Shown here in pieces: positions 1 to 64,000 of a stretch of 64,000 bases of DNA (positions are counted from its first letter, which is position 1; every line of letters begins with the position of its first letter). A program made the position numbers and the translations under genes. The notes under the pieces were generated by a model, which was not told the origin of the DNA, did not search any database, and was given only the letters and a program-made list of their open reading frames with translations. This DNA comes from a virus: the IMG/VR virus record IMGVR_UViG_3300030117_006323, positions 1-64,000 of that record, one strand, 5' to 3'.

Positions 1-2
1 GT

Positions 3-119
3 TACATCGAGTTCTTGGAAGACAAGTTTGGCAACCATTGGGATGAGTTTGTGCAAGCCGGACTATCGGTACGGGAATCATCTGACGAAGAAGCAAAGCA
101 TTGGGAGGCGAGTGAATGA
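3..119 (+). CDS. 5'-truncated hypothetical protein (…WDEFVQAGLSVRESSDEEAKHWEASE)
   Basis: Frame is open from the window edge to TGA 117-119, which overlaps the next ATG (ATGA); GGAGG SD at 104-108. Confidence 0.7.
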   Translation, partial: YIEFLEDKFGNHWDEFVQAGLSVRESSDEEAKHWEASE

Positions 120-622
120 ACATATTCGTATTAGACAAGCACCCGTCAGCAGCAGCACGTATGCACTGTGACAAGCACGTTCCCAAGATGTGTGTAGAAG
201 CAGCACAGATGATGGCATCAGCCCTGCGCCGACACGGTGCTACTGATGACATTATGCCACTCACCAAAGCAGGTAAGCCCTACAAGGGAGGCTATGCTCA
301 CCATCCATGTACAGTATGGGCTGGTGACAGTCGCGCCAATTTCATGTGGCTCGCTCTACACGCAATCTCTTTGTGTAGCGAATACAGGAAACGCTTCGGT
401 AAGGTCCATGCTTGCTACGAACCTATCGTGTACATGGAAAAGCACTACCTTCTCATAGATGACTCACCTTTGACACCATTCGCGCAGGCCATGCCTGACG
501 AGTATCGTGATGATAATGTGGTCAAGGCATACCGAGCCTACTATCATTCCAAGACATTCGCCAAGTGGGAGAAGGGAACACCTGCTCCTCTTTGGTGGCA
601 AGGCGTGGAGGTGACGGCGTGA
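116..622 (+). CDS. pyrimidine-dimer DNA glycosylase-like protein (DenV/Pyr_excise family)
   Basis: MNIFVLD…AA…CDKHVPKM.VE.AQM and HHPCTVW…N..WL, PF.QAMP.EY…V.AYR.YY are typical of this phage family. Confidence 0.85.
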   Translation: MNIFVLDKHPSAAARMHCDKHVPKMCVEAAQMMASALRRHGATDDIMPLTKAGKPYKGGYAHHPCTVWAGDSRANFMWLALHAISLCSEYRKRFGKVHACYEPIVYMEKHYLLIDDSPLTPFAQAMPDEYRDDNVVKAYRAYYHSKTFAKWEKGTPAPLWWQGVEVTA

Positions 623-729
623 AGGAATTTCCTTTGTCACTACTGTTGTGCAAGGTGGGTAAGTGTGATGGTAAGAATGCTATTGCACCCGAACTCCCCT
701 GTCCTCATTGCGTGGAGGTGACGGCGTGA
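619..729 (+). CDS. 36-aa Cys-rich microprotein MKEFPLSLLLCKVGKCDGKNAIAPELPCPHCVEVTA
   Basis: Manual translation from the GTG in repeat 1 to the TGA in repeat 2; Cx4C…CxxC. Confidence 0.7.
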   Translation: MKEFPLSLLLCKVGKCDGKNAIAPELPCPHCVEVTA

Positions 730-857
730 AGTGTGAATTGTGCGACGAGCCAATGATGATGACTAAGTTAATTCGTGGCCCTAATCCAGAAAGGGGTTTG
801 GACAAAGGTGAGTGGGCCTGTTCATACAAATGTGAATGCGTGGAGGTGACGGCGTGA
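726..857 (+). CDS. 43-aa Zn-finger microprotein MKCELCDEPMMMTKLIRGPNPERGLDKGEWACSYKCECVEVTA
   Basis: Manual translation from repeat to repeat; CxxC…CxC. Confidence 0.75.
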   Translation: MKCELCDEPMMMTKLIRGPNPERGLDKGEWACSYKCECVEVTA

Positions 858-1009
858 ACGCATATTCAAAGTGCGAGTGTTTCGGTGATGTGGGAACTCG
901 TATATTCCTCAAGGGATTCGATGAATACAGTGGTCAGTTTGTCCACATAACCCCTTCCTTTTGTCCTTACTGTGGTGAGAGCACGACGTATGGGGAGGTG
1001 AAGTCGTGA
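854..1009 (+). CDS. 51-aa Zn-finger microprotein MNAYSKCECFGDVG…FCPYCGESTTYGEVKS
   Basis: Manual translation; CxC…CPYCG; GTGA coupling at both ends. Confidence 0.75.
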   Translation: MNAYSKCECFGDVGTRIFLKGFDEYSGQFVHITPSFCPYCGESTTYGEVKS

Positions 1010-1194
1010 GAAATACAAATAACAGTTGTGAACATGATTTTGAGTTATCATACTACGATGACGTTGATGGCGCATACGTGGTATTTGAGTGTAAGAACTG
1101 CGGTATGGTTGTATCATGTGATGTAGAAAGCCCCTATGAAAATGCAAAGATGGACCGTGGTATTGTGGAAGAAGGCGTGGAGGTGACGGCGTGA
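1006..1194 (+). CDS. 62-aa Zn-ribbon microprotein
   Basis: CEH…FECKNCG; ends in the VEVTA repeat. Confidence 0.75.
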   Translation: MRNTNNSCEHDFELSYYDDVDGAYVVFECKNCGMVVSCDVESPYENAKMDRGIVEEGVEVTA

Positions 1195-1448
1195 AAGCGG
1201 CTACAAGGAGGCAACGCCTGAACAAAGCGTTGACTGAAATGCCTACGGGAATTGAATTCACGGCAGCGGATGTACAGGAAATAATGGCGAAACAATACAA
1301 GCGTGGGGAGTTGTCCACGCGAGCAATCGGATTTCTTCTAGCGAAAACGGATGGTGTGTCAAGAATGCGAAAACGCTCTTGGATAAAATCCGATTCCTTT
1401 AAGAACCAACAACAAAAAAAGAAAATGAACCGAGGTGAAAATATATGA
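1191..1448 (+). CDS. small basic protein, possibly winged-helix DNA-binding
   Basis: Starts at the GTG in the last repeat; FTAADVQE…LSTRAIGFLL…W resembles wHTH (weak). Confidence 0.5.
   Translation: MKAATRRQRLNKALTEMPTGIEFTAADVQEIMAKQYKRGELSTRAIGFLLAKTDGVSRMRKRSWIKSDSFKNQQQKKKMNRGENI
1396..1414 (+). promoter_or_regulatory. viral promoter motif CCTTTAAGAACCAACAACA (copy 1, before DUF932 gene)
   Basis: TATA-like TTTAAG with a conserved downstream tail; five copies, all shortly upstream of + strand gene starts. Confidence 0.7.
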
Positions 1449-3079
1449 CCGACGAAAGTAATGTGATTGTGATTGGCAAGGTTGATGATGCAAGTGGTTC
1501 ACGCTTGCTCATTCAATATGAAGCCCAATCGGGGACGCGGCACGAATGGGTGCCTAGAGATGCAGTAAAGAGACAAGAGCCTTTGTCCGATGGAAGGACG
1601 GCTTTTGTTCTGGGGTATGCCGAGACAGAAGCAGGTGAATACGAGCCAGATAGGCAATTCGTAGGGGCCGCTATGCCTATGGTGACCGAAGAGAACGACA
1701 TCATTGTCGTATCTGCGCTTGAGAACGACGAAGAATTGCCAGAATTGGCATTCGATGATAGCCGCCCAGTGTTTACACAGGGAGCGGACCAAGAAATACC
1801 GACTATCATTGCCATTGGTGAAGATGGCGAGGAGTTACCAGAGGATGTATGGGGCGGTGCACTTCTCACAGGAGGGAGGTTTGAGACTGTATGTGATTGG
1901 GATTTCGTGCCCACAGTCCTACCTGCCTATGTACCCGTGCAAGAAGAGTCCAGTGAGACTATGATGCCACGTATGCAACGTGTCAACGACAAGAAAGGAG
2001 AGGCAAATGTATTCCTCGCTTTCAACCCTAACTACCGTAGCGCACGTGAGCCTGCTGGGGCCCACTTGGGTACCTTCAGTAGTCGATACTTCGCTCTTGA
2101 TTACCCCACCGTGGCCCGGCCTCTTCTACAAAGAGCGGCCCAAAATGGTTGGCAAGCGAGTGTTCTTGCTTATGACCGAGGTAAGAAGATGCGAATTGAT
2201 TGTGATGTCATGGGTGCTATGCACGCAGGTGGCGGCGGTGCTGGGAGCCATGCTGATTTGATGCGTAAAGGTTGGACTAGTATGGCTCAATCTGACAGCG
2301 GATGGCTCATGGAAGAGACAATGAAGGATTTGCAGGAGCAAGTACATCGAGTCTGGCGCTATGGATTCAGTATCCACAATAGCCTTGACGGCAATGGCTC
2401 ATTCCGTGTCCAAGCGGTAGCCCGTCGAAATGCTTGCACGAATGCAGGTGTGATTGGTGGGCAACGGACACTCATGAGCATGAGACACACGAAGGGTGTG
2501 ATGGAACCCATTGATTGGGATGATTTCGCTGACACAATTGACGCTGTTATCACTGATGCTCAAAGAGGGTTGGGTCACGTTGAGGCACTCAAGTATATCC
2601 CTCTTGAGGAGCACATGTTTGAACGATTACTTACACTGTGCGAGCGCGCAGGTCTTGTGAGTTGGCCTCGTCAGAGTAAGGATGGGACTTTGCAGGGTAG
2701 CCACATGTGGCATCTATTCGGCCATGGTTGGACGACTCCTTCAGAGTCTTGGGTTCGCGTTGAGGGTGACTCAAAGAAGACACTCTACCATGCTTACCAA
2801 GTGCTGACTGGTGCAATCACTCACAAGCCTGAGTGGCGGACTAAGGGGCGCGTCCTCAAGGGACACACAGTCAATCTAGATACCTTTGACCGACGCTTGG
2901 CTAAGGTGGATGCACTACTCACTGGTTTGGGTGTGGATACCATGCAGAAGTATTCCTCCACTTTAGGACATCCTATCGGATTGACTGATTGGGATGGGCT
3001 ACGTGAATTCGGTGTGCCTGCTCTAGATGATGTGCCTACGGCCACAGAAGTCCTTCGTGTTCTCAATAACGAGGAGTGA
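1445..3079 (+). CDS. DUF932/DUF945-family protein with acidic N-terminal extension
   Basis: HNSLDGNGSF…RRNACTNAG…RHTKG signature; GAGGTG SD. Confidence 0.75.
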   Translation: MTDESNVIVIGKVDDASGSRLLIQYEAQSGTRHEWVPRDAVKRQEPLSDGRTAFVLGYAETEAGEYEPDRQFVGAAMPMVTEENDIIVVSALENDEELPELAFDDSRPVFTQGADQEIPTIIAIGEDGEELPEDVWGGALLTGGRFETVCDWDFVPTVLPAYVPVQEESSETMMPRMQRVNDKKGEANVFLAFNPNYRSAREPAGAHLGTFSSRYFALDYPTVARPLLQRAAQNGWQASVLAYDRGKKMRIDCDVMGAMHAGGGGAGSHADLMRKGWTSMAQSDSGWLMEETMKDLQEQVHRVWRYGFSIHNSLDGNGSFRVQAVARRNACTNAGVIGGQRTLMSMRHTKGVMEPIDWDDFADTIDAVITDAQRGLGHVEALKYIPLEEHMFERLLTLCERAGLVSWPRQSKDGTLQGSHMWHLFGHGWTTPSESWVRVEGDSKKTLYHAYQVLTGAITHKPEWRTKGRVLKGHTVNLDTFDRRLAKVDALLTGLGVDTMQKYSSTLGHPIGLTDWDGLREFGVPALDDVPTATEVLRVLNNEE

Positions 3080-3435
3080 TTATTCTGGAAGAGGAGGAGT
3101 ACACCGTCTATATTGACGGGCTAAGGGTCACCCCTGACAGCATCACCAGTGATGGTATGTGGATGGGGGAAGATGGCATGCAATGTGACATCAGGGAAAT
3201 GAAATTTAACGTACCTGAAGGCATCAAGGGTGGCCCTTACTCCCCACAATCTGTCATGGCGATTCTACCGATAAAGGAGGCGTACCAAGTGTGCCCTGAA
3301 TGCAAGTCTAACGTGTCGGATGATGGCATTTTGCTGATGATGGAAGTGTTCCACGTGTACCCCGCTTCTTGTTGCGATAGGATGGTGTGGTTACGTAATG
3401 GCGGTAGCCAAAATTGGGCACAGGAGTTGAGTTAG
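3076..3435 (+). CDS. hypothetical Zn-binding protein
   Basis: GTGA-coupled start; CPEC…SCC. Confidence 0.65.
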   Translation: MIILEEEEYTVYIDGLRVTPDSITSDGMWMGEDGMQCDIREMKFNVPEGIKGGPYSPQSVMAILPIKEAYQVCPECKSNVSDDGILLMMEVFHVYPASCCDRMVWLRNGGSQNWAQELS

Positions 3436-6315
3436 ATGGGCGCAAGAAGAAGACCAAAACCGAGGAAAAAGAGGGCCGGTAAGAATAGGAAGTATGCCAA
3501 ATTCAAAGCCATAGAGAGAGCGTTTTACGATACTTTAATCAGGGGTGATTTTGTACCCGTGAGTCCTCTTATACTTGTCCATAATGAGCATCACACTTCT
3601 GAGGAATCGCGAGATTTTGCCCTAAAGTTATGGGCTCCCTTCATTAGATGGACGGAGCAAGAACATGTTCCCGGGGAGTTGTTATTTGGGGCTTGGTATT
3701 TCACTATGTGCCCCGACTTTAATCGCCGGGAAGAGGACTACTTTGCAAATTACATGAAGTACGCAGCGGAAATAGATGAAGCAGGTGAAAAACTTGTTTC
3801 CTTCGTTGAAGATTTTGGGGTTAAAGGCTTAATTTCTATGTGTCGAAGAGTCTTGGATAGGTTTCAAAAAGCGGCCCCTCTAAATGAGTCATTGGTTGCA
3901 TTCGCTTGGACAAGACACGAGGCAGGTCTAATCATCCCTGAATACTTGCTGAACCCAGCAACTGTCAATAGGATTGAAAGTGAGCCTGAATTATGGAGGT
4001 TGGGTAAAAATATTGAACGCTTGACAGTAGATAATTGTGCGTCTGTTTTGCAGAGTCGGTTATTGGAAAGCGCCCAAAACGTCATTGATTACGCAGCGGA
4101 AAATCACCTAGGTATAATTGTAAAATATTACAAACAAAAATTGGCAGATGCAGATGGTATAGATGATTGGGAAAGTGTTAGTCTGAAAGATTACAAAGAC
4201 CCGCCTCGTTTTTATCGAATAATTCCTGATGTAGATATAATCAAAGCAATAGTTGAATCAGGTGTCACACTTAATCCAATAAAAATACACGCTTATGCTA
4301 GCATTTTGACGCAAGGTGAATTCTTGATGGGTAATTTACATCTCCCGGAATATCAATACAATTGGGACGCAATGGGCTTTGATACAGAGGAAATTGAATC
4401 CTTCATAAAAGAAGGAAAGATAAATGAAGTAATGGGTTTGTTATGGGACAAGCACCAAGAGCAAGGTATGCAAGGTCAAATAAATACATCAGTGATGTAC
4501 CCATCGTCATGTAGGTTATCTGTTCCTGCATTTGAATCATTTAAGACATCAGCATTTAAGTTACACATGAGTGATGGAGGTGGTTCCTATAGAGAGAGGT
4601 CACTCGTTGAGGGGGATGTTTTAGACAGATTTTCATATTTCCCCACTCCTGAACAGAGTTCTCAATTCGCTGATTTCGATGAACAAGACATGCGTTGGGC
4701 TCATGCTAATCTCGCTTTACTCGGGCAATCTTATTGGCCTTCTCTCCGTGACTCTATTTTCCGTTTCACCATCGACCAATGCGAGAGAGATATAGACGGG
4801 TGGGATGATTATACTGCTAGAGGGCGCCAGCGAGACATCAACGAAATTATCTTATATTCACTTTATGGGAAGCCCAAGCATCTTTACTTACCGATGCTGA
4901 AGCAGTATTTGAAAGATGCTCAGGCAGTCCGCGAGAACTTATGGAAGAACGGAAAGGGTCCTGATTCCGACACGATACGAAATTATTACAAATCCCTTGA
5001 ACCTAAAGATTGGTTATTTTCAGACGAAATTCATTATTGGTCCACATTCATGAAAGAGGCAGTATATCCAACCATTCCTCAGTCTCTAGTGCCGTTTTTA
5101 TCTGGTAATTTGATACATCGTTGGCCTGATGTGAAGCAAATGTGGTCAGAGGAATACCGTAATCAATATCACATTCCTGAAGGAGGTATTGTACTGCATG
5201 ATAGGTATATAGAAGGAGACCAAATAGAAAGAGGCTATGAGTTAAGTTGGCGTGAAGCCTTTTGTCGTTGTCTCACAGAACAAGCCATGGCGTTCAACCC
5301 TGACATCCACACTAAATTGCGGGAAAATGCCGACATAATGAATGCAGATGGCATGGAGATAGAATACCTCCCTCTATTGGAACGTGGTATAATAACTCAT
5401 CACCTAGGTGAAGCAGAAGACCTGTATCTTTCTTCTCATGCCCCGCACCTAATGGCTTTGTTTGACAGTTTAGATGATGCTGTCAACTTCAAACTTGATT
5501 ATGACACACAAAAAATCATCTTACTCCAAGGGGAAAAGAGGAGCAAAATCAATCCCTTTTTCTTACAATTACCCTTCCCTTCAATCTTCATAGAGACAAG
5601 AATGCCGTTAGTGAACGGTATGCTTCTAGAGGGCATGTTGGTCAGAGAATTGGTCATTCCAGAAGGTTCGTCGGGGGACCCGCATTCAAGTATGTACTTC
5701 AATATCATGACAGGCGAGATTGAGTACATGAGAGATAGTGATTGGCACAGCCTTCAGAATACTATGCCACAACTTGTCCCATTCTGTAGAAGTCAATATC
5801 TTGGTGATAGAATTTGGCTCATGGTAGGTGTCGGGACAAACACGTATGGCGAAAGGGAGATACTGAAATACAGTTGGTGCCCAGACATAGGCGATGGTCT
5901 GCATCAAAGATTCCCAAGAAAAAGAGGCAATGAACGAGCAAGAGTGGCGAGACAGATGTTAGATTTACTCACAAGCATGGTGCTTTTCATTCAAATGTCA
6001 GGCGTGACTTACGTTGAGAGGAAACCCAGAGAGATTGACCAAGAAAAGCGGAAAAAGAGAGGCTTGCGTCCATTATCTTCATCCAATGTAATCGTCCTAA
6101 CGGGGGAAATGAAGCGATACGCTAATGACCTAAAGGCCGCTGCCTCTGGTGGGGGCAAACTGAGACTCCGGCACTCTGTTATCAAACATCCACGTTTGCT
6201 TATGAGTGATAGATACAAGAAATCAGGACTTCAAGGTACGACTATATTTGTGGATGCACATGAAAGAGGTGGGAGTCGAATTAAAGCACAGAAGGATTAT
6301 GAGGTGAAGAAATGA
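3436..6315 (+). CDS. large hypothetical protein (959 aa), basic N-terminus, C-terminal RH.V..H.R…V..H.RG motif
   Basis: Long ORF abutting both neighbours; AT-richer than its flanks by eye. Confidence 0.75.
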   Translation: MGARRRPKPRKKRAGKNRKYAKFKAIERAFYDTLIRGDFVPVSPLILVHNEHHTSEESRDFALKLWAPFIRWTEQEHVPGELLFGAWYFTMCPDFNRREEDYFANYMKYAAEIDEAGEKLVSFVEDFGVKGLISMCRRVLDRFQKAAPLNESLVAFAWTRHEAGLIIPEYLLNPATVNRIESEPELWRLGKNIERLTVDNCASVLQSRLLESAQNVIDYAAENHLGIIVKYYKQKLADADGIDDWESVSLKDYKDPPRFYRIIPDVDIIKAIVESGVTLNPIKIHAYASILTQGEFLMGNLHLPEYQYNWDAMGFDTEEIESFIKEGKINEVMGLLWDKHQEQGMQGQINTSVMYPSSCRLSVPAFESFKTSAFKLHMSDGGGSYRERSLVEGDVLDRFSYFPTPEQSSQFADFDEQDMRWAHANLALLGQSYWPSLRDSIFRFTIDQCERDIDGWDDYTARGRQRDINEIILYSLYGKPKHLYLPMLKQYLKDAQAVRENLWKNGKGPDSDTIRNYYKSLEPKDWLFSDEIHYWSTFMKEAVYPTIPQSLVPFLSGNLIHRWPDVKQMWSEEYRNQYHIPEGGIVLHDRYIEGDQIERGYELSWREAFCRCLTEQAMAFNPDIHTKLRENADIMNADGMEIEYLPLLERGIITHHLGEAEDLYLSSHAPHLMALFDSLDDAVNFKLDYDTQKIILLQGEKRSKINPFFLQLPFPSIFIETRMPLVNGMLLEGMLVRELVIPEGSSGDPHSSMYFNIMTGEIEYMRDSDWHSLQNTMPQLVPFCRSQYLGDRIWLMVGVGTNTYGEREILKYSWCPDIGDGLHQRFPRKRGNERARVARQMLDLLTSMVLFIQMSGVTYVERKPREIDQEKRKKRGLRPLSSSNVIVLTGEMKRYANDLKAAASGGGKLRLRHSVIKHPRLLMSDRYKKSGLQGTTIFVDAHERGGSRIKAQKDYEVKK

Positions 6316-7040
6316 ACGAGGAATGGAAACCGAGCAAAGAAGATATTGAATGGACAGTAGGTCATTTGGAAACAATCCAAATAGGCGGCGTTTGGGCCCC
6401 CGGAGGGGCAGGGACAGAATACGAGAGAACAGGAGAGAGAGAACTCTCCTTGATGCGTATTGTACAACATCCAGACGCAGGTGAAATGCACAGCAGGATT
6501 TTGCGAACTTTGAGTGAAACTGACTGGATAGTAGTGGAAGAGAATGCCGAAATGGTTGTACCTCCACTGAATCCACAAGAAGCGCAATTTCAAGAGTTGC
6601 TAAGGCAACAAGAAATAGCAGCGGGCTGGATTTGTCAGGGCGAAGGTTGCGAGCAAAGACTAGTCAACATGCCACTGGAAGATGCACAATGGGTATCACA
6701 TGGCATGCAAGCGGCACTAGATTTGGAGGGTAAAGCGATTGAACAGGAGCGTTGGAGCGTTCTTGTTGTGTGTGATGCTTGTGGGACAGAGTTACATCTA
6801 GACCCGCAGAATTATGGCTTGTTAGGAGGGGATGAACTCTTCTTCCGCTGGGTCATGCCGAATGGGGTATATACTGTGCTCACAAGAGAACAAGTTGTAG
6901 AGATGGTGGACGGTGGTGTGGCCGATGATGTGTGCCTCCCTCTTGGCTCATCTTTGTACGAAAATAGCGGCATACCCGTCCCACCACACATGAGAGGGAC
7001 ATATTGCATGTTTACACCCACACATGGTGAGGAAGAGTGA
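6312..7040 (+). CDS. hypothetical protein with Cx4C…CxxC
   Basis: ATGA-coupled, GAGGTG SD. Confidence 0.7.
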   Translation: MNEEWKPSKEDIEWTVGHLETIQIGGVWAPGGAGTEYERTGERELSLMRIVQHPDAGEMHSRILRTLSETDWIVVEENAEMVVPPLNPQEAQFQELLRQQEIAAGWICQGEGCEQRLVNMPLEDAQWVSHGMQAALDLEGKAIEQERWSVLVVCDACGTELHLDPQNYGLLGGDELFFRWVMPNGVYTVLTREQVVEMVDGGVADDVCLPLGSSLYENSGIPVPPHMRGTYCMFTPTHGEEE

Positions 7041-7480
7041 TGACCAAAAGACATCATGGTGCCATGGGGGGCCGCCGCTCTAGAGGCTCTGGGAAGAAAC
7101 TACATTGGGCCTCAATAAAACAGGCAGTTGCAAATGGATTGGAAGATTGGGAAGGTTCGCCGTTTTTCACTTTAGATGGGTTTATTGACTATATTCACAA
7201 GGATTATTGGCGCTTGGCCCGTAGTTCAGGCCATTATCGTGCTCGCGGTACATTTTGCATCAGGCGTCGTTTACGCAGCCAAGTGGCCATAATGTTGAAA
7301 CAGCATGGGATAGTTAGGAAGCAGTACAACAGAATCCAACCTAGAAGAGACAGATTTGGATATTTAATCGAAGCACCTTTTCGCTATTGGTCTTTACCGG
7401 GCCATGAATTGCCCAAGTCGGAGATACACAATACTTCGCGTTTATTGAATTTGAATCAATTGTGGGGTGAGGAAGAATGA
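7037..7480 (+). CDS. hypothetical basic protein
   Basis: Coupled ORF with junction repeats at both ends. Confidence 0.6.
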   Translation: MMTKRHHGAMGGRRSRGSGKKLHWASIKQAVANGLEDWEGSPFFTLDGFIDYIHKDYWRLARSSGHYRARGTFCIRRRLRSQVAIMLKQHGIVRKQYNRIQPRRDRFGYLIEAPFRYWSLPGHELPKSEIHNTSRLLNLNQLWGEEE

Positions 7481-7704
7481 GCAAGCAACCGAGATGTGGA
7501 AAAATCATCTATCCGAATGCGCACATTGCCCATTTAGAAGCGAAAACCAAAAAGAAGTATCAAGGTGTATCACTGAACTATTATCATTGCGAATTATGTG
7601 AAGGGTATCATTTGACAAAAATGAGACCTAAAGAGCAAGAGGCATTTCGGCTATTATCCCAACTAGCATGGGAACGTAGAACCAAGAGGAGTGAGGAAGA
7701 ATGA
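7477..7704 (+). CDS. small Zn-finger protein (CGK..Y…Y.CxxC.GYHLT)
   Basis: Motif common in small phage proteins; ATGA coupling. Confidence 0.7.
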   Translation: MSKQPRCGKIIYPNAHIAHLEAKTKKKYQGVSLNYYHCELCEGYHLTKMRPKEQEAFRLLSQLAWERRTKRSEEE

Positions 7705-8024
7705 GTGGGCACTCTCAAAGGATGAGAAGAAAGGCAGAGACTTATCGTGGCTTCAGAGAAAAAGCCCGAGAGATGGGAGAAAGTATGGGGCGGGCTCTTG
7801 GTCTCTCCCCAGATATTATCGAAGGGGCTCTTCAATTGTATGAAGAGAATTGGCAAGATGCTCCGCGCACACCTCAAGGGACCATGGTTGATTGCTTGTA
7901 CGTTACAGCCAATCGTTACGGTGCGACTACGACAACAAGACAATTTTATCAGATGCTGAAAACAAAATACGGTGTAGGTACAGAGCCTCGCCCGAGTTGG
8001 TTACAGTGCGTCTTAGAGAACTAG
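7701..8024 (+). CDS. stand-alone TFIIB/TFB cyclin-repeat protein (mini-TFB)
   Basis: ALGLSPDIIEGALQLYE…RTPQGTMVDCLYVTA…G…T aligns by eye to the repeats of the TFB at 24304 (LGL…A…GR.P.GIAAA.LY.A…G…T). Confidence 0.6.
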   Translation: MSGHSQRMRRKAETYRGFREKAREMGESMGRALGLSPDIIEGALQLYEENWQDAPRTPQGTMVDCLYVTANRYGATTTTRQFYQMLKTKYGVGTEPRPSWLQCVLEN

Positions 8025-9469
8025 CCAAGTCTGCGGCCACACTTTGGACCGCACCTTCGCATCTTGATAGCCGGATGGCTTTTGTCTCGGATATTTTACG
8101 CGCGTGTGAGATTTTTTTACACCCCCCCTCCCCCCACCATGAGGCAAAACCCCCTAAAGGTGGGGCGGAAAAAATTCTGGCTGTGTGTGAGTTCCTGTAC
8201 GATGGTCCTTACATCTCACCTAAGAACTTGCGATTGAAATTGTCTGAGGAAATCAACGTCTATCCGCACTCTATATCTCAGACGCTGGGGCACGAATCCC
8301 TTGCGGAGATGCTGGCATCCGAATCAGAGGGCTGCGAATCAAACGATTGGTCGGTCGAGAAAGCCCTTGCTATCTTGAAGAGTCTCTACTCCCATGACAT
8401 CATGGACCTCTGCTACAAGATGGATGAATTGGAGGCCATGCTATTCTGGAACGCTGCCTGTTCATCGAGTCCTGTACCCATGAGCAAACACTCTTTCTTG
8501 TGTTCCCTCGCTTGGTGTCTAGGTCTACGTGATAAAATAAGCCACGATGAAATTTACAGTGCGTATGCGACAACGCCGTTTAGTGAAGTAGTTCTGCGTT
8601 TGCTAAACGAACCAGAGTCAATTCCCCTCCTCATGCCACGGGCAGAGTGTGCTATGCGAGGTGGTCACTACCAACCTTGGACTCACAGTCAACTACCGGA
8701 GGATACTTTCCTTGACATTATTAGGGGCCCTCGTAGATTCTTACACATACATGACAAGAAAGCGACACTCAGAGGTAGAGATGGTAAGAGGGTAATCGGT
8801 TTGAAAACGATGTGGGATGGCCATAGGCCGCGTGGTAATTGGATTATTGAAGTGGAGTCAATGGACAACAGACTCTGGTGCGCCACAGATTGTTTATATC
8901 ACAATGAATCTATCATAGACTTACCATACGAAGAACGCTTGAGCCACCTTGAATCATGGGCTAAGGATGAAAAACGCCTAGATGTGATAGTGCCCTTTGC
9001 TTTATCTGGCCATGAGACTGTGGCTGAAATTTCAGGCATGTTAGAAGATAGCCACATGGCTCGTATCGTTTCAAGTGGGCCGTACAAACCGGGCGCAGAT
9101 TGCGGGTGGATAGTCGTACATCATGCATTCCAATTCCGTTTGTTGGTGACAGAGGTAAGACGTAATCAAGATGGCTTCATTGAATTAAAATTAGCCGCGC
9201 TTGATGGACATGACACGTATCCTGTTCACTTGCTGACACTTGATACAGACAAGAGCCAGAGTGCTCTTTTGATACTCAGCCAAAGAGGACATGTGCCTGA
9301 AGAGGATTGGGAGGATGTAGAGCAACTAGGCATTATCCTTGAAGGGACCTGTACAGATATTGAGCCCGGGACATATCGGTTCCTCAATTACCAACCTCTC
9401 TCCTTCAACGGTGAACTAGGTAGAGGGGACGCGAGTCAGTACACAGACATCATCGAGGTGGCTACATGA
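8006..9469 (+). CDS. degenerate ATP-dependent DNA ligase-like protein (probable GTG start at 8006)
   Basis: Ligase motifs appear in order: DIIRGPR (motif I, no Lys), RGRDGK, IIEVE (III), TDCLY (IIIa), LPYEERL..L, GPYKPG…W, then an OB-like region. Confidence 0.65.
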   Translation: MRLRELAKSAATLWTAPSHLDSRMAFVSDILRACEIFLHPPSPHHEAKPPKGGAEKILAVCEFLYDGPYISPKNLRLKLSEEINVYPHSISQTLGHESLAEMLASESEGCESNDWSVEKALAILKSLYSHDIMDLCYKMDELEAMLFWNAACSSSPVPMSKHSFLCSLAWCLGLRDKISHDEIYSAYATTPFSEVVLRLLNEPESIPLLMPRAECAMRGGHYQPWTHSQLPEDTFLDIIRGPRRFLHIHDKKATLRGRDGKRVIGLKTMWDGHRPRGNWIIEVESMDNRLWCATDCLYHNESIIDLPYEERLSHLESWAKDEKRLDVIVPFALSGHETVAEISGMLEDSHMARIVSSGPYKPGADCGWIVVHHAFQFRLLVTEVRRNQDGFIELKLAALDGHDTYPVHLLTLDTDKSQSALLILSQRGHVPEEDWEDVEQLGIILEGTCTDIEPGTYRFLNYQPLSFNGELGRGDASQYTDIIEVAT

Positions 9470-9852
9470 CTGACCTATCCAAATCAGACAGAGTGGCGTT
9501 AGGCATGCTGACGCAATGCTTCAAAATACAAATCAGTTTAACGGATAGCGTATCTACAACGTGTGGGTACAATCTTACTACACATTGCGTGGTAGGTAAA
9601 GGGCGCAGTCAGGCAACAAAGGATGCCATACATGAGTTCCTTGCACGCAAAGACATCGCAGTTACAGATGCAGGTAGAATCTCAGGTAAAAATGACATGA
9701 TGCGATTACTGGATTTGATAGAGCCTTGGGCTGCGTATCTAGGTAAACCCCAACCATTTGACGCGGCCAGATATATTTTGGAAATGCCTGCCCCTACACA
9801 TGACGCAGAAGCATTCAGGGAGTATGTCACACAGGTCGATTCTTTCCTTTAA
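9466..9852 (+). CDS. hypothetical protein, possible degenerate LAGLIDADG-fold
   Basis: F.IQIS…GYNL…I.EFL…LLDLIEPW recalls single-domain LAGLIDADG proteins; the acidic motif is absent. Confidence 0.3.
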   Translation: MTDLSKSDRVALGMLTQCFKIQISLTDSVSTTCGYNLTTHCVVGKGRSQATKDAIHEFLARKDIAVTDAGRISGKNDMMRLLDLIEPWAAYLGKPQPFDAARYILEMPAPTHDAEAFREYVTQVDSFL

Positions 9853-9876
9853 GAACCATCAACAAAATGAAAAGCA
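9844..9876 (+). promoter_or_regulatory. promoter motif copy 2 / 33-bp direct repeat A
   Basis: TTCCTTTAAGAACCATCAACAAAATGAAAAGCA, identical to 10814-10846. TTTAAG starts 28 nt before ATG 9876, consistent with a leaderless transcript. Confidence 0.85.
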
Positions 9877-10865
9877 TGAATTGGACAGAAAAGCACCGGC
9901 CTAGCCATGTGTTGCAAATGGCTGGAGTCGAAGAACTCAAACGAGATTCGCGTAAATGGGCCGAAGCAAAGGGCACTGATGGATACCCACCTGCATTGTT
10001 GTTCACGGGTCCACCGGGTACAGGTAAGACAACAGCGGCTAGAGCACTCGCTATGGAGATGCATGGTGATGAACTCGATGGCCATTACATTGTCACTAAT
10101 GCTTCTGATGACAGAGGCATTTCATTTGTTCGGGATGAACTCAAACAGATAGCGAGAGTCAAGTCACCCACGGGAAGGCGCAAGGTCATCCTTCTTGATG
10201 AGGCAGATGGACTTACACCCACAGCGCAAGACGCATTGCGACAAGTCATAGAGACAACAAGCAAGAGCACACTCTTCATACTCACAGCCAACCGTGAGGA
10301 TAAACTCAAGGCTGCCATCAAGTCACGGTGTCAGCATTACAGGTTTGCTCCTGTTGGCTCTGACGACGGAGCCCGATACTTGCATGATATTATGTGCAAT
10401 TACGTAACGGGTGGTTTACCAAGGGAGCATCTGGTGCTTTTGGTTTCGGTATGTAATGGGGATATGCGTAAGGCCGTTACGGTGCTTGAGAGCATGCCTG
10501 ATTATAACGAAGCGACGTTCATGGATACAGTACGTGCGCAGAGTAGCGAATTAGATGATGCATCTTTGGCCGTTATGAGTGGAGACATGTCACTTGTATC
10601 CGTGAGAATTAATGGTGCATTAGAAAGAGGGCAAGACAGATTCGGCATCCTTAAAGGACTCCGTCATCGCCTCCGAGGTCTGTTGGATGACGAGGACTAC
10701 TTTGTATTCATGAGAGTGTGGGGAGAATTCATGCAGATGACAATGGAATGGCCAGCAGATGACCGCTCTTTCTTTGAGTATTTCGTGGCTGAACTAGCGC
10801 ATGTAACCAACTCTTCCTTTAAGAACCATCAACAAAATGAAAAGCAAACCGAAAGAGGTGAATAA
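9876..10865 (+). CDS. rfcS: replication factor C small subunit (clamp loader)
   Basis: WTEKHRP, GPPGTGKT, NASDDRGI, LDEAD, AQDALR, SRC, GDMRKA. Alternative ATG at 9867. Confidence 0.95.
   Translation: MNWTEKHRPSHVLQMAGVEELKRDSRKWAEAKGTDGYPPALLFTGPPGTGKTTAARALAMEMHGDELDGHYIVTNASDDRGISFVRDELKQIARVKSPTGRRKVILLDEADGLTPTAQDALRQVIETTSKSTLFILTANREDKLKAAIKSRCQHYRFAPVGSDDGARYLHDIMCNYVTGGLPREHLVLLVSVCNGDMRKAVTVLESMPDYNEATFMDTVRAQSSELDDASLAVMSGDMSLVSVRINGALERGQDRFGILKGLRHRLRGLLDDEDYFVFMRVWGEFMQMTMEWPADDRSFFEYFVAELAHVTNSSFKNHQQNEKQTERGE
10814..10846 (+). promoter_or_regulatory. promoter motif copy 3 / 33-bp direct repeat B
   Basis: Exact copy of 9844-9876, lying within the 3' end of rfcS, followed by GAGGTG SD and ATG 10866. 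Confidence 0.85.
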
Positions 10866-12152
10866 ATGAGCGACGAAAGCAATGAAAGTGGTTGGCCCGA
10901 AGGGGTCGTTGAGCGCCTAACAGCGTATGCCGAGAGAGTGGGGATAACCCAAGACGAGGCCTTGCAGGAATTTACGAATTACCTGCTCAACGATTTCACT
11001 ATCGACAACCCAAGAGAAGAAGAAGAAGAAGTCCTAGTGGACTTGGCCGAAGGTTTCCTGTTGGAGACACGCCGTGCCCGTGGAGGCGGGAGTGGTGTTG
11101 AATACGTAGGTCATTTCACTGGTGTGAATGGCAAGTGGAGTGACCGCAGAGAGTCCATGCGAGGTAGGCTCGCACAGGCATACTCGACCAATCCTGATGC
11201 AGCCATCGAAAGTGGCGCAGTAGGTGTGTTCCGTGTGTCTGACGGCAAGTGGATGCTTGAGACCAAAGCAGGTGTCACAGACACAGGTGAAGAAGTCCGT
11301 GAAGGACAACTCCCTGAAAACTCATTCCGTACTGGCGACGCAATCCTTGCGGCACTGGTAAAGAACCCAGAATCTCCTAACTATGGTAAGCCATTTGGTG
11401 CTTACGATGAGAACAGATACATCTACTTCCTTGGGAACGAGAAAGGCTCCTTTGAGGATGAGATTGTCATGTGGCGCATCGCCGCTAACCCTCGTGATGA
11501 GGTACGGCTAGGTGTTCCTTGTAAGTTCAAAGGCAGACCCCCACGTGAGGATGCCGCTGAAGCATGGAGAGATGTCATCGAAGTATCCGATGGTTGGGTA
11601 CAGAACATCTCATACACTGACGATTTCGTTGACCCCGACCTGCGTGCAGACTTGCGTGCAGACCGCTTCTGGGTGAACGAGGATTTCCATGACTACTACG
11701 TAGAACTGGATGAACTTGTTGAATGCTACGAGGCCAAGAAGGAGGCACTCTCCAACGGTGAGGGTTACTTTGGGCCAATTGTTTTGACCAAGGGATTCGT
11801 TGTTCGTATGAGCACTGAGCCGGTAGCGAGTGAGCGAGACCAGACGGGTCGCAACTTCAGTATGGACCTGTCAAGTATGGCCCTCCAGCAGGCCTACGGT
11901 GATGACCGAGCGGAAGTCCGTCTATGGATTCCGGGTGCGGTCAGTGACCTTACACACCCATTTGAGTTCCACGATGGAGCAGGATGGGCTGAGTATGCAG
12001 AGCGCAGTACCATCATGGTCTGTGGTCGTATTGGGTTGCGGGCAAGTGGAGACCACTTCGTACCCAAGTTGAATGTACTGGGTGTCTATGCTCTACCCAA
12101 CCGAGCACGACGCCGACAAAGTGGAGGGGACACAAGTCTGTCTCAATTCTGA
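10866..12152 (+). CDS. putative ssDNA-binding (RPA/OB-fold) protein
   Basis: Helical N-terminus, beta-rich acidic body, position between RFC and the recombinase, PIP-like C-terminus DTSLSQF. Function is inferred. Confidence 0.45.
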   Translation: MSDESNESGWPEGVVERLTAYAERVGITQDEALQEFTNYLLNDFTIDNPREEEEEVLVDLAEGFLLETRRARGGGSGVEYVGHFTGVNGKWSDRRESMRGRLAQAYSTNPDAAIESGAVGVFRVSDGKWMLETKAGVTDTGEEVREGQLPENSFRTGDAILAALVKNPESPNYGKPFGAYDENRYIYFLGNEKGSFEDEIVMWRIAANPRDEVRLGVPCKFKGRPPREDAAEAWRDVIEVSDGWVQNISYTDDFVDPDLRADLRADRFWVNEDFHDYYVELDELVECYEAKKEALSNGEGYFGPIVLTKGFVVRMSTEPVASERDQTGRNFSMDLSSMALQQAYGDDRAEVRLWIPGAVSDLTHPFEFHDGAGWAEYAERSTIMVCGRIGLRASGDHFVPKLNVLGVYALPNRARRRQSGGDTSLSQF

Positions 12153-12161
12153 GGTGATTAC

Positions 12162-12356
12162 ATGAGTGCGTTAGAAGATGCAGTGTGTGCCAAAATCAAG
12201 GCACGTGCCGACCGAGGGTGGCATAAGTACGGCAAATCAATGGAGCGCCGTGACTTGTCATTCATGGAATGGCTTGTACATCTGCAAGAGGAACTCATGG
12301 ATGCCACAGTTTACGTTGAGAAACTGATGACCATAGCAGAGGAGGAAGAAGTATGA
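12162..12356 (+). CDS. small all-alpha NTP pyrophosphatase-like (MazG-like) phage protein
   Basis: R…G..KYG…R.DL…WL.HLQEELMDA.VY..K. Confidence 0.6.
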   Translation: MSALEDAVCAKIKARADRGWHKYGKSMERRDLSFMEWLVHLQEELMDATVYVEKLMTIAEEEEV

Positions 12357-13342
12357 GTGGATTCGGAGCAAAGAAGGGAGCCGTAGTGGCTAAGAAAAAG
12401 GAGGAGCAAGCGCAGGCTGAGAAGTCTGTGATGATGAAAGAAGCAGGCGCGAAGCCCTCCAACACATTTGAGAATCTTGAACAAGAGTTGGCGTTGCTCG
12501 CTGACCACGGCCCTAAGAGTCACATTTTCTGTGGTGTCGTGGGGCATGAGAACACAACCAAGACAGGCACAGTCATGGATGCTTTCATGACAGGTATCGG
12601 TCAGGACAGTGAGAACATGTTATGGGTGCTTGACTTCGATGGTGGTGCGGCGGCATGTCGTGCTGCTCATTGGGGCAACACACCTCAAGTCAGATGTTGG
12701 GACCCATACGTCATGCAGACAGATGACAGAACTGCCTATGACTATCCCGGCACGCACCAACGTGTCATGGATATTGGCCAGTTCGCTGTACAGCAATCTG
12801 TCAAGCAGATGCAACCGGGGTACACAGGCCCTCGACTCACATACTTCATGGTCACCAGCGTTGACTCATGGGACAGCGTCTGTGTGAACAATATGAAGAT
12901 TACAGATATGGGTATCGCTAAGGACGGTATCGAAGCGAGTGACCCTACCAAGACAGTGGGTAACCAATGGAACTGGAGCATCAGGACTACTCGATTCCAT
13001 CAACTCACAGCACTGTGCCGCAGACTTGTGGCTAATGGTGTGGCTGTGTTCTGGGAAACTCACATCAAGCCAGAGGTATTCCGCGACCAAGAAACTGGTG
13101 GTTGGAAACCTGACTGGGAAAAACACACAAGCAATTACTTGAACCAGATTCTCTGGTTCCGCAAGAAGAAAGTACGGGAGGCTGATGGCAGTCCCACAGG
13201 TGAGACACATTACACTGTGGAATTCCATAAGTGCAAGACGAACCCTACGCTGCAAGGGCAGGAAAGGGTCATCTTCAGCACAGCCAAAGGGCGTGAGCCT
13301 ATTTGGAATGGCCTCCCAGAACTACGGGAGGGCGTAATGTGA
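12353..13342 (+). CDS. RecA-fold ATPase (Sak4/AAA_24-like recombination protein)
   Basis: Walker A-like GHENTTKT, VLDFDGG, Walker B-like VTSVDSW, FWETH.K. Confidence 0.65.
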   Translation: MSGFGAKKGAVVAKKKEEQAQAEKSVMMKEAGAKPSNTFENLEQELALLADHGPKSHIFCGVVGHENTTKTGTVMDAFMTGIGQDSENMLWVLDFDGGAAACRAAHWGNTPQVRCWDPYVMQTDDRTAYDYPGTHQRVMDIGQFAVQQSVKQMQPGYTGPRLTYFMVTSVDSWDSVCVNNMKITDMGIAKDGIEASDPTKTVGNQWNWSIRTTRFHQLTALCRRLVANGVAVFWETHIKPEVFRDQETGGWKPDWEKHTSNYLNQILWFRKKKVREADGSPTGETHYTVEFHKCKTNPTLQGQERVIFSTAKGREPIWNGLPELREGVM

Positions 13343-13376
13343 CGCAGTCCTTATTACACTCGCTGAATATCGCAAC

Positions 13377-13551
13377 AAAAGTCGAGGGCCGAGGGGGTTC
13401 GGCGAGGAGGTTTTTTCATGTTTGACCTAGACATTGCCTCCTCGGTTCTCGCAACTTATTTTCCTCGGAACTCCGTAAAAAGTCGAGGAGTGAGGGGGCC
13501 GAGGAACCCGTTTCAGGTAGGACTATCCCCCCTCACTCTTCGCAAACGGAG
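13377..13551 (+). ncRNA. putative structured RNA/DNA element: two related long hairpins
   Basis: CGAGGGCCGAGGGGG/CCTCCTCGGTTCTCG and CGAGGAGTGAGGGGG/CCCCCTCACTCTTCG stems with G-U pairs; both flanked by AAAAGT…CGCAA. Confidence 0.55.
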
Positions 13552-13553
13552 CG

Positions 13554-14360
13554 ATGGATATGGTAGCATTAACGGTTAGCCGGAAGGGCTTACAGCAACT
13601 CATAGATGGGTTTGGTACAGGCATAGGCGACCTCCGCTTGAGAGTAAAACACTCAGGTGTGATTGGAGGTGAAGGCAATGGTGCTGTCCTTGTGGCATCT
13701 GTAGGGTACTACACCCACTACTTACGTTTGACTACGATTGTCAATGATGTAGAAGAGCCGGGCTCAATAGCAATCAGTGACATCAATGCAGTCCGTGCTT
13801 TCCTGAAATCAGGGAAGGATACAGATGTGCATTTACAACAGGATGGTGAAAACAAGATGCTTTACCTCACCTGCGGGAGAGCCAAGATTCATCTACCCGG
13901 CACAGGCAAAGTGGAATCCTTTTCACACGTACCTATGATTGAGCGCATCATCAAAGAGGCCGAGGAGAATCATTGGACTCAATGGAGTGACCGACCTCTA
14001 TCTTGTTCGGGTACGCTGCAAACATCTGACACACAGGAAGCCATTGCTATACATTCTGTGTTGGGAGAGAACCCGCTGTACACGGTCGAGTTCTGGGCCA
14101 ATCAATCAGAGATGAAAGTCAAGGCCGGGAAGAAGAGCAAGGGGCGTATGTTTGTAACTGCGCCCATCGAAAATGCCAAAGGTCCTGAACATAAATGCAC
14201 CTCTGTGTATGGGGCTAACTTCCCTGTCAATCTCAAGTGCTTACCAGCGGGGGAACTCAACATGTACATGGGGGATGACACCCCTATTGTATTCTATCAC
14301 GATGCCACAGCCTCTTACCTGATTATCTTTGACTGTGACTATGAGGAGGGCTGGCAATGA
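13554..14360 (+). CDS. putative DNA sliding clamp (PCNA-like)
   Basis: 268 aa, alternating beta/alpha pattern, C-terminal L.MY.GD.TPIVF…YLI; lies between clamp loader and PolB. Confidence 0.55.
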   Translation: MDMVALTVSRKGLQQLIDGFGTGIGDLRLRVKHSGVIGGEGNGAVLVASVGYYTHYLRLTTIVNDVEEPGSIAISDINAVRAFLKSGKDTDVHLQQDGENKMLYLTCGRAKIHLPGTGKVESFSHVPMIERIIKEAEENHWTQWSDRPLSCSGTLQTSDTQEAIAIHSVLGENPLYTVEFWANQSEMKVKAGKKSKGRMFVTAPIENAKGPEHKCTSVYGANFPVNLKCLPAGELNMYMGDDTPIVFYHDATASYLIIFDCDYEEGWQ

Positions 14361-14470
14361 GAATCCAGAAATGTTTCTGCGGTTGGATAGGCCCTACGGA
14401 TGGGCTTACTGCTTGTCCCACATGCAACCGCCCCTTCACCAATTACAAGTGTGAGGGGTGTGGGGATTGA
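14357..14470 (+). CDS. 37-aa Zn-ribbon microprotein MRIQKCFCGWIGPTDGLTACPTCNRPFTNYKCEGCGD
   Basis: Manual translation; ATGA-coupled upstream and TTGA-coupled to polB. Confidence 0.7.
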   Translation: MRIQKCFCGWIGPTDGLTACPTCNRPFTNYKCEGCGD

Positions 14471-16854
14471 TTGTTGACCAATATTACCCAGACCATGATG
14501 GCCGGGCATGGATTTACACACGTTGGCGTGACGAAGAAGGCCATCTTGTAGAGCGCCATGTTCCACCCAAAGAGTTTGAACCGTACTTTTGGATACCCGC
14601 TAAAACAAGACCGGCTCTTGTGGAGCGTGTCATTTCACGTTACCCGGGTTCGCGTGTAGTGTGGGAGGACAGAGCCGTATCAGTACCTGACCCTGTAGAT
14701 GGAAGTACGCAACTGGTGAAGGTCATTGCACACAAACCATCTGAGATAGGGTCGATGAAGGATGAATTTCCACGGACCTATGAAGCCGATGTTCGATTCC
14801 AAGACCGATACTTGATTGACACATTCAGGGACTTCCCCAAATGGACACCTAGAGTCTGGCACTTTGATATTGAAGCCGTCTATGTAGGTACAAGACAAGA
14901 GATGTGTACTGTCATTTGCGTCAATGATTCCGTGCTCGGGTACCCCGTAGTGTTCGCTTGGAATCGGGAACAAGAAGAACTCAAGGAAAGAGGGCAGCCT
15001 TGCGCCGAGACTATGTGGGTAGAGCGGGTCGATGGATATGAACTCAGGCTCTTTGGTAGCGAAGGCGCTACGTTAGAAGCATTCCTTCAATTCATGGAGG
15101 AGTGTGACCCCGACATCCTTGTCGCACATGGTGCTAATTACTTCGACGTACCTCATCTCATTCGACGGTTAGGTGATGACTTCCGTCGCCTCTCTCCTAT
15201 TCACAAAGTCCGTAGACCCCCCAAGACCAAAGGCTACTACGGCGATACAGACCAGCCAATCCTAGGCCGCATTGTATTCGACAGTGCTTGTCGTGGTTCC
15301 ATGGGGGGCGGCTTTGAGCGCGTTTGGATGGACAGTGGGCGCGGTCAATTGCCCAATCGCAAGTTGGATACCATCGCTAGAGAGTTAGGCTTGGAGGGCA
15401 AGTTCGATGTTGATGCTAGCGATTGGTCTATCTGGGAGGGCAACCATCCTGAAATTTCTTTCTGGGACTATGTGGACTATTGTGTACAGGACGTAATCCT
15501 GCTCCGAGATATTGACAAGAGGTTGCACGCATTGGACTTCTTCCTCGCATTGCAGAGATTGTGTGGTGTCATGTTTGAATCAACACACAACGTCACCAAG
15601 TTTGCCCGTGGATTACTCAGTCGGCGAACAGATTGGAAAGCACCTACTAGGGACAAGTCAGACCGCCCGCCTCTCAAAGGGGCATACATCCCTCCACCTA
15701 CACCCGGTCGATACGAAGGGGTAGCAGTAGTGGATTACAAGGGTCTGTATCCATCTATTATTCTCAGCCACAATTTATCCTACGAGACATACTTCCATGG
15801 CCAACCCACACCCGGGCAGATAGAGTCAGGGGAAATCCATGTCTTGCCTAATGGGACAGCATGGTTACAGACGGAGAAGGGTTTACTCCCCACTATCATT
15901 GAGGAAATGTTTGCTTTACGCGATGAACTCAAAGCCAACATGAAAAACTCACAGACAGATGAAGAGAGGGATGGCTGGGATATTTTCCAGAAAGCGGTCA
16001 AACGTGTCATGGCCAGCCTGTACGGTATGTGTGGAAGCGCTGGTTATGGATGGGGCTCTTACGAAGTGGCTAGTAGTATCACGGCTGTGGGTCGTGAGAG
16101 CATCCATTTCCTATTGAATGAAGCAGAGGCCCAAGGATACAAAGCGCTCTATGGGCACACAGATAGTAGTATGATTCAGGTGCCTCTTGATGAGGCCGAA
16201 ACGCTCGCTAAGCATTTGACAGCGAGGGTGCAACAGGAATTGAATGCACCTCAACTGTTCGTAGAACTTGAAGCCTACTTCCCCTTCTGGACTGTAGCCA
16301 AAAAGAATAGGTACTTTGGGATTAAATCTTGGCCAGAAGAGGAGGCCGGGCAGATGAAAGTAGCCGGTTACGAATACAAGGCTAGTCACTCTGCTCCTCT
16401 CACCAAGGAGGTGCAACGCATTATTTTCACTCACATTAGCGAGGGCCAGAATGAACAGGAGGTATCCTCTGCGTTACGACCCTTGGCCAAGGCGGTGCTC
16501 ACGGGTGAGGTCGAATTAGACATCCTCTCATCTTGGGCTAGACTTGGTAAAGACCCTGAGAAATACAATCCATCACACACACCCAATGGGGCAAAGGCTG
16601 CTCTGTTCTTCAACAAGCACATGTCTGATGGAGTCAAGTTCAGACAGGGGGATAGTGTGCCATGGGTCTATGTGGACCACCCTGATACAAACGTAGTCGC
16701 TTACATGGATGAGTCCGATTTAGATGGATTTCAATTGGACTACCCTACGATGGTTGAGAAGTTAATCCTCTCTAAAATCACAGTATTCGATGAGGCCATG
16801 GGGTGGGACCCGAAAAGAGCGGTGGGTAAACCAGCACCGAAAAGATACTGGTGA
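14467..16854 (+). CDS. polB: family B DNA polymerase (probable TTG start at 14467)
   Basis: ExoI FDIE, ExoII FD, ExoIII YCVQD, motif A DYKGLYPSII, motif B K…SLYG, motif C YGHTDS, KKNRY. Confidence 0.95.
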   Translation: MIVDQYYPDHDGRAWIYTRWRDEEGHLVERHVPPKEFEPYFWIPAKTRPALVERVISRYPGSRVVWEDRAVSVPDPVDGSTQLVKVIAHKPSEIGSMKDEFPRTYEADVRFQDRYLIDTFRDFPKWTPRVWHFDIEAVYVGTRQEMCTVICVNDSVLGYPVVFAWNREQEELKERGQPCAETMWVERVDGYELRLFGSEGATLEAFLQFMEECDPDILVAHGANYFDVPHLIRRLGDDFRRLSPIHKVRRPPKTKGYYGDTDQPILGRIVFDSACRGSMGGGFERVWMDSGRGQLPNRKLDTIARELGLEGKFDVDASDWSIWEGNHPEISFWDYVDYCVQDVILLRDIDKRLHALDFFLALQRLCGVMFESTHNVTKFARGLLSRRTDWKAPTRDKSDRPPLKGAYIPPPTPGRYEGVAVVDYKGLYPSIILSHNLSYETYFHGQPTPGQIESGEIHVLPNGTAWLQTEKGLLPTIIEEMFALRDELKANMKNSQTDEERDGWDIFQKAVKRVMASLYGMCGSAGYGWGSYEVASSITAVGRESIHFLLNEAEAQGYKALYGHTDSSMIQVPLDEAETLAKHLTARVQQELNAPQLFVELEAYFPFWTVAKKNRYFGIKSWPEEEAGQMKVAGYEYKASHSAPLTKEVQRIIFTHISEGQNEQEVSSALRPLAKAVLTGEVELDILSSWARLGKDPEKYNPSHTPNGAKAALFFNKHMSDGVKFRQGDSVPWVYVDHPDTNVVAYMDESDLDGFQLDYPTMVEKLILSKITVFDEAMGWDPKRAVGKPAPKRYW

Positions 16855-16855
16855 C

Positions 16856-16874
16856 CCTTTAAGAAGCAATAAGA
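16856..16874 (+). promoter_or_regulatory. promoter motif copy 4 (CCTTTAAGAAGCAATAAGA)
   Basis: Immediately after the polB stop; TTTAAG starts 28 nt before ATG 16886. Confidence 0.6.
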
Positions 16875-16885
16875 TAGGTGATAGC

Positions 16886-17119
16886 ATGATGAAAGATAAA
16901 GACGATATTGTTCAGGACGTTAGCCCATGGGGTGGTACGTTCAAGGCAAAAGAACCTAACCCATTGACCTGTAATTCGTGGGAGAAGGCATTCTGCTTAG
17001 AGCAGAGATTAGATACAGACCCAGAGAGCATGCTTACCGCAGACCCAAACATATTGCAATGCCCACTCTGTGGATTCACGATACCACTTGAACCTGTAGA
17101 AGAGGAGGCGAGTGAATGA
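16886..17119 (+). CDS. hypothetical protein with CPLCG
   Basis: AGGTGA SD before ATG 16886; coupled to the next gene. Confidence 0.6.
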   Translation: MMKDKDDIVQDVSPWGGTFKAKEPNPLTCNSWEKAFCLEQRLDTDPESMLTADPNILQCPLCGFTIPLEPVEEEASE

Positions 17120-17337
17120 AATGGCTTGACAAATTTAGGAAGAAGCCAGAAGTATCTAAACGCCGTTACTACTGCCAGTGTGGTGGTATCGAAACAAGGC
17201 AAACGACTCTAGACGAATGGGACCCACACATGTTCCGCCCAGAAAAACAACAAGTCATCTGGGAATACATACCATCTGAAACAACGGAACGAGTAGGTAT
17301 GAAAAGCGATAAGCGTAGATACAGGGGGAACATTTGA
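17116..17337 (+). CDS. small protein with CxC and PIP-like box QTTLDEW
   Basis: ORF track plus motif. Confidence 0.6.
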   Translation: MKWLDKFRKKPEVSKRRYYCQCGGIETRQTTLDEWDPHMFRPEKQQVIWEYIPSETTERVGMKSDKRRYRGNI

Positions 17338-17450
17338 TGAAGTGCGAAGTTGAATCTTGTCGCGCTCAGAGACATCCGGGCAAGCGTAGATGCCTAAGTT
17401 GCTTTGTCATGGGAAGGAGGGGTGATGTTGGACACAGCCAAACAAAGTAA
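17337..17450 (+). CDS. 37-aa Zn-finger microprotein MKCEVESCRAQRHPGKRRCLSCFVMGRRGDVGHSQTK
   Basis: Manual translation; TGATG coupling; Cx4C…CxxC. Confidence 0.6.
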   Translation: MKCEVESCRAQRHPGKRRCLSCFVMGRRGDVGHSQTK

Positions 17451-18378
17451 AATCTCTACATACGCATGGTCCCCGGATGATGACTCCGGTATGATTCTCC
17501 GTGTCACCAAGTCCGCTTTGGGTACTTTCAATTGGTGTAAGAAACAGTATGAGTTTGAGAAAATGATGGGCCTGCGGGGTCTAACTCAGCCTCATCATAT
17601 CCGTGGAGTTAATTTACACAACGCACTAGAAGAATTCTATGAGCGCATTGACACCGATGTAGTGCTTGAAGCATTAGATGCCGGGCTAAAGCAGAAGGCC
17701 TTGGCTCTCGTCTATGCTGCGTTCCCACCTCCTGAAGAATTACATCGACACGAAGAGGATGAAGCATCTGGAACCACTGTGTTACAGTATGGTGAAGGAG
17801 ATGGTATCAGGACACTAGCAGAGTGGGAACTGGAACGAATAGAAATCACCAGAGGTGAAGAGTTCATGCCGGTCGGGAACGAACAGTGGGTCGATGTAGT
17901 CACTGAAATCGAAGTGGATGGTCAAGTAGTACCTATCGAAATTCGTGGGTTCATTGACCGCATCTTCCGCGATGAGGCTGGTGGTCTTGCGTTGATGGAA
18001 TTAAAGAGCGGTAAGTGGAAGGGCAGCAAGGTGTCCAGCATGCGACAAGAATTAGCCGTGTACAAATTCCTGCTCGATGAGAAACGCAAAACACCCGAAG
18101 GGAAATTGTGGTTAGCGGAACGTGGTTTGGATGCACCAGTCACGCATTGGGGCTGGAGGTTCCCTATGGGTGACATCAATGGAGGCGATGGACCGCACTG
18201 GGACTATGAGCCTGTGAAGAAGCAGAGCATGAATGCAATGATGAAGAGGTTGAAAGACCTCATTCGTGCTCACTTGAAACAAGAGTTCCCCCCTGTGGCT
18301 GATGCATTCAAGTGTTCATTCTGTGACCAAATGTCTTACTGCCCAGCGTGGGCCCATGAAATGGAGGAAGGATTATGA
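17425..18378 (+). CDS. Cas4-like / RecB-type PD-(D/E)XK exonuclease with 4-Cys Fe-S staple
   Basis: S…WC..QY, G..LH, RGFIDRI, ELKSGK, CSFCDQMSYC. Confidence 0.85.
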   Translation: MLDTAKQSKISTYAWSPDDDSGMILRVTKSALGTFNWCKKQYEFEKMMGLRGLTQPHHIRGVNLHNALEEFYERIDTDVVLEALDAGLKQKALALVYAAFPPPEELHRHEEDEASGTTVLQYGEGDGIRTLAEWELERIEITRGEEFMPVGNEQWVDVVTEIEVDGQVVPIEIRGFIDRIFRDEAGGLALMELKSGKWKGSKVSSMRQELAVYKFLLDEKRKTPEGKLWLAERGLDAPVTHWGWRFPMGDINGGDGPHWDYEPVKKQSMNAMMKRLKDLIRAHLKQEFPPVADAFKCSFCDQMSYCPAWAHEMEEGL

Positions 18379-18707
18379 CGCTAGAAAGCACAAAGACATC
18401 TATTGAAACCACTCTTAATTTTCTGCTAGAGTGTGGCTCTCTTCAATTGAAAATTATGCCATTGAAATCTGGAGTTACGTGGCAAGGATTCATCGAAAGA
18501 CAAACAACATTGGATGAATACTATGACGTACTCGATTATCCAGACAGTCTACAAGGTCCCCCTGAAATCACCATCCACCTCAATAGCAAACTGCTGAAAG
18601 AGAAGGAAGAATTGAGTGAGGCCATACGTGAGATGTGTGAGTATGTCCAAGTCATCAATGGTAAAGGATGGTGTGAGCCAGTTCAGAGAGGGCGGTATTT
18701 CGCATGA
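18375..18707 (+). CDS. hypothetical protein with canonical PIP box QTTLDEYY
   Basis: ATGA-coupled at both ends. Confidence 0.65.
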   Translation: MTLESTKTSIETTLNFLLECGSLQLKIMPLKSGVTWQGFIERQTTLDEYYDVLDYPDSLQGPPEITIHLNSKLLKEKEELSEAIREMCEYVQVINGKGWCEPVQRGRYFA

Positions 18708-19942
18708 GTTTTTTCACATGGGATTTCCCAAGAGAAGTCTTAGACATTCAGGCTTCAGGTGCTAAAGGCTTCAGAAGATTAGTGGCTAATTCATCTGCAC
18801 TTGAAAGATACTGGGCAGGTAAGAATGGTTTAGCCAACGCTTACATGACAGTCTATGGGTACCGGGCAACACGCCCTCCTAAGCACCACCGCTGTGATTA
18901 CAACACACCAATCATACGCCACTTTGTTATGGATTTTGATTGCAAAGACTTCCGTACACACAAACCTGTCGAGATGGATGTCCCGCTTTCACAGGTCAGA
19001 GAATTACATACCTTTCTCATGGAGGCCGACATTAAACATGCCGTCTGGTTCAGCGGCGGGGGATTCCATGTTTGGGTAATGCTCGATGAATCACACATGC
19101 CTATGAGTGGCAGAGAAGTATCTCGCGTCAAAGAAGCAGGTCGTCGTGTGCTCTCTCTTTGGGAGTCCAAGTTTGGTTTGACCTGCTCTGACCCTGCTGT
19201 TCCATTTGATACATCCGGGATGATTCGTATCCCTAATTCTTACAACGACAAGAAGGGACTTTGGTCTATCCCATTGACAAGCAAGGAAATCATGGAATGC
19301 GAACCAGAGCAGATTATGGAAATCGCTCTTAATCCTAGGCGGGGTGTATTCTCATACGGTGAGAAAGGAGTTGAGTTACAAATCAGAGAAGTCGCTCCTA
19401 CACCGTTCAAATCAAGCACACCTAAGTTGGACATTGCGACAGCCCAAATGGATGGTGTCAAAATCCTGCCCTGTCTAAATGCAGTCGCGTGCCAAGAGGG
19501 GAATCCTGACCACTTCCCTCGCGTTTATCTCGCTCAGTTCTTATTGCACAGATTACGTTGGTTCCATCCTAGGACTAGCCAGAGTCCAGAGGAAAGGAGG
19601 AAGGCCGTGGAAAAGGTGGTTCAATTCATGGGCTCCCTAGGTTGGGCTGATTGGGATGAGGCGGTGACAACCAAGCATGTTCAACACATCGCAGAGAAAT
19701 ATGATGAGCACCCTACCTGCGCCACATTGTTCTCCAAGGGCTATTGTTTAGGCAAATGTCAATACCACGATGGGACAGGCATCGGACATGCGGCTCACAT
19801 TGAAGGGAGTGTTGGAGGGGAGCGCAGTATTATCTCTTCTAGCAATGGCTCTTCTATGGTGGGGGGCCCTGTGGGCACTACTAGTTATCCTGTGGCCCTT
19901 GGAACGCGCTTACCTTTGGTGGAAGGGGGCTTGAGACAATAG
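18704..19942 (+). CDS. archaeo-eukaryotic primase: PriS catalytic domain fused to PriL C-terminal Fe-S domain
   Basis: DFD, SGGGFHVW, D..GMIRIPNS; then LPCL…H..R…TC…C…C. Confidence 0.85.
   Translation: MSFFTWDFPREVLDIQASGAKGFRRLVANSSALERYWAGKNGLANAYMTVYGYRATRPPKHHRCDYNTPIIRHFVMDFDCKDFRTHKPVEMDVPLSQVRELHTFLMEADIKHAVWFSGGGFHVWVMLDESHMPMSGREVSRVKEAGRRVLSLWESKFGLTCSDPAVPFDTSGMIRIPNSYNDKKGLWSIPLTSKEIMECEPEQIMEIALNPRRGVFSYGEKGVELQIREVAPTPFKSSTPKLDIATAQMDGVKILPCLNAVACQEGNPDHFPRVYLAQFLLHRLRWFHPRTSQSPEERRKAVEKVVQFMGSLGWADWDEAVTTKHVQHIAEKYDEHPTCATLFSKGYCLGKCQYHDGTGIGHAAHIEGSVGGERSIISSSNGSSMVGGPVGTTSYPVALGTRLPLVEGGLRQ
19788..19934 (+). CDS. 48-aa membrane microprotein MRLTLKGVLEGSAVLSLLAMALLWWGALWALLVILWPLERAYLWWKGA
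   Basis: Manual translation; long hydrophobic stretch, nested in the low-complexity tail of the primase ORF. Confidence 0.55.
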   Translation: MRLTLKGVLEGSAVLSLLAMALLWWGALWALLVILWPLERAYLWWKGA

Positions 19943-20646
19943 TCCGAGCGCCCGTTCTGTTCATAGATTCAAATGAACGCGGACCCCTCTGCAATGCAGT
20001 CGAAAGAAGCGCCGAAAAACAAGGCATCACAATCGTCAGAAAGAATCTACCTGTAGGTGATTATCTCTCAGGTAATTCTGTTATCGAAGCGAAGAGCATT
20101 GGTGACTTATTCCAATCATCGCATTCAGGTCATCTATGGAGGCAACTGGATAACATGGATGCGAACTATGACCGATTCTTCTTGGTTGTCCATGGGACCA
20201 TATCCAAATATCTAGCCATGGCTAAAAATAATGGTAAGAAAACATCCTATTCTAGAGTGCAGAGTGAACTCACAGGGACACTAGCGAGAATCATGGCTGA
20301 CTTTGATTGCCAAGTATTCTGTACAGCGACACACAGTGAAGCCGCTATGTTCATCACCAAATTACACAGTAAGACACACAAGTCTGCCAGTAGACATGGG
20401 GCTAAGGCATTGCGGAGGGTGTCCACAAATGATGTACGAGCAGACATGCTACTCACGATACCCGGATTCGGGCCTGACCTCGTAGATAAGTTGCTAGACA
20501 GATGTGGCTCTATTGAAGAGATGATGCATGAGAAATCACTGAAGGAAGTACGTGGGCTCGGAGGTACGTTGCGGGCTAGGCTGATTGATGTCTTGACCAA
20601 AGAGGAACCTGTTCTCATTGAGCGTAAAACACGCTTGAAATCATAG
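19939..20646 (+). CDS. XPF/ERCC4 (Hef-like) structure-specific nuclease with tandem HhH; start codon uncertain
   Basis: In frame upstream of ATG 20155 are IDSNE, LPVGDY, IEAKS..DL..S and L..QL; C-terminal IPGFG…VRGLG. Confidence 0.85.
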   Translation: MVRAPVLFIDSNERGPLCNAVERSAEKQGITIVRKNLPVGDYLSGNSVIEAKSIGDLFQSSHSGHLWRQLDNMDANYDRFFLVVHGTISKYLAMAKNNGKKTSYSRVQSELTGTLARIMADFDCQVFCTATHSEAAMFITKLHSKTHKSASRHGAKALRRVSTNDVRADMLLTIPGFGPDLVDKLLDRCGSIEEMMHEKSLKEVRGLGGTLRARLIDVLTKEEPVLIERKTRLKS

Positions 20647-20647
20647 G

Positions 20648-20705
20648 TAGGTTTATGTATTGCCTCCGCCGCGAGGCAAACCTAACCCTTTAAGAACCGA
20701 CAACA
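20648..20705 (+). promoter_or_regulatory. hairpin (TTGCCTC/GAGGCAA plus TAGGTT/AACCTA) followed by promoter motif copy 5 (20687-20705)
   Basis: Direct reading of the intergenic region before the helicase gene. Confidence 0.6.
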
Positions 20706-20727
20706 GAAATAATTGCGAGTTGAGAAA

Positions 20728-22152
20728 ATGGTAAAACACTACACAGATTACGCAGTTGTTCAGAAGTACCCTGTCATTAAGGGTTACCTAGACCACTACC
20801 GAAGGGTATCCAAAAACAATGACATCCCGGGCTTCCTATCCTTCTTCTTTGTCCAAGGTCAATTGACTGCACCTTTCGTGCGCATTCCTATGGACGACAT
20901 ACATCTAGACACACGCATCCATGTGTTTTGGATTCAGGGCAGTCGTACTGGTAAATCTATCTCATGGGGTTTCGTGGCTAAGATGCTACGTGAACTCGAC
21001 TTAACACCTGAAGTGTACACAGAAGGCACAGATGCAGGTCTGATTGGTGGATGGGATAGAGAGGAGACTGACGAAGGAATCCAACTGACAATTAAAGAAG
21101 GCTTGCTCGCAGGGCATAAAGCCCTCAATTTTGACGAGGGTAGCGTGTTGCTGAAGCCGGGTAAGTTTAGCCAGAACACAGTCCTGTACCTACAGACAGC
21201 ATGTAACCCGATTGGGAGCGAAGAGAACACGCTCAAAAAACACACGAAGGATGGTCCTATCGAATTGGAATCCATGGTGTCTTTATGGATTACAACTTAT
21301 CCTCCTAACGGGGTAAAGGAGTATGTTTTGAACAAAGGTATCTTTCAGCGAGTCCTCTTGTTCTGGCGGAACTGGACAATGGACATGCGAAAGGGCATTA
21401 GCGAAGAGCGCGCTATCCTACCGTGGGGTGAGTCTAGTGAAGCCACAATGGAACTGACAGACATCGTTGAATATTTCAAAGAACTCCAAGGTGCTCTGAC
21501 TAGTCGCGTGCTTTCATTCCCTTACGAAGGTGAGGGTGATTTGAAAGGCACGAAGTTGGATATTCTTCAATGGGAAGGATTGGACAGGAGTGAGCAAGAA
21601 AAGCATGTCCAACGCATCGCACGAAAACTCTTCACCAAGGATGAGACTTTCAACGGAAGTATGCTCGATGCTGTAGACGCTTACTATTCAATGGTACGAG
21701 GCATGGACCCAAAACTGGGCGAGGTTGTTGCCTCTTTCATTCCCGGTGTAGTCAACTATACCATCATCCTCTCTACGCATTTGGCTATGGTCGAAGGCGT
21801 CTGGAAGGTAACGGGTGACCACGTACACATGGCTACTGAAATTTTGTATGACCTGTTCCAGAATCTTATCCTCTGGTTGGAGGAAGAGGTTGAAGTAGGG
21901 GCGAAGGCCGGAGAGCGCCGTAGCAGAGAAGCCGCATGGAAGGAAGGCTTCGCTAAGTGTGAGAAGTATGACTTGGATGATAGGCGTGGAGATGGCTGGG
22001 TCCGCAAAAGTCAATTGCTTGAAAAGTATGGGCAAGCACAGAACCTATCGAGGAACTCTTGCTTTACGCACTTTGAAAGAGGTGGATACATGTTCAATGT
22101 CACAAGAGAAGGGCCTTCGATATACGTCCGTCTGAAGGAGGATTATTCATGA
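20728..22152 (+). CDS. MCM-like AAA+ replicative helicase
   Basis: Walker A QGSRTGKS, TDAGLIG, GLLA, Walker B NFDE, putative Arg finger FQR. Confidence 0.7.
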   Translation: MVKHYTDYAVVQKYPVIKGYLDHYRRVSKNNDIPGFLSFFFVQGQLTAPFVRIPMDDIHLDTRIHVFWIQGSRTGKSISWGFVAKMLRELDLTPEVYTEGTDAGLIGGWDREETDEGIQLTIKEGLLAGHKALNFDEGSVLLKPGKFSQNTVLYLQTACNPIGSEENTLKKHTKDGPIELESMVSLWITTYPPNGVKEYVLNKGIFQRVLLFWRNWTMDMRKGISEERAILPWGESSEATMELTDIVEYFKELQGALTSRVLSFPYEGEGDLKGTKLDILQWEGLDRSEQEKHVQRIARKLFTKDETFNGSMLDAVDAYYSMVRGMDPKLGEVVASFIPGVVNYTIILSTHLAMVEGVWKVTGDHVHMATEILYDLFQNLILWLEEEVEVGAKAGERRSREAAWKEGFAKCEKYDLDDRRGDGWVRKSQLLEKYGQAQNLSRNSCFTHFERGGYMFNVTREGPSIYVRLKEDYS

Positions 22153-22763
22153 GTAAGGTAATGGCAATAGACATCGAGACAAGTAACTATTCACACGAAA
22201 TCGGTGGGTGGGATAACACATCCATGTTCGACCCTACAGTGGTGACCACATACGATGGGGAGGTGGGGACTGTTTATTGCAACAAGGCTCTTGACCCATC
22301 TGGATTCCCTGAAGGGACTCTCTTCAAAGAATTGCACCCAAAAGTGTTAGGCGAGGACCTTGATGAGTTCGTACAAAAAGGCGGGCGCATCCTCGGACAC
22401 AACATCATTGGGTTCGATTTGCCTGTATTGCGCGATGCACTTGATTGTTGGACAGCAGGTGATTTGTTGCAGAAAAAAGATAGCCTTCTAGTGGATACAT
22501 CACGACTCAGCAAACAGGCTAAGATTCATTTCCATGACTTGAATACACTCTCACGGCACACCCTAGACGATGTGAAAAGCCAGTCTAGCGCAGATGCTCC
22601 CATCATGTGGAAGCAAGGGCGCTACAATGAAGTGGCTGCATATTGTCTGAAGGACAGCCAATTGACACACCGCCTATGGTCACACGGATGTGAGCATGGC
22701 ATCATCAAGTCACGCTGCAAAGATACTGGCAGCGTCATAGAAATCGAGGTGGAATGGAATTGA
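22149..22763 (+). CDS. DEDD 3'-5' exonuclease (RNase H-like/YprB-type)
   Basis: IDIET, GHNIIGFDLPVL, YCLKD. Confidence 0.85.
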   Translation: MSKVMAIDIETSNYSHEIGGWDNTSMFDPTVVTTYDGEVGTVYCNKALDPSGFPEGTLFKELHPKVLGEDLDEFVQKGGRILGHNIIGFDLPVLRDALDCWTAGDLLQKKDSLLVDTSRLSKQAKIHFHDLNTLSRHTLDDVKSQSSADAPIMWKQGRYNEVAAYCLKDSQLTHRLWSHGCEHGIIKSRCKDTGSVIEIEVEWN

Positions 22764-24307
22764 CCGAAGAACAGCAAAGAGTAGTAGTGGTGCGCGACGA
22801 GCAGCCACAAAAAGGAAGAGAGGCACAGATGCACAACATCCGTGCGGCCAAAGCGGTGGCAGACACAGTGCGTAGCACACTCGGCCCTGCTGGTATGGAC
22901 AAGATGATGGTGGATGGACACGGCAATGTCATTGTAACCAATGATGGAGCGACCATCCTCCGCGAATTAGACGTAGCACACCCGGGTGCAAAGATGGTCA
23001 TTGATATGGCTAAGACCCAAGAGAGCGTATGCTACGATGGAACGACCAGTACAGTAGTGCTCGGTGGACAACTTCTAGGGAACAGTGAACAACTATTCCA
23101 GAAGGGTCTGCACCCTAACGTAGTGTGTCGTGGTTTCCATCAAGCATCGCGCTGGGCTGTAGAACATGCCCAGAGCCTACCCACAGGTAGTGTGAGCCTC
23201 AATGATGTGGCGCGCACAGCGATGACAGGCAAGACAGTTGAGCACGCAATTGACAAAGCGGCTGACCTGTGTGTCTCTGCGGTCACAGACGCGCAAGGAG
23301 ACCCCAAGAAGGTCCGTGTTGTCTGTCAACCCGGTGGTTCTATGGAAGAATCTCATTTGTTCCCCGGTATTATTTTGCAAAAGGAGTTCGTATTCCCAAG
23401 CACAGGTGTGAAGAACGCCTGTCTATTGGTGAATACTGGTTTTGAACCAGAGAAGGGACAGCCGGGACCCGGCATTCAGTTCTCTTCAGCAAAAGAAGCC
23501 AAACAATTCTACACTGACCAAACACGCAATGTGTTGTTAGATTCAGCCAAGACTGTCATCGAAGCAATGCCGGACGGTGGTGTTCTATTCGCTCGTGACG
23601 GTGTTCATGAACTGATTGCTAAGCATCTGTCAGATGCAGGAATTGATGTGGTACGCCGCGTCATGGAGAGTGATATGATTGCACTATCCAATATGTTGGC
23701 CATGCCTATTGCTCATGAGCCCTCCGATATACCTGCATCAGTAGCCACTGGTATTGGTGAGTTCAAAATAAGCATCCGAGAGGATACGATTGGGGATATG
23801 AAGTTCGTTGTTGTCGAAGGTTCACCTGAACATGTATCCACCCTCGTCCTACGTGGGGCTACACGTGCTACACTCGATGAGTATGAGAGAGCCTTTGAAG
23901 ATGCGATTGGTGTAACCAGTTTGGCCTTCAAGGATGGCAAGGTGGTGTCCGGTGGAGGAAGCGCTTACATCTCTATGGCCCATCATCTACGTACACGTGC
24001 AGCAGATATGGGAGGGCGTGAGCAGATGGCTGTAGAAGCCTTCGCAGAGGCGCTAGAGATTATCCCTGCTACTATCGCAGAGAATGCAGGACACGACCCA
24101 TTGGACACAATTCTCGCACTACGTAACGACCACGCAAATGGCCAAATAGAATCTGGCCCTGATGTAGAGAATGGTGGTACATGCTCAATGGCTGATAAAT
24201 CAGTCTTTGAACCATTATCGGTAGTCACACAGTCCGTGCAGAGTGCAACTGAGGTAGCCATCAGCATCCTACGTATTGATGACATCATCAGTAAGAGGGC
24301 TGCATGA
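22754..24307 (+). CDS. group II chaperonin (thermosome subunit)
   Basis: STLGPAGMDKM, TNDGATIL, DGTTS, GGG, FAEALE.IP..IAENAG.D, ILRIDDII. Confidence 0.95.
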   Translation: MELTEEQQRVVVVRDEQPQKGREAQMHNIRAAKAVADTVRSTLGPAGMDKMMVDGHGNVIVTNDGATILRELDVAHPGAKMVIDMAKTQESVCYDGTTSTVVLGGQLLGNSEQLFQKGLHPNVVCRGFHQASRWAVEHAQSLPTGSVSLNDVARTAMTGKTVEHAIDKAADLCVSAVTDAQGDPKKVRVVCQPGGSMEESHLFPGIILQKEFVFPSTGVKNACLLVNTGFEPEKGQPGPGIQFSSAKEAKQFYTDQTRNVLLDSAKTVIEAMPDGGVLFARDGVHELIAKHLSDAGIDVVRRVMESDMIALSNMLAMPIAHEPSDIPASVATGIGEFKISIREDTIGDMKFVVVEGSPEHVSTLVLRGATRATLDEYERAFEDAIGVTSLAFKDGKVVSGGGSAYISMAHHLRTRAADMGGREQMAVEAFAEALEIIPATIAENAGHDPLDTILALRNDHANGQIESGPDVENGGTCSMADKSVFEPLSVVTQSVQSATEVAISILRIDDIISKRAA

Positions 24308-25233
24308 TGACTGAGGAAGTCGAGCATATCACAAAATGCCCTGAATGTTTGAGCCGAAATATCGACACCGATATGACGCGAGGAGAGACAACGTGCATAG
24401 ATTGTGGCCTTGTTTTAGATGACAATCTCATAGACCCGGGCGCAGAGTGGCGCATCCACACGATGGAACAAGGACAAGACAGGTCTAGAACAGGTGCACC
24501 GATGAATACGATGCTACACGATAAAGGCCTGAGCACAGACATTGATTGGCAGAACAGAGATTACTCTGGAAAGAAAATCAATGACAGTAGAACACGTTCA
24601 CAACTGTATAGGATGCGTAAGTGGCAAAAGCGTGCGCGTATCGGCAATTCCCAAGAGCGTAATCTGGCTGTTGCTCTCGCTGAAATCGACAGAATGTCAA
24701 GCAAATTAGGTTTGCCTAAGATGGTGAGGGAGGCAAGCGCGGACTTGTACCGTAAGTGCGTTGAAGCCAACCTCATCCGTGGGCGTTCAATTGATGCTGT
24801 AACTGCTGCATCATTGTATGTGGCGTGCAGACAGTGCAACATTCCAAGAACACTTGGTGAAATCGGAAGTGCTGCTCGGGCCGGTAGAAAAGAAATAGGC
24901 AGAACTGAGAGGTTCATCAAACGCGAATTGAAGATTCGTTTACCTGTGCAAAGGGCCGCTGATTATCTGGCTAGGTTTTCTAGCATGCTAGGTCTCGATG
25001 CACAGACAGAACTTGTGGCTAGGCGCATGTGTGATGAATTAGAACTGAGGGAACTAGATAGTGGCCGTGGGCCCATGGGTATTGCAGCCGCTACCTTGTA
25101 CATCGCAAGCGTGCAAACGGGACGCAGGAGGACACAGAAGGATGTCGCTGATGTCTGCGGTGTCACCGAAGTGACCATTCGTAATCGCTACAAGGAGATT
25201 GTGAACTCACTCAACCTCGATTTGACTATCTAG
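24304..25233 (+). CDS. tfb: transcription initiation factor IIB (TFB)
   Basis: Zn ribbon CPEC…RGE..C.DCG, EWR, RTGAP…HDKGLST.I, two cyclin repeats, VTEVTIRNRYKE. Confidence 0.97.
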   Translation: MMTEEVEHITKCPECLSRNIDTDMTRGETTCIDCGLVLDDNLIDPGAEWRIHTMEQGQDRSRTGAPMNTMLHDKGLSTDIDWQNRDYSGKKINDSRTRSQLYRMRKWQKRARIGNSQERNLAVALAEIDRMSSKLGLPKMVREASADLYRKCVEANLIRGRSIDAVTAASLYVACRQCNIPRTLGEIGSAARAGRKEIGRTERFIKRELKIRLPVQRAADYLARFSSMLGLDAQTELVARRMCDELELRELDSGRGPMGIAAATLYIASVQTGRRRTQKDVADVCGVTEVTIRNRYKEIVNSLNLDLTI

Positions 25234-25461
25234 AACTCGGCCCCAATTCTGGCTACGAAGGATAGCATATTCTTTGGCGTTCTCGACTGCCTTGGGGTAC
25301 TCCTTCCCATCCTTCCAGATGTGGCTACAACTAAGACACTCCCATAGGAAAATGCGAGTACGTGCATGGTCCGCGTAATGACCTGTGATGCGCTTAGGGA
25401 AATCAACCACTCGGCACTGTGGGCATTTGCGCTTGAGTTTATCGAGCAAAGCGCCCATCAT
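25207..25461 (-). CDS. small Zn-ribbon protein
   Basis: CPQC…WECLSCSHIW; last gene of the - strand block. Confidence 0.65.
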   Translation of the reverse strand: MMGALLDKLKRKCPQCRVVDFPKRITGHYADHARTRIFLWECLSCSHIWKDGKEYPKAVENAKEYAILRSQNWGRVLDSQIEVE

Positions 25462-26861
25462 ACCACCACTTGTTTGACCCACGCAGAGCCAGTGTACACG
25501 AAGCGACCATACTTGCCATTGGTGATGGCTACACCGATTCCACTGCTGTCAAATGTAATCGTATTAGACCCGCCTGTGTGAGTGACTTCGACAGTGTGTC
25601 CCGGAGGGAATGTACCACTAGGGTTCAGATTGAGATTGCCGCTTGCATTGATTAGCCAGATGTCAAAACCATCGAAGGTGAAGGTTTGAGCAGAGCCAGT
25701 TGTGAGAGCGTTCACTTTGCTCGGCCCTAGCCTCCATGTGTGCCTCCCGCCACCAGTAGCAGTCACAATCAATTTGGCGTTACTGCCACCGCCTGATACA
25801 GTAAGAATGTCACCTACTTGGTAATTAGTGCCACCAGCCGCTACAGCAGTGATTGCATTGATAGCCCCAGAATTGACCGTATAGGTCACTGTACAGCCAC
25901 TACCGGGCCCAGCCCCTACCGAGGTAGCAACGCCAGAGCCAGCGCTGTATCCTGAGCCTGCACTGCCCGTTACGATTGCTACAGCGGTCACAGCCCCTGC
26001 TTGCTTTGCTGAGAAGTATAGATTCTGGCCACCTGTGACAGCATCATGACTCAACCAAAGGGCACCGAAGTCACAATCCGAATCAGCGAGAGAGCCAACT
26101 GCATCTCCGCCCCCGTGTAAGTTGTTTAGGTCGGTTACACTATCTACTGAAGCGGCAGTGGTGACTGCTTTCATGGGGTGTAAGTACATCGGGCCACCAT
26201 TGAGGAAATGCCTCTTGTCATTACCTTCAGCCAAGGTGATTTTATCACTTCCACCACCAGCATTGTATGTAGCACGTACAACCGCTAGAACGACAGATTG
26301 CATGTTGCTGAGAGTATCATTGTGTGGGTCTGATAGATAGTCCGAAGGACTGTCGGCATAGGATGCTATGGAAGTAGTCACAGGAGTGCCTTGCATGTAA
26401 CAAATGTGACCCGTAGCACCACCACCAGTACCGCTAGTATCTCCGTCTGCGCAAATATAGATGGTGTACAGCACTTCTTGCCCTGACTCTAGAGCGACAC
26501 TACCTCCATTTGTTCTATCGTATTTGTATCCGTTTTGTCCTGTCCCTCCTGAAGCGTTAAGACCGAATGTGAGTTGATTACCGGGGCCATTAGCGAATGA
26601 ATAAACAAGCCCGTCAAGTACACAAAAACCACCTTGGATGGTGACATCGGTCCCAGATACAGTCACTGCTCCCGGTAATTTCTCAGGAGTATTACGGTCC
26701 GCATGAGCAGCGTTTCCATCAGATTGGAGAAGTATGCCATTGCCGTGCACACCTTCATACGGATTGGTGATAGAAGCACTCAAAATATGGTCTCCATCTC
26801 GCAAGCCGTCAATTGTATTTGTCAAGACAGCGTCGGTGTGCCCAGAGAGTGGATTAGGCAT
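25458..26861 (-). CDS. putative tail fibre/baseplate structural protein
   Basis: Gly/Thr-rich beta protein with a GSGY module, located in the tail module. Confidence 0.55.
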   Translation of the reverse strand: MPNPLSGHTDAVLTNTIDGLRDGDHILSASITNPYEGVHGNGILLQSDGNAAHADRNTPEKLPGAVTVSGTDVTIQGGFCVLDGLVYSFANGPGNQLTFGLNASGGTGQNGYKYDRTNGGSVALESGQEVLYTIYICADGDTSGTGGGATGHICYMQGTPVTTSIASYADSPSDYLSDPHNDTLSNMQSVVLAVVRATYNAGGGSDKITLAEGNDKRHFLNGGPMYLHPMKAVTTAASVDSVTDLNNLHGGGDAVGSLADSDCDFGALWLSHDAVTGGQNLYFSAKQAGAVTAVAIVTGSAGSGYSAGSGVATSVGAGPGSGCTVTYTVNSGAINAITAVAAGGTNYQVGDILTVSGGGSNAKLIVTATGGGRHTWRLGPSKVNALTTGSAQTFTFDGFDIWLINASGNLNLNPSGTFPPGHTVEVTHTGGSNTITFDSSGIGVAITNGKYGRFVYTGSAWVKQVVV

Positions 26862-27208
26862 TATGCTACCTCCATGATAATTTGTATCACATATTCATTT
26901 AAGGCTGTTTTGGTGAGATTAGGCATATTGAATCTAGCGATGGGTGTGTAAGTCCCATCTGTGGCCCGATGCTGGAGAAAAACTTCTGAAATGGATTCAT
27001 CGAACTCATACTGTGTCCCCATCTTTGCTTCCACTAGTAACATGGTGTCGTTGAAAATTTTGACAGTCGGAGTCAACTTGGTGACGGGCCTTCCTGCTGC
27101 TGTATCGTCCGCTGTGGCAAAGGATGAATCAAATCCTAGTACCATTTCATTGATATTATTGGCTAAAGTTTCAATCAGTAATCTTTTGGCTCGATTTACG
27201 ATGGGCAT
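26861..27208 (-). CDS. putative tail/baseplate protein
   Basis: Coupled ORF in the tail module. Confidence 0.55.
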   Translation of the reverse strand: MPIVNRAKRLLIETLANNINEMVLGFDSSFATADDTAAGRPVTKLTPTVKIFNDTMLLVEAKMGTQYEFDESISEVFLQHRATDGTYTPIARFNMPNLTKTALNEYVIQIIMEVA

Positions 27209-28926
27209 TACGCAATACCTCCTTGTTTGACATTTATTGATTTAGATGACCCAATCTCTTCTGCTATTGTGTTGAGGCCATGTGGCTTAGTTGGGATGGA
27301 GCATTGGAATCCTGAACCTCCAGAAGGGGATACAGCATGTTGAGTTAGATTGGCACCTAAAGTGTAGAGCGTACCAGCGACAGTAATTACTGCTTTCTCA
27401 ACTGCACCGGAGCCATCCACATCTTTCACTTTGACTTGCATTTTAGTGGAACTAGAGGCGGCGTTTGTCAATGTGATAACATCATTTACAGAATAACCAG
27501 ACCCACCTGCTGTGATTGTAATTAAACCACAACCGCCTTCGGGTGGTGTTGCTATGTAGATATTTTTCCTCCCGATAACTGACCTTGTGCCACTTCCAAT
27601 CAATTTCTTCCGATTAGATACTAATCTCCCTGAAGCGAGGATATATACACCAGTAAATATGTTACCGTCGAAAGATAAAACTTCTTGAGAAGTACCTGAA
27701 GTCACATCTTCAATTAACTTTTCATCATTAAATACACCATCTTCTATGAATTGATTATACATTTCATGTGTTGAAAAACCATCTGTAATAACAAGGTCTG
27801 TTGTCCGGTTTTTTAACTTATGTGTCACTTTAGAGACCATTTTTGTTTGGTTGTTTATTTTAATTAAATCACCTGCGTTTAGCGATTGGTTGTCTATTGA
27901 ATTCGTGACTATGACTGATGATTCACTCTTATTATTTTGCGATAAAATTTCTCTACCAATTCGTCGTGCTGATGACATATTTTTGATGGTCGGGTCCACA
28001 ATAATACCTCCATCTTTTGTCGAAGTAGAGCCATCTCTATTGTATTGATTAACCGGATTGCTAACTGTTGATTGTACATTGAAATTTAAACCCCTCTGTT
28101 TACCTACAATGGTCACACGGTCCATAGAAGGGGTTTTGTGAACTTGCTGTATTCTTGCATCCAAAATGTTCAAAGTTTTAGGCTCTTCTCCAGATTGAAT
28201 TTTAGTATATGACAGATTACCAAATTTATCGTGTTTGACCATTCTCTTGTCATGCTTTCCGATAAAACGTAAAGCCGATATGAGATTGGTTTTGTAAAAA
28301 TCATGGGCCAAGAAAGTTTGACTGTGGCTAATTTTCTCTTGGATTACAGCGTAAGGTGTTGTTTTACGTGAGAGATTGATTGAAGTTAAAACGTCATCAA
28401 TAGCGGTGACTGCTAATTTCATAGCAAGGTCAGTAGTTCTGAGACCTACATCTATCTCATGCCCTAAACGGACAGAGCCTTCTTCAAAACCAATTGTCTG
28501 CAATGTCTGCCCTTTCATATTGGGTAGAGTCAATCGGCTCCCGAGGTTGGTGGATTCGACAGAATCAGCGACGATTCTTTCGCTGTAATCTTCAGAACCA
28601 TACATCACAACAGGCAAAGTGGCACCAGTGCTCAATTTCTCCCCTGCGAAATATACATCGCCTTCATAGAAATGACCGGGTTTTTGTGTGTGTACTAAGC
28701 GGACAGCGCTTTCCTCTTCGACGACTTGATAAGTGCGCTCTGAGGCTACTTGGAATGAATTCTTCGCAGCAGGTGTAACAGCCATCTTTTGGCTAGAATT
28801 ACCAGTCGCGTAGATGGCGTGATGTACACAGTTATCTACGAACACGGGAGTGCGGGCTACCTTCATGATAGTAGGTTGGTCGGCATCCGACCTCCCAGTT
28901 CTCCCGTTTGACACTACGTTGCCCAT
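27208..28926 (-). CDS. putative baseplate hub/tail-tip protein (probable start 28926)
   Basis: GGAGAGTG SD before MGNVV; hub-like DKFGNL.Y…A…IL…GD.I pattern; GGSGY module. Confidence 0.5.
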   Translation of the reverse strand: MGNVVSNGRTGRSDADQPTIMKVARTPVFVDNCVHHAIYATGNSSQKMAVTPAAKNSFQVASERTYQVVEEESAVRLVHTQKPGHFYEGDVYFAGEKLSTGATLPVVMYGSEDYSERIVADSVESTNLGSRLTLPNMKGQTLQTIGFEEGSVRLGHEIDVGLRTTDLAMKLAVTAIDDVLTSINLSRKTTPYAVIQEKISHSQTFLAHDFYKTNLISALRFIGKHDKRMVKHDKFGNLSYTKIQSGEEPKTLNILDARIQQVHKTPSMDRVTIVGKQRGLNFNVQSTVSNPVNQYNRDGSTSTKDGGIIVDPTIKNMSSARRIGREILSQNNKSESSVIVTNSIDNQSLNAGDLIKINNQTKMVSKVTHKLKNRTTDLVITDGFSTHEMYNQFIEDGVFNDEKLIEDVTSGTSQEVLSFDGNIFTGVYILASGRLVSNRKKLIGSGTRSVIGRKNIYIATPPEGGCGLITITAGGSGYSVNDVITLTNAASSSTKMQVKVKDVDGSGAVEKAVITVAGTLYTLGANLTQHAVSPSGGSGFQCSIPTKPHGLNTIAEEIGSSKSINVKQGGIA

Positions 28927-28930
28927 TGTA

Positions 28931-31900
28931 TCACTCTCCGCTGTGGTCTCCTGTGTTATAAGATGCAGTCCCTTCTTCACCCTTAGCGTGTAGAGTTTGG
29001 CTGTGTCTAGGTTGAACACTGTAATCTCTACGTGTGATGCTAGAACCATCGGCATCTGTCGAGTAGAATCGTCGCCGTGGAGCGTCACTACGGAAATGCT
29101 CTAGTGTGTTTTCTGTGATAAGAATACGCGCTACTGTTTTGTCAAGAGCCACGCTGTAACCACTCACATCAGCACCGGGGATATTGGGGCCACTCGATAG
29201 ACTGAGAGTTGGGGCAGCCGAATCAATTGTGTAAGATGGTGAATAGGGTGGGCTGACTGGTGTAACAGTACCTGTGCGAGCATTCGGCATATCATAATTG
29301 AACAGACCGTATTTACCACCAGATGTTGAACGATAAGCATCATTCCCATCTTGGGGTGTGCTACTCTTTGTGACAGAATCAGCCCGGAATATTTCTACGT
29401 GTCTGTTGTCTAACACTCGGCTTGGCCTCAATAGGAATCTCACCGTCTTGTCAAAGTAATTCATCTGTGTCCCAGATACCGCATTGTGTGTACCTGCTGT
29501 GCTACTTACTACAGGTCCATCTTGATACGGGTTAGAAGGATTCCATGATTTGAATGTGGATGTGCTGCCAATGCCGTATTTTGAAGCAAGATATGCTTCG
29601 ACTTGTTCAATTTCAGTTGTGGATAGAGCGCGATTGTATTGAATGATTTCAGCCATATCGCCATTCAATTGATATGACGATGTAGCATTCGTTCCTAATT
29701 GCGATGCATCTGCTGTAGATTTGTAGAAGTTGGCGCTTTGTGTACCAACTTGTACGCCATCTACTCTGAATAATTGTGTAGCAGATGCGCCAGCCCCATT
29801 TCCTCCACTCACTTGACCGACTAGTATGGAAGGTACTCCGCTAGTAGAAGCACTGTCACCACTTGCCGACAATGCCTTCCAAGAAGAGTCAGCGCCCACC
29901 CAGAATTCCCAATTGTTATTGCCGCCAGTATTTCTCATATCAGCGTAGAAGTTGAAGCCAGAGCGAGTAACTGGACTACTACTTCGGCTGTCAATAATTG
30001 CTTCAATGGCGTCAGTGTCGGAACTTACGGCTGTAACAATGAAAACAGTGAATTCGTTAGTATTCAAACCAGCGTCAAAGTTGAGTGCGAGTTTATCTGA
30101 ACCGTCGAAATTGACTACAGGCTTGCTGTTGAAATCTGAATCAGATGCTACATACGAAGGTTGTAAACTGCTAGTTGATTGTGTGAAGTGTCTTGAATTG
30201 CCGGACAAATCGTCCCATTGTGTCACCGCTGCTCCGCCAGCCAAATCGAGAGAATCAGATTTTAGCCACAATGCCAAGCCACTCAACGGCATTTGTTGCC
30301 CCCAACCTGAGTCATCGAATGGTTGAGCGTAGTTACGAACTTCCAACACATACGTTCCACCCAGTGGCCACATAGCATGCGCGTTGGATAAACGGACAAC
30401 CGCAGCATCTGGCTGTGTAGCCCATGTAGGAGTGGTGAGGTCGAAGTGAGTCAATGTTGTACTACCTGCATTGAATGCTCCTCTTAGCGAGAGTCGTTGC
30501 CCGACCTCCTTGTCTGTGTGTAGGCTATGTGCTTGCGTGGACATGGCGATATGGTCAGTTTCTTGGCCACCCGAAATCGCTTCAATAGTTTCAACATCCA
30601 AACCAATACGAGGGGCGCTTCTAGACATTGGGTCAGCCAATGTGACACCGCCAATAGTGAATGTACCTGAGACAGTTTCGACCTTTTCGCTAACGTTTGC
30701 TTCCGGCTTGAGTAAACCATCTTGGGCTACACCTAATCTAGCGCTGATACCTCTAGGTATTTCTGTTGATGCAGGTGCCGAATTAGCAGGTCTGAGATAA
30801 CCAGTAGTGAAGGGAGGTTCGGCTGTGCTATGTGATAGAACTAGACCTGCTGGTAGTAAATCTTCAGAGATGTCATGCAACAAACTCTCATTGAATACAG
30901 TTGGCCAACGCATGCCCCGGCCATCACCACGGTCTCCAATACGTTGCGCTCTCTTTGGATTGAACCAATCAACCCGGGTCATATCTGAATTGTTAGTTGA
31001 ATTGGTTGTTCCTTCTTGCTCTGTTTTGTAAGAAGCGCCGTCATCATGCCATAAGTCAGTTGCACTTGGTTTGAGATTAGCATAGGCGTCGTCGGTGTAT
31101 GCTTCTTCTGGGTCCCAAGCCGGACGAATTCCGAACCCACGTGCAGGGAATCTACGGACATCTTCACCGCGAGTGTTACCCCACCAATCGACAAGATAGA
31201 ATCTGTGGGCTTCTGCAATTTCATCAATGCCTAGTCCAGAATCATCGCCGGGATATTTTTTGCGGACAGTAGATGCATTTCTGACTGTTCTAGTAGGACA
31301 ACCGAAAGGTCGTGTCATACGCCTACCGTGACTGTATCTCACTTGACGCATTGTCTGGTCATTACCAAGCATAGCGGTGGCTTGTGTTTGCCTTTCTAAG
31401 ATGCCAGCGTTAGTGGCATTCCAAACGATGTCCGCAGCCCCACTTAAGCCAGCGTCTGCGTTTTCTTTCCAACCACCCGAAGCCTGAGTCCGGCTGTCTT
31501 GAGCGACAAACGGGCCATGGGAGTATCCTGTCATATTGTACTCGGCTGAAGAACTGTGCCCGCCTGTGAAAGAGGTGTGTGTTGTGTTGTCCAATGTTGA
31601 TACAATGACAGTATTACCCGCAGAACCAGCGACATTTTGAGTGAACGTCAGAGTGCCAGCCCCATCATCAGCGACTAAGATTTTGCCATTATGACCAGAT
31701 GCATGTTCAACAGCGCCCTTCAGAGAAGTAGCATTTGCGGCAGCGCCTCCATTGGCGTCGAATTGATTTGAAGCAAACGCCGCTGTGTTTTTGGCTGTGT
31801 ATGTTTTGGTCGTCCCGTCTGTTGAGATGAGGATGATTGTTCTGTCTGTAGTCGGGTCACCTGTGAATGTGATACTGGCTGTTGCCGCTGTCTCTTCTAC

Positions 31901-34900
31901 TTCATCTATGCCACGAATACCGGGTGACCAACGAGGTCGATTAAAAGGCGGACGGACGGCGAATCTATAACCAAAGCAATATTGACGGTCATGCTCTAAA
32001 GTGGATAGCAAAGTGTGTGTGCCTGAGAATTGTGTGACAGTAGTGTTGGCCAAGTTAGACACTATCAAAGATTGATTCTTTACTTCTGAAGGAGTATCCG
32101 TCAAAGTCAATACACCCGAGGCTCTTGTTACATCAATCTCGCCGTTGTGCCCAGAAGCGTGCTTAATTGCCAATAACAATGATTCGGCGACATCAGCATT
32201 GGTGTTATCAACACTAAACTGATTCGATGTTATCGTGGCGCTACCTGATACCGCAGTGTATGTTTTGGTTGTTTTCGCTGCTGACGTAATTACAATTGTG
32301 TTACCAGCACTAGGTTTACTGGCTCCTATGTTAATCGAAGCGAGTAGCAACTGGTCAATACCTCCAGTCGATGTATCATACGAATATGGAGTACATTCCA
32401 TCCCGTAATCATTGTCACCCCAACCTGCCTTGATGTACCCATAGCCATCTAATCTGCTACCAGCAGGGCCACCACGACTACCACCGGGCCAGAACCCAAC
32501 GTATTGCCTTGAGCCATCTCCTTGGTGGTTAGTCAAATCACTAGCATTTTGTGCGGTACCATCGCTTGCAGGTGCTTGTCCTTTCATATCAAACGAGAAT
32601 GGCCCCTTACTGATACTGTAAAGGAAATCGTGATAATGGATTGTCTCAAAATGTTCTGGGATGTGATTGAGCCCTTTCTTATCTTGCGGTGTATCAGCGG
32701 CCCCTGTGTTCGTGTAGAAGGTGCGTCCTGTGTCACTGTAGAAAGTGTAAGGACGGCCTAAATTTGGATGCCAGAGGCACAAGAAAGCATCTGCTTGATG
32801 CAAACTGTTAGTGTCTCTGCTACCGTGGTATGTTTGGGGTAGAACACGAGTAATAGCACTGGTTGTAGATGCTTGGAAAATTGAACCTGCCGGAGTAGTA
32901 TCGTAAGGCCGTGAAAGACGTAGGATTTCGGCTGCCGCCAATTTAGTCCAAAACGCAGGAGTCACAGCAATGACATTCTCAAATTTAGTCGGACCTACTT
33001 CCAATGAATGGCTTTTCGTGCCAGTTCGATGTGTGTAAGTAGCCGTTTGTCGGGACCCTTCGTTGTCAATGTATTCTAGAACTTCCCCATAGAAGGAATC
33101 TACTGGGAATAATTCGTTATTATCTACGGTGATAGTTCGGTTTGTCGAACTCAAAGACAGTACAACACAATGTGGGTTTAGGCTACGGGCACGGAAATGG
33201 TTTTCGTAGATGTCAGGATAAATTGAGGGATAGCCCGCCAATGTAATTTGACATCCGACAGCCCCGTAAGTTGCTCTACAAAATTGATAATAGTCATCTG
33301 GCTTATGCCATTCATTGAACACATAACCAGACGCTATACTACTAGTCGGTTTGGAACGATGGAGAATAGCCCACCATGGCACAGTAAGAGTGTAACCGGG
33401 AGTTGCTCTTTCAAATGTTCCCGGTCGATAAGGCAAACTCCGCCTACTGAATGGTGGAGAAGTATTTTCGTTGACTCCAATTGGATTATACAGACCTAAT
33501 GTAGGGATGTTTGTGAATTGACTGCCGGGGTCAGGGTCTAAATCTAGCATGACCTCATTGATGAAAATTTCACATCCTCGCGTATCTGCCATTGTTGCTT
33601 CTGCCAACAACAAACCAACAGCCCCTGTCGAACCCGCTGCATCATGCTCTAATCCGATGACCAAATTGACTTGTTGCCCGGTCAACTCAACAGCCGAACC
33701 ATCAGGTAAAGCAGTAGCCGCTCCATTTCGATGGAATCCGCTAAATTGTTGTTTGTGCAAATTAGGCTGTATGATAATTTGGTAGGCTCCGACTTCAATG
33801 GGGTCAGGGAAATGTGGTTTGAGACTGTAAGTCCCAGCCGCTTCTAGATAGATAATGTGTTTACCAGCCGCATTGGCAGTACCTGCTGCTCCTTTAGAGG
33901 CAGCAATGCCGTATCCATCATAAGCAACTTTTGTCTCTGTGAGTAAGGTAAACGCACCACCGTGAATATCACTTGGGCGCAAAGCACTGCTTGGAGTGGA
34001 GAACCAAACCAGTGGGTCTCTTACAGGTATGTTTGTAATGGCCAATGAAGTATCATCATCAATTGCTGTTTTGCTTGAAGAGCGGCAACCATAGTGGAGA
34101 TTGAATGCTCTCTCATAAGCAGGGTGGGAGAAATGTCCGGGCATAACCATCATACTTGGAGTGACATAATGATGGCCCATGCGGGGAATAGGCATTGGTG
34201 TAAGTTTTGGTTTAGTCAGAAGAGTCACTGGATTAGTCTCTGTCCAATCTAATCGTTTAGCGTCAGGGCTGTTTCCTGAAATTTCACTGTGGTCACGTAA
34301 ACGTCGAGCAGCGAAAAACCGATTAGAGCCCGCTGGAATATACCACGAAGGTTTGATGACTAAGCCTGTTTTACCGCTGATGAAGGTACTGAAATCTGGG
34401 TCGAAAACTACACCTGTGAAATTAGCACTTGAAATATTGGTGTATGAAAATAAAGCACCTTGACCTGTAGCATCTTCTACTCTAGCGAACCATCTACCAT
34501 CAGCCGTTTTCTCGCTGTCAATTTTCCAAACAGCCGCATTTGGAGATGAGCCCGCTGTAACCGTGTTAGTTCCACTGGAAGAGAAGGTTAGTGGGTCGGA
34601 TACAATAGAGCCAGAAGAAATTGCAGTAGGATTTCTACTTGAGCCAGTATGCCCCATCTTGGTAACATGGAAGAACAAAGTGCGGTCATGTTGTTCATAC
34701 GCAGTTTCTAATGGGTTACCATCAGTATGGTCATCCCAACCTTTGCTGTGTTGGTCAGGGAAAGCCAGTCTTGTTTCACCTGCTGTTAAAGAAGAGTCGT
34801 CAGCATCTTGGGAAATATGTTCCCAACCTTTGTTTTCCCAAGTAGGCCATCCTCTCGGTCCTTTAGCCGAATCCGTGAAAGTATCTGTAATACCTTGGAC

Positions 34901-37900
34901 GGGTTGAGCAGGATGCATCATGCCTCCACTGCCTAGAGTTTCATTTTGGTAAGACTGGATTCGGTCAAACCCACTACGAACAATGATGTTACCCGGTATT
35001 GTATCGGGGTCAGGCAAACGAATTCGCATGTTGGGTGCTAAACCACTGTTAGCCAATGTCGGTGAAAGCCCTTCTGAAGAACGGTCGCTGACTAATTCAA
35101 AATCACGGATAATTGTACCAAACGGAGACCCTCCTTCAATCACATGAATTTGACCTGTGTCGTCCATTACTTCTACACTTTCAAATTGAGTTTCTTCATT
35201 TGGAATAGTCAATACATTTTGCAACTCACTACCTACGGGTTGCTCTGCCAATTGAGGATGTGACAATTCTTGGGCTTGAATGATTGGGAACATGGCACTG
35301 TTAGTTGATTCAAAGGAGAAGCGGCAATTGCCGTAAATGGTTTCACCCATTGTGTAAGCATTGACACCCGACACTCTCGTAGTGAAAGGTACTGCTCCAA
35401 GCCCACGAGCATTGCAAGCAGGCATAGTAAGATTTCCACCATCCATACGTTTCCATACAATGTGCTCAATCGTGAAGTTACGGGCCGGAGAGCGAGCCGC
35501 CCAATAATTCCAAGGCTCCAAATCATCAGGCGGAGTGGCTGTTGTCCCTGATACATTACAATTTACAGAGAGGCTGTTTTTATCTGCATGTAAGCGATTA
35601 CTGTAAACGCTGCTTTCATCCCAAAATAAATCGCCTGTCGGTACTGCACAAGATGTCAATAACGACATCTGGCTCGCTGCTGTGACACGACTGTGCCAAT
35701 GTGATTCAGTACCTACGTTATTGTAACTAGCCGTGTTGGTGGGTTGTGTTTGCCCTGTGACAATTTGTGCCTCTACGTTAGGACCGGCGTTAGCAGGGGC
35801 CACATAACGGTCTAGGTTGAATACTTGGTCTGCCACTGCAATAGTACCACCAAACTCTTGAGTGTTCGATACACCACTCTTCACTTGTGCTGCATATAAC
35901 CAATCGCCTACACCCTTGGTACCATCTCTATCTGCTTTAGCAATCAACGCCAACTCTGATTCATACGTGACAGCCACTAAATGGCGAGGCGAAAGTCCTT
36001 GTGGGCAAACTGAATTGTATGTGTAATTCATAGTGCCTGATTCTCTGGATACAGGGATGACCGAACCTTGGCAAGTCGATGAAGCACCGTAAGGCGAGAA
36101 GCCCAAATATGGATGCCATGCACCCAAACCGGCTGCGTAAACCGCAGTAGATGCATCATCAGGATTTCTGAGGTCTAAACTGTTGAGGTAAGAATATCGT
36201 TCTCCGTGCCAACCGATTGCTCCGACCGCGCGAGTTCGGTCAATTGCATCCATCAATCCATTGAAATGAACTTGGCACATGTGATTTTGACTATTTGCTC
36301 CACTATTGGTTCTACCATTGTTGAAAATATGGGCACCTGCTTTTGTCCAAATGTAAACAGTTGCCTCAGCCTTAACCGCATTTACAGTAGAAGCAGTTGC
36401 TGCTGTGGCAGTATCTACAACACTTTCCTCCAGTTGTTTTGTGCCACCACGATTAACATCCAATGTCACTTGGAGATGGCCGGGGTTAGGCACAGTCATA
36501 GTATGGTACGGGGCATAAACAGCAGTAGCGCCTACACTATACGAAGCGACTCTTGCGGCACCGGAGCCATTGTCATTGCCACCTATTCCTACTCTCAACC
36601 AACCATAACGAGGTAATGGGGGTAAATCTGCTCCGTATGGATTCAGAAGGTTCAATCTGTAATTTGTCCCACTACCTCCAATCTGTTCATAGAAATCTGG
36701 GTTCCCACCTTCGCCAGCCATTTCCATTGCTGTGAATGCCTGCCAACCATAACGGTCTTGTTTGTGCCCTGTTTGGAAAGATGGTAAAAACGTACCACCG
36801 ATTGCTTTCAATGGGTCTCGGCCCGGCCATTCGTTGATTGAACAAGATAGAACAGCGGCCAACTCTTCTGCATTTTGTACTCTTGTGGCGTCTACAATGA
36901 CGAACTCTTCGGTAGAGTATGCACTTGTTGCACCATAGGAAGCAGCCAACAAACCGCTTACACGGAATGCACTAGGGTGTGATTTTGCAGTTCCATTGTG
37001 TGTCACTGTCCCGCTGTCTTTGTAATGAGGTGCATTGATGAGTACGTGTCTATCAAGGAAATGCCCACCGGGATGATACCCTCCATCCATGTGCCAGATA
37101 AAACCTGCATGCCGTAGTGAACTACCGATTAAAGAAGTGGGAGCGTAATCAAATGGGTGGGCGTATGGTGGCGGTGCATAACTGCCACTAGTGAAATGAG
37201 AACCGTAATACAATCCATCGTAAGGAGTTTGGTCGTATCCATGCACTGAAGCAGCAGACCGAACATTCGGTTTTCCTTGTGCAGGTTCCCAATTGTCAAC
37301 ATAATTCCAACCTTTTGCATTTCCAATTTGGAAATTAGCAGAAGGAGGTGTCAAAGTACCACCGCTGTGACGCCCATTAACATCACCGCTGGTCAAAGTG
37401 TTTGGTGTGAATTCACCAGCAGCACCTGACAATGTCTTAACTGTGTCTTTGCCTAAATTTGGTTGAATTGCTGCATTGTTGTGAGGGAAGGCTTGACCGG
37501 GGCCGAACACAATGTAAGTTGTTTTTCCACTGCTAGATGCATCGTGGCTGTACCTAGAATGAGAATGTGCAAATCTTAGAATCACAGGGCTGGGTATTGT
37601 GACCTTTGTGATATTGGCTCCTGCCCCGTATCCGTAATCAGAGTCCGAAGCCATGCCTGTTGTACCTGTTCTTGAGTTGTTACCCGCATCTAAATCGGGA
37701 GACAGAATACCATCTTGATTGTAGAAAGGTGGATTGTTTTCACCCTTGTGGTTATCGAGATAAGGTGTCCCGGGGAACATAGCCAACATGGCCGCACAAT
37801 CTACCAAACAATAGGAAGTAGATTTCTCCCCGATATTTTGTAGCCCCGCGCTACCTGTCGGCCCCTCTGAATACGGATGAGTGTAGAAATCACTGTAATC

Positions 37901-40900
37901 ATTCTGTGTGCCGTCATTGACATCCATAACTACACCACTGAATCCACCACCGAAATAGACAGGGACGCTGTGGTCAGGGCTATCTCGCCCGCCCCTGAAG
38001 TAAACTAGAGGTTCACCGTATGAATTACCGGACCTTCTTATCCCATCGAATGCAATTGTATCTGCAACAGAGCCGTAAGTCGAAATGACACAATCGTTGT
38101 TTGCGGTTTCAAAGGCTTCAATATTCGCCTCAAAGTTATCAGATACAGCACCACCTGTTGCGCGTGATTTCCACATTAGGAATAATTCCGGGTCTGTGGC
38201 ATTTCGTGTACTTTCAGCAATAACCCAATCCTTATCGTTTAGCCAATATCTACGGCGCTCACCCCAAGAATCAGCATTAGCGGAAGCAGGAATAGCCATG
38301 TGCCAAAGATAACCTGTGCCACTGGCTGCTCCAACTTTGATTGTCCGTGGATTAGAACTGGTATCAATTGTCGTAGAATCGCCGTCAATCAGTGCAGTTC
38401 GATTTTCAATCATAGGCAAGATGTAATCTCCGGGCTTGTCCACATAACGTGCTCCTCGTAGATTCTGCCTCCATGTGGTCACATCAACAGCATTGTTCAT
38501 CGTATCGACTAAAATGGGTGTGGCTGTATTCGCGTTGGTTCCTCTCGATTTGGTACGGAGGTGTAATACTGTCTCAGGTAAATACCCACATGCAGTACGC
38601 TCACCGGCTGTCAATTGATTAACTGACATAATTGCAGCATTTGTGCTACCACTGATACCCCAGTCTTTGGATAGTGAAGATTCAAACAAACAACGCAGTG
38701 GTGTAATATCGTGGTTTTGGCTATGTGCGCGCACACGGATGGCACCCGCATCCACGCCCCACTCACCGAGTGTGCGACCATCTGCTGCTCTCATATTGGT
38801 ACAATCAAATGTTGTGGCACTATCAGAATTAGGGTCATCCATATTGATAGCGAAATTAACAGCCGCTGCTATGACCTCATCTGTAAGTAATGTGGTCCAC
38901 CCAATCCGAGGGCTGATAATCAAACCACTATCACCGTTCGGTAAAGCAGTATTCCCGGTTACACCGTAGAACTTGTGTGTCCCACTTTTACTACTATGAG
39001 TACGACCTGTGTAAGAAAACGTCAATCCAGTTTCCGCTGCTGTTCCGGGTTTACTGGTTTGGAAAACACCGGCATCGGGGAATCCTAGATAGCCCAAAAT
39101 ATCATCGTGGCTGTGGGTGCCACCACTATGATATGGGTCTGGTAATTCGATTGTCACTGTTGTTCCGCTAACACTGACGTTATCAATTTCAATTCCTACA
39201 TTCGGGCAAGGGAATGGTTGCCATTTGTTCCCAACCCAAGTCGCAGTGCCTACCATAGACTCTGTTTCCAACAATCGCCCTGTGGCTTCTCCAATGCCCC
39301 ACATGTGTTTCCCGATTGTGAATCCACCTGACCCACAATCACGGTCATCGAACCAAATACACACTTCTTGGTCGATTGTAGGAGGTAGTGTACTGTTGTC
39401 GTAGGAGAAAGATTCGCCGAATTCAGAATAAATAAAGCGCAATGTGTGGGCTCGCCCAAGATGGTCAGTCAAACGAAGACCATACAATTGATTGCCAATA
39501 GCATCATCTTGTATTTCAGCAGAAGGAACATGTCCTTTCTCCACACCTGTATCATCAGGTGTAGTGTAATCTACTTCTGTCAAAGTGCCATTTTTACCAT
39601 AAGCATGTAAGTATCGAGTATTACCTTCTTTGCCCATGCCCCAAGGTCCTGCTCTAGGGCTAAACCCGGGCACACCAGAAGCAACTAAACCACCAAAATT
39701 GATGCGTGCTTGGGCTCTAGTTCCTAGCCGTAACCCTTGTGTCAACACAGAATCCGGGCTTTGGCTTTCATAGGAATCTTGGTAAACAGTGTTCTTGGAA
39801 TAACCACTAACACCCATGTTGTTCGCATTGGTGATAGCCGCATCTGTTTTTGAGCCATAATTCAGATTGTTCATGAATACATCTTCTGGCTCTTCTGGAG
39901 GTAGATATTCATTGAGAGTTGTAATCGGAGCAAAGGGCCTGCCATCTTTGTTGATAGGCATAGGTGCTGGATGCATATTTTCCATTAACACTTCATCCGG
40001 TCGGCACCAGAAATTACGGAATCGGCCACCATGTCCAATCAAGAATTTCGGTCGATAGGTACTCTGACCTTTGGAATTGTCTAACCATAGGCAGAAATTG
40101 CGCCCACTAGCACCGGGGACTGTACTATGGATGACAATGCTGAACCCTTCGTTTCCGTTTCCTTCAGCATCTTCTACTACACGGCCTAAGTGAGCACGCA
40201 CATAACCCATGTGTGACCCTCTATCGTGACTAGCAAATGCTTTGTCGATGTCCCAAAATGGAGCAGGGTCGTGTGTGCTACCCGTAGGAGAGAAATCGGC
40301 AGACAAGTGGGGTGCACTTGCATCAATCAAAGAGGGCTTGATGTTATCTCTCGGACCTTGAAGCACTTTGGAATGGCCGCCATCTTGGAAGATGCCGACT
40401 TTTTCTAAGCCCAATCGAGCGCTTTCACTTGGGTATTGGTTGGCAGGTCGGCGTGCATGAGTCCTCCCTTTAGGTGCTCCCGCTTGATTGATTAGACGGA
40501 CGACTTCTTGAGCCGCCGCTTGGATGTCCGTCACACCTTCCTTCACGCCAACTTCACCGAGGTCGATGGTCAGTCTTCGGACAAAATCCATTTGTGTCCA
40601 GTGGGATAGATGTTGCAAACGTGCCTCTTTGTGTGAGGTCAAATCTAGTGTTTCAGTTCTCTTGCCTTTGAGGCACAAGAATGCAGGTATAGCACGAGTC
40701 CCCTCCGGTGTATCAAAGAATGTGGCGTATTCTGCTTCGACTGCTTCACCAAGTGCTTGGAAGTGCCGATGTTTGAGAACAGCACTAGATGGACAACATG
40801 TCTCTTCATGTGTCCTAGGGGGTGAGCCGTCACCTACACAACCCCCTGCTTGAGGATGGTGGCCGTGGTCACCGTGTGCTTCAGTAGCAGCCCGATAATT

Positions 40901-43900
40901 CCATTCAGAATCATGGCTAAATGCTGCTTCCATAAATTCTGATGCTGCTGTAGGTGCCACGCTTTTATCTTCTGAAGGTTGGCCATTCTGTACATCTAAT
41001 TGGGTAGAATGATTCGCACTTGTAGGAGAGCCGTTAAAAGCGGCTGGGCCACTGACAAGATAACTGGCTGGAGTCCCAAACTTAGGTGTAGCGGGAGAAG
41101 ATTGTACTTGCATGTGAATATCATGCATAGCGATGAACTCTCTATCATGCGCAGTATCGTAGAGCAAAACGCGGGCAAATCCCGCTGTGGCTTGGTACGG
41201 GTCAACAAATGCGACAACAGGGGCACTATCATCACGCCCTAATTCTGCCCAATTCAATTCAATTGTTTTGTTGATGTGTTGTACAAAGTTGGTAGCGGTT
41301 TCTAAACAATCATTGCCAATCAAGAAGTTCTCCATTGGGATACTGTCTCTTGGTCTGTTAGCCAACGCTCCTTCGCCACCATTGAAATGCCGAGCAACTA
41401 ATGCTTCGTTGAATGTACCTCTGCTCTTGCAGAAGAGTCCTTCAACGGCATGAGGATTAGTGTAGTGCATGTTCATCCAAACTGTGTCGCCATCACGCAA
41501 ACCACCAGCCGCATACGGATGCAGCCAAGATGCATTTAGAGCGACATCTTCTTGCACTTGCGGATAAGCACTTGCAGAAATATTCCGGTAATCTTTGATG
41601 AACACTTCATCTCCAGCAGCAGGTCCCCAACCGCCAGATTTGGATGAGGCTATAATTGTCAATGTGTTTCCGTTAATGGTTTCGTATTGAGCGGTTTGTT
41701 CAGTGCCTGAAGAATCAATATACGCAACACGATACCGATATTGATAGGTCCCGCCTACTTTGTACAAGTCATCCATACCTGTCAGTGGGAAATCAGAAGC
41801 ATCTGTAAGAAGTAATGATGTACCACTCCAACTAATTACAGTTGAACGTGCTCTTCTGTTCTTCGTGCGTGGAAGGTGTGGGTTCTCTCTTGGGCCTGCT
41901 TTGAATTCTACTGCACTAACGTACTGTCTGAGACCGTAGTCAATGTTACCACCTTGTGTTTGGACATTTGCCCGGTCATAGTAGTAAGGCCGCCGTCCTT
42001 CATAGGCTGCACTCAGAATAGTAGGATGATTGCGGATGGCAGGGAAATTTTCATCGAATACACCGGGCCCCGGATACAATGCCATACCAACTTCATGTGT
42101 AGCCAAGAAATTTTCAGACATGCATTGGTCTAACAAATCATCATCGACAATTAAATCGTTCCCGCTAATCGAAGAATAGAGAATCCACTCTCCGTTGGGT
42201 AAGAATGCCCGTTGGTAAATTACAGCACCCGGTCTAGCACTGGCGGTTGCCCCAGTGTCTGTGTAATTGTTGAGTGCTGCCGCAGTAGTAGTCGAAGTTT
42301 CAAACATCCCTCCTTCTTCTACAGCCAGATAACCATGTGTGTCAATTCTGAAAAGTTGCTTGATATGTGTTCCTTTTCTCAAAGCGTTTTGGCCCTTGTT
42401 ATTTGCATGTGCACCGTAAATAGTACGGTCTGTCGGCGTATTGTCATCACAACGTCGCCCCACAGGATTTGGGGCCCATGTATGAGCAGTGTACGTACAA
42501 TCAACGTGAATTTTGAGCGAATTGTCAGGACCGGGTGAAATACAGGCTTCTTTGTTTTCAAAGAACAAATTTGGGAAAAGTGGTATTTCGACAAGAGCGC
42601 GAGTACCAGCATATTGAGTCCCTAATTGGTAATCGTGACTTACACTATCCATACGTTGGAACATACGGTCATTGATAGTAGAGCCATCATTACAGACAGA
42701 ACTCTCGCCAAACTCACCATCAACAAATAACAGAGTACCTGCGACAACACCGTTGTTAGCGACCCAATCGGCGAAGGTATCTGATTCAGTACCATTTCCA
42801 TTTAAGAAAGCAGCCGTTCCACCAGCACTAGAGCCACTGAATGTGAATACTGTGCCGCTTTTTGACGCATACAGAGCACTAGCCCCGTTCTCTAGATACA
42901 CTCGACCGACTTTCGGGAAGCAATACGTGCCCCAAGAAGCCAAATCACTTGAGTCGTTGTTGAGCGGTATAACCGTCAGAGTAGTAGAAGCAGTTGCAGA
43001 TATTTGCACCGCACAATCGCGCCGCGTATTCCATCCTAGGCGCGTGAATGGTGATGGGTCATAAGTCGGCTTTGTATTGATTGCACCTTGGCCGGGACCA
43101 CCTAGAGTCACAGTAACAACAGGAGAGCCGGGCATGACCTCTTTGACAACGTGTGAATCAGGGGCCCCTGAGCCAATGAAATCTACAGTTTTAGAAGAGG
43201 CATCTTCTGTAAGACCGACACAAGTCATTACAAGTGAATCTTCTCCATCAGAATCAGAATATGATTGTACGCGCATTTTAGAGACCAAATTACTGATACG
43301 GAATGTTGTCGATATATCCATTGTAGAGAGATTTTCTCCAACTGGCCATACTTTCAACAATTGCGTTGTTCTTGAACGGTCTGTTGGTTGGATGACTATT
43401 TTACTTGTTTCTTTCAATTTTCTATTCGCCAATGGACCTAATTCACCCGCAATGATGTCGAATGTTTCGTAAAGGTGGGATGAAATATCAGGGTCAGCAA
43501 TATCAAAAACACCAGCCCCCGTGTTACTTACAAAGGGCTGAAGATTATACACACCATATTCAGTGCGTTCCCCATAATTGTTGCCCGAGATTGTATCTGG
43601 AGTCATTTCTAGTAAATGGAAAACTGATGTTTTGGTTGAATCAGTGTGTTGAGCGGCAATTACTTGTGGCCCTCTGTTTGGAGGGTCGGTGGAAGTAAGT
43701 GGTGTGTAATTAACAGGTGTACGGCTTTCATCCAATTCATCTTCAAAATCAGAGCCTTCGTGGCCACTTGATTCAATGCTTTCTATCAAACCAGCAGGAT
43801 GATTACCACTATGTATTTCTCTAAATTCTAAAACCCCACCGGGTGAATACAAGAATGTCTCTTTCGCAGCATTGGCTAAATCAGAAGCAACCACATCATA

Positions 43901-45976
43901 CAAACGATTACCAGAGACTGGGAGTGTAATATCAAGAGATGGGACTGTTTTTTCTACAATTAGACATGGGGCCGTTAAACCCATACTTGCGCCTGTAATA
44001 TCAATTGCGTTGTAATACACATGAATAAAGGGAGCCATATTATCGTCGGCTAACGTAGGGACAGCCAAAACAGCAATGCGGCTTTCGCTAATTGGGCGAA
44101 GATGGGACTTTCGGATTGCATCAGTAGTCCCTTTTAAATTTGAAGGATATGGGCCTTTGAGCAAAAATGGCAAACAATCAAATTCTCTTTCTGTAATGGG
44201 TTCGCCCAAAAGTACAGAAGTCAAAACTTTGTCACTAGTAGATAAGCCACCGATGGCTAACATCTCGCGTCCATTGCCTGCACTCAAACCGTTACTTACC
44301 ATTTGGAAAGCAAAAGAGCCTGCTGTGAATTTAGCGACGGGAGCATTACATACATGCTGATACATATCAACTCGTGATTGCAATGGGACCGATTGTACTT
44401 CGGTGCGACTAGAAAAATCATAATAGAATTCTGATAAATCAGCGGAACCATCTGTCGATTGATGGACTATTTCTTCATTGGCAGGAGGCAATACAGATAA
44501 TGCAGAATGCCCTTTCACGGCCATAACACAATGTCTTGCTGTATGACCAATTTGAAAACCTGTATCTAGTGAAGCAGGCCAAACAGCAGCGAAAGGATTC
44601 TTTGGGTCTGTTGCTGTTGTCGCCATGCGTTTTGAATAAACTAAACCGTGTGAACCAATGGCTTCGTTCAAAACCATTTGACCTGTTCTATCGACAACTT
44701 GAGAACCATAATGAGGAGGTTGGTAAGGTTTTCCAGTCCCGCTGTCTAACAGTATATCTCCGACAACCAATACAAAATGGTCATCTGTATTTGCTGTCCG
44801 GCTGTGTAATACTCCTCTACGTGCGCCACCTATACCAAAATCCAAATGAATACTTTCGACACCAATGACTCCTGATGTCCCATTTACAGAAAGTAAGCGC
44901 AAACGCTCAGGTGGTTTGGCATTTGGTGTTTTGTTCAACGGATTTAGACCATCAGGGTTGAACAAAATATTGTACGGAGTATGAGGGATGAGTAAAGTCC
45001 CTGCCGTTCCCGGTGTAGACACATAGTCTGCCACTTCATAATTGCCACTAGAGTAGGGACCAGATGTATCTATCAAATTGATTTGAGAATTCGTAGATGC
45101 ATCGTATGCCTTCCCAGTAATGCTGGCTAAAATTGCTTGAGCACTAGCAGCAGGAATGGTAATTGTCTTAGTTGTTCCATCGCTAGCAGCCGAAAAAGCG
45201 CCACTTTGGTAAATTGTCTGATGGACATCTACGGGCTCTTCAAAACGATATTGAGCAATTAAATTAGTAGATTCAGGCGGGCTGACGGGTGACAGAATGT
45301 TATCTGTAAAACGAGAATACAATCTGATTTGCTCAATGGTACCTCTAAATTCTCCTCCTTTACCGCCAATATGGAAATCACCTGCATTATCTCTTAACAA
45401 CATTCTTGCATCAGCGGCGAATGTTTTTTTGGCGACAAGATTCCCATTGATGTAAATTGCCAACTGTTGAGATTGCATTACTGCTACAACATGTAATAAT
45501 TCTCGATGATTGATATTTAGTCCCGTGGCATCGGTTGATGATGTGTATGTGTTGTATGAACCATGGATGTCAGCCCCATGTCGTGGGAATACAAGCCCCG
45601 ACCATCGTGTAGGGCTTGCATCTGAGTCTTGAGATGCAGTCGTAAGATGCTCTAAAGTCCCATCAACGGTTTCGACAACTAATTTGGCAGGACCGGGTTG
45701 TTCAACAGAGCCTACTTTAAACTCAAAAACACCATCTTGCGAAAGAATAACACCACCACAATCTGGTCGTATCCAAGCGCTAACAACCAATTGCCTGTGT
45801 CTTAATTCATGCTGAGATGTTTTGTAACCATGTGCACTTTCACCTACGACAGAAAGCGATGATTTTCCACCGGGAACATCTACATAGGTTCGTGTGAAAG
45901 AAGCCTTTGGGATAACAATTGAGTCTGTAATTCCGTTAAAATACAACGCATGGTTTGTGTTTTTACGCAAAGACAA
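28931..45976 (-). CDS. giant (5681 aa) virion/tail protein with N-terminal and subterminal LamG/ConA-like domains
   Basis: Single 17-kb ORF; ALYFNG…SAWIRP…IGG…F.G.IE.IR and LALWL…W.DLSGN…G..AEII.YNRALS; TTG start with GAGGTG SD. Confidence 0.8.
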   Translation of the reverse strand: MSLRKNTNHALYFNGITDSIVIPKASFTRTYVDVPGGKSSLSVVGESAHGYKTSQHELRHRQLVVSAWIRPDCGGVILSQDGVFEFKVGSVEQPGPAKLVVETVDGTLEHLTTASQDSDASPTRWSGLVFPRHGADIHGSYNTYTSSTDATGLNINHRELLHVVAVMQSQQLAIYINGNLVAKKTFAADARMLLRDNAGDFHIGGKGGEFRGTIEQIRLYSRFTDNILSPVSPPESTNLIAQYRFEEPVDVHQTIYQSGAFSAASDGTTKTITIPAASAQAILASITGKAYDASTNSQINLIDTSGPYSSGNYEVADYVSTPGTAGTLLIPHTPYNILFNPDGLNPLNKTPNAKPPERLRLLSVNGTSGVIGVESIHLDFGIGGARRGVLHSRTANTDDHFVLVVGDILLDSGTGKPYQPPHYGSQVVDRTGQMVLNEAIGSHGLVYSKRMATTATDPKNPFAAVWPASLDTGFQIGHTARHCVMAVKGHSALSVLPPANEEIVHQSTDGSADLSEFYYDFSSRTEVQSVPLQSRVDMYQHVCNAPVAKFTAGSFAFQMVSNGLSAGNGREMLAIGGLSTSDKVLTSVLLGEPITEREFDCLPFLLKGPYPSNLKGTTDAIRKSHLRPISESRIAVLAVPTLADDNMAPFIHVYYNAIDITGASMGLTAPCLIVEKTVPSLDITLPVSGNRLYDVVASDLANAAKETFLYSPGGVLEFREIHSGNHPAGLIESIESSGHEGSDFEDELDESRTPVNYTPLTSTDPPNRGPQVIAAQHTDSTKTSVFHLLEMTPDTISGNNYGERTEYGVYNLQPFVSNTGAGVFDIADPDISSHLYETFDIIAGELGPLANRKLKETSKIVIQPTDRSRTTQLLKVWPVGENLSTMDISTTFRISNLVSKMRVQSYSDSDGEDSLVMTCVGLTEDASSKTVDFIGSGAPDSHVVKEVMPGSPVVTVTLGGPGQGAINTKPTYDPSPFTRLGWNTRRDCAVQISATASTTLTVIPLNNDSSDLASWGTYCFPKVGRVYLENGASALYASKSGTVFTFSGSSAGGTAAFLNGNGTESDTFADWVANNGVVAGTLLFVDGEFGESSVCNDGSTINDRMFQRMDSVSHDYQLGTQYAGTRALVEIPLFPNLFFENKEACISPGPDNSLKIHVDCTYTAHTWAPNPVGRRCDDNTPTDRTIYGAHANNKGQNALRKGTHIKQLFRIDTHGYLAVEEGGMFETSTTTAAALNNYTDTGATASARPGAVIYQRAFLPNGEWILYSSISGNDLIVDDDLLDQCMSENFLATHEVGMALYPGPGVFDENFPAIRNHPTILSAAYEGRRPYYYDRANVQTQGGNIDYGLRQYVSAVEFKAGPRENPHLPRTKNRRARSTVISWSGTSLLLTDASDFPLTGMDDLYKVGGTYQYRYRVAYIDSSGTEQTAQYETINGNTLTIIASSKSGGWGPAAGDEVFIKDYRNISASAYPQVQEDVALNASWLHPYAAGGLRDGDTVWMNMHYTNPHAVEGLFCKSRGTFNEALVARHFNGGEGALANRPRDSIPMENFLIGNDCLETATNFVQHINKTIELNWAELGRDDSAPVVAFVDPYQATAGFARVLLYDTAHDREFIAMHDIHMQVQSSPATPKFGTPASYLVSGPAAFNGSPTSANHSTQLDVQNGQPSEDKSVAPTAASEFMEAAFSHDSEWNYRAATEAHGDHGHHPQAGGCVGDGSPPRTHEETCCPSSAVLKHRHFQALGEAVEAEYATFFDTPEGTRAIPAFLCLKGKRTETLDLTSHKEARLQHLSHWTQMDFVRRLTIDLGEVGVKEGVTDIQAAAQEVVRLINQAGAPKGRTHARRPANQYPSESARLGLEKVGIFQDGGHSKVLQGPRDNIKPSLIDASAPHLSADFSPTGSTHDPAPFWDIDKAFASHDRGSHMGYVRAHLGRVVEDAEGNGNEGFSIVIHSTVPGASGRNFCLWLDNSKGQSTYRPKFLIGHGGRFRNFWCRPDEVLMENMHPAPMPINKDGRPFAPITTLNEYLPPEEPEDVFMNNLNYGSKTDAAITNANNMGVSGYSKNTVYQDSYESQSPDSVLTQGLRLGTRAQARINFGGLVASGVPGFSPRAGPWGMGKEGNTRYLHAYGKNGTLTEVDYTTPDDTGVEKGHVPSAEIQDDAIGNQLYGLRLTDHLGRAHTLRFIYSEFGESFSYDNSTLPPTIDQEVCIWFDDRDCGSGGFTIGKHMWGIGEATGRLLETESMVGTATWVGNKWQPFPCPNVGIEIDNVSVSGTTVTIELPDPYHSGGTHSHDDILGYLGFPDAGVFQTSKPGTAAETGLTFSYTGRTHSSKSGTHKFYGVTGNTALPNGDSGLIISPRIGWTTLLTDEVIAAAVNFAINMDDPNSDSATTFDCTNMRAADGRTLGEWGVDAGAIRVRAHSQNHDITPLRCLFESSLSKDWGISGSTNAAIMSVNQLTAGERTACGYLPETVLHLRTKSRGTNANTATPILVDTMNNAVDVTTWRQNLRGARYVDKPGDYILPMIENRTALIDGDSTTIDTSSNPRTIKVGAASGTGYLWHMAIPASANADSWGERRRYWLNDKDWVIAESTRNATDPELFLMWKSRATGGAVSDNFEANIEAFETANNDCVISTYGSVADTIAFDGIRRSGNSYGEPLVYFRGGRDSPDHSVPVYFGGGFSGVVMDVNDGTQNDYSDFYTHPYSEGPTGSAGLQNIGEKSTSYCLVDCAAMLAMFPGTPYLDNHKGENNPPFYNQDGILSPDLDAGNNSRTGTTGMASDSDYGYGAGANITKVTIPSPVILRFAHSHSRYSHDASSSGKTTYIVFGPGQAFPHNNAAIQPNLGKDTVKTLSGAAGEFTPNTLTSGDVNGRHSGGTLTPPSANFQIGNAKGWNYVDNWEPAQGKPNVRSAASVHGYDQTPYDGLYYGSHFTSGSYAPPPYAHPFDYAPTSLIGSSLRHAGFIWHMDGGYHPGGHFLDRHVLINAPHYKDSGTVTHNGTAKSHPSAFRVSGLLAASYGATSAYSTEEFVIVDATRVQNAEELAAVLSCSINEWPGRDPLKAIGGTFLPSFQTGHKQDRYGWQAFTAMEMAGEGGNPDFYEQIGGSGTNYRLNLLNPYGADLPPLPRYGWLRVGIGGNDNGSGAARVASYSVGATAVYAPYHTMTVPNPGHLQVTLDVNRGGTKQLEESVVDTATAATASTVNAVKAEATVYIWTKAGAHIFNNGRTNSGANSQNHMCQVHFNGLMDAIDRTRAVGAIGWHGERYSYLNSLDLRNPDDASTAVYAAGLGAWHPYLGFSPYGASSTCQGSVIPVSRESGTMNYTYNSVCPQGLSPRHLVAVTYESELALIAKADRDGTKGVGDWLYAAQVKSGVSNTQEFGGTIAVADQVFNLDRYVAPANAGPNVEAQIVTGQTQPTNTASYNNVGTESHWHSRVTAASQMSLLTSCAVPTGDLFWDESSVYSNRLHADKNSLSVNCNVSGTTATPPDDLEPWNYWAARSPARNFTIEHIVWKRMDGGNLTMPACNARGLGAVPFTTRVSGVNAYTMGETIYGNCRFSFESTNSAMFPIIQAQELSHPQLAEQPVGSELQNVLTIPNEETQFESVEVMDDTGQIHVIEGGSPFGTIIRDFELVSDRSSEGLSPTLANSGLAPNMRIRLPDPDTIPGNIIVRSGFDRIQSYQNETLGSGGMMHPAQPVQGITDTFTDSAKGPRGWPTWENKGWEHISQDADDSSLTAGETRLAFPDQHSKGWDDHTDGNPLETAYEQHDRTLFFHVTKMGHTGSSRNPTAISSGSIVSDPLTFSSSGTNTVTAGSSPNAAVWKIDSEKTADGRWFARVEDATGQGALFSYTNISSANFTGVVFDPDFSTFISGKTGLVIKPSWYIPAGSNRFFAARRLRDHSEISGNSPDAKRLDWTETNPVTLLTKPKLTPMPIPRMGHHYVTPSMMVMPGHFSHPAYERAFNLHYGCRSSSKTAIDDDTSLAITNIPVRDPLVWFSTPSSALRPSDIHGGAFTLLTETKVAYDGYGIAASKGAAGTANAAGKHIIYLEAAGTYSLKPHFPDPIEVGAYQIIIQPNLHKQQFSGFHRNGAATALPDGSAVELTGQQVNLVIGLEHDAAGSTGAVGLLLAEATMADTRGCEIFINEVMLDLDPDPGSQFTNIPTLGLYNPIGVNENTSPPFSRRSLPYRPGTFERATPGYTLTVPWWAILHRSKPTSSIASGYVFNEWHKPDDYYQFCRATYGAVGCQITLAGYPSIYPDIYENHFRARSLNPHCVVLSLSSTNRTITVDNNELFPVDSFYGEVLEYIDNEGSRQTATYTHRTGTKSHSLEVGPTKFENVIAVTPAFWTKLAAAEILRLSRPYDTTPAGSIFQASTTSAITRVLPQTYHGSRDTNSLHQADAFLCLWHPNLGRPYTFYSDTGRTFYTNTGAADTPQDKKGLNHIPEHFETIHYHDFLYSISKGPFSFDMKGQAPASDGTAQNASDLTNHQGDGSRQYVGFWPGGSRGGPAGSRLDGYGYIKAGWGDNDYGMECTPYSYDTSTGGIDQLLLASINIGASKPSAGNTIVITSAAKTTKTYTAVSGSATITSNQFSVDNTNADVAESLLLAIKHASGHNGEIDVTRASGVLTLTDTPSEVKNQSLIVSNLANTTVTQFSGTHTLLSTLEHDRQYCFGYRFAVRPPFNRPRWSPGIRGIDEVEETAATASITFTGDPTTDRTIILISTDGTTKTYTAKNTAAFASNQFDANGGAAANATSLKGAVEHASGHNGKILVADDGAGTLTFTQNVAGSAGNTVIVSTLDNTTHTSFTGGHSSSAEYNMTGYSHGPFVAQDSRTQASGGWKENADAGLSGAADIVWNATNAGILERQTQATAMLGNDQTMRQVRYSHGRRMTRPFGCPTRTVRNASTVRKKYPGDDSGLGIDEIAEAHRFYLVDWWGNTRGEDVRRFPARGFGIRPAWDPEEAYTDDAYANLKPSATDLWHDDGASYKTEQEGTTNSTNNSDMTRVDWFNPKRAQRIGDRGDGRGMRWPTVFNESLLHDISEDLLPAGLVLSHSTAEPPFTTGYLRPANSAPASTEIPRGISARLGVAQDGLLKPEANVSEKVETVSGTFTIGGVTLADPMSRSAPRIGLDVETIEAISGGQETDHIAMSTQAHSLHTDKEVGQRLSLRGAFNAGSTTLTHFDLTTPTWATQPDAAVVRLSNAHAMWPLGGTYVLEVRNYAQPFDDSGWGQQMPLSGLALWLKSDSLDLAGGAAVTQWDDLSGNSRHFTQSTSSLQPSYVASDSDFNSKPVVNFDGSDKLALNFDAGLNTNEFTVFIVTAVSSDTDAIEAIIDSRSSSPVTRSGFNFYADMRNTGGNNNWEFWVGADSSWKALSASGDSASTSGVPSILVGQVSGGNGAGASATQLFRVDGVQVGTQSANFYKSTADASQLGTNATSSYQLNGDMAEIIQYNRALSTTEIEQVEAYLASKYGIGSTSTFKSWNPSNPYQDGPVVSSTAGTHNAVSGTQMNYFDKTVRFLLRPSRVLDNRHVEIFRADSVTKSSTPQDGNDAYRSTSGGKYGLFNYDMPNARTGTVTPVSPPYSPSYTIDSAAPTLSLSSGPNIPGADVSGYSVALDKTVARILITENTLEHFRSDAPRRRFYSTDADGSSITRRDYSVQPRHSQTLHAKGEEGTASYNTGDHSGE

Positions 45977-45985
45977 AATAGCACC

Positions 45986-47539
45986 TCAGACGATAAAATT
46001 GATTGGCAAGAACGTAAGTTGGTATCTATACACACTTTCACCAGCATCGTAATTAACAACAAATTGTTTGATAGTTCCTTTGATGAAATTAGTGGGCGTA
46101 AAGTCAGTAGCATCAATTTCTTTATCGTAAGCAGTGATGTTATTTTCAGGTCGCTTCAAACGGTGAATATAGGATGATGCTGAGTTAAAAAACTGCGCAG
46201 GATTGCCTGTAGGGGCCAAGAAAGACCTTTGAGTATATTTTTGACCTGATGCTGCTGTTACCATGGATTGATATGGAACTTGGATTCCAGTGATATACGA
46301 ATCAGAATCTTGTCTACTCTGCATGTTATTCATTATGTTCTGAGTTAAAAGAGTCCCTCCTACGCCAGCGAGCATGCCCAAGCCCGCCATACCCAAACTC
46401 AGTGTGAGCATAATTGAGAATGCTGGAGTCGTCGCGAAACGCGCCATAATGTGATTTATAGCAGCCACTGCCGATGCCGTATCAGCATGACCATCGTTAT
46501 TCATGTTGTTACACAAAGCCCAAATTTCATACACTTTGTCGCCAGCAGACAAGTCATTACCCCCAGCACCAGTCGCCGTAACTGGTCTAGGTCCTGAAAT
46601 AGAAGAGCCGCCGCCAGTAAATGTTGTAATGTCAGGTTCTTGTAATGGGCCGAAAATGCCCGGGGGTCTAGGATTCAGAATATTTTGCCAAGTGGGTGAG
46701 CCTCTACCCCAAGCCCCTGTGTCCTTAAATTCGACATTTAGAATGCCACCGACACCATGGCTACCCTTTGAAGTTTCATTTGAAGTTGTAGCGACAAAAT
46801 GACTCCCCGGCCTTTCTGCTTCACTTATTGTACTCGGATGTGTTGTCGAGTTGATAGCAGATGCAATTTTCGTTGTAATTTGCGCAACTGTTGTAGCACC
46901 TTTGATACCGACTAAAATCCACTTTTTACAAAGACCGCCCTGATAGGAAGCGCTGACTGGATAAGTTTTCACCGCAGTGCCAATTAAATGGTCATCTGCA
47001 TGCCCATTTCCATCAGCGTAAATGTAAGCACTTGAGGAAAAATCAACACCAGCCACTAGATGAATAAAATGTGTGCCCCCGTTTTTGTCTATAAATCGGA
47101 GTCGTTGATGAAAAACATCTTGGCCATTTACCTGTCTCAACACATTGTTGGCAGGATTTGATGCCCCCCAATTATTGCCAGTATCAGCCGCGAAATCAAG
47201 TGCCGCAGTCTCACCGTTATGCCGAGTGTAATTTGGACTACCAGTCCACCATTCGCCGCCTGATGCCCCAATAGAGAAATTGATAGATGCTTTCGCTTTA
47301 GGTTCAGCAGCGGCTATAGTTGTAGTCGATGTAGTCGTATCATCGGCAAAAAATCCTTCTATTACCAGTGCGGCAGTAGCCATGTTCAAATCCATACCAA
47401 CTCTTGTGTTTTCTGAAAATGGTAAAGGCACACCTCCAACTGTGCGGTCCACGCTCATGACCATTGATTCACCCATCAACGGAATTTTATCACCGTTAGA
47501 TTGTACCAAGTAAATTGGGAAGCCGCTGCCCTGTGTCAT
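45986..47539 (-). CDS. putative distal tail/baseplate protein
   Basis: Directly follows the tape measure; C-terminal IKG.I..F…Y.AGE..Y.Y.L.F. Confidence 0.5.
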   Translation of the reverse strand: MTQGSGFPIYLVQSNGDKIPLMGESMVMSVDRTVGGVPLPFSENTRVGMDLNMATAALVIEGFFADDTTTSTTTIAAAEPKAKASINFSIGASGGEWWTGSPNYTRHNGETAALDFAADTGNNWGASNPANNVLRQVNGQDVFHQRLRFIDKNGGTHFIHLVAGVDFSSSAYIYADGNGHADDHLIGTAVKTYPVSASYQGGLCKKWILVGIKGATTVAQITTKIASAINSTTHPSTISEAERPGSHFVATTSNETSKGSHGVGGILNVEFKDTGAWGRGSPTWQNILNPRPPGIFGPLQEPDITTFTGGGSSISGPRPVTATGAGGNDLSAGDKVYEIWALCNNMNNDGHADTASAVAAINHIMARFATTPAFSIMLTLSLGMAGLGMLAGVGGTLLTQNIMNNMQSRQDSDSYITGIQVPYQSMVTAASGQKYTQRSFLAPTGNPAQFFNSASSYIHRLKRPENNITAYDKEIDATDFTPTNFIKGTIKQFVVNYDAGESVYRYQLTFLPINFIV

Positions 47540-48072
47540 ATATACCGACCTCGCGCTTTCCCTGTACCCATATTCAAACGAGTCTCTTGCTGGATAAGTC
47601 CCGCAATTTCTTTCGCTAGGGCTCTCTTATCCGTTCTATCAGTCATACCGTTAAGATTGAATGTCATGTTAAACACGCTACCACCACCTCCCATTTTGTG
47701 GTTAGGAGTGATAGAACCACTACTACTAGGAGTAAACATTTCTGGTCCTTTTTCACCTACAATGTAAGGCGTATGAGCAGAAACTGGCCCACCAGCGGCG
47801 CGCTTTCCCGGGATTATGCTACTTACACCGCCGGTAAATGCATCCCATTTATCGCCTACTGCATCCTCAAATTCTTGCCACTTCTCTTTGAGTGCATCAA
47901 TTTCATTCCCAATAGAGATAAAAATGTTCTCAATTTCCGCTACAACATTCCCGACGAACGATGTAACCCCTTCAATTGCACTTTGGATACCTGAAACCAT
48001 TCCAGCAGCAGCCTCAGCGGCTCCTTGGAAAAAACCAGCAATAGCCGATGCTGCGGCAACAGTGACCATCAA
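47536..48072 (-). CDS. very short tape-measure-like protein (178 aa)
   Basis: Amphipathic helical Ala/Gly/Trp region followed by RAAGGPV…YIVGEKGPEMF.P…G.I.PN; follows the chaperone pair. Confidence 0.7.
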   Translation of the reverse strand: MMVTVAAASAIAGFFQGAAEAAAGMVSGIQSAIEGVTSFVGNVVAEIENIFISIGNEIDALKEKWQEFEDAVGDKWDAFTGGVSSIIPGKRAAGGPVSAHTPYIVGEKGPEMFTPSSSGSITPNHKMGGGGSVFNMTFNLNGMTDRTDKRALAKEIAGLIQQETRLNMGTGKARGRYI

Positions 48073-48311
48073 ATATCCTCTCCTTCAAACCAAGCAGAAT
48101 AGTCGAGGCTTACAGTCTCTCCGCTTTTCGATGGGGTTGCTTCATCGCGCACTCTTTTTCGTTCATCTTGGATGGCCGTTACCCATCCGTGTAATTTTTC
48201 TACAATATTCGGTGGCATGTTCCATACTTCCATTGGTGAGATGTGAAAATGTTGTGCTATGATAATCACTATTGATTCAAAGTAAAGTTCAATATTTATT
48301 TTGTCTTTTTT
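48069..48311 (-). CDS. tail assembly chaperone T part (-1 frameshift extension)
   Basis: The -1 frame is open across the end of the upstream ORF; IAQHF.ISP.EVWNM motif. Confidence 0.6.
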   Translation of the reverse strand, partial: KKDKINIELYFESIVIIIAQHFHISPMEVWNMPPNIVEKLHGWVTAIQDERKRVRDEATPSKSGETVSLDYSAWFEGEDI

Positions 48312-48709
48312 GGCTTTACCCGAGAGGAACCTTTTGACCCGGTTTTTGTAGTATCCCGAAACCCCAAGCCTTCTCCTACCATTTCATCTGGCCTAGGGAG
48401 AATATTTGCGATTTGGTCACCAATGTAAGAGTCTAAATTTAACAACTCTTCAATTGTGAGAGAAGGATTAGTATCGACAATCCAATGTGTAAAAGCGTGC
48501 TTCCAGTATGCTTCAAATTGGAAAACGGCTTCTCCTTTGACGAACTGTAGCATTTCTTGCATTGCTCTTTGAATGTCAAAAAATGTAAGACTCTTCACAG
48601 TAACTTCCATTACAACATCAGGGTCATCAGGATTCACCTGAATTTGATGCTTGGTCTTACTCTGTTGATTCATTATCTGGCTCTTGTCCACTATTCTCCT
48701 CTGACTCAC
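48296..48709 (-). CDS. tail assembly chaperone (G-like)
   Basis: Lies between tail tube and tape measure; in-frame slippery A AAA AAG at 48311-48305. Confidence 0.6.
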   Translation of the reverse strand: MSQRRIVDKSQIMNQQSKTKHQIQVNPDDPDVVMEVTVKSLTFFDIQRAMQEMLQFVKGEAVFQFEAYWKHAFTHWIVDTNPSLTIEELLNLDSYIGDQIANILPRPDEMVGEGLGFRDTTKTGSKGSSRVKPKKTK

Positions 48710-49064
48710 TTACTGCTGCCTCCTCTAGGGGCGTGTCGGTAACAGCCGCATCAGCGGGGGCTACCTCTTCTTCATCGGTAGCCGCATCAGCGGGGACCTC
48801 TTCAGAAGTTACTGGGTCTGCATCGTCTAAACGCAAACGCTGGATAAGTTCGGCTTTCTTGCCATTCGTAGATAGATTGCGGTGTTTTAGGGCCGCTTTG
48901 AGTTCTACTACAGTCATATCATCATAACCATCATGTTCTACTTGAAAAGGGTTTCTAGACAAAGGATTTTCAGGATTGAAAATTTCATCTTCAATGGCCT
49001 TAGATGCGTACACTCTAGTGTGCACTTCTTTGGCTGCTCCCGGATTCATGTAAGTTCTAGCCAT
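48657..49064 (-). CDS. SAP-domain protein with acidic tail
   Basis: YDDMTVVELKAALKHRNLSTNGKKAELIQRL. Confidence 0.8.
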   Translation of the reverse strand: MARTYMNPGAAKEVHTRVYASKAIEDEIFNPENPLSRNPFQVEHDGYDDMTVVELKAALKHRNLSTNGKKAELIQRLRLDDADPVTSEEVPADAATDEEEVAPADAAVTDTPLEEAAVSESEENSGQEPDNESTE

Positions 49065-49073
49065 AGTCTCATC

Positions 49074-51359
49074 TCAATATGTAAACATGGCGTCACGGGC
49101 CAAAATACGTACATGTTTAGGCATAATTTTCAAAGAAGCACGCAAAACGCCTTTATCTTCAGGAATGGGCAATGGGGCTTCAGAGATGAAGAAATCATCT
49201 ACTACAATAGTCATGGCTTCATAGTAAGGTGTACCAGTGAGACCAGTTTTACCTGAACCTTGTTTGACAAATTTCAAGACAACGCCGTCAGCATTAGCCC
49301 CTGTGGTTGTGTTGAACTCTTCTGCTGTGCGCATGTAATGCCAAAAGATAGGGTCATCAATGAGGATTTCCATGTTCATATCAAAAGATTGTTTTCCTTC
49401 GACAGCGCATCTCGGGTTACGTGTTCCTGCAAAAGGTATCTGTTCTGTTGAAAATGTATGACCTGCTGCTCCAGACATACCTGTGCTCTGTGGAAGAGGA
49501 GCCCCATTGATGACATGGTAATACTCTACTCCAGTGGTTCCGCTCAAAGTAAAGTTTGTCACTTGAGCGACTGTAGTCCCTCCGATTGTGATTGTTCCAT
49601 TGTAGAAGAAATAGGGCTTTTCTCCATATTTGATGATGCCAGATTCTTTTCGCCCTAACTCAGTGTTAGCCGTGTTTTCAAACATACGGTGCGCTTTGAG
49701 CCGGTCACCTCTACTGGCCGCAGTAGCGTGTAAACGACCAGTATCTGTGTAACACATAGCCGCATTAAAATTGACAGACAATTTGAGAGCAGCATCTGTA
49801 TCAGCAGACATTGACCAATTGGTGACTTTACATCCTTTGAAAACTCGCGTCAAAACTTTGGAATCAGTAGCAGAGCCGGGGACAAAGGTCGCATCTTCTG
49901 AACTGTAAGAGCCTGCTTCACGTGTACGTATAGAAGTTTCAAGACAAAAAGAAGGGGTTGTATCTCGGCTGAAAATAACGTGGTCCACCGCATCTGCCAC
50001 GTATCTATCGCTCGTAATGTGGGGGCTCATCATTGCGTACAAATCAGTAGGATTGGCTAAATCTACCAAAGTACCTCCGCCAATTGTGATTGTGTTTGGC
50101 CCCGCAGTCGTTGCTGTGACTTTACCAATTCTTGTGCCATCAGATTTGTACAATTCAGTGCCATCTGAAATAATCGCAGTTGGGTCTGTGCTAACTGCTA
50201 TTGTACCCGTGTGTCCCGCTGAAGGAGCGGCGGCTGTGTTAATCCCTGTGTCATAAACCGAATTACGATATTCAAGGAAGTGCACTGCTCTACCTGAGTC
50301 GTGAGGGAAATCGAGAGGACCATCTAGCCACAATATGTCACTTGCTGTATCGACTGCTACAATACGTCTAATTTCAGAACGGACTGTGGCATCAGCATGA
50401 GGAGTATCTATCGTGACATTCAATAGAGCACCGGCACTTTTCTTACCGAAATACAAATTGCTACTATCTGCTACACTCAAATCATCTTCTCTGTGCTGAT
50501 GCAAAGGCACTAAATTGTCACCAGAAGAGCCCGCTGGCTCTTGGATATACACATAATGACCGGCGGCAACTGCACCAGTGTCAAATGTCGTTTTTGAGCC
50601 CAATTCAACTAGAATATGTGATTGTCCTGCTGCGGTCTCTGATGATAGCGTACTTTTCATATTCGCGCCTTTGTGGTAAGATGTGGGTTCGCTTGCCATT
50701 TTACCCAAGCAATAGTACAACCAACGAGGACTATGCAGAATTAAATCTATTGACCCGCCTTCATTTGTTATTCTACTAGGTGCTTGTACAACTGTATCGC
50801 GCCCAATGCCGACCACATGGTATCTTTTGATTTCCATTCTTGTTTCAGGTAAATTTACAGTCCCAGCGATTCCTACAAATTGGTCTGTTAAAGTAGATTC
50901 TTGTGTGGTTTTAGGGGTAGTATTGAAAATTGTATTTGCGACATCGGCGGATGGTACTAAAAATGGCCCAATCGTAATAGAATCACTTGCTCCAGAATTT
51001 GTAGAGGCTGCTGTTTTCAAACGAGGGGTTACTGTGATTGTATTCGATGTATTGCCTATAATAGAAAATTCTCTTTTCGTACTGATGCTATCATCGTCGC
51101 CATAATTAGTGCCACCATTGATACGCAATGTCGTTCCGACTAACATATTTTCAGGGACTTTGAGTCGATGCGATGAGTCAAACAACCAATGAGTCGTTGT
51201 GCCTGATACACCTGTGAATGTAAGAATGGATGTATCATCGGTGCTACCATTTGTTACTTGGAATTGCAAACCACCAAATGTGCCATGGGGTAGGTATAAT
51301 GCTGATTCACGGCCAAATGTGACTTCGGCTAAATCGCCCTTGTAAACTGTGGATGGCAT
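49074..51359 (-). CDS. major tail tube protein with inserted domains
   Basis: Position after the terminator and before the chaperones; PSF.LET…R.F.GCKV..W…PY.FY.G…V.NF.L. Confidence 0.65.
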   Translation of the reverse strand: MPSTVYKGDLAEVTFGRESALYLPHGTFGGLQFQVTNGSTDDTSILTFTGVSGTTTHWLFDSSHRLKVPENMLVGTTLRINGGTNYGDDDSISTKREFSIIGNTSNTITVTPRLKTAASTNSGASDSITIGPFLVPSADVANTIFNTTPKTTQESTLTDQFVGIAGTVNLPETRMEIKRYHVVGIGRDTVVQAPSRITNEGGSIDLILHSPRWLYYCLGKMASEPTSYHKGANMKSTLSSETAAGQSHILVELGSKTTFDTGAVAAGHYVYIQEPAGSSGDNLVPLHQHREDDLSVADSSNLYFGKKSAGALLNVTIDTPHADATVRSEIRRIVAVDTASDILWLDGPLDFPHDSGRAVHFLEYRNSVYDTGINTAAAPSAGHTGTIAVSTDPTAIISDGTELYKSDGTRIGKVTATTAGPNTITIGGGTLVDLANPTDLYAMMSPHITSDRYVADAVDHVIFSRDTTPSFCLETSIRTREAGSYSSEDATFVPGSATDSKVLTRVFKGCKVTNWSMSADTDAALKLSVNFNAAMCYTDTGRLHATAASRGDRLKAHRMFENTANTELGRKESGIIKYGEKPYFFYNGTITIGGTTVAQVTNFTLSGTTGVEYYHVINGAPLPQSTGMSGAAGHTFSTEQIPFAGTRNPRCAVEGKQSFDMNMEILIDDPIFWHYMRTAEEFNTTTGANADGVVLKFVKQGSGKTGLTGTPYYEAMTIVVDDFFISEAPLPIPEDKGVLRASLKIMPKHVRILARDAMFTY

Positions 51360-51369
51360 ATTTTTTCAC

Positions 51370-51828
51370 CTATGGGATTAATTCTGCGAATGTAATGATT
51401 TCGACTTGGAACGTGAAGCGCCACAAGAGTTTGGTCCGGTCACTCAAATCAGTCCGTACTTTGAAAAGTAATCGGTCATAATTCACTCCGTCACCTTTGC
51501 GCTTCAGGTGGATGACTCTCCTCAATTCATTCTCCATTTTGTAAAGATGCTCACGACTTTTAACCGTGCGCATATCTACTGTTAGATTGACACGAGTAGT
51601 AACAAAATCATAGAATAATTCAGGGGCTTCTTCGTTGTGAGCAGTCTCATAGATAAGAACATAATCGTGCTTGTTCAAGTCAAGACGCTTACCTCTCTCG
51701 CCTGTAATAGATGAAATATCTTGGACAATGGGCTTAATGTTGTCAGTGTTGGCGCGATTCCAATTATCACCTATGATGCTTTCCAGCAAGGGAATGGTTT
51801 CGGTCCACGTGGCTACCATATTAAGCAC
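51370..51828 (-). CDS. putative tail terminator/completion protein
   Basis: Size, position and beta pattern. Confidence 0.5.
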   Translation of the reverse strand: MLNMVATWTETIPLLESIIGDNWNRANTDNIKPIVQDISSITGERGKRLDLNKHDYVLIYETAHNEEAPELFYDFVTTRVNLTVDMRTVKSREHLYKMENELRRVIHLKRKGDGVNYDRLLFKVRTDLSDRTKLLWRFTFQVEIITFAELIP

Positions 51829-52237
51829 GCTCCATTATTGCTTTTTTTGCGTATTCAGGGAATTGGTCTAATTGTGGATTGCGGATAACCATCAATTTTC
51901 CCACTGTTTTCTCAAGTTGTTTTTTGACTGCGTCTGATGCTTCAGAGCCATCTGCATTTCGGATAGTGTCTGTCATGTCATCGTAAGACAAACCTGCGGC
52001 TTCTGCTTCTATTCTCATGAATCGTTCAAATAAATCATGGGGTTTAGTCCTCAATTCTTTCAAGACATCATCCATCATTTCTGCGTTCATGCTAATATCG
52101 TATTCTTCACGCCACTCTCCAACAGCCATTTTTTGAGTAGCATCTTCTCTGAGCATTTCTTGTTCCCAATCATCAGGGTCAAAATTAGGGTCTAAGCGTT
52201 GGCGCTTACCTTTGATGTTGATGTATCTTTTCGACAT
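51821..52237 (-). CDS. hypothetical neck-region protein (probable start 52237)
   Basis: TAATG coupling to the upstream gene. Confidence 0.55.
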   Translation of the reverse strand: MSKRYINIKGKRQRLDPNFDPDDWEQEMLREDATQKMAVGEWREEYDISMNAEMMDDVLKELRTKPHDLFERFMRIEAEAAGLSYDDMTDTIRNADGSEASDAVKKQLEKTVGKLMVIRNPQLDQFPEYAKKAIMERA

Positions 52238-54066
52238 TAATCGAACACCACCATTTGTCGGTATCGGCCCAAGGTAGTGTCTATGTCGCGTTGCCACAAT
52301 TGAATCTTAGAGGTTAAATCTACATTCTGTGTTCCTTCTGGAATGAGTACACTGCGGTCATCTGACATGAGAAGTTCAATGGCCACCATCTTGGTGCATA
52401 CATCTTGAATTGCTTTTTCCAAATAACGCTCTCCATAGATGTAAGAGGCTTTGATTGCGTTCCACTCAAAGAACGGATAGGAATTGTTGAAGAAGATAAT
52501 ACCATCTTGGTGGTCTAACCAAAGGTCACGTAATCGAGCGTGGTCGCCTACACTAGAGCCACCTTGGTAATCTATTCTGAGCAAATATTGATACAAAGCC
52601 GTGCCGCCTGTATTCAATGTCGTAAGAGGTGAACCAGATTTATTCAGACAACCTGTGAAAGATGTCGCAGTTTTTCCGGTGTATGACATAACTTCAATAT
52701 TATTCCCTGTGCCAATCATAACAAGCCCATACGATGCAAATCCATCAGTGCTTGCGACGTTTACGGTATCACTGGATACACTTGTGCTTGTTGTAGTTTC
52801 TTCTTTGATTTGGCTGATACTGAGATTGGTCAAATCAGTCGATGCAATAGAACAGGTTTCACCTGAATCTGCGTGTCTCATACTTGTAATTTTGACAATG
52901 CCGCCGCCATAATCAGCATTGGCTGTGGCTAAAAATTCGTCACTTACATTCATAGCACGTAACCCTGTAGATGATGAAGAATCTTCTAAATCGTATGAAG
53001 TGTCTGCCGATTTAGCACTTTTTCCGCTTTGTGCATCTTTATTGATGAGATGGGCCAATTGATAGGCTGTTGCTACAGCATCGAATTGTGCTATCCAACT
53101 ACTCATAGCATTTGCACTAGCATACGTAGCGGCTGGTAAAGAGAATATTCCTCCTCCTCCGGGACATAGGAATATCTGTGAACTACCCAATTGCGAATGG
53201 TCAATAATTTTTACACGTGCTTCTGCTGCTCCCACTTCTCTGTAATCGTCACCTTGCCATAATTCTACACGGAGCAATTGCTGTGTGTTTTGGAACATCA
53301 AAGGTGCAGTCCCCACGTAATCTGTATAGTATCGTCGTCTATATGGCTTGTAGGTATCAAAATTGATGTACTCTCCTACAACTAGATAAGGACGCCAAGC
53401 ATTGTGTGTCTTGTTGTCAATGATGTCCTGAGCACGAAGAATCAATTCTTCGACCTTACCGCGTGTTACCCCGTGTCCTGTACGATTGGTGAAAGAAGAT
53501 TGATTCTGAACATAAGTGTTTTTCGCAGTAGTGAGAAACGGAGTGTAAGAGAAAGTCAGTTCTTGGCTACTCAAAGCGCCCCCAGTTGTAGATGCTGATA
53601 ATTCAAATTCATGTTTGGTTGTAATACTCGCTATTGTCGCCCCATCAGGAATACCAGTACCAGAGACTGTCATACCTACTCTCAAATTTGACGTTTTATC
53701 AAATCCAGTTGAAGTGATAGTCGTACTATTGTTGTAAGAAGCAGTCGTAAAAGTGACTACATCGCTAGAATGCTCTAATTTGACTCCACTTGAACCACCT
53801 TCTGAGATAGCAGTAATTGTATGGGTTCGGCCCATTGCGATGTCGTCACTATAAACGAGAATACTGTCACCTGTAGAAAAACCAGAATTACGATAATCGC
53901 TACCTGTGACATATACTCCAGTAGATTCAGAGTTCGCAGACACTGCTACGGGCTCAGGATACCCAATTTCCAAAAGATTGGCTATTTTCTGCGCTGTTGT
54001 ATATACAACTTCTTCAGGGCGAAGAGGGCGTACTTCGGTTTCACCGGGTGTAAATACTGCTGGCAT
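52237..54066 (-). CDS. head-tail connector/adaptor-like protein with large insertions
   Basis: YTT…LL, LI.RA..IID..T…W, Y.YG…AI…C.K.VA..LL. Confidence 0.6.
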   Translation of the reverse strand: MPAVFTPGETEVRPLRPEEVVYTTAQKIANLLEIGYPEPVAVSANSESTGVYVTGSDYRNSGFSTGDSILVYSDDIAMGRTHTITAISEGGSSGVKLEHSSDVVTFTTASYNNSTTITSTGFDKTSNLRVGMTVSGTGIPDGATIASITTKHEFELSASTTGGALSSQELTFSYTPFLTTAKNTYVQNQSSFTNRTGHGVTRGKVEELILRAQDIIDNKTHNAWRPYLVVGEYINFDTYKPYRRRYYTDYVGTAPLMFQNTQQLLRVELWQGDDYREVGAAEARVKIIDHSQLGSSQIFLCPGGGGIFSLPAATYASANAMSSWIAQFDAVATAYQLAHLINKDAQSGKSAKSADTSYDLEDSSSSTGLRAMNVSDEFLATANADYGGGIVKITSMRHADSGETCSIASTDLTNLSISQIKEETTTSTSVSSDTVNVASTDGFASYGLVMIGTGNNIEVMSYTGKTATSFTGCLNKSGSPLTTLNTGGTALYQYLLRIDYQGGSSVGDHARLRDLWLDHQDGIIFFNNSYPFFEWNAIKASYIYGERYLEKAIQDVCTKMVAIELLMSDDRSVLIPEGTQNVDLTSKIQLWQRDIDTTLGRYRQMVVFD

Positions 54067-54077
54067 GCTTCAAACCC

Positions 54078-54662
54078 TCACCAACCCAATTTGGCTCTGA
54101 CTGCTTTCAGCATCATTTCGCCGGGTTGAGGGTCAAAAGAAGTCTTTTTCTCCGATGTGAAATCAAGCAAAGTTGTTTGCCCGGATGGGACTTCTGAAGT
54201 CTGAGCACTTTCAGGTGCCGCTTCAACTTCAGGCTCTTCTTCTACGGGTGTTGGGGCTCCCGGTTGTTTTAGATTACCTTGTGCATCAAAGAGTTCTGAC
54301 CCCGGTGCCTCTTCCTCTTTAGGTGCAAACTCCCCTGATAATCCTCCACCTTTGATACGAGGCATTTGGGGGTCTGCCTCTGGTTCAGGGGCTTCTTCTT
54401 CAGGTCCACTGAGAGGAATGGGGTCATCCATGAATGTGATACCGTGACTCTTCCCGGCGTCTGCAATTGCTTCTTGCATAAGTTGGTCACGCATTGCCTC
54501 AAACTCTGGACCAGATGCCATTTTACCTTGTTCTCGTAGCATTGCGGCTGCTTTCTGGTTAGCCCACTTATTCAGGCGTATCTCTTTTTCAGAGCCCTCT
54601 TCTCCAATGAGAACCTTTTGCCGGTGAGGCTTGACGGGCATTTTGATTAAAATCAAACTCAT
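54078..54662 (-). CDS. acidic Pro-rich hypothetical protein with PIP-like QTTLLDF
   Basis: ORF track; coupled. Confidence 0.6.
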   Translation of the reverse strand: MSLILIKMPVKPHRQKVLIGEEGSEKEIRLNKWANQKAAAMLREQGKMASGPEFEAMRDQLMQEAIADAGKSHGITFMDDPIPLSGPEEEAPEPEADPQMPRIKGGGLSGEFAPKEEEAPGSELFDAQGNLKQPGAPTPVEEEPEVEAAPESAQTSEVPSGQTTLLDFTSEKKTSFDPQPGEMMLKAVRAKLGW

Positions 54663-54952
54663 AGGCGCGCCTCCTCATTACGTGTGCCGAGGTTAAAGTT
54701 CATAGCCTTACCGCATGCACTGCAAGTTTCGGCCCAACAAAAGTAGAGTAAACCACAATGTGTGCACCGTGTCCCAGAGCCAATATTGAGAATGTCACGT
54801 GCTTCTGCGTTACGCTTTCTCTGACGATGTGTAACACCTTTCAGAGGGCGGTCTGTTTCTGTGACACTACTAGCGCCAAGAGATTCAGCCGCACTGAAGC
54901 CACGCTTCGATAGACGGAGCATGTCAGTCATATCGAGTTGCATCTTCTCCAT
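54659..54952 (-). CDS. Zn-ribbon protein
   Basis: CTHCG…CSACG. Confidence 0.7.
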   Translation of the reverse strand: MEKMQLDMTDMLRLSKRGFSAAESLGASSVTETDRPLKGVTHRQRKRNAEARDILNIGSGTRCTHCGLLYFCWAETCSACGKAMNFNLGTRNEEARL

Positions 54953-54961
54953 AGTATCACA

Positions 54962-55159
54962 TCATGGTTTTTGATAAACGACTAAGTAGACGTTACCTAA
55001 AACAACAACTGGTTCTACTGACACAACTTTAGAACCATCGTAACTGTCTAATCCTTCAATATCAGCAGTCATAGCGACACTTAGAGTGCCGTTATTGCCA
55101 GCACCACTGAAGGCTTGCGGTGAATAAGGACCGATGACTTGGATGTCTTTTGCTGCCAT
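54962..55159 (-). CDS. small putative virion protein
   Basis: GGGTGA SD; head module. Confidence 0.55.
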   Translation of the reverse strand: MAAKDIQVIGPYSPQAFSGAGNNGTLSVAMTADIEGLDSYDGSKVVSVEPVVVLGNVYLVVYQKP

Positions 55160-55174
55160 AGGGTTTCACCCCTA

Positions 55175-55462
55175 TCAGCGCTGTCCAATTGCGAAGAACT
55201 TACCCGCAGTACCTGCTACATCACCATTGCCGATTGTTTTGAACCGTAGGGTTGTTCCGTCAATTTCAATGTTAGGGGTGTGCCTGAAAGCGGTCCCACC
55301 TACATCAATTCCTGTAAGGTCTGCGGTTGCATTACAACCTGCAAACATAACATTGCTTAGATGGTCACTCAAGTCAATGCTCGCATCACTTGCTGCAAAT
55401 GTTCCTGTAACTACCATCATGTCGCCTGCAACGTGTACTCGTGTATCAAATGTAATTGCCAT
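55175..55462 (-). CDS. small putative head decoration protein
   Basis: Beta-rich, ends FAIG.R; head module. Confidence 0.55.
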   Translation of the reverse strand: MAITFDTRVHVAGDMMVVTGTFAASDASIDLSDHLSNVMFAGCNATADLTGIDVGGTAFRHTPNIEIDGTTLRFKTIGNGDVAGTAGKFFAIGQR

Positions 55463-55464
55463 TC

Positions 55465-55887
55465 TTAATCACTCTCTTGTTCTACTTGAGCGGGGGCCGC
55501 CTCTTCAATGTTTTCCTCAATCATAGGTTCATCGGTCACATCTGCTACTTCTTCAATCAAATCTGGGTTCATCAAAGTGTTGACGATTACCAATAATTGT
55601 GTCTTTGTAGCATACCGACTTGGATTCGCATCGTATTTAGTCAACCAGTTCATGATGTCTTTGCGTGTCCAACCTGAATCAGGGACACCATCGGCCCCTG
55701 CATCAACAGTTTCGACTTCAACGTGTTCATCGCCGTCAATTAACCAATGACTATCAGGTAGAGCCCTACGCCATTGGTCGAGCCAAGCCTGTGTGACCTC
55801 TCTGGGGATTCCACGAAAGAAATCCTCAGAGCGTCCACAAGGTGACCTACGGACGTTATAAGGTCCGAGGAACTTCACTGTAGGCAG
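55465..55887 (-). CDS. protein with HeH/LEM-like motif (probable CTG start at 55887)
   Basis: PDSGWTRKDIMNWL…ATKTQLL; GAGGTG SD 6 nt before the CTG. Confidence 0.6.
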   Translation of the reverse strand: MPTVKFLGPYNVRRSPCGRSEDFFRGIPREVTQAWLDQWRRALPDSHWLIDGDEHVEVETVDAGADGVPDSGWTRKDIMNWLTKYDANPSRYATKTQLLVIVNTLMNPDLIEEVADVTDEPMIEENIEEAAPAQVEQESD

Positions 55888-55897
55888 ATTAACCACC

Positions 55898-56524
55898 TCA
55901 AACAATCAAAAGCATCAATACAACTGATTCTGTGCCGCCACTGACGTTCTTGAGAATTAGTGGTGTACGCTTGTATAGTTCTGTGTTGTCGTTGCTCTGA
56001 AGCGGTGTATTCGCTGTTGTTGTAATCAAGTTTGCTGCTACTGTCTCAACGGTTCCAAGATGGTGACCTTCAAGATTAGTGATTACATCACCAATGCTGA
56101 ACTGTGTTGTCGCATCAACTGTATCTACTGCAACTGAACTCTCGCTCGTTAACCAGTGTGAACCATCATTCACCAATACGCCTGTTGCGACTGATTGCAT
56201 GATTGTTGGGTCAAGACTACCTGTGTCTCCAAGCCACTGAGAACCAGTGAATAGAATATCAGAACAATCTCCTGAAAGTGTTAGTGTTGCGTTATCGGTT
56301 GAACCAGACCACTTTAGAACAACCAATCGTGGATTGAAAACGTTGCTACCATCGGTCTGTCGTGGTTGGAATGCTGTCAAAGCACCGGGGTATCCAGATG
56401 CTGCACCAGCAAGCCATACTGTGCTGTCTTGGTCTACGCCACCCTGTAGAGGCAAATCCATCATCATGTGGACATGTCCTGCGGACGGTGTGTAAGTAAT
56501 TCCTCTTTGTGTTACTGCTGCCAT
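55898..56524 (-). CDS. putative capsid decoration/cement protein
   Basis: Immediately downstream of the MCP; strong SD. Confidence 0.55.
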   Translation of the reverse strand: MAAVTQRGITYTPSAGHVHMMMDLPLQGGVDQDSTVWLAGAASGYPGALTAFQPRQTDGSNVFNPRLVVLKWSGSTDNATLTLSGDCSDILFTGSQWLGDTGSLDPTIMQSVATGVLVNDGSHWLTSESSVAVDTVDATTQFSIGDVITNLEGHHLGTVETVAANLITTTANTPLQSNDNTELYKRTPLILKNVSGGTESVVLMLLIV

Positions 56525-56561
56525 AATTTTTCACTCTCCTTGTATATTCCTACCCTAAGCC

Positions 56562-57701
56562 TCAACTGAGGTCACGAATGCTCCCTTGTGCTCCGAAGAA
56601 AGAGCACCACATTTCACCCATAGTTCGGTAAAGACCTTCCTGACCAAGTCGGTTGATACCGAATGGGTCACCAGTCTCAATACCACTCTCAAAGTATTGG
56701 GTCGGAATTGCTGTGCTGAACCAGACATAGTCTGTGTCCAAGTAGTAGATACGGCTGATACCGTCAGTTGGCATATCCTTGGTTGGGATGATTGGCACAC
56801 CGTTGTAGGTTGCGACAATAAATCCTGCCTCGATACCGGGTACGCCCTTTACACCGTTGAAGGTTGGGACGACTCGCTTCTCTTCCATGAATCGCTGTTG
56901 GCTCTGGAGGAGTTGCTGGATACGCATTAGTGTGTCATAGCCAGTTAGCATAACCTTGGGGTTACCACCACGAACCCAAATCTGTTGGAAGAGGGCGTCA
57001 AGGTGGTCAAGGCTAAGGGTTCGGTTGGTTCCCTTTGTGCCACTGCTGCTGGTCTCAGCACTGTGGAAGTCTGCACTACCATCGCGCGTAATGGAATACA
57101 TATCGTTGTCCGTGGTTGCGCTACAGTAGGAATTACCACTGGTGTGAGTATCTGGGTTCGTAGTGATACGGTCCAGAGATTCGTAATCGTTGCCCGCAGT
57201 TGTGTCGAAGTCCGTTAGGAGCATTCGGTTTACGTGGTCTGCGTGGTGCTTACCCATTTCCTCCTTGAGGATTTGGCGGATGTCACCAAGGCCATCGTCC
57301 TTGTCAGCAAGGAAAATTGCTGTCTCGGACATGTCAAAGGTGTGAGCCACCGTCTTGGGCTTTGCAGCCACGTGTAGGAAGGTAGGCTTGGTGGTGTCTG
57401 GCAGGGTTGCGTTTTCAGCAACACCGCCGCCCTTGGTGAACGAAGGCTTGGCGGTAATGATTCTCCAACCGCTTCGGTCCCATGGCTTCTTGGGTAGAAT
57501 GCTGAATGCGTTGAATTCTTGGTTCAACTGGCTCCAGACCTTGCGACCATAAATCGCTTGGTATGTGCCGGCAGTGGTGCTCATCAACGGAGCATCAGCC
57601 TTCAATAGTTCAGAGCCACTGTATGAGTAGCCCATTGCGTTACCAGCGCCATAGTAATAGCGCTCTAAATCAGTTACTGTTCGGATATAATCTCGTGCCA
57701 T
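56562..57701 (-). CDS. major capsid protein (HK97 fold)
   Basis: Follows the protease; GGVAENA.LP…PK.VAH.F..SE, GG.PKV..T, Y.GVPIIP..D. Confidence 0.85.
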   Translation of the reverse strand: MARDYIRTVTDLERYYYGAGNAMGYSYSGSELLKADAPLMSTTAGTYQAIYGRKVWSQLNQEFNAFSILPKKPWDRSGWRIITAKPSFTKGGGVAENATLPDTTKPTFLHVAAKPKTVAHTFDMSETAIFLADKDDGLGDIRQILKEEMGKHHADHVNRMLLTDFDTTAGNDYESLDRITTNPDTHTSGNSYCSATTDNDMYSITRDGSADFHSAETSSSGTKGTNRTLSLDHLDALFQQIWVRGGNPKVMLTGYDTLMRIQQLLQSQQRFMEEKRVVPTFNGVKGVPGIEAGFIVATYNGVPIIPTKDMPTDGISRIYYLDTDYVWFSTAIPTQYFESGIETGDPFGINRLGQEGLYRTMGEMWCSFFGAQGSIRDLS

Positions 57702-57706
57702 TTATT

Positions 57707-59074
57707 TCACTCTCCTTGGTGCCAAACTGTTCCGGCGAGGTTGTGCACCTCATTCCAATCCATGTTGGCTAGTTCTTCAGTTGTTGGGATTGCCACGCTG
57801 CTAGATGCAGGCGCGGACTTCTGAAGTGTGGTTCCGGTTTGTCCACCGGATAGGGTGTCAATGCGCTCATTGAGTTGCTCGATAGCCTTCATGACTTCTG
57901 TCATAGGTCCGCGTGCATCGTATGCATGCTTCTCGGCTTCTGCCTTCTCAACTGCTTGCTCTTGACCCAAGCGGGCCTCAAAGACATCACCAAGGCTTTC
58001 CTTGAACTGCTGCTCAAGTGCTGCTGCCTTGTAAACTTGGTATGCTGCTTCTACATCAGCAGGGTTCACAGAGTCAGGGTGTAGGAACTCTGACTTGTTC
58101 ATGGTAGAGGCTTTGCCCTTTCCACCAGTGCCGTAATTGGCCTTGGGTACTTCTGGCTTTCCTTCAACCTGTGTGTGCCCCTTGGCTTGACCTGTGCGCT
58201 GGGTTTCATTACCAGCCAACTGCTCAGGTGTTGAGCCAAGGTTTGCCTTGTTCATCTGGTCGAAGTGGTTACGTGCTGCCGCTGTGTCCACACCAGCGCT
58301 CTTGACTGTGCTTTCTAGCCAATCAAGATATTCACTGGTGATAACATCTGAATACTGCGATTTCTCCATGTCATCATCTTCCTTTTCGTCTTTCTTTTCG
58401 TCTTTCTTTTCGTCTGAATCTTTGGATTCTTTCTTATCTTCCATGAAAGGAGGCATTTCTCCCTTTTCCATGGAATCAATTCTAGTTTCCAAACGGTTCA
58501 AAACACTCGATAGTTGGTCGAGTGTATCCATATTACTGCTTTCACTTGTCATTGTTGTGTCCTCCTTTAGGATTCTGAATTGAGCCTCTGGGTTTATTCC
58601 TTTTTCACAAATGGTTACTTCGTGGAGTTCAAGTTTACTGATTTCGGTGTAATCTCCGTGTTCTTTGTCGCTTTTGTTCATTCTTTTGAATGCTTGACCA
58701 CCGATACTAAATCCACGTAAATTGCCTTTTCTAATTTCGGCTGCGACTTCACGTGCTTTTTCGATGTCACTTCGGAGTTTGACTACTACAAACATCCCGA
58801 CATCATCAACTTCGCTTTTCCAGACCCTCCCATTGCTATCTGTGTGTTTGCTAACTACTTCTCCAACTTGTATATTTGAGTGAGCCAATTGAACATTCTG
58901 AAATCCGGGGTTTTCCATAAATTTCCCGAATGCGTCTTTCAATGCCTCCTTTGTAATTAAGTCACCTTGTTTATCGACTAATTCGACGCTAGCATACCCA
59001 GCGACGACCAGTTCACTACCCTTGAGGATAGAGATACCCCCACGGGGCAACCGGAGTCTTGGTTCAGCCAACAC
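57707..59074 (-). CDS. prohead protease with C-terminal scaffold region
   Basis: VAGYASVE.VDKQGD, H…VG, GFSIGG, LHEVTIC..G.NPEA; charged coiled-coil tail. Confidence 0.9.
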   Translation of the reverse strand: MLAEPRLRLPRGGISILKGSELVVAGYASVELVDKQGDLITKEALKDAFGKFMENPGFQNVQLAHSNIQVGEVVSKHTDSNGRVWKSEVDDVGMFVVVKLRSDIEKAREVAAEIRKGNLRGFSIGGQAFKRMNKSDKEHGDYTEISKLELHEVTICEKGINPEAQFRILKEDTTMTSESSNMDTLDQLSSVLNRLETRIDSMEKGEMPPFMEDKKESKDSDEKKDEKKDEKEDDDMEKSQYSDVITSEYLDWLESTVKSAGVDTAAARNHFDQMNKANLGSTPEQLAGNETQRTGQAKGHTQVEGKPEVPKANYGTGGKGKASTMNKSEFLHPDSVNPADVEAAYQVYKAAALEQQFKESLGDVFEARLGQEQAVEKAEAEKHAYDARGPMTEVMKAIEQLNERIDTLSGGQTGTTLQKSAPASSSVAIPTTEELANMDWNEVHNLAGTVWHQGE

Positions 59075-59098
59075 ACAATCACCATCACATTTGTAGAC

Positions 59099-59106
59099 CT
59101 ATATAA
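59099..59106 (-). promoter_or_regulatory. TATA box (TTATATAG) of the putative late capsid-operon promoter
   Basis: In the short intergenic gap ~25-30 nt upstream of the protease start. Confidence 0.5.
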
Positions 59107-59117
59107 TACCAATAGTT

Positions 59118-62100
59118 TCAGATAACAAGTGAAGCCTCGTCGCTATCGACAGTCAATTGGCCTTCTTCTCCTTCTTCTGTTTCCAATTTTTCTTCGATTT
59201 TATTCTTATCTTTACTGTTTTTGGATTGTTGTTGCCAAGTTTTCTCTGGGTCAGTCATTGGTCGTTCACGCATATCCCAATCAGGAATAGTAGATTCACT
59301 TACCAAATCAGTCGGACCTCGTGGTGAAGAGCCCGGTGTCCCATAATCCATACCCATGCCTCTAGCGCCAGTCCAAGTTGTACGTTCTTTGCTAATGACT
59401 TCTAAAGCACGCAATGCGACTTCTAATGCCTTGGTTACAGTAGGTTTGTGAAATGTATCTTTGATTTTCTTGGGTTCAATCAAAGGCTCTGCATCCTCAC
59501 TACTTTCGTGTACCTCTTCTTTTTTCTCGGTATCTTCGTATTCTAATCCTTTCAGCAAGGCTGCTGCTACAGGAGACCAAAACGGCCTCACACTTTCTGA
59601 CAAACGAATAGAATAGGAATTGTCACTCATATCGCCCATGAGCGCTTGAGGTGAATGAATAAGCCATCCTTCAGGCCACTCATCAATTTTGTAAAGCACT
59701 TCATCATTGAGGGCAGGAAGAGTTACAGCAACTTGGTTGCCACGAATAGTAACACCGTGTGGCCATTGGATTGGAGCGTAAGATTTTGTCAATAGAGACA
59801 GAGTTTCAAGACTCGCTGGGCCTTCACCGAATCCTTCTCCTTCAATATCTTGGGCTTGGATTGTATATACATCGCGCCCGTTACGTGTAGATTGTGTCAC
59901 ACTGTCAATTCCGACATTGACAATATCTCCAATATTGAACGGCTTTTGGCTACGTACAATTGTACCAATATCCATGTACGGTTTCTCATCATGGCTCTTG
60001 GCTCTGTTCCCTAATCCTTCATTATCAATCAAAGGACCTGCACCTAACCTGTAGGAATAAGGACCCTTGCCCTTTCTATCCAATACAATAAAGTTCAATT
60101 CTTTAGGTGAGCGCAATAGAATCCACTTTGGATGTCTGCGTTCTCCTTTCATGTAGGTAGATTGCGCGTCACGTAGCAGATACATAGAATCATTTTCTTG
60201 TAAATTCTCTAACGCTTTGGCTAAATTTTCTTCATCTGCTGTGCGTGTATTGTGAGGTGCTGGCAGTTCTACATGTTCGTTGCTTGAATAATGAGCGCGC
60301 AACAATTTGACTCTTTCATGTGAATTCAAATCACTCACATCATCCTTTTGATGTTTGAGAATATCAAGAATTTGGAAATTATCACCAGACAAAATACCGT
60401 CGATGACGTAATCATCGTCAGAAATACTCTTGAGAGAACCGGGAAGTCCTGTGTCTAAAGATTTGGTTTTCCCGTTTTCATCATACACTGTGACTTTACC
60501 ATCTTCTTTGGAGACAATCAAACGCTCTCCTTGAGGGATTCTTGAAATGACCCAATCACCACTAAAGCCCTTGAGAGCAGCCAAATCATCTTGGTCAAAG
60601 ATACGATGCATAGGTCGTATCGGTGGAGCCCAATTTTCTGATGCTTCTTTGAGTAAAATATCAGGATTCATCAGACTAGTAATGGGCAAATCTTCTGATG
60701 CTGTGAAAATATTCGGGTCATCTAAGGGGTCGCTACCCATTGGAGACATTGTCATGAAATTAGGAGCAGCCAAATGTAATTCAGAGCCCATGTGTGGTTC
60801 CAATTGTGGGAATGCACTCAACAAATATGGCGCAGGGACGCTGTGTAAACGAGTAGGAACAGGTACTGAAGAACGAGCAATTTGGCTACTACCATCTGTC
60901 GCATTAAATCTTGGCCAGAAATCAGGAGCCATCAACCAACCTGATTCTAAACGGCCAGCCTCTAACAAATCTAACACTGAATTATGATTAGGTCCAACTG
61001 GACCAAGTGGCATTTGAATCCATTGTGCTTTTTGCTGTTCAGGAGGTTGATATTCTGAAGGAGATTCTACTTCAGGGTCATGGAGAACAAAAGAGTTCAA
61101 TCTTTCCATTGCGTCAAGGCGATTGTTGTGTCTTTTGATTGGAGCGCGACCGCTTCCGCCCGTGTTAGGCATATCTTTTCTGTCACCATAAGAAGCACCG
61201 GGCACCCATGTGAGCCCATGAGCAGAGGCTTCATCGCCTGTGAATCTGAATAAATTATTCAATTGACGCAAACCACCATGTACGTAAGGGTCATGAGAAT
61301 TTACCAATTCTTCCATATCCCCGGAAATAGGCTCTACATTGGGTATCATACCTGCATTGTAAATTTCAGATGCACGCAAAGCAACTTGTGGTTTCCCGCC
61401 CAGTGCATTCAAAATTTCTTGAGCATGTTTTTTCTGCATAGAATCAGAGGAATCCAGTCCTAATTTTTCCATAACTTGTTCAGGTGTGTCATCAGGTTGT
61501 ATAGTCCTACCAGAGGCTAGGCCCTTCGCTCCTCCTGCCATTTGCGCGAAAGGATTGTTTTGGATACGAGGCATATCTTTGGTCGCTACTTGTTCAACTG
61601 GTGCTACATCATAACCTAAACCAGTTTGCCCATGATGCTCATGAGGCATTTCCATCATGTAACGCTGAGCGAATCTAAACGCTTGCAGAGCATTTGAAAG
61701 TAGTCTTTGTGGGTCATCGTCAGGGAATAAATCTGGGTGTTCTTTTGTCCATTGAGGTATGAGTTGTTTGACTACATTAGTGATAGCGTCAAAATGACTG
61801 CCCATCATTTCATTGTGTTTGTCAGAAAACCAAGTGGCTCTGTCATCTTGTGCAACTCCTGCTCGTGTAGGCATTGCGTCGAGACTTACTTCTAAATCAC
61901 GCAAATCTTCATTCATAGCCCTGAAGTGCTCAATTTTATTCTGTGCGCGCTGGCGCATATCATCATCGACCCAATTGCCATTTTCATCCGTACCTCTTTG
62001 ATGAAGATGGGCAATCTCTTCTTCCATGACATTCAATCTGTGTAAAATTTCATCTGCTCGACCGTGCAAAGCCTGTTCTTCAGGAGTAGGAACCATTTCA

Positions 62101-63998
62101 GGCAATTGTTTCATTTGTGCTCTTGTGTTTTGTGTGATTTCTTCTACCTGCGCGACCCAATTTTCGTGTTGTTCTGTGTATGCATCTTCGGCAACCTTTC
62201 TCTCTTCTGCACTTAATTCTTCTAATTGTTTAGGCGTATATTGCATCACAGGTTCTGGTGGGATTAAGCCCATTTTGTCGGCTACTTTGTGTGGGTCTTG
62301 ACCATCTAATTGACCAAGTTCTCTCATTGTTCTAACCATGTCAAGAGTTTGGGCATCCATTACCTGCATTCCTTCCATAGGATAATTGGTCAAACCTTGG
62401 TGGTCTGAAAACGCACGAGTGCTCGCGTAAGGAATTTTACTTACATCGACTAAATCTTTCGTGATGTCACTAAATTTCAATACCTTGGAACCCATAGGTG
62501 AACCCGGAGGGTGCATTCTACCCAGAAGTGCAATCATGCGCTTTTTGAGAACATCGCCCATTCTCGGATTGATATGTCCTTCTGTTGAAGATTCCATTCT
62601 TGTAAATGGGTCGTATGTGTGTAATTGACGGCCACCCATGTAACGATTTGTAGTAACACCCAATTCTTTTTTCCGTTGCGTGTCATGAATACGCATGGCT
62701 TTGTCTGTAAAAACTGGATGACTAGAAGATGCTGTTAGAGTGAAATTGTTTTTGGAAGTTCTAGGCTCTTCGTGTGGTGTATGGTCCTCTGCGACAGTTG
62801 TACCTGATTTGTCCCACATATTGAGAATAGAGGCAAGTCGAGATTCACTACGCGACAAATCATCAGAAGTGTGAACTCCACTAGGGGGCATAACAGATGC
62901 AAAAACACCTAGCATGTCTGGACGAATTTCCAATGATTCTAACTCTCCAGTTACAGGATTGTGTTTCCCAGTACCGAGGAATGAATGAGACAAGTGGTCC
63001 GTCGAACTACCTGTTTTGATTTTTTGGCCATCAACATCTACACCCCCGCTATCTTTAGTGATTCCTGTAGTAAGGAAATTGTGCATCTTTTCTAGATAAG
63101 ACATCAAAGAACGATTGGCCCCTCCTTTGGAAAATGCTCTGTGCCAATGAGAAGCAAAAGTATCACTGTGCCCACCTGTTGTGTCTGTATGGTAAATATC
63201 AGGTATGCCCAGTTTTTCAATATCTGCTTTACTAGGCCCACGTGCTCCTCTTTGGGCTAGTGCTGCATTTCTGATGCTTTTTTCACGATTGTCTAAATCT
63301 TCCAATTTCAACGATTCTTTGATTACACCCATGTATTGGTCAGGAGTGAGTAAAGGACCTTCCCAATCTGGGAACAAAGGATGTTCACCTGCTTCAATGG
63401 GGTCACCATCTTCATCGTAACCGGCTAGAAGATTGAATACATGTGCACTCAAAGAAGGAGGAGTGCCCTCTTTCGTTCTTTGGCGTTTGATTTTGTGTGG
63501 TTCGCCATCTTTCCGAGGAATAAGGAAAGGCATTTCTGTGTGTTCTTTGTCATCCTCATAATCCATGTAATCGTTAAAACTTTCAAGCAAAAAATCATGT
63601 GCGTTTCTGCCATCTAAATCTAAATTTTTCAAAGCCTTGTTCAAATTCCGTTGCCCTCTATATTCTCCTTTGTACGGTTTCTCAAGAATTTGGTTTTTAT
63701 TGGGCCCAACCATGTGTGGATAACGATAGTACCACAAATATTCTGGGAACATACGACGCATCATATTCCGCTTAAAACGACCTATTGACATGTGAGGGCT
63801 GTTTTGATTGTAATCTGAGCCATTTTCCATGACATGTGTGAGAAATTCAGTTCGCTGTTGAGGTGTTAAAAATTCTAAACCACCCATATAACCTAGCCAT
63901 CCTAATTTAGAAGAATGAGATTTACCCTCGCTATCAATAAAATCCTCACCACTTGTCCATTCTTTGGCCATTTCTCTGAAATGCTGCTGCCTAGCATT
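59118..63998 (-). CDS. large (>1617 aa, 5'-truncated) head-module protein with degenerate ATP-dependent ligase domain
   Basis: Frame is open to the window edge; WVISRIPQGER (motif I, no Lys), VIDG, ILDIL, ER.KLLR, RDAQSTY.KGE…KW, OB-like Y.LG.GP. Confidence 0.75.
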   Translation of the reverse strand, partial: NARQQHFREMAKEWTSGEDFIDSEGKSHSSKLGWLGYMGGLEFLTPQQRTEFLTHVMENGSDYNQNSPHMSIGRFKRNMMRRMFPEYLWYYRYPHMVGPNKNQILEKPYKGEYRGQRNLNKALKNLDLDGRNAHDFLLESFNDYMDYEDDKEHTEMPFLIPRKDGEPHKIKRQRTKEGTPPSLSAHVFNLLAGYDEDGDPIEAGEHPLFPDWEGPLLTPDQYMGVIKESLKLEDLDNREKSIRNAALAQRGARGPSKADIEKLGIPDIYHTDTTGGHSDTFASHWHRAFSKGGANRSLMSYLEKMHNFLTTGITKDSGGVDVDGQKIKTGSSTDHLSHSFLGTGKHNPVTGELESLEIRPDMLGVFASVMPPSGVHTSDDLSRSESRLASILNMWDKSGTTVAEDHTPHEEPRTSKNNFTLTASSSHPVFTDKAMRIHDTQRKKELGVTTNRYMGGRQLHTYDPFTRMESSTEGHINPRMGDVLKKRMIALLGRMHPPGSPMGSKVLKFSDITKDLVDVSKIPYASTRAFSDHQGLTNYPMEGMQVMDAQTLDMVRTMRELGQLDGQDPHKVADKMGLIPPEPVMQYTPKQLEELSAEERKVAEDAYTEQHENWVAQVEEITQNTRAQMKQLPEMVPTPEEQALHGRADEILHRLNVMEEEIAHLHQRGTDENGNWVDDDMRQRAQNKIEHFRAMNEDLRDLEVSLDAMPTRAGVAQDDRATWFSDKHNEMMGSHFDAITNVVKQLIPQWTKEHPDLFPDDDPQRLLSNALQAFRFAQRYMMEMPHEHHGQTGLGYDVAPVEQVATKDMPRIQNNPFAQMAGGAKGLASGRTIQPDDTPEQVMEKLGLDSSDSMQKKHAQEILNALGGKPQVALRASEIYNAGMIPNVEPISGDMEELVNSHDPYVHGGLRQLNNLFRFTGDEASAHGLTWVPGASYGDRKDMPNTGGSGRAPIKRHNNRLDAMERLNSFVLHDPEVESPSEYQPPEQQKAQWIQMPLGPVGPNHNSVLDLLEAGRLESGWLMAPDFWPRFNATDGSSQIARSSVPVPTRLHSVPAPYLLSAFPQLEPHMGSELHLAAPNFMTMSPMGSDPLDDPNIFTASEDLPITSLMNPDILLKEASENWAPPIRPMHRIFDQDDLAALKGFSGDWVISRIPQGERLIVSKEDGKVTVYDENGKTKSLDTGLPGSLKSISDDDYVIDGILSGDNFQILDILKHQKDDVSDLNSHERVKLLRAHYSSNEHVELPAPHNTRTADEENLAKALENLQENDSMYLLRDAQSTYMKGERRHPKWILLRSPKELNFIVLDRKGKGPYSYRLGAGPLIDNEGLGNRAKSHDEKPYMDIGTIVRSQKPFNIGDIVNVGIDSVTQSTRNGRDVYTIQAQDIEGEGFGEGPASLETLSLLTKSYAPIQWPHGVTIRGNQVAVTLPALNDEVLYKIDEWPEGWLIHSPQALMGDMSDNSYSIRLSESVRPFWSPVAAALLKGLEYEDTEKKEEVHESSEDAEPLIEPKKIKDTFHKPTVTKALEVALRALEVISKERTTWTGARGMGMDYGTPGSSPRGPTDLVSESTIPDWDMRERPMTDPEKTWQQQSKNSKDKNKIEEKLETEEGEEGQLTVDSDEASLVI

Positions 63999-64000
63999 CC

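Follow-up and report, generated by a model that had tools for sequence, protein, structure and literature searches.

Why should a viral genome join short genes of unrelated sequence by the same 20 nucleotides, and is such a repeat a signal of translation, a peptide tag, a binding site or a seam along which genes are exchanged? The question is raised by the beginning of IMG/VR virus record IMGVR_UViG_3300030117_006323, in which a glycosylase gene is followed by an array of microgenes with this repeat at their junctions. The analyzed stretch of DNA, hereinafter the window, comprised bases 1–64,000 (the start) of this record, which is 91,170 bp long and 85% complete.

Virus and Structure of the Array

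The block of genes on the + strand encoded an RFC-like AAA clamp loader, PolB, a PD-(D/E)XK nuclease (PDDEXK_1), a group II chaperonin (Cpn60_TCP1, E = 1.7e-127) and TFB (TFIIB), and the − strand contained an ORF of 5681 aa. Magroviruses (Poseidoniales viruses) are about 100 kb in size and possess a thermosome, PolB and a giant jelly-roll protein (PMC11706807); the gene content and the 91-kb size of the record agree with this published description. Placed by gene content and size, the record is a magrovirus-like archaeal tailed virus, uncultured and marine. The nearest isolates by PolB were haloarchaeal tailed viruses (25% identity), many relatives of the chaperonin were located on 60–110-kb marine and Tara contigs, and a blastn comparison of window positions 1–8000 with phage isolates revealed no match.

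The 20-mer GCGTGGAGGTGACGGCGTGA was found in four exact copies on the + strand (Table 1). No exact copy was present on the opposite strand of the window or, beyond these four, in the entire 91,170-bp record, and 100 dinucleotide-preserving shuffles yielded 0 matches. The true length of identity was 21 nt, with an A following TGA in all four exact copies. The in-frame reading was xGC-GTG-GAG-GTG-ACG-GCG-TGA, i.e., (G/C/S)VEVTA and a stop. The SD sequence GGAGGTGA corresponded to positions 5–12 of the 20-mer and was followed by the spacer CGGC and by a GTG start overlapping the TGA stop (GTGA). GGAGGTGA is the full complement of the conserved 3′ end of 16S rRNA, the reference being the established anti-SD sequence rather than that of the host itself, which is uncultured. 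In every copy, stop and start overlapped as GTGA or ATGA and the SD lay 4 nt ahead of the start; the fifth, degenerate copy also retained GGAGGTGA, the 4-nt spacer and GTGA.

The distances between successive copies were 107, 128, 152 and 185 nt, and each interval was exactly one ORF (36, 43, 51 and 62 aa, respectively), extending from the GTG of GTGA to the TGA of the next copy, with 4-nt overlaps that leave zero intergenic room between cassettes. Thus, the first-pass annotation, which had described four exact copies and one degenerate copy, intervals of these sizes with one ORF each, and a repeat supplying the SD, the stop and the next GTG start, was accurate in all these respects. Its statement that all the proteins end in VEVTA held for the glycosylase, whose C-terminus (..WWQGVEVTA) is supplied by the first junction copy, and for cassettes 1, 2 and 4, but not for cassette 3, whose C-terminus, GEVKS, comes from the degenerate copy.

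Table 1. Elements of the microgene array and their positions in the window.
Element	Position	Strand	Remarks
Pyr_excise (T4 endoV-like) pyrimidine-dimer glycosylase	116..622	+	usual 5′ anchor; Pfam PF03013, E = 5.9e-07; PHROG 624, E = 4e-57
Junction copy 1, exact	603..622	+	xGC-V-E-V-T-A-stop; SD GGAGGTGA, CGGC, GTG
Cassette 1, 36 aa	619..729	+	C..C and CPHC motifs
Junction copy 2, exact	710..729	+	
Cassette 2, 43 aa	726..857	+	CxxC ... CxxxCxC
Junction copy 3, exact	838..857	+	
Cassette 3, 51 aa	854..1009	+	CEC ... CPYC; GEVKS end
Degenerate junction copy	990..1009	+	5 mismatches
Cassette 4, 62 aa	1006..1194	+	CEH ... CKNC
Junction copy 4, exact	1175..1194	+	
Terminal array gene, 85 aa, basic, without VEVTA	1191..1448	+	weak PHROG match only

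Genes of the Array

Paired Cys/His motifs were present in all four window cassettes, none of which matched a Pfam family above threshold or any PHROG family. The only sub-threshold Pfam match was zf-Mss51 on cassette 4 (17.2 bits against a cut-off of 27 bits), and the ESM Atlas, with the microgenes as the query, returned unnamed clusters only. The name "Zn-finger microgenes", given to the cassettes earlier, is consistent with the Cys/His pairs of the window and does not hold as a rule across relatives, in which only about one-third of the cassettes had two or more CxxC-like motifs.

For the 85-aa gene (searched in viral_contigs) and the DUF932 protein encoded next to it, no close relatives were found. 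The 85-aa gene overlapped the start of the DUF932 gene by ATGA, with a different SD (GAGGTGA plus 6 nt). It should be noted that other gene junctions in the window also had an embedded SD and a 4-nt overlap, with other sequences that are not 20-nt repeats.

Distribution of the Junction in Related Viruses

The scan of the genome and of its relatives for the 20-mer, which had been proposed as a check, revealed exact copies on 48 contigs of IMG/VR (49 stretches in all) and on at least 120 contigs from marine metagenomes. When five mismatches were allowed, the arrays usually contained 2–11 copies behind the Pyr_excise glycosylase, a family found ahead of the array in 35 of some 50 viral loci. The largest array was that of locus L026 (11 copies), and copies were spaced by about 90–700 nt, mostly 100–300 nt. 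Among the matches listed, 94 of 120 metagenome loci had arrays of 2–9 copies. A search with a degenerate 16-mer gave matches dominated, among those listed, by single chance matches in unrelated phages, and specificity came only from multi-copy arrays.

Junction-to-junction intervals in IMG/VR consisted of one ORF each (104 unique, median 53 aa, 5.9% Cys). Larger genes were plugged in as well: a DNA methyltransferase gene was flanked by junctions on both sides, and, on different contigs, a junction formed the start of the genes for a second methyltransferase, a Dam-like methylase and the clamp loader. The pooled pN/pS of 14 cassette families was 0.17; therefore, the cassettes are real genes under purifying selection. 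Tandem duplication of one ancestral microgene was ruled out, as the cassettes belong to many unrelated families and the junction also follows the glycosylase and methyltransferase genes and precedes those of the second methyltransferase and the clamp loader.

In cellular genomes, single chance matches only were found (high-GC actinobacteria and other unrelated bacteria), apart from two array-bearing marine MAG contigs, which are probably mis-binned virus. An origin of the motif from host genomes was ruled out on these grounds. No paper on such junctions in magroviruses was found in the literature.

Nucleotide Conservation of the Junction

To avoid circularity, the junctions were selected by the SD core GGAGGTGA, N4 and RTGA only, so that 150 unique contexts were obtained. 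The related loci (532 kb) contained this pattern 166 times on the coding strand and 0 times on the opposite one, whereas alternative SD–start spacings of 2–7 nt yielded one copy per strand. The spacer was CGGC in 120 of the 150 contexts (80%), and the four nucleotides upstream of the core were GCGT in 102 (68%). At any core position, no more than 3 departures were found in 158 copies. Of 158 copies, 157 had a purine (G or A) at position 17, one had T and none had C, a restriction expected of a start codon but not of the Ala wobble.

The codons of the junction rank among the rarer or rarest ones of their residues in the genome and yet were nearly fixed (p values from 1e-8 to 1e-110). Thus, Thr was encoded by ACG in 125 of 136 cases compared with 10% genome-wide, Gly by GGC in 59 of 61 (22% genome-wide), Cys by TGC in 27 of 31 (37%) and Ser by AGC in 19 of 20 (16%). 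The early observation that identity extends beyond what an SD needs was borne out by these near-fixed codons and by the frequencies of CGGC and GCGT.

These data bear on the alternative that VEVTA is a shared C-terminal tag, namely a degron or a sorting or interaction signal, to which the identity of the DNA would be secondary. The ending is common to such unrelated proteins as the glycosylase, the DNA methyltransferase and dozens of microproteins. However, synonymous sites are constrained and rare codons dominate (92–97% of cases); the residue ahead of VEVTA varies (G, C or S), whereas the last two bases of its codon stay GC; and the amino-acid sequence admits variants (VEVKA, VEVTE, EVTA and MEVTA), in contrast to the essentially invariant SD core. 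The tag, already suggested in the first-pass annotation, is therefore very improbable, and the junction is conserved as a DNA/RNA element, not as a peptide.

Positions 1–4 and 13–16 cannot pair with the 3′ end of 16S rRNA, as follows from the established anti-SD sequence. Conservation reaching beyond rRNA pairing would be expected if the extra bases were bound by a viral or host RNA- or DNA-binding factor or by an endoribonuclease setting timing or level. The RegB endoribonuclease of T4, which cuts early SDs, may serve as an analogue, as may the SAS of Cluster K mycobacteriophages, for which a regulatory binding role has been proposed (PMC3203893). A regulatory site of this kind would also agree with the perfect core being almost reserved for the junction (166 of the 179 occurrences of GGAGGTGA in the related loci) and with the absence of the motif from cellular genomes but for chance singles and the two probable viral contigs. 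No candidate factor was found, however, and repeated recombination with concerted evolution accounts for the extra identity without one. Regulation is thus quite improbable as the explanation of the repeat, although it is compatible with the explanation preferred below.

The junction was not self-complementary and formed no stem-loop. A hairpin with the SD in its loop (positions 1–4 paired with 12–16) was ruled out, as positions 12 and 15 were near-invariant (157 of 158 copies) whereas their would-be partners, 4 and 2, varied with no compensatory changes, and this lack of covariation likewise speaks against a regulatory structure.

Cassette Exchange and Breakpoints

As the window had no near-identical sister backbone, the comparison was performed cassette-wise and flank-wise. 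Cassette content and order varied among contigs behind the same anchor gene. About 170 loci, among the matches listed, contained 545 cassette ORFs of 207 families; all 40 families seen at least three times had two or more different downstream neighbours, 38 of the 40 had three or more, and both orders were seen for 18 family pairs. Over longer distances, contigs assembled from metagenomes may combine several strains, but chimerism cannot produce this adjacency pattern because the 20-nt junction and parts of both its neighbours fit one read. Moreover, identical arrays were present in separate assemblies (five near-identical locus pairs).

Two pairs of related loci serve as examples. In L014 and L038, the flanks were 98% identical on both sides, and four and two unrelated cassettes, respectively, lay between two junctions. 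The segments 684–855 of L012 and 7077–7248 of L026 were 97.7% identical exactly from junction start to junction end, whereas elsewhere in 12–15 kb these loci shared only the glycosylase (67.5%) and a 110-nt cassette stretch (83.6%). In general, single cassettes were 93–100% identical in genomes that otherwise aligned poorly or not at all.

The window showed the same picture. Its glycosylase gave about 60 HSPs against the 120 metagenome loci listed, nearly all ending at 614–635 and most at 622; among the matches listed, none continued into cassette 1. A homologue of cassette 1 was third in the array of L295 (93% DNA identity, 35 of 36 aa), and a second one was found in L254 behind a different junction. 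Cassette 2 had no homologue among the related loci compared. Homologues of cassette 3 (89–93% DNA identity) were first in L014, second in L281 and third in L199, and they end in VEVTA, unlike the window copy. For cassette 4, window positions 1024–1194 matched L008 5007–5177 (94.7%) and L213 63–233 (93.6%), both HSPs stopping on the last base of the junction; the adjacent glycosylase was 80.7% identical to that of L008, with about 81% for L008 and L213. Cassettes 1, 3 and 4 recur at 89–95% identity, at other array positions, where the glycosylase has 66–81%. In 51 of 85 pairs, the similarity of the shared cassette exceeded that of the neighbouring glycosylase by more than 5 points, a comparison to be read with the caveat that the glycosylase has apparently been exchanged too (82.5% between 98% flanks).

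The alternative to be weighed here is that the 20-mer is solely an optimal re-initiation element and that mosaicism reflects random illegitimate recombination followed by selection, the repeat playing no causal part. Breakpoints at gene ends would also be expected from such recombination with selection for intact, coupled genes. Consistent with this, the genome also has junctions with an embedded SD and a 4-nt overlap but no 20-nt repeat, a two-gene indel relative to L008 breaks at a different SD junction (window 114–118), and no recombinase was found in the record. On the other hand, positions 1–4 and 13–16 are 68–80% fixed through rare codons, though unable to pair with 16S rRNA. In addition, of the HSP ends near arrays, 169 of 360 fell on one exact base, the last of the 20-mer, and about 70% fell within 0..+6, compared with a chance share of about 4% for a window of that size.

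The polymorphisms of the junction itself point in the same direction. Positions 1–4 travelled with the upstream cassette (10% difference compared with 34% background), whereas positions 13–17 were unlinked to it (23% and 24%, respectively), in a test excluding the glycosylase family, whose own variant ending confounds it. The left and right halves of the junction therefore segregate differently, with different neighbours, as is expected of internal crossovers, which places the exchange in or just after the invariant core. Taken with these data, a role in translation alone is unlikely.

Two patterns named in advance as contrary to a cassette system, i.e., a fixed gene order with breakpoints away from the repeats and free synonymous variation, were both looked for. 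Gene order was not fixed in the relatives, homology breakpoints lay on the repeats and synonymous variation was constrained, so that the gain, loss and shuffling of cassettes at the repeats, supposed from the window alone, were corroborated.

Search for Recombinases

The array resembles integron cassettes in its single ORFs without promoter room, one orientation and variable content behind a conserved anchor gene. An integron-like, site-specific system, in which a dedicated recombinase would act on the junction, had been proposed for it and would fit the one ORF and one site per cassette, the lack of intergenic room for promoters and the highly variable content. Tyrosine and serine recombinases (PF00589 and PF00239) gave no match in the 91-kb record, an absence that is not proof given its 85% completeness; in control genomes, the same profiles matched in 14/14 and 12/14 cases, respectively. 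The site is 20 nt, non-palindromic, of one orientation and within coding sequence, unlike attC, and the array has no IntI-type recombinase, no folded palindromic attC and no attI. An integron mechanism is thus scarcely credible here, and the exchange is most simply explained by short homology.

Of the two enzymes named earlier as possible mediators, the Sak4-like ATPase was not recovered (no Pfam AAA_24 match at E ≤ 0.001), and neither Rad51/RadA nor AAA_24 was detected in the 85%-complete record. The Cas4-like PD-(D/E)XK nuclease is present (17404–18378), but nothing ties it to the array.

Discussion

Judging from the sequences compared, the repeat is probably a translational-coupling junction that doubles as a seam for short-homology recombination. 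As RNA, it would present a perfect 8-nt SD inside the last codons of one gene, followed, at a fixed spacing of 4 nt, by overlapping stop and start codons (RTGA), so that a ribosome finishing one microgene would re-initiate on the next with no need for intergenic space or a separate promoter. As DNA, the identical, same-orientation junctions common to many related viruses would form an exchange seam, at which short-homology recombination, or copy-choice in replication or co-infection, could delete, insert or swap whole one-gene cassettes, with all recombinants staying in frame and translationally coupled. The route may be host recombination or copy-choice while co-infecting genomes replicate, and the repeat would then be a cause of exchange rather than its marker. 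It is proposed that the identity extends beyond the SD because repeated exchange homogenises the junction (concerted evolution). A length of 20 bases is short for classical homologous recombination, which counts against the role of a seam, as does the failure to detect Rad51/RadA or AAA_24 in the record. Each part of this dual role has a precedent. Huber et al. (2019, PMC6728339) demonstrated in Haloferax volcanii and E. coli that translation is strictly coupled where genes overlap by 4 nt, and small genes of T4-type phages are shuffled by way of a motif (PMC2839356, PMC4122927).

It is also conceivable, though rather unlikely, that the junction is recognized, or used as a switching point, by a dedicated exchange mechanism encoded by the virus, such as programmed copy-choice or a nuclease or annealase acting on the 20-mer. 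If this were true, the arrays would be the archaeal-virus counterpart of integrons and an instance of a general, undescribed "translational-junction" class of cassettes building the accessory-gene repertoires of viruses.

The array is closest in its working to the PeSLs of T4-type phages (Arbiol et al. 2010, PMC2839356; Comeau et al. 2014, PMC4122927). Both have a short, same-orientation expression signal between small ORFan genes of a hyperplastic region; in both, the breakpoints of indels and replacements fall in the motif, and swapped genes keep their expression signal. However, PeSLs are intergenic, consist of a promoter and a stem-loop terminator, and act in transcription in bacteria, whereas the junction is a translational SD/stop/start element within coding sequence; it is 20 nt long, belongs to an archaeal virus and fixes the last five residues of each protein. 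Mini-circles, arising from exchange between adjacent motifs, have been demonstrated for PeSLs.

The SAS of Cluster K mycobacteriophages (Pope et al. 2011, PMC3203893) is similar to the junction in being an asymmetric repeat of one orientation, with an SD core shortly before starts, conservation beyond rRNA pairing, and a position before genes of different families (non-structural ones for SAS). Such features of SAS as an SD core 3–7 nt before the start, asymmetry and conservation beyond pairing are all found in the junction. The 13-bp SAS consensus and the mycobacteriophage origin are not shared by it; SAS has a different sequence and mostly ATG starts, and its copies are dispersed along the right arm of the genome and do not form a tight array. 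SAS has not been reported as a recombination seam, and the stop/start overlap and the fixed C-terminal peptide lie outside its definition. Termination–reinitiation pairs (PMC6728339) have the same 4-nt RTGA overlap and an SD within the upstream gene, but their sequences are gene-specific, whereas here an identical 20-mer is found at up to 11 successive junctions in many genomes. Thus, the array works like the PeSLs of T4, is a member of neither the PeSL nor the SAS family, and is not an integron. Motif-mediated modular shuffling is a known phenomenon; here it would proceed via a translational junction, in archaeal viruses, which extends the PeSL idea from the transcription signals of T4-type phages to the translation signals of archaeal viruses.

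In a globally abundant group of uncultured archaeal viruses, a site of viral gene exchange is thereby made visible and countable, and one 20-nt element would explain how hundreds of unrelated microgenes (207 families in the approximately 170 loci listed) are plugged into one expression context. For population haplotyping, the array offers a natural locus by which these viruses can be followed in ocean metagenomes. Its cassettes constitute a candidate pool of small Zn-ribbon-like proteins with a possible action on the host, and the junction indicates where genes of 30–100 aa overlooked by gene callers truly start and stop.

Apparent Mobility of Genes Flanking the Junctions

The gene encoding the glycosylase (Pyr_excise), which is usually the 5′ gene of the microgene array, was mosaic between two related loci, with an identity of 82.5% for this gene and of 98% for its flanks (L014 568-1488 vs. 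L038 6205-7086). In related locus L012, the glycosylase gene begins at a degenerate copy of the 20-mer (VEVTA) junction, and thus the glycosylase gene, too, behaves as a cassette. Genes for C5-type and Dam-like DNA methyltransferases and the RFC clamp loader were located directly 3′ of the VEVTA junction in some contigs (Table), which indicates that the large-scale placement of the array relative to replication genes varies among the viruses.

A second class of repeated junction, GAGGAAGA(A/G)TGA, often preceded by GT, gave three successive genes of the window a C-terminal EEE before the stop codon, with an ATGA or GTGA overlap; 17 further copies, all on the coding strand, were detected among 48 related loci. 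EEE or EE-like tails were also observed on many cassettes of the relatives. A third junction type, GAGGCGAGTGAATGA, was present in two copies. Compared with the window, related locus L008 carried an insertion of two genes (~860 bp) with its breakpoint at the GAGGCGAGTGAATGA copy at position 116; consequently, gene-level indels are not confined to the 20-mer.

Exact copies of the 20-mer junction at array spacing were also found in contigs assigned to bacterial MAGs, namely, five in a 9.3-kb contig labelled Maricaulis (L069) and two in one labelled Opitutales (L065); both are probably viral contigs that were mis-binned.

Features of the junctions and of the genome
Feature	Location	Strand
GAGGAAGA(A/G)TGA junction	window 7029-7040, 7469-7480, 7693-7704	
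GAGGCGAGTGAATGA junction	window 100-119, 17100-17119	
Methyltransferase or clamp-loader gene behind VEVTA junction	L041/L022 (2620-3246), L044 2710, L035/L052	
TTTAAG-containing stretch	window 1396-1445	
Single 5681-aa ORF	window 28931-45976	(-)
CCGGGCATCATA tandem repeat	G000:C1:66470-66634 (outside window)	

Other Features of the Genome

In the 85-aa gene terminating the array, the 3′ end includes the TTTAAG-containing stretch, ~40 nt upstream of the DUF932 gene start; if this stretch is a promoter, the array would form the last part of the transcription unit upstream of it. A giant structural protein has been described in Poseidoniales viruses, and the 5681-aa ORF apparently encodes this protein. 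The most repeated k-mer of the genome was the tandem repeat of the 12-bp unit CCGGGCATCATA (five or six copies), with one extra copy ~100 bp upstream.

Follow-up and report, generated by a model that had tools for sequence, protein, structure and literature searches.

Introduction

Phage T4 carries translational operators on its replication genes, among them a pseudoknot in the gene 32 leader, a hairpin operator on gene 43 and RegA sites on genes 44 and 45. The element that we describe here resembles these operators in being a structured RNA (one of those of T4 is a pseudoknot) that lies in the leader of a gene for viral replication, either at the ribosome-binding site or adjoining it. The T4 operators, however, are small and work through a known bound protein, whereas the present element belongs to a virus with a probable archaeal host and has no relation to them in sequence or model; we know of no protein that binds it.

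Masking of a Shine-Dalgarno (SD) sequence also couples genes within polycistronic mRNAs, as in the coat-replicase pair of MS2 and in the E. coli IF3-L35-L20 operon with its pseudoknot. There, as proposed for our locus, a downstream ribosome-binding site is held in a helix that upstream translation or a competing fold can open. The two situations differ in distance, since in our locus 130 nt separate the upstream stop codon from the strand that pairs with the SD sequence (the anti-SD strand); a ribosome that terminates at this stop cannot reach the strand, and a putative 53-codon open reading frame (ORF) is all that crosses it. A further point of comparison is offered by stabiliser hairpins between cistrons and by RNase III sites, such as the REP/BIME elements, malE-malF and the sites in phage T7 early mRNA. 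They have in common with the present element very stable stems between cistrons, variable loops and tandem copies. They are dispersed, whereas the present element is single-copy and fixed at one junction.

To our knowledge, hardly any structured regulatory RNA is known from archaeal viruses. Here we describe an abundant uncultured group of ocean viruses that keeps an RNA structure between a recombinase-like gene and the genes for a sliding clamp and a DNA polymerase. In one lineage this junction structure appears to have been remodelled into two tandem, probably knotted hairpins that would bury the clamp ribosome-binding site.

Results

The window, by which we mean the whole stretch of 64,000 nucleotides that was analysed, is the first 64 kb of a linear IMG/VR record of 91,170 bp with an estimated completeness of 85% (contig G000:C1, to which positions refer unless a relative is named). 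Its gene set and gene order fit those of magroviruses, the viruses of marine group II archaea (PMC5434244), and suggest a marine, archaeal, magrovirus-like virus. Contigs of relatives come from marine metagenomes in every case. The genome carries genes for a family-B polymerase (25% identical to its best named relatives, which are from haloarchaeal tailed viruses), an RFC-like AAA+ ATPase, a chaperonin and an HK97-type major head protein. It also contains a single ORF of 5,681 codons on the minus strand (28931-45976), which is very large for a 91-kb tailed virus.

The replication block consists, in order, of an SSB-like gene, a small ORF, a RadA-like ATPase gene, the gap studied here, a sliding-clamp gene, a Zn-ribbon ORF and the family-B DNA polymerase gene (PolB; 14458-16854, plus strand). 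The ATPase gene (12353-13342, plus strand) encodes a 329-aa protein with the P-loop-like sequence GVVGHENTTKTG, which is 72-78% identical in relatives; the name RadA-like is suggested by the magrovirus gene list (PMC5434244). The following gene (13560-14360, plus strand) encodes a 268-aa protein that is 99% and 76% identical to its relatives P0001 and P0002. We identify it as a putative clamp by its predicted fold alone, the model (mean pLDDT 66.7) matching DnaN/PCNA sliding clamps. Sequence searches of Pfam, PHROG and PDB with the 329-aa and 268-aa proteins gave no match.

The intergenic region between these two genes (13343-13553, plus strand) is 211 nt long, has a GC content of 0.53-0.54 depending on where the ends are cut, and is built of two paralogous units of ~100 nt, each with a 15-bp stem, S2. 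In unit 1 the stem (HP1) pairs 13383-13397 with 13437-13451 on the plus strand, all 15 positions being paired and three of the pairs being G·U. In unit 2 the stem (HP2) pairs 13484-13498 with 13528-13542, again at 15 of 15 positions and with one G·U, and the apical loop spans 13507-13527. The units align through a common AAAAGTCGAGG...GAGGGGG...CGAGGA...TCGCAA, and the flank motif AAAAGTCGAGG occurs at 13377 and 13478 and nowhere else in the genome. A sequence-only reading of this DNA had described two related stem-and-flank units, and we could reproduce its letters, coordinates and pairings as well as the shared flanks, AAAAGTCGAGG on the 5' side and TCGCAA on the other. Its statement that this is the only gap of ~200 nt in the replication block does not hold on a crude ORF map, which shows others at 17203-17403 and 19943-20154; both probably hold coding sequence. 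Three pairs of segments in the region are perfect complements, namely CTCCGT/ACGGAG, TTCCTCGG/CCGAGGAA and CGAGGAGG/CCTCCTCG.

These structures are exceptional for this genome. The 218-nt region folds with -82.7 kcal/mol (z = -3.1). In a scan of every 80-nt window on both strands of the whole 91-kb genome, HP2 was the most stable plus-strand window, with -37.3 kcal/mol (genome mean -15.9, sd 5.0), and HP1 the fourth most stable. The gap holds six perfect 8-mer inverted pairs where 0.42 are expected, a number that none of 1000 shuffles reached, and no other internal gap of the genome folds as strongly. Folding per base is stronger in just one place, the 222-nt 3' end of the contig (90949-91170), which has a GC content of 0.59 and, at -0.41 kcal/mol per nt, is the tightest of all gaps. 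Over both strands of the genome, the lowest energy of any 80-nt fold occurs outside the window, on the minus strand (66561-66650, -45.9 kcal/mol), in a long hairpin whose blocks of 4 to 9 bp, mostly of 5 bp, are separated by single mismatches; it lies within a 601-codon gene (66278-68083). The region between the RadA-like and clamp genes has no second copy in the genome. A blastn search of the DNA against phages and a search of IMG/VR for the pattern AAAAGTCGAGGNNNNGAGGGGG gave no match, and a scan of prokaryote genomes found no occurrence. A search with the pattern of the SD sequence and start returned 41 loci, among which the only relatives were two contigs already known.

The stems keep their pairing while their sequence changes. 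Stem positions were compared in tables built by coordinates, as MAFFT alignments of the hairpins put the 3' arms in the wrong place. HP1 and HP2 have different bases at six of the 15 stem pairs without loss of pairing at any, and at two of these both partners have changed (C-G to U-A and C-G to G-C). A strain variant, present on contigs from two DNA runs of other studies, carries 14 substitutions and three indels in the 211-nt gap and eight substitutions in 1,390 nt of flanking coding sequence. Just two of its substitutions fall within the 60 stem bases, and both preserve pairing (13387 G>A, from G·U to A-U; 13535 A>G, from U-A to U·G). If the helices described below are included, the variant has four changes in or beside helices (13364, 13387, 13507 and 13535), each of which keeps or adds a pair. 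The HP2 loop, by comparison, is rewritten between 13507 and 13523, with six substitutions and three deleted bases, and a small apical ACC/GGU hairpin is kept. The stems are constrained and the loops are free, the covariation within the window lineage being that of two paralogues and one variant. The variant also carries an identical T>C at 13351 and 13456, which changes both CTTATT boxes of the gap to CCTATT and could reflect gene conversion or a shared recognition motif.

We then compared HP1 and HP2 with the hairpins at the same junction in four relatives (L021, L006, L002 and L010). These six hairpins give 82 stem cells, of which 79 are paired; when the register is shifted, the number falls to 37-52. 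The pairs that are not Watson-Crick, seven in total, are without exception G·U when read on the plus strand, with no A·C among them; on the minus strand 72 of the 82 cells pair, and HP1 does not form. Since the non-Watson-Crick pairs are all G·U on the plus strand, the folded molecule is sense RNA, most simply mRNA, in agreement with the earlier suggestion that stems which diverge and still pair through G-U point to RNA. Pairing is kept by compensated changes on this strand.

Each unit contains a second potential helix, S1, between its 5' flank and its hairpin loop. In unit 1, 13359-13367 (CUCGCUGAA) is complementary to the first bases of the HP1 loop (13398-13406), which overlap an SD-like GAGGAGG at 13404-13410; the helix has 9 bp including one G·U and was absent from the sequence-only reading. 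In unit 2, 13461-13468 (UUCCUCGG, the linker of that reading) is complementary to 13499-13506 (CCGAGGAA). Helices of this kind with eight of eight pairs occur exactly once per unit, among 1056 and 550 possible combinations, and they have the same register in both, 15 nt upstream of the stem on one side and at the very start of the loop on the other. At five of the eight pairs the two units differ in both partners. In the variant, 13364 T>C converts a U·G pair of unit 1 S1 to C-G, and 13507 C>A provides a ninth pair in unit 2 S1, U-A with U13460.

The strand order S1a-S2a-S1b-S2b is that of an H-type pseudoknot in both units, with loops L1 of 15 nt, L2 of 0 nt and L3 of 30 nt (unit 1) or 21 nt (unit 2), which should be long enough sterically. 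Covariation supports S2 well, and for S1 it consists of the two paralogues and two changes in the variant. We consider it likely that the S1 helix forms, although its complementarity could stem in part from nested duplication, in which a repeated CGAGG/CCTCG motif was reused. The pseudoknot that had been proposed between the second loop and the linker is thus a perfect complement with a matching, compensated helix in unit 1, and its formation is likely rather than proven. A second proposed contact, GGGTTC with GAACCC, is contradicted, as 13507 C>A breaks it in the variant and its G bases already lie within the HP1 stem. The segment CGAGGAGG, put forward as an alternative partner, loses one base in the variant; such a role is possible from its complementarity. 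When a matching flank-loop pseudoknot was sought in L021, L006, L002 and L010, none was found. L006 has a U-rich loop, TTGGTTAT (1282-1289), that is complementary to ATGACCAA (1338-1345), a segment including the clamp start codon, and a loop-to-start pseudoknot is possible there.

Unit 2 contains a third helix, S3, in which CUCCGU at 13471-13476 pairs with ACGGAG at 13546-13551. These 6 bp are present in both the minimum-energy and the centroid folds, and they bury the clamp ribosome-binding site: the segment 13546-13551 includes the clamp SD sequence GGAG (13548-13551), which an 8-nt spacer separates from the ATG at 13560, and has a predicted unpaired probability of 0.00-0.01. In partition-function folds the clamp SD region has a mean unpaired value of 0.12, where the median for the genome is 0.39; of 81 ORFs, only one has a lower value. 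This closing helix had been described as ending 2 nt before the ATG. The helix itself is perfect; the ATG in question (13554, which the ORF lister also took as the start) is probably not the clamp start. ATG 13560 is the probable start, because the N-termini of homologues (M-x4-V-x-R-K) fit the second ATG. In L002 the corresponding position (~3240) reads ATA where L010 and L021 have GAGGTGATACC-ATG, and in that virus translation of the clamp may begin either at a codon other than AUG or at a GTG that lies 19 nt downstream.

The 5' strand of unit 2 S1 ends at 13468 and the anti-SD strand begins at 13471, with 2 nt between them. As S1 would stack on the loop end of the 15-bp stem while S3 extends its other end, S1 and S3 should exclude each other. 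Among 29 relatives whose gap is structured, the unpaired value of the SD region is 0.44, and that of the starts of the RadA-like genes in the same loci, which served as controls, is 0.51 (p 0.04); cognate flank-to-SD duplexes are ~1 kcal/mol better than non-cognate ones. These values give no more than weak support to SD masking as a family-wide rule; masking may be special to the window lineage.

A promoter-like motif, CCTTTAAGAACC, occurs five times in the window where 0.03 occurrences are expected. One copy lies upstream of the block, before a 428-aa gene (10816-10834, plus strand), and the next just after PolB (16856-16874, plus strand), with none between. The motif keeps the same two bracketing positions in relatives (624 and 6413 in L002, 577 and 6408 in L003, 135 and 5684 in L005), again with none between. 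L003 and L005, which are sister lineages, lack the element and have just 12-15 nt between the RadA-like gene and the clamp gene. Together, the bracketing candidate promoter motif and these short junctions argue that the two genes are co-transcribed and that the element is intercistronic. A promoter within the gap, for which CTTATT boxes at 13350 and 13455 are candidates, might leave S1 and S3 of unit 2 outside the mRNA. A consensus scan of 12800-14200 found no plus-strand terminator, and HP2 is followed by CAAACGGAG rather than directly by a U-run. Contigs from RNA runs, which show neither transcript ends nor levels, cover 13114-13322 (X18) and 13162-13375 (X20) and end short of the hairpins, with none on the clamp gene; RNA is presumably made across the gap. 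The contig of run X18, 212 nt long and with a word depth of 72, covers just the 3' part of the RadA-like gene, with nothing on either side.

Other relatives have a structured junction of their own. L021 has a 63-nt version, with a 12-bp G-rich/C-rich hairpin that begins 9 nt past the stop codon and ends 5 nt before GAGGTGA, and the gaps of L002, L010 and L006, which measure 118-134 nt, contain elements ~100-115 nt long, every one of them having two stems, one outer and one inner. A broader scan with the RadA-like protein as the query gave 80 loci. The gaps at their 79 scorable junctions measured at most 24 nt in 33 cases, 63-65 nt in two, 100-170 nt in 31 and 239-408 nt in 13. In an alignment of 30 sequences two helices covary, P1 (of G5:C5 type) and P2; 86.9% of their cells pair, against 52-62% with slid partners, and the covariation score is 0.463 against 0.13-0.17, a value that none of 500 shuffles reached. 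A covariance model of this family, R1, matches 44 of 84 loci with 29-98 bits, in one copy each, on the plus strand and directly after the RadA-like stop.

The building of a covariance model from the homologous junctions, as the sequence-only reading had proposed, thus yielded a covarying family, in which the window itself scores poorly. R1 found no match in the window with default filters, and with filters off 401 nt of it scored 0.9 bits (E 3.6). The window shares with the family a plus-strand position between the RadA-like stop and the clamp SD, and a TACACTC flank. A G5:C5-type P1 followed by UUYGG is represented in HP1 as GAGGGGG-UUCGG, whereas HP2 has the helix without UUYGG. The P2 helix of the family (ACGG/CCGU type) and its UAAUAA internal loop are absent from both window units. 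Given these absences and the score of 0.9 bits, we treat the window element as a positional counterpart of the family and not as a demonstrated member; it is probably a reduced, duplicated derivative of the junction RNA. The likeness lies in the same junction and strand, in the G-rich/C-rich closing helix followed by UUYGG, and in an end that falls a few bases before the clamp SD. The difference is that the window has two tandem, reduced hairpins, each with a potential flank-loop helix of its own.

A search of Rfam 15, which had also been proposed, gave no match at the gathering threshold, the only hits being chance matches to miRNA precursors (E 1.3-5.6). Several other classes were considered and dropped. 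ARAGORN made no call at default, 80% or 60% scores, which disposes of a tRNA-like structure or RNase P minihelix; the hairpin loops are 29-39 nt long and begin UUCGG and CCGAG, with no T-loop UUCRANY on a 5-bp stem. A CRISPR-like array, a C/D-box RNA and a bulge-helix-bulge site were set aside on sequence, and so was a frameshift or readthrough signal, as another stop follows seven codons past that of the RadA-like gene. The sequence-only reading had left a choice between an undescribed ncRNA or translational switch and a single-strand origin. A structured sense-strand RNA that is not in Rfam and has an SD-burying helix stands. A free-standing ncRNA gene is not supported, as it shows no promoter or terminator of its own and the conserved promoter-like motif flanks the block on both sides but has no copy within it. 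The origin is not borne out either: the gap is not AT-rich (GC 0.53), the GC skew does not turn there, and the sister lineages do without the element.

Discussion

Because a helix buries the clamp ribosome-binding site, a translational switch is our leading reading. In this reading the gap is without a protein of its own, and we think the chances evenly balanced that it acts in cis, as a structure within the sense-strand mRNA of the replication operon, and gates initiation on the clamp gene by masking its SD sequence. The two tandem, duplicated units would each combine the 15-bp S2 hairpin with an S1 of 8-9 bp in H-type pseudoknot order, and in unit 2 S3 would extend the hairpin and hide the clamp SD sequence. 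The masked site would then set the translation of the clamp and, through tight spacing, that of PolB downstream. Opening of S3 would unmask the site and could be brought about either by formation of S1, with which S3 is expected to be exclusive, or by ribosomes translating the 53-codon ORF across HP2. The very stable stems would probably also block exonucleases, dividing the operon mRNA into segments of different stability. We infer an effect on translation or on stability. Against the gating of initiation, L003 and L005 manage without any element, and SD masking is not strong across the family.

A more specific form of this proposal, which we regard as doubtful, is that the tandem H-type pseudoknots make up a riboregulatory switch, in which S1 and S3 exclude each other and a trigger flips an OFF hairpin to an ON pseudoknot, gating both the clamp and PolB. 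Translation of the 53-codon ORF, which starts in the loop of unit 1, or a viral or host factor could be that trigger. If true, no riboregulator with a defined mechanism would have been known before from the replication module of an archaeal virus; the switch would also offer a testable handle on the balance of replication proteins in these viruses, and would show in a compact natural case how an RNA regulatory module evolves by duplication.

The hairpins could instead be pure stability or processing punctuation, acting as exonuclease barriers or as an endonuclease site so that mRNA levels of the RadA-like gene differ from those of the clamp and PolB, with no role in initiation. We think this unlikely. 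In its favour are the confinement of constraint to the stems, with loops free in sequence and in length (from 16 to ~85 nt), the conserved G5:C5 clamp, the toleration of a tandem copy and the location within an operon. It would leave unexplained, however, why both units have an S1 helix in one register and why a perfect helix of 6 bp masks the SD. Punctuation of transcription, with the CTTATT boxes at 13350 and 13455 as TATA-like promoters, T-runs as terminators and the hairpins as leaders or trailers of separate transcripts, has a small chance of being right. The conserved AAAAGT follows the two boxes after 27 and 23 nt, the elements of relatives have T-rich boxes ~40 nt before the SD, and the variant alters the same box position in both copies. 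Yet the conserved promoter-like motif of the virus is a different one that brackets the block with no internal copy, the junctions of L003 and L005 leave no room for a promoter, the 63-nt version in L021 has none, and the consensus scan predicts no plus-strand terminator in the gap.

The 53-codon ORF (13418-13579, plus strand) opens with GAGGAGG-N7-ATG, a strong SD at ideal spacing, runs through HP2 and over the clamp start, and is open in the variant, where two loop deletions sum to 3 nt. That it encodes a real, basic protein of 53 aa, to which the hairpins are incidental or which they regulate, is nevertheless a slim prospect: 5.8 billion proteins include no homologue, the element of no relative has an equivalent ORF, and most variant changes within the ORF alter the amino acid. 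Slimmer again is the case for an element acting as DNA, whether a replication origin, a single-strand initiation signal, a packaging site or a selfish palindromic repeat. It would suit a place within the replication module, long inverted repeats that could extrude as cruciforms and repeat-rich flanks. The gap, however, has a GC content of 0.53 with no AT-rich stretch, and the cumulative GC skew is monotonic across 13 kb with no turn at 13.4 kb. Moreover, the seven G·U pairs with no A·C pair mean that one strand alone folds well, and the element is single-copy and absent from L003 and L005, which have the same replication genes.

The junction RNA family of magrovirus-like viruses is unpublished. 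A keyword search within magrovirus papers, PMC5434244 among them, found no mention of hairpins, stem-loops, promoters or intergenic elements. The practical value of the element is modest: it defines an RNA motif that is new to annotation and that could be studied by probing and with reporters. Other junctions of the group show further variation. In ten loci (L082, L084, L085, L092, L102, L104, L105, L111, L120 and L121) the gaps measure 250-408 nt, and the family RNA fills their first ~120-175 nt; the remaining ~130-240 nt also fold strongly, with whole-gap energies down to -135 kcal/mol. In a distant group (L011, L013, L014 and L017) a conserved CxxC ORF of ~80 codons occupies the junction instead of an RNA element.
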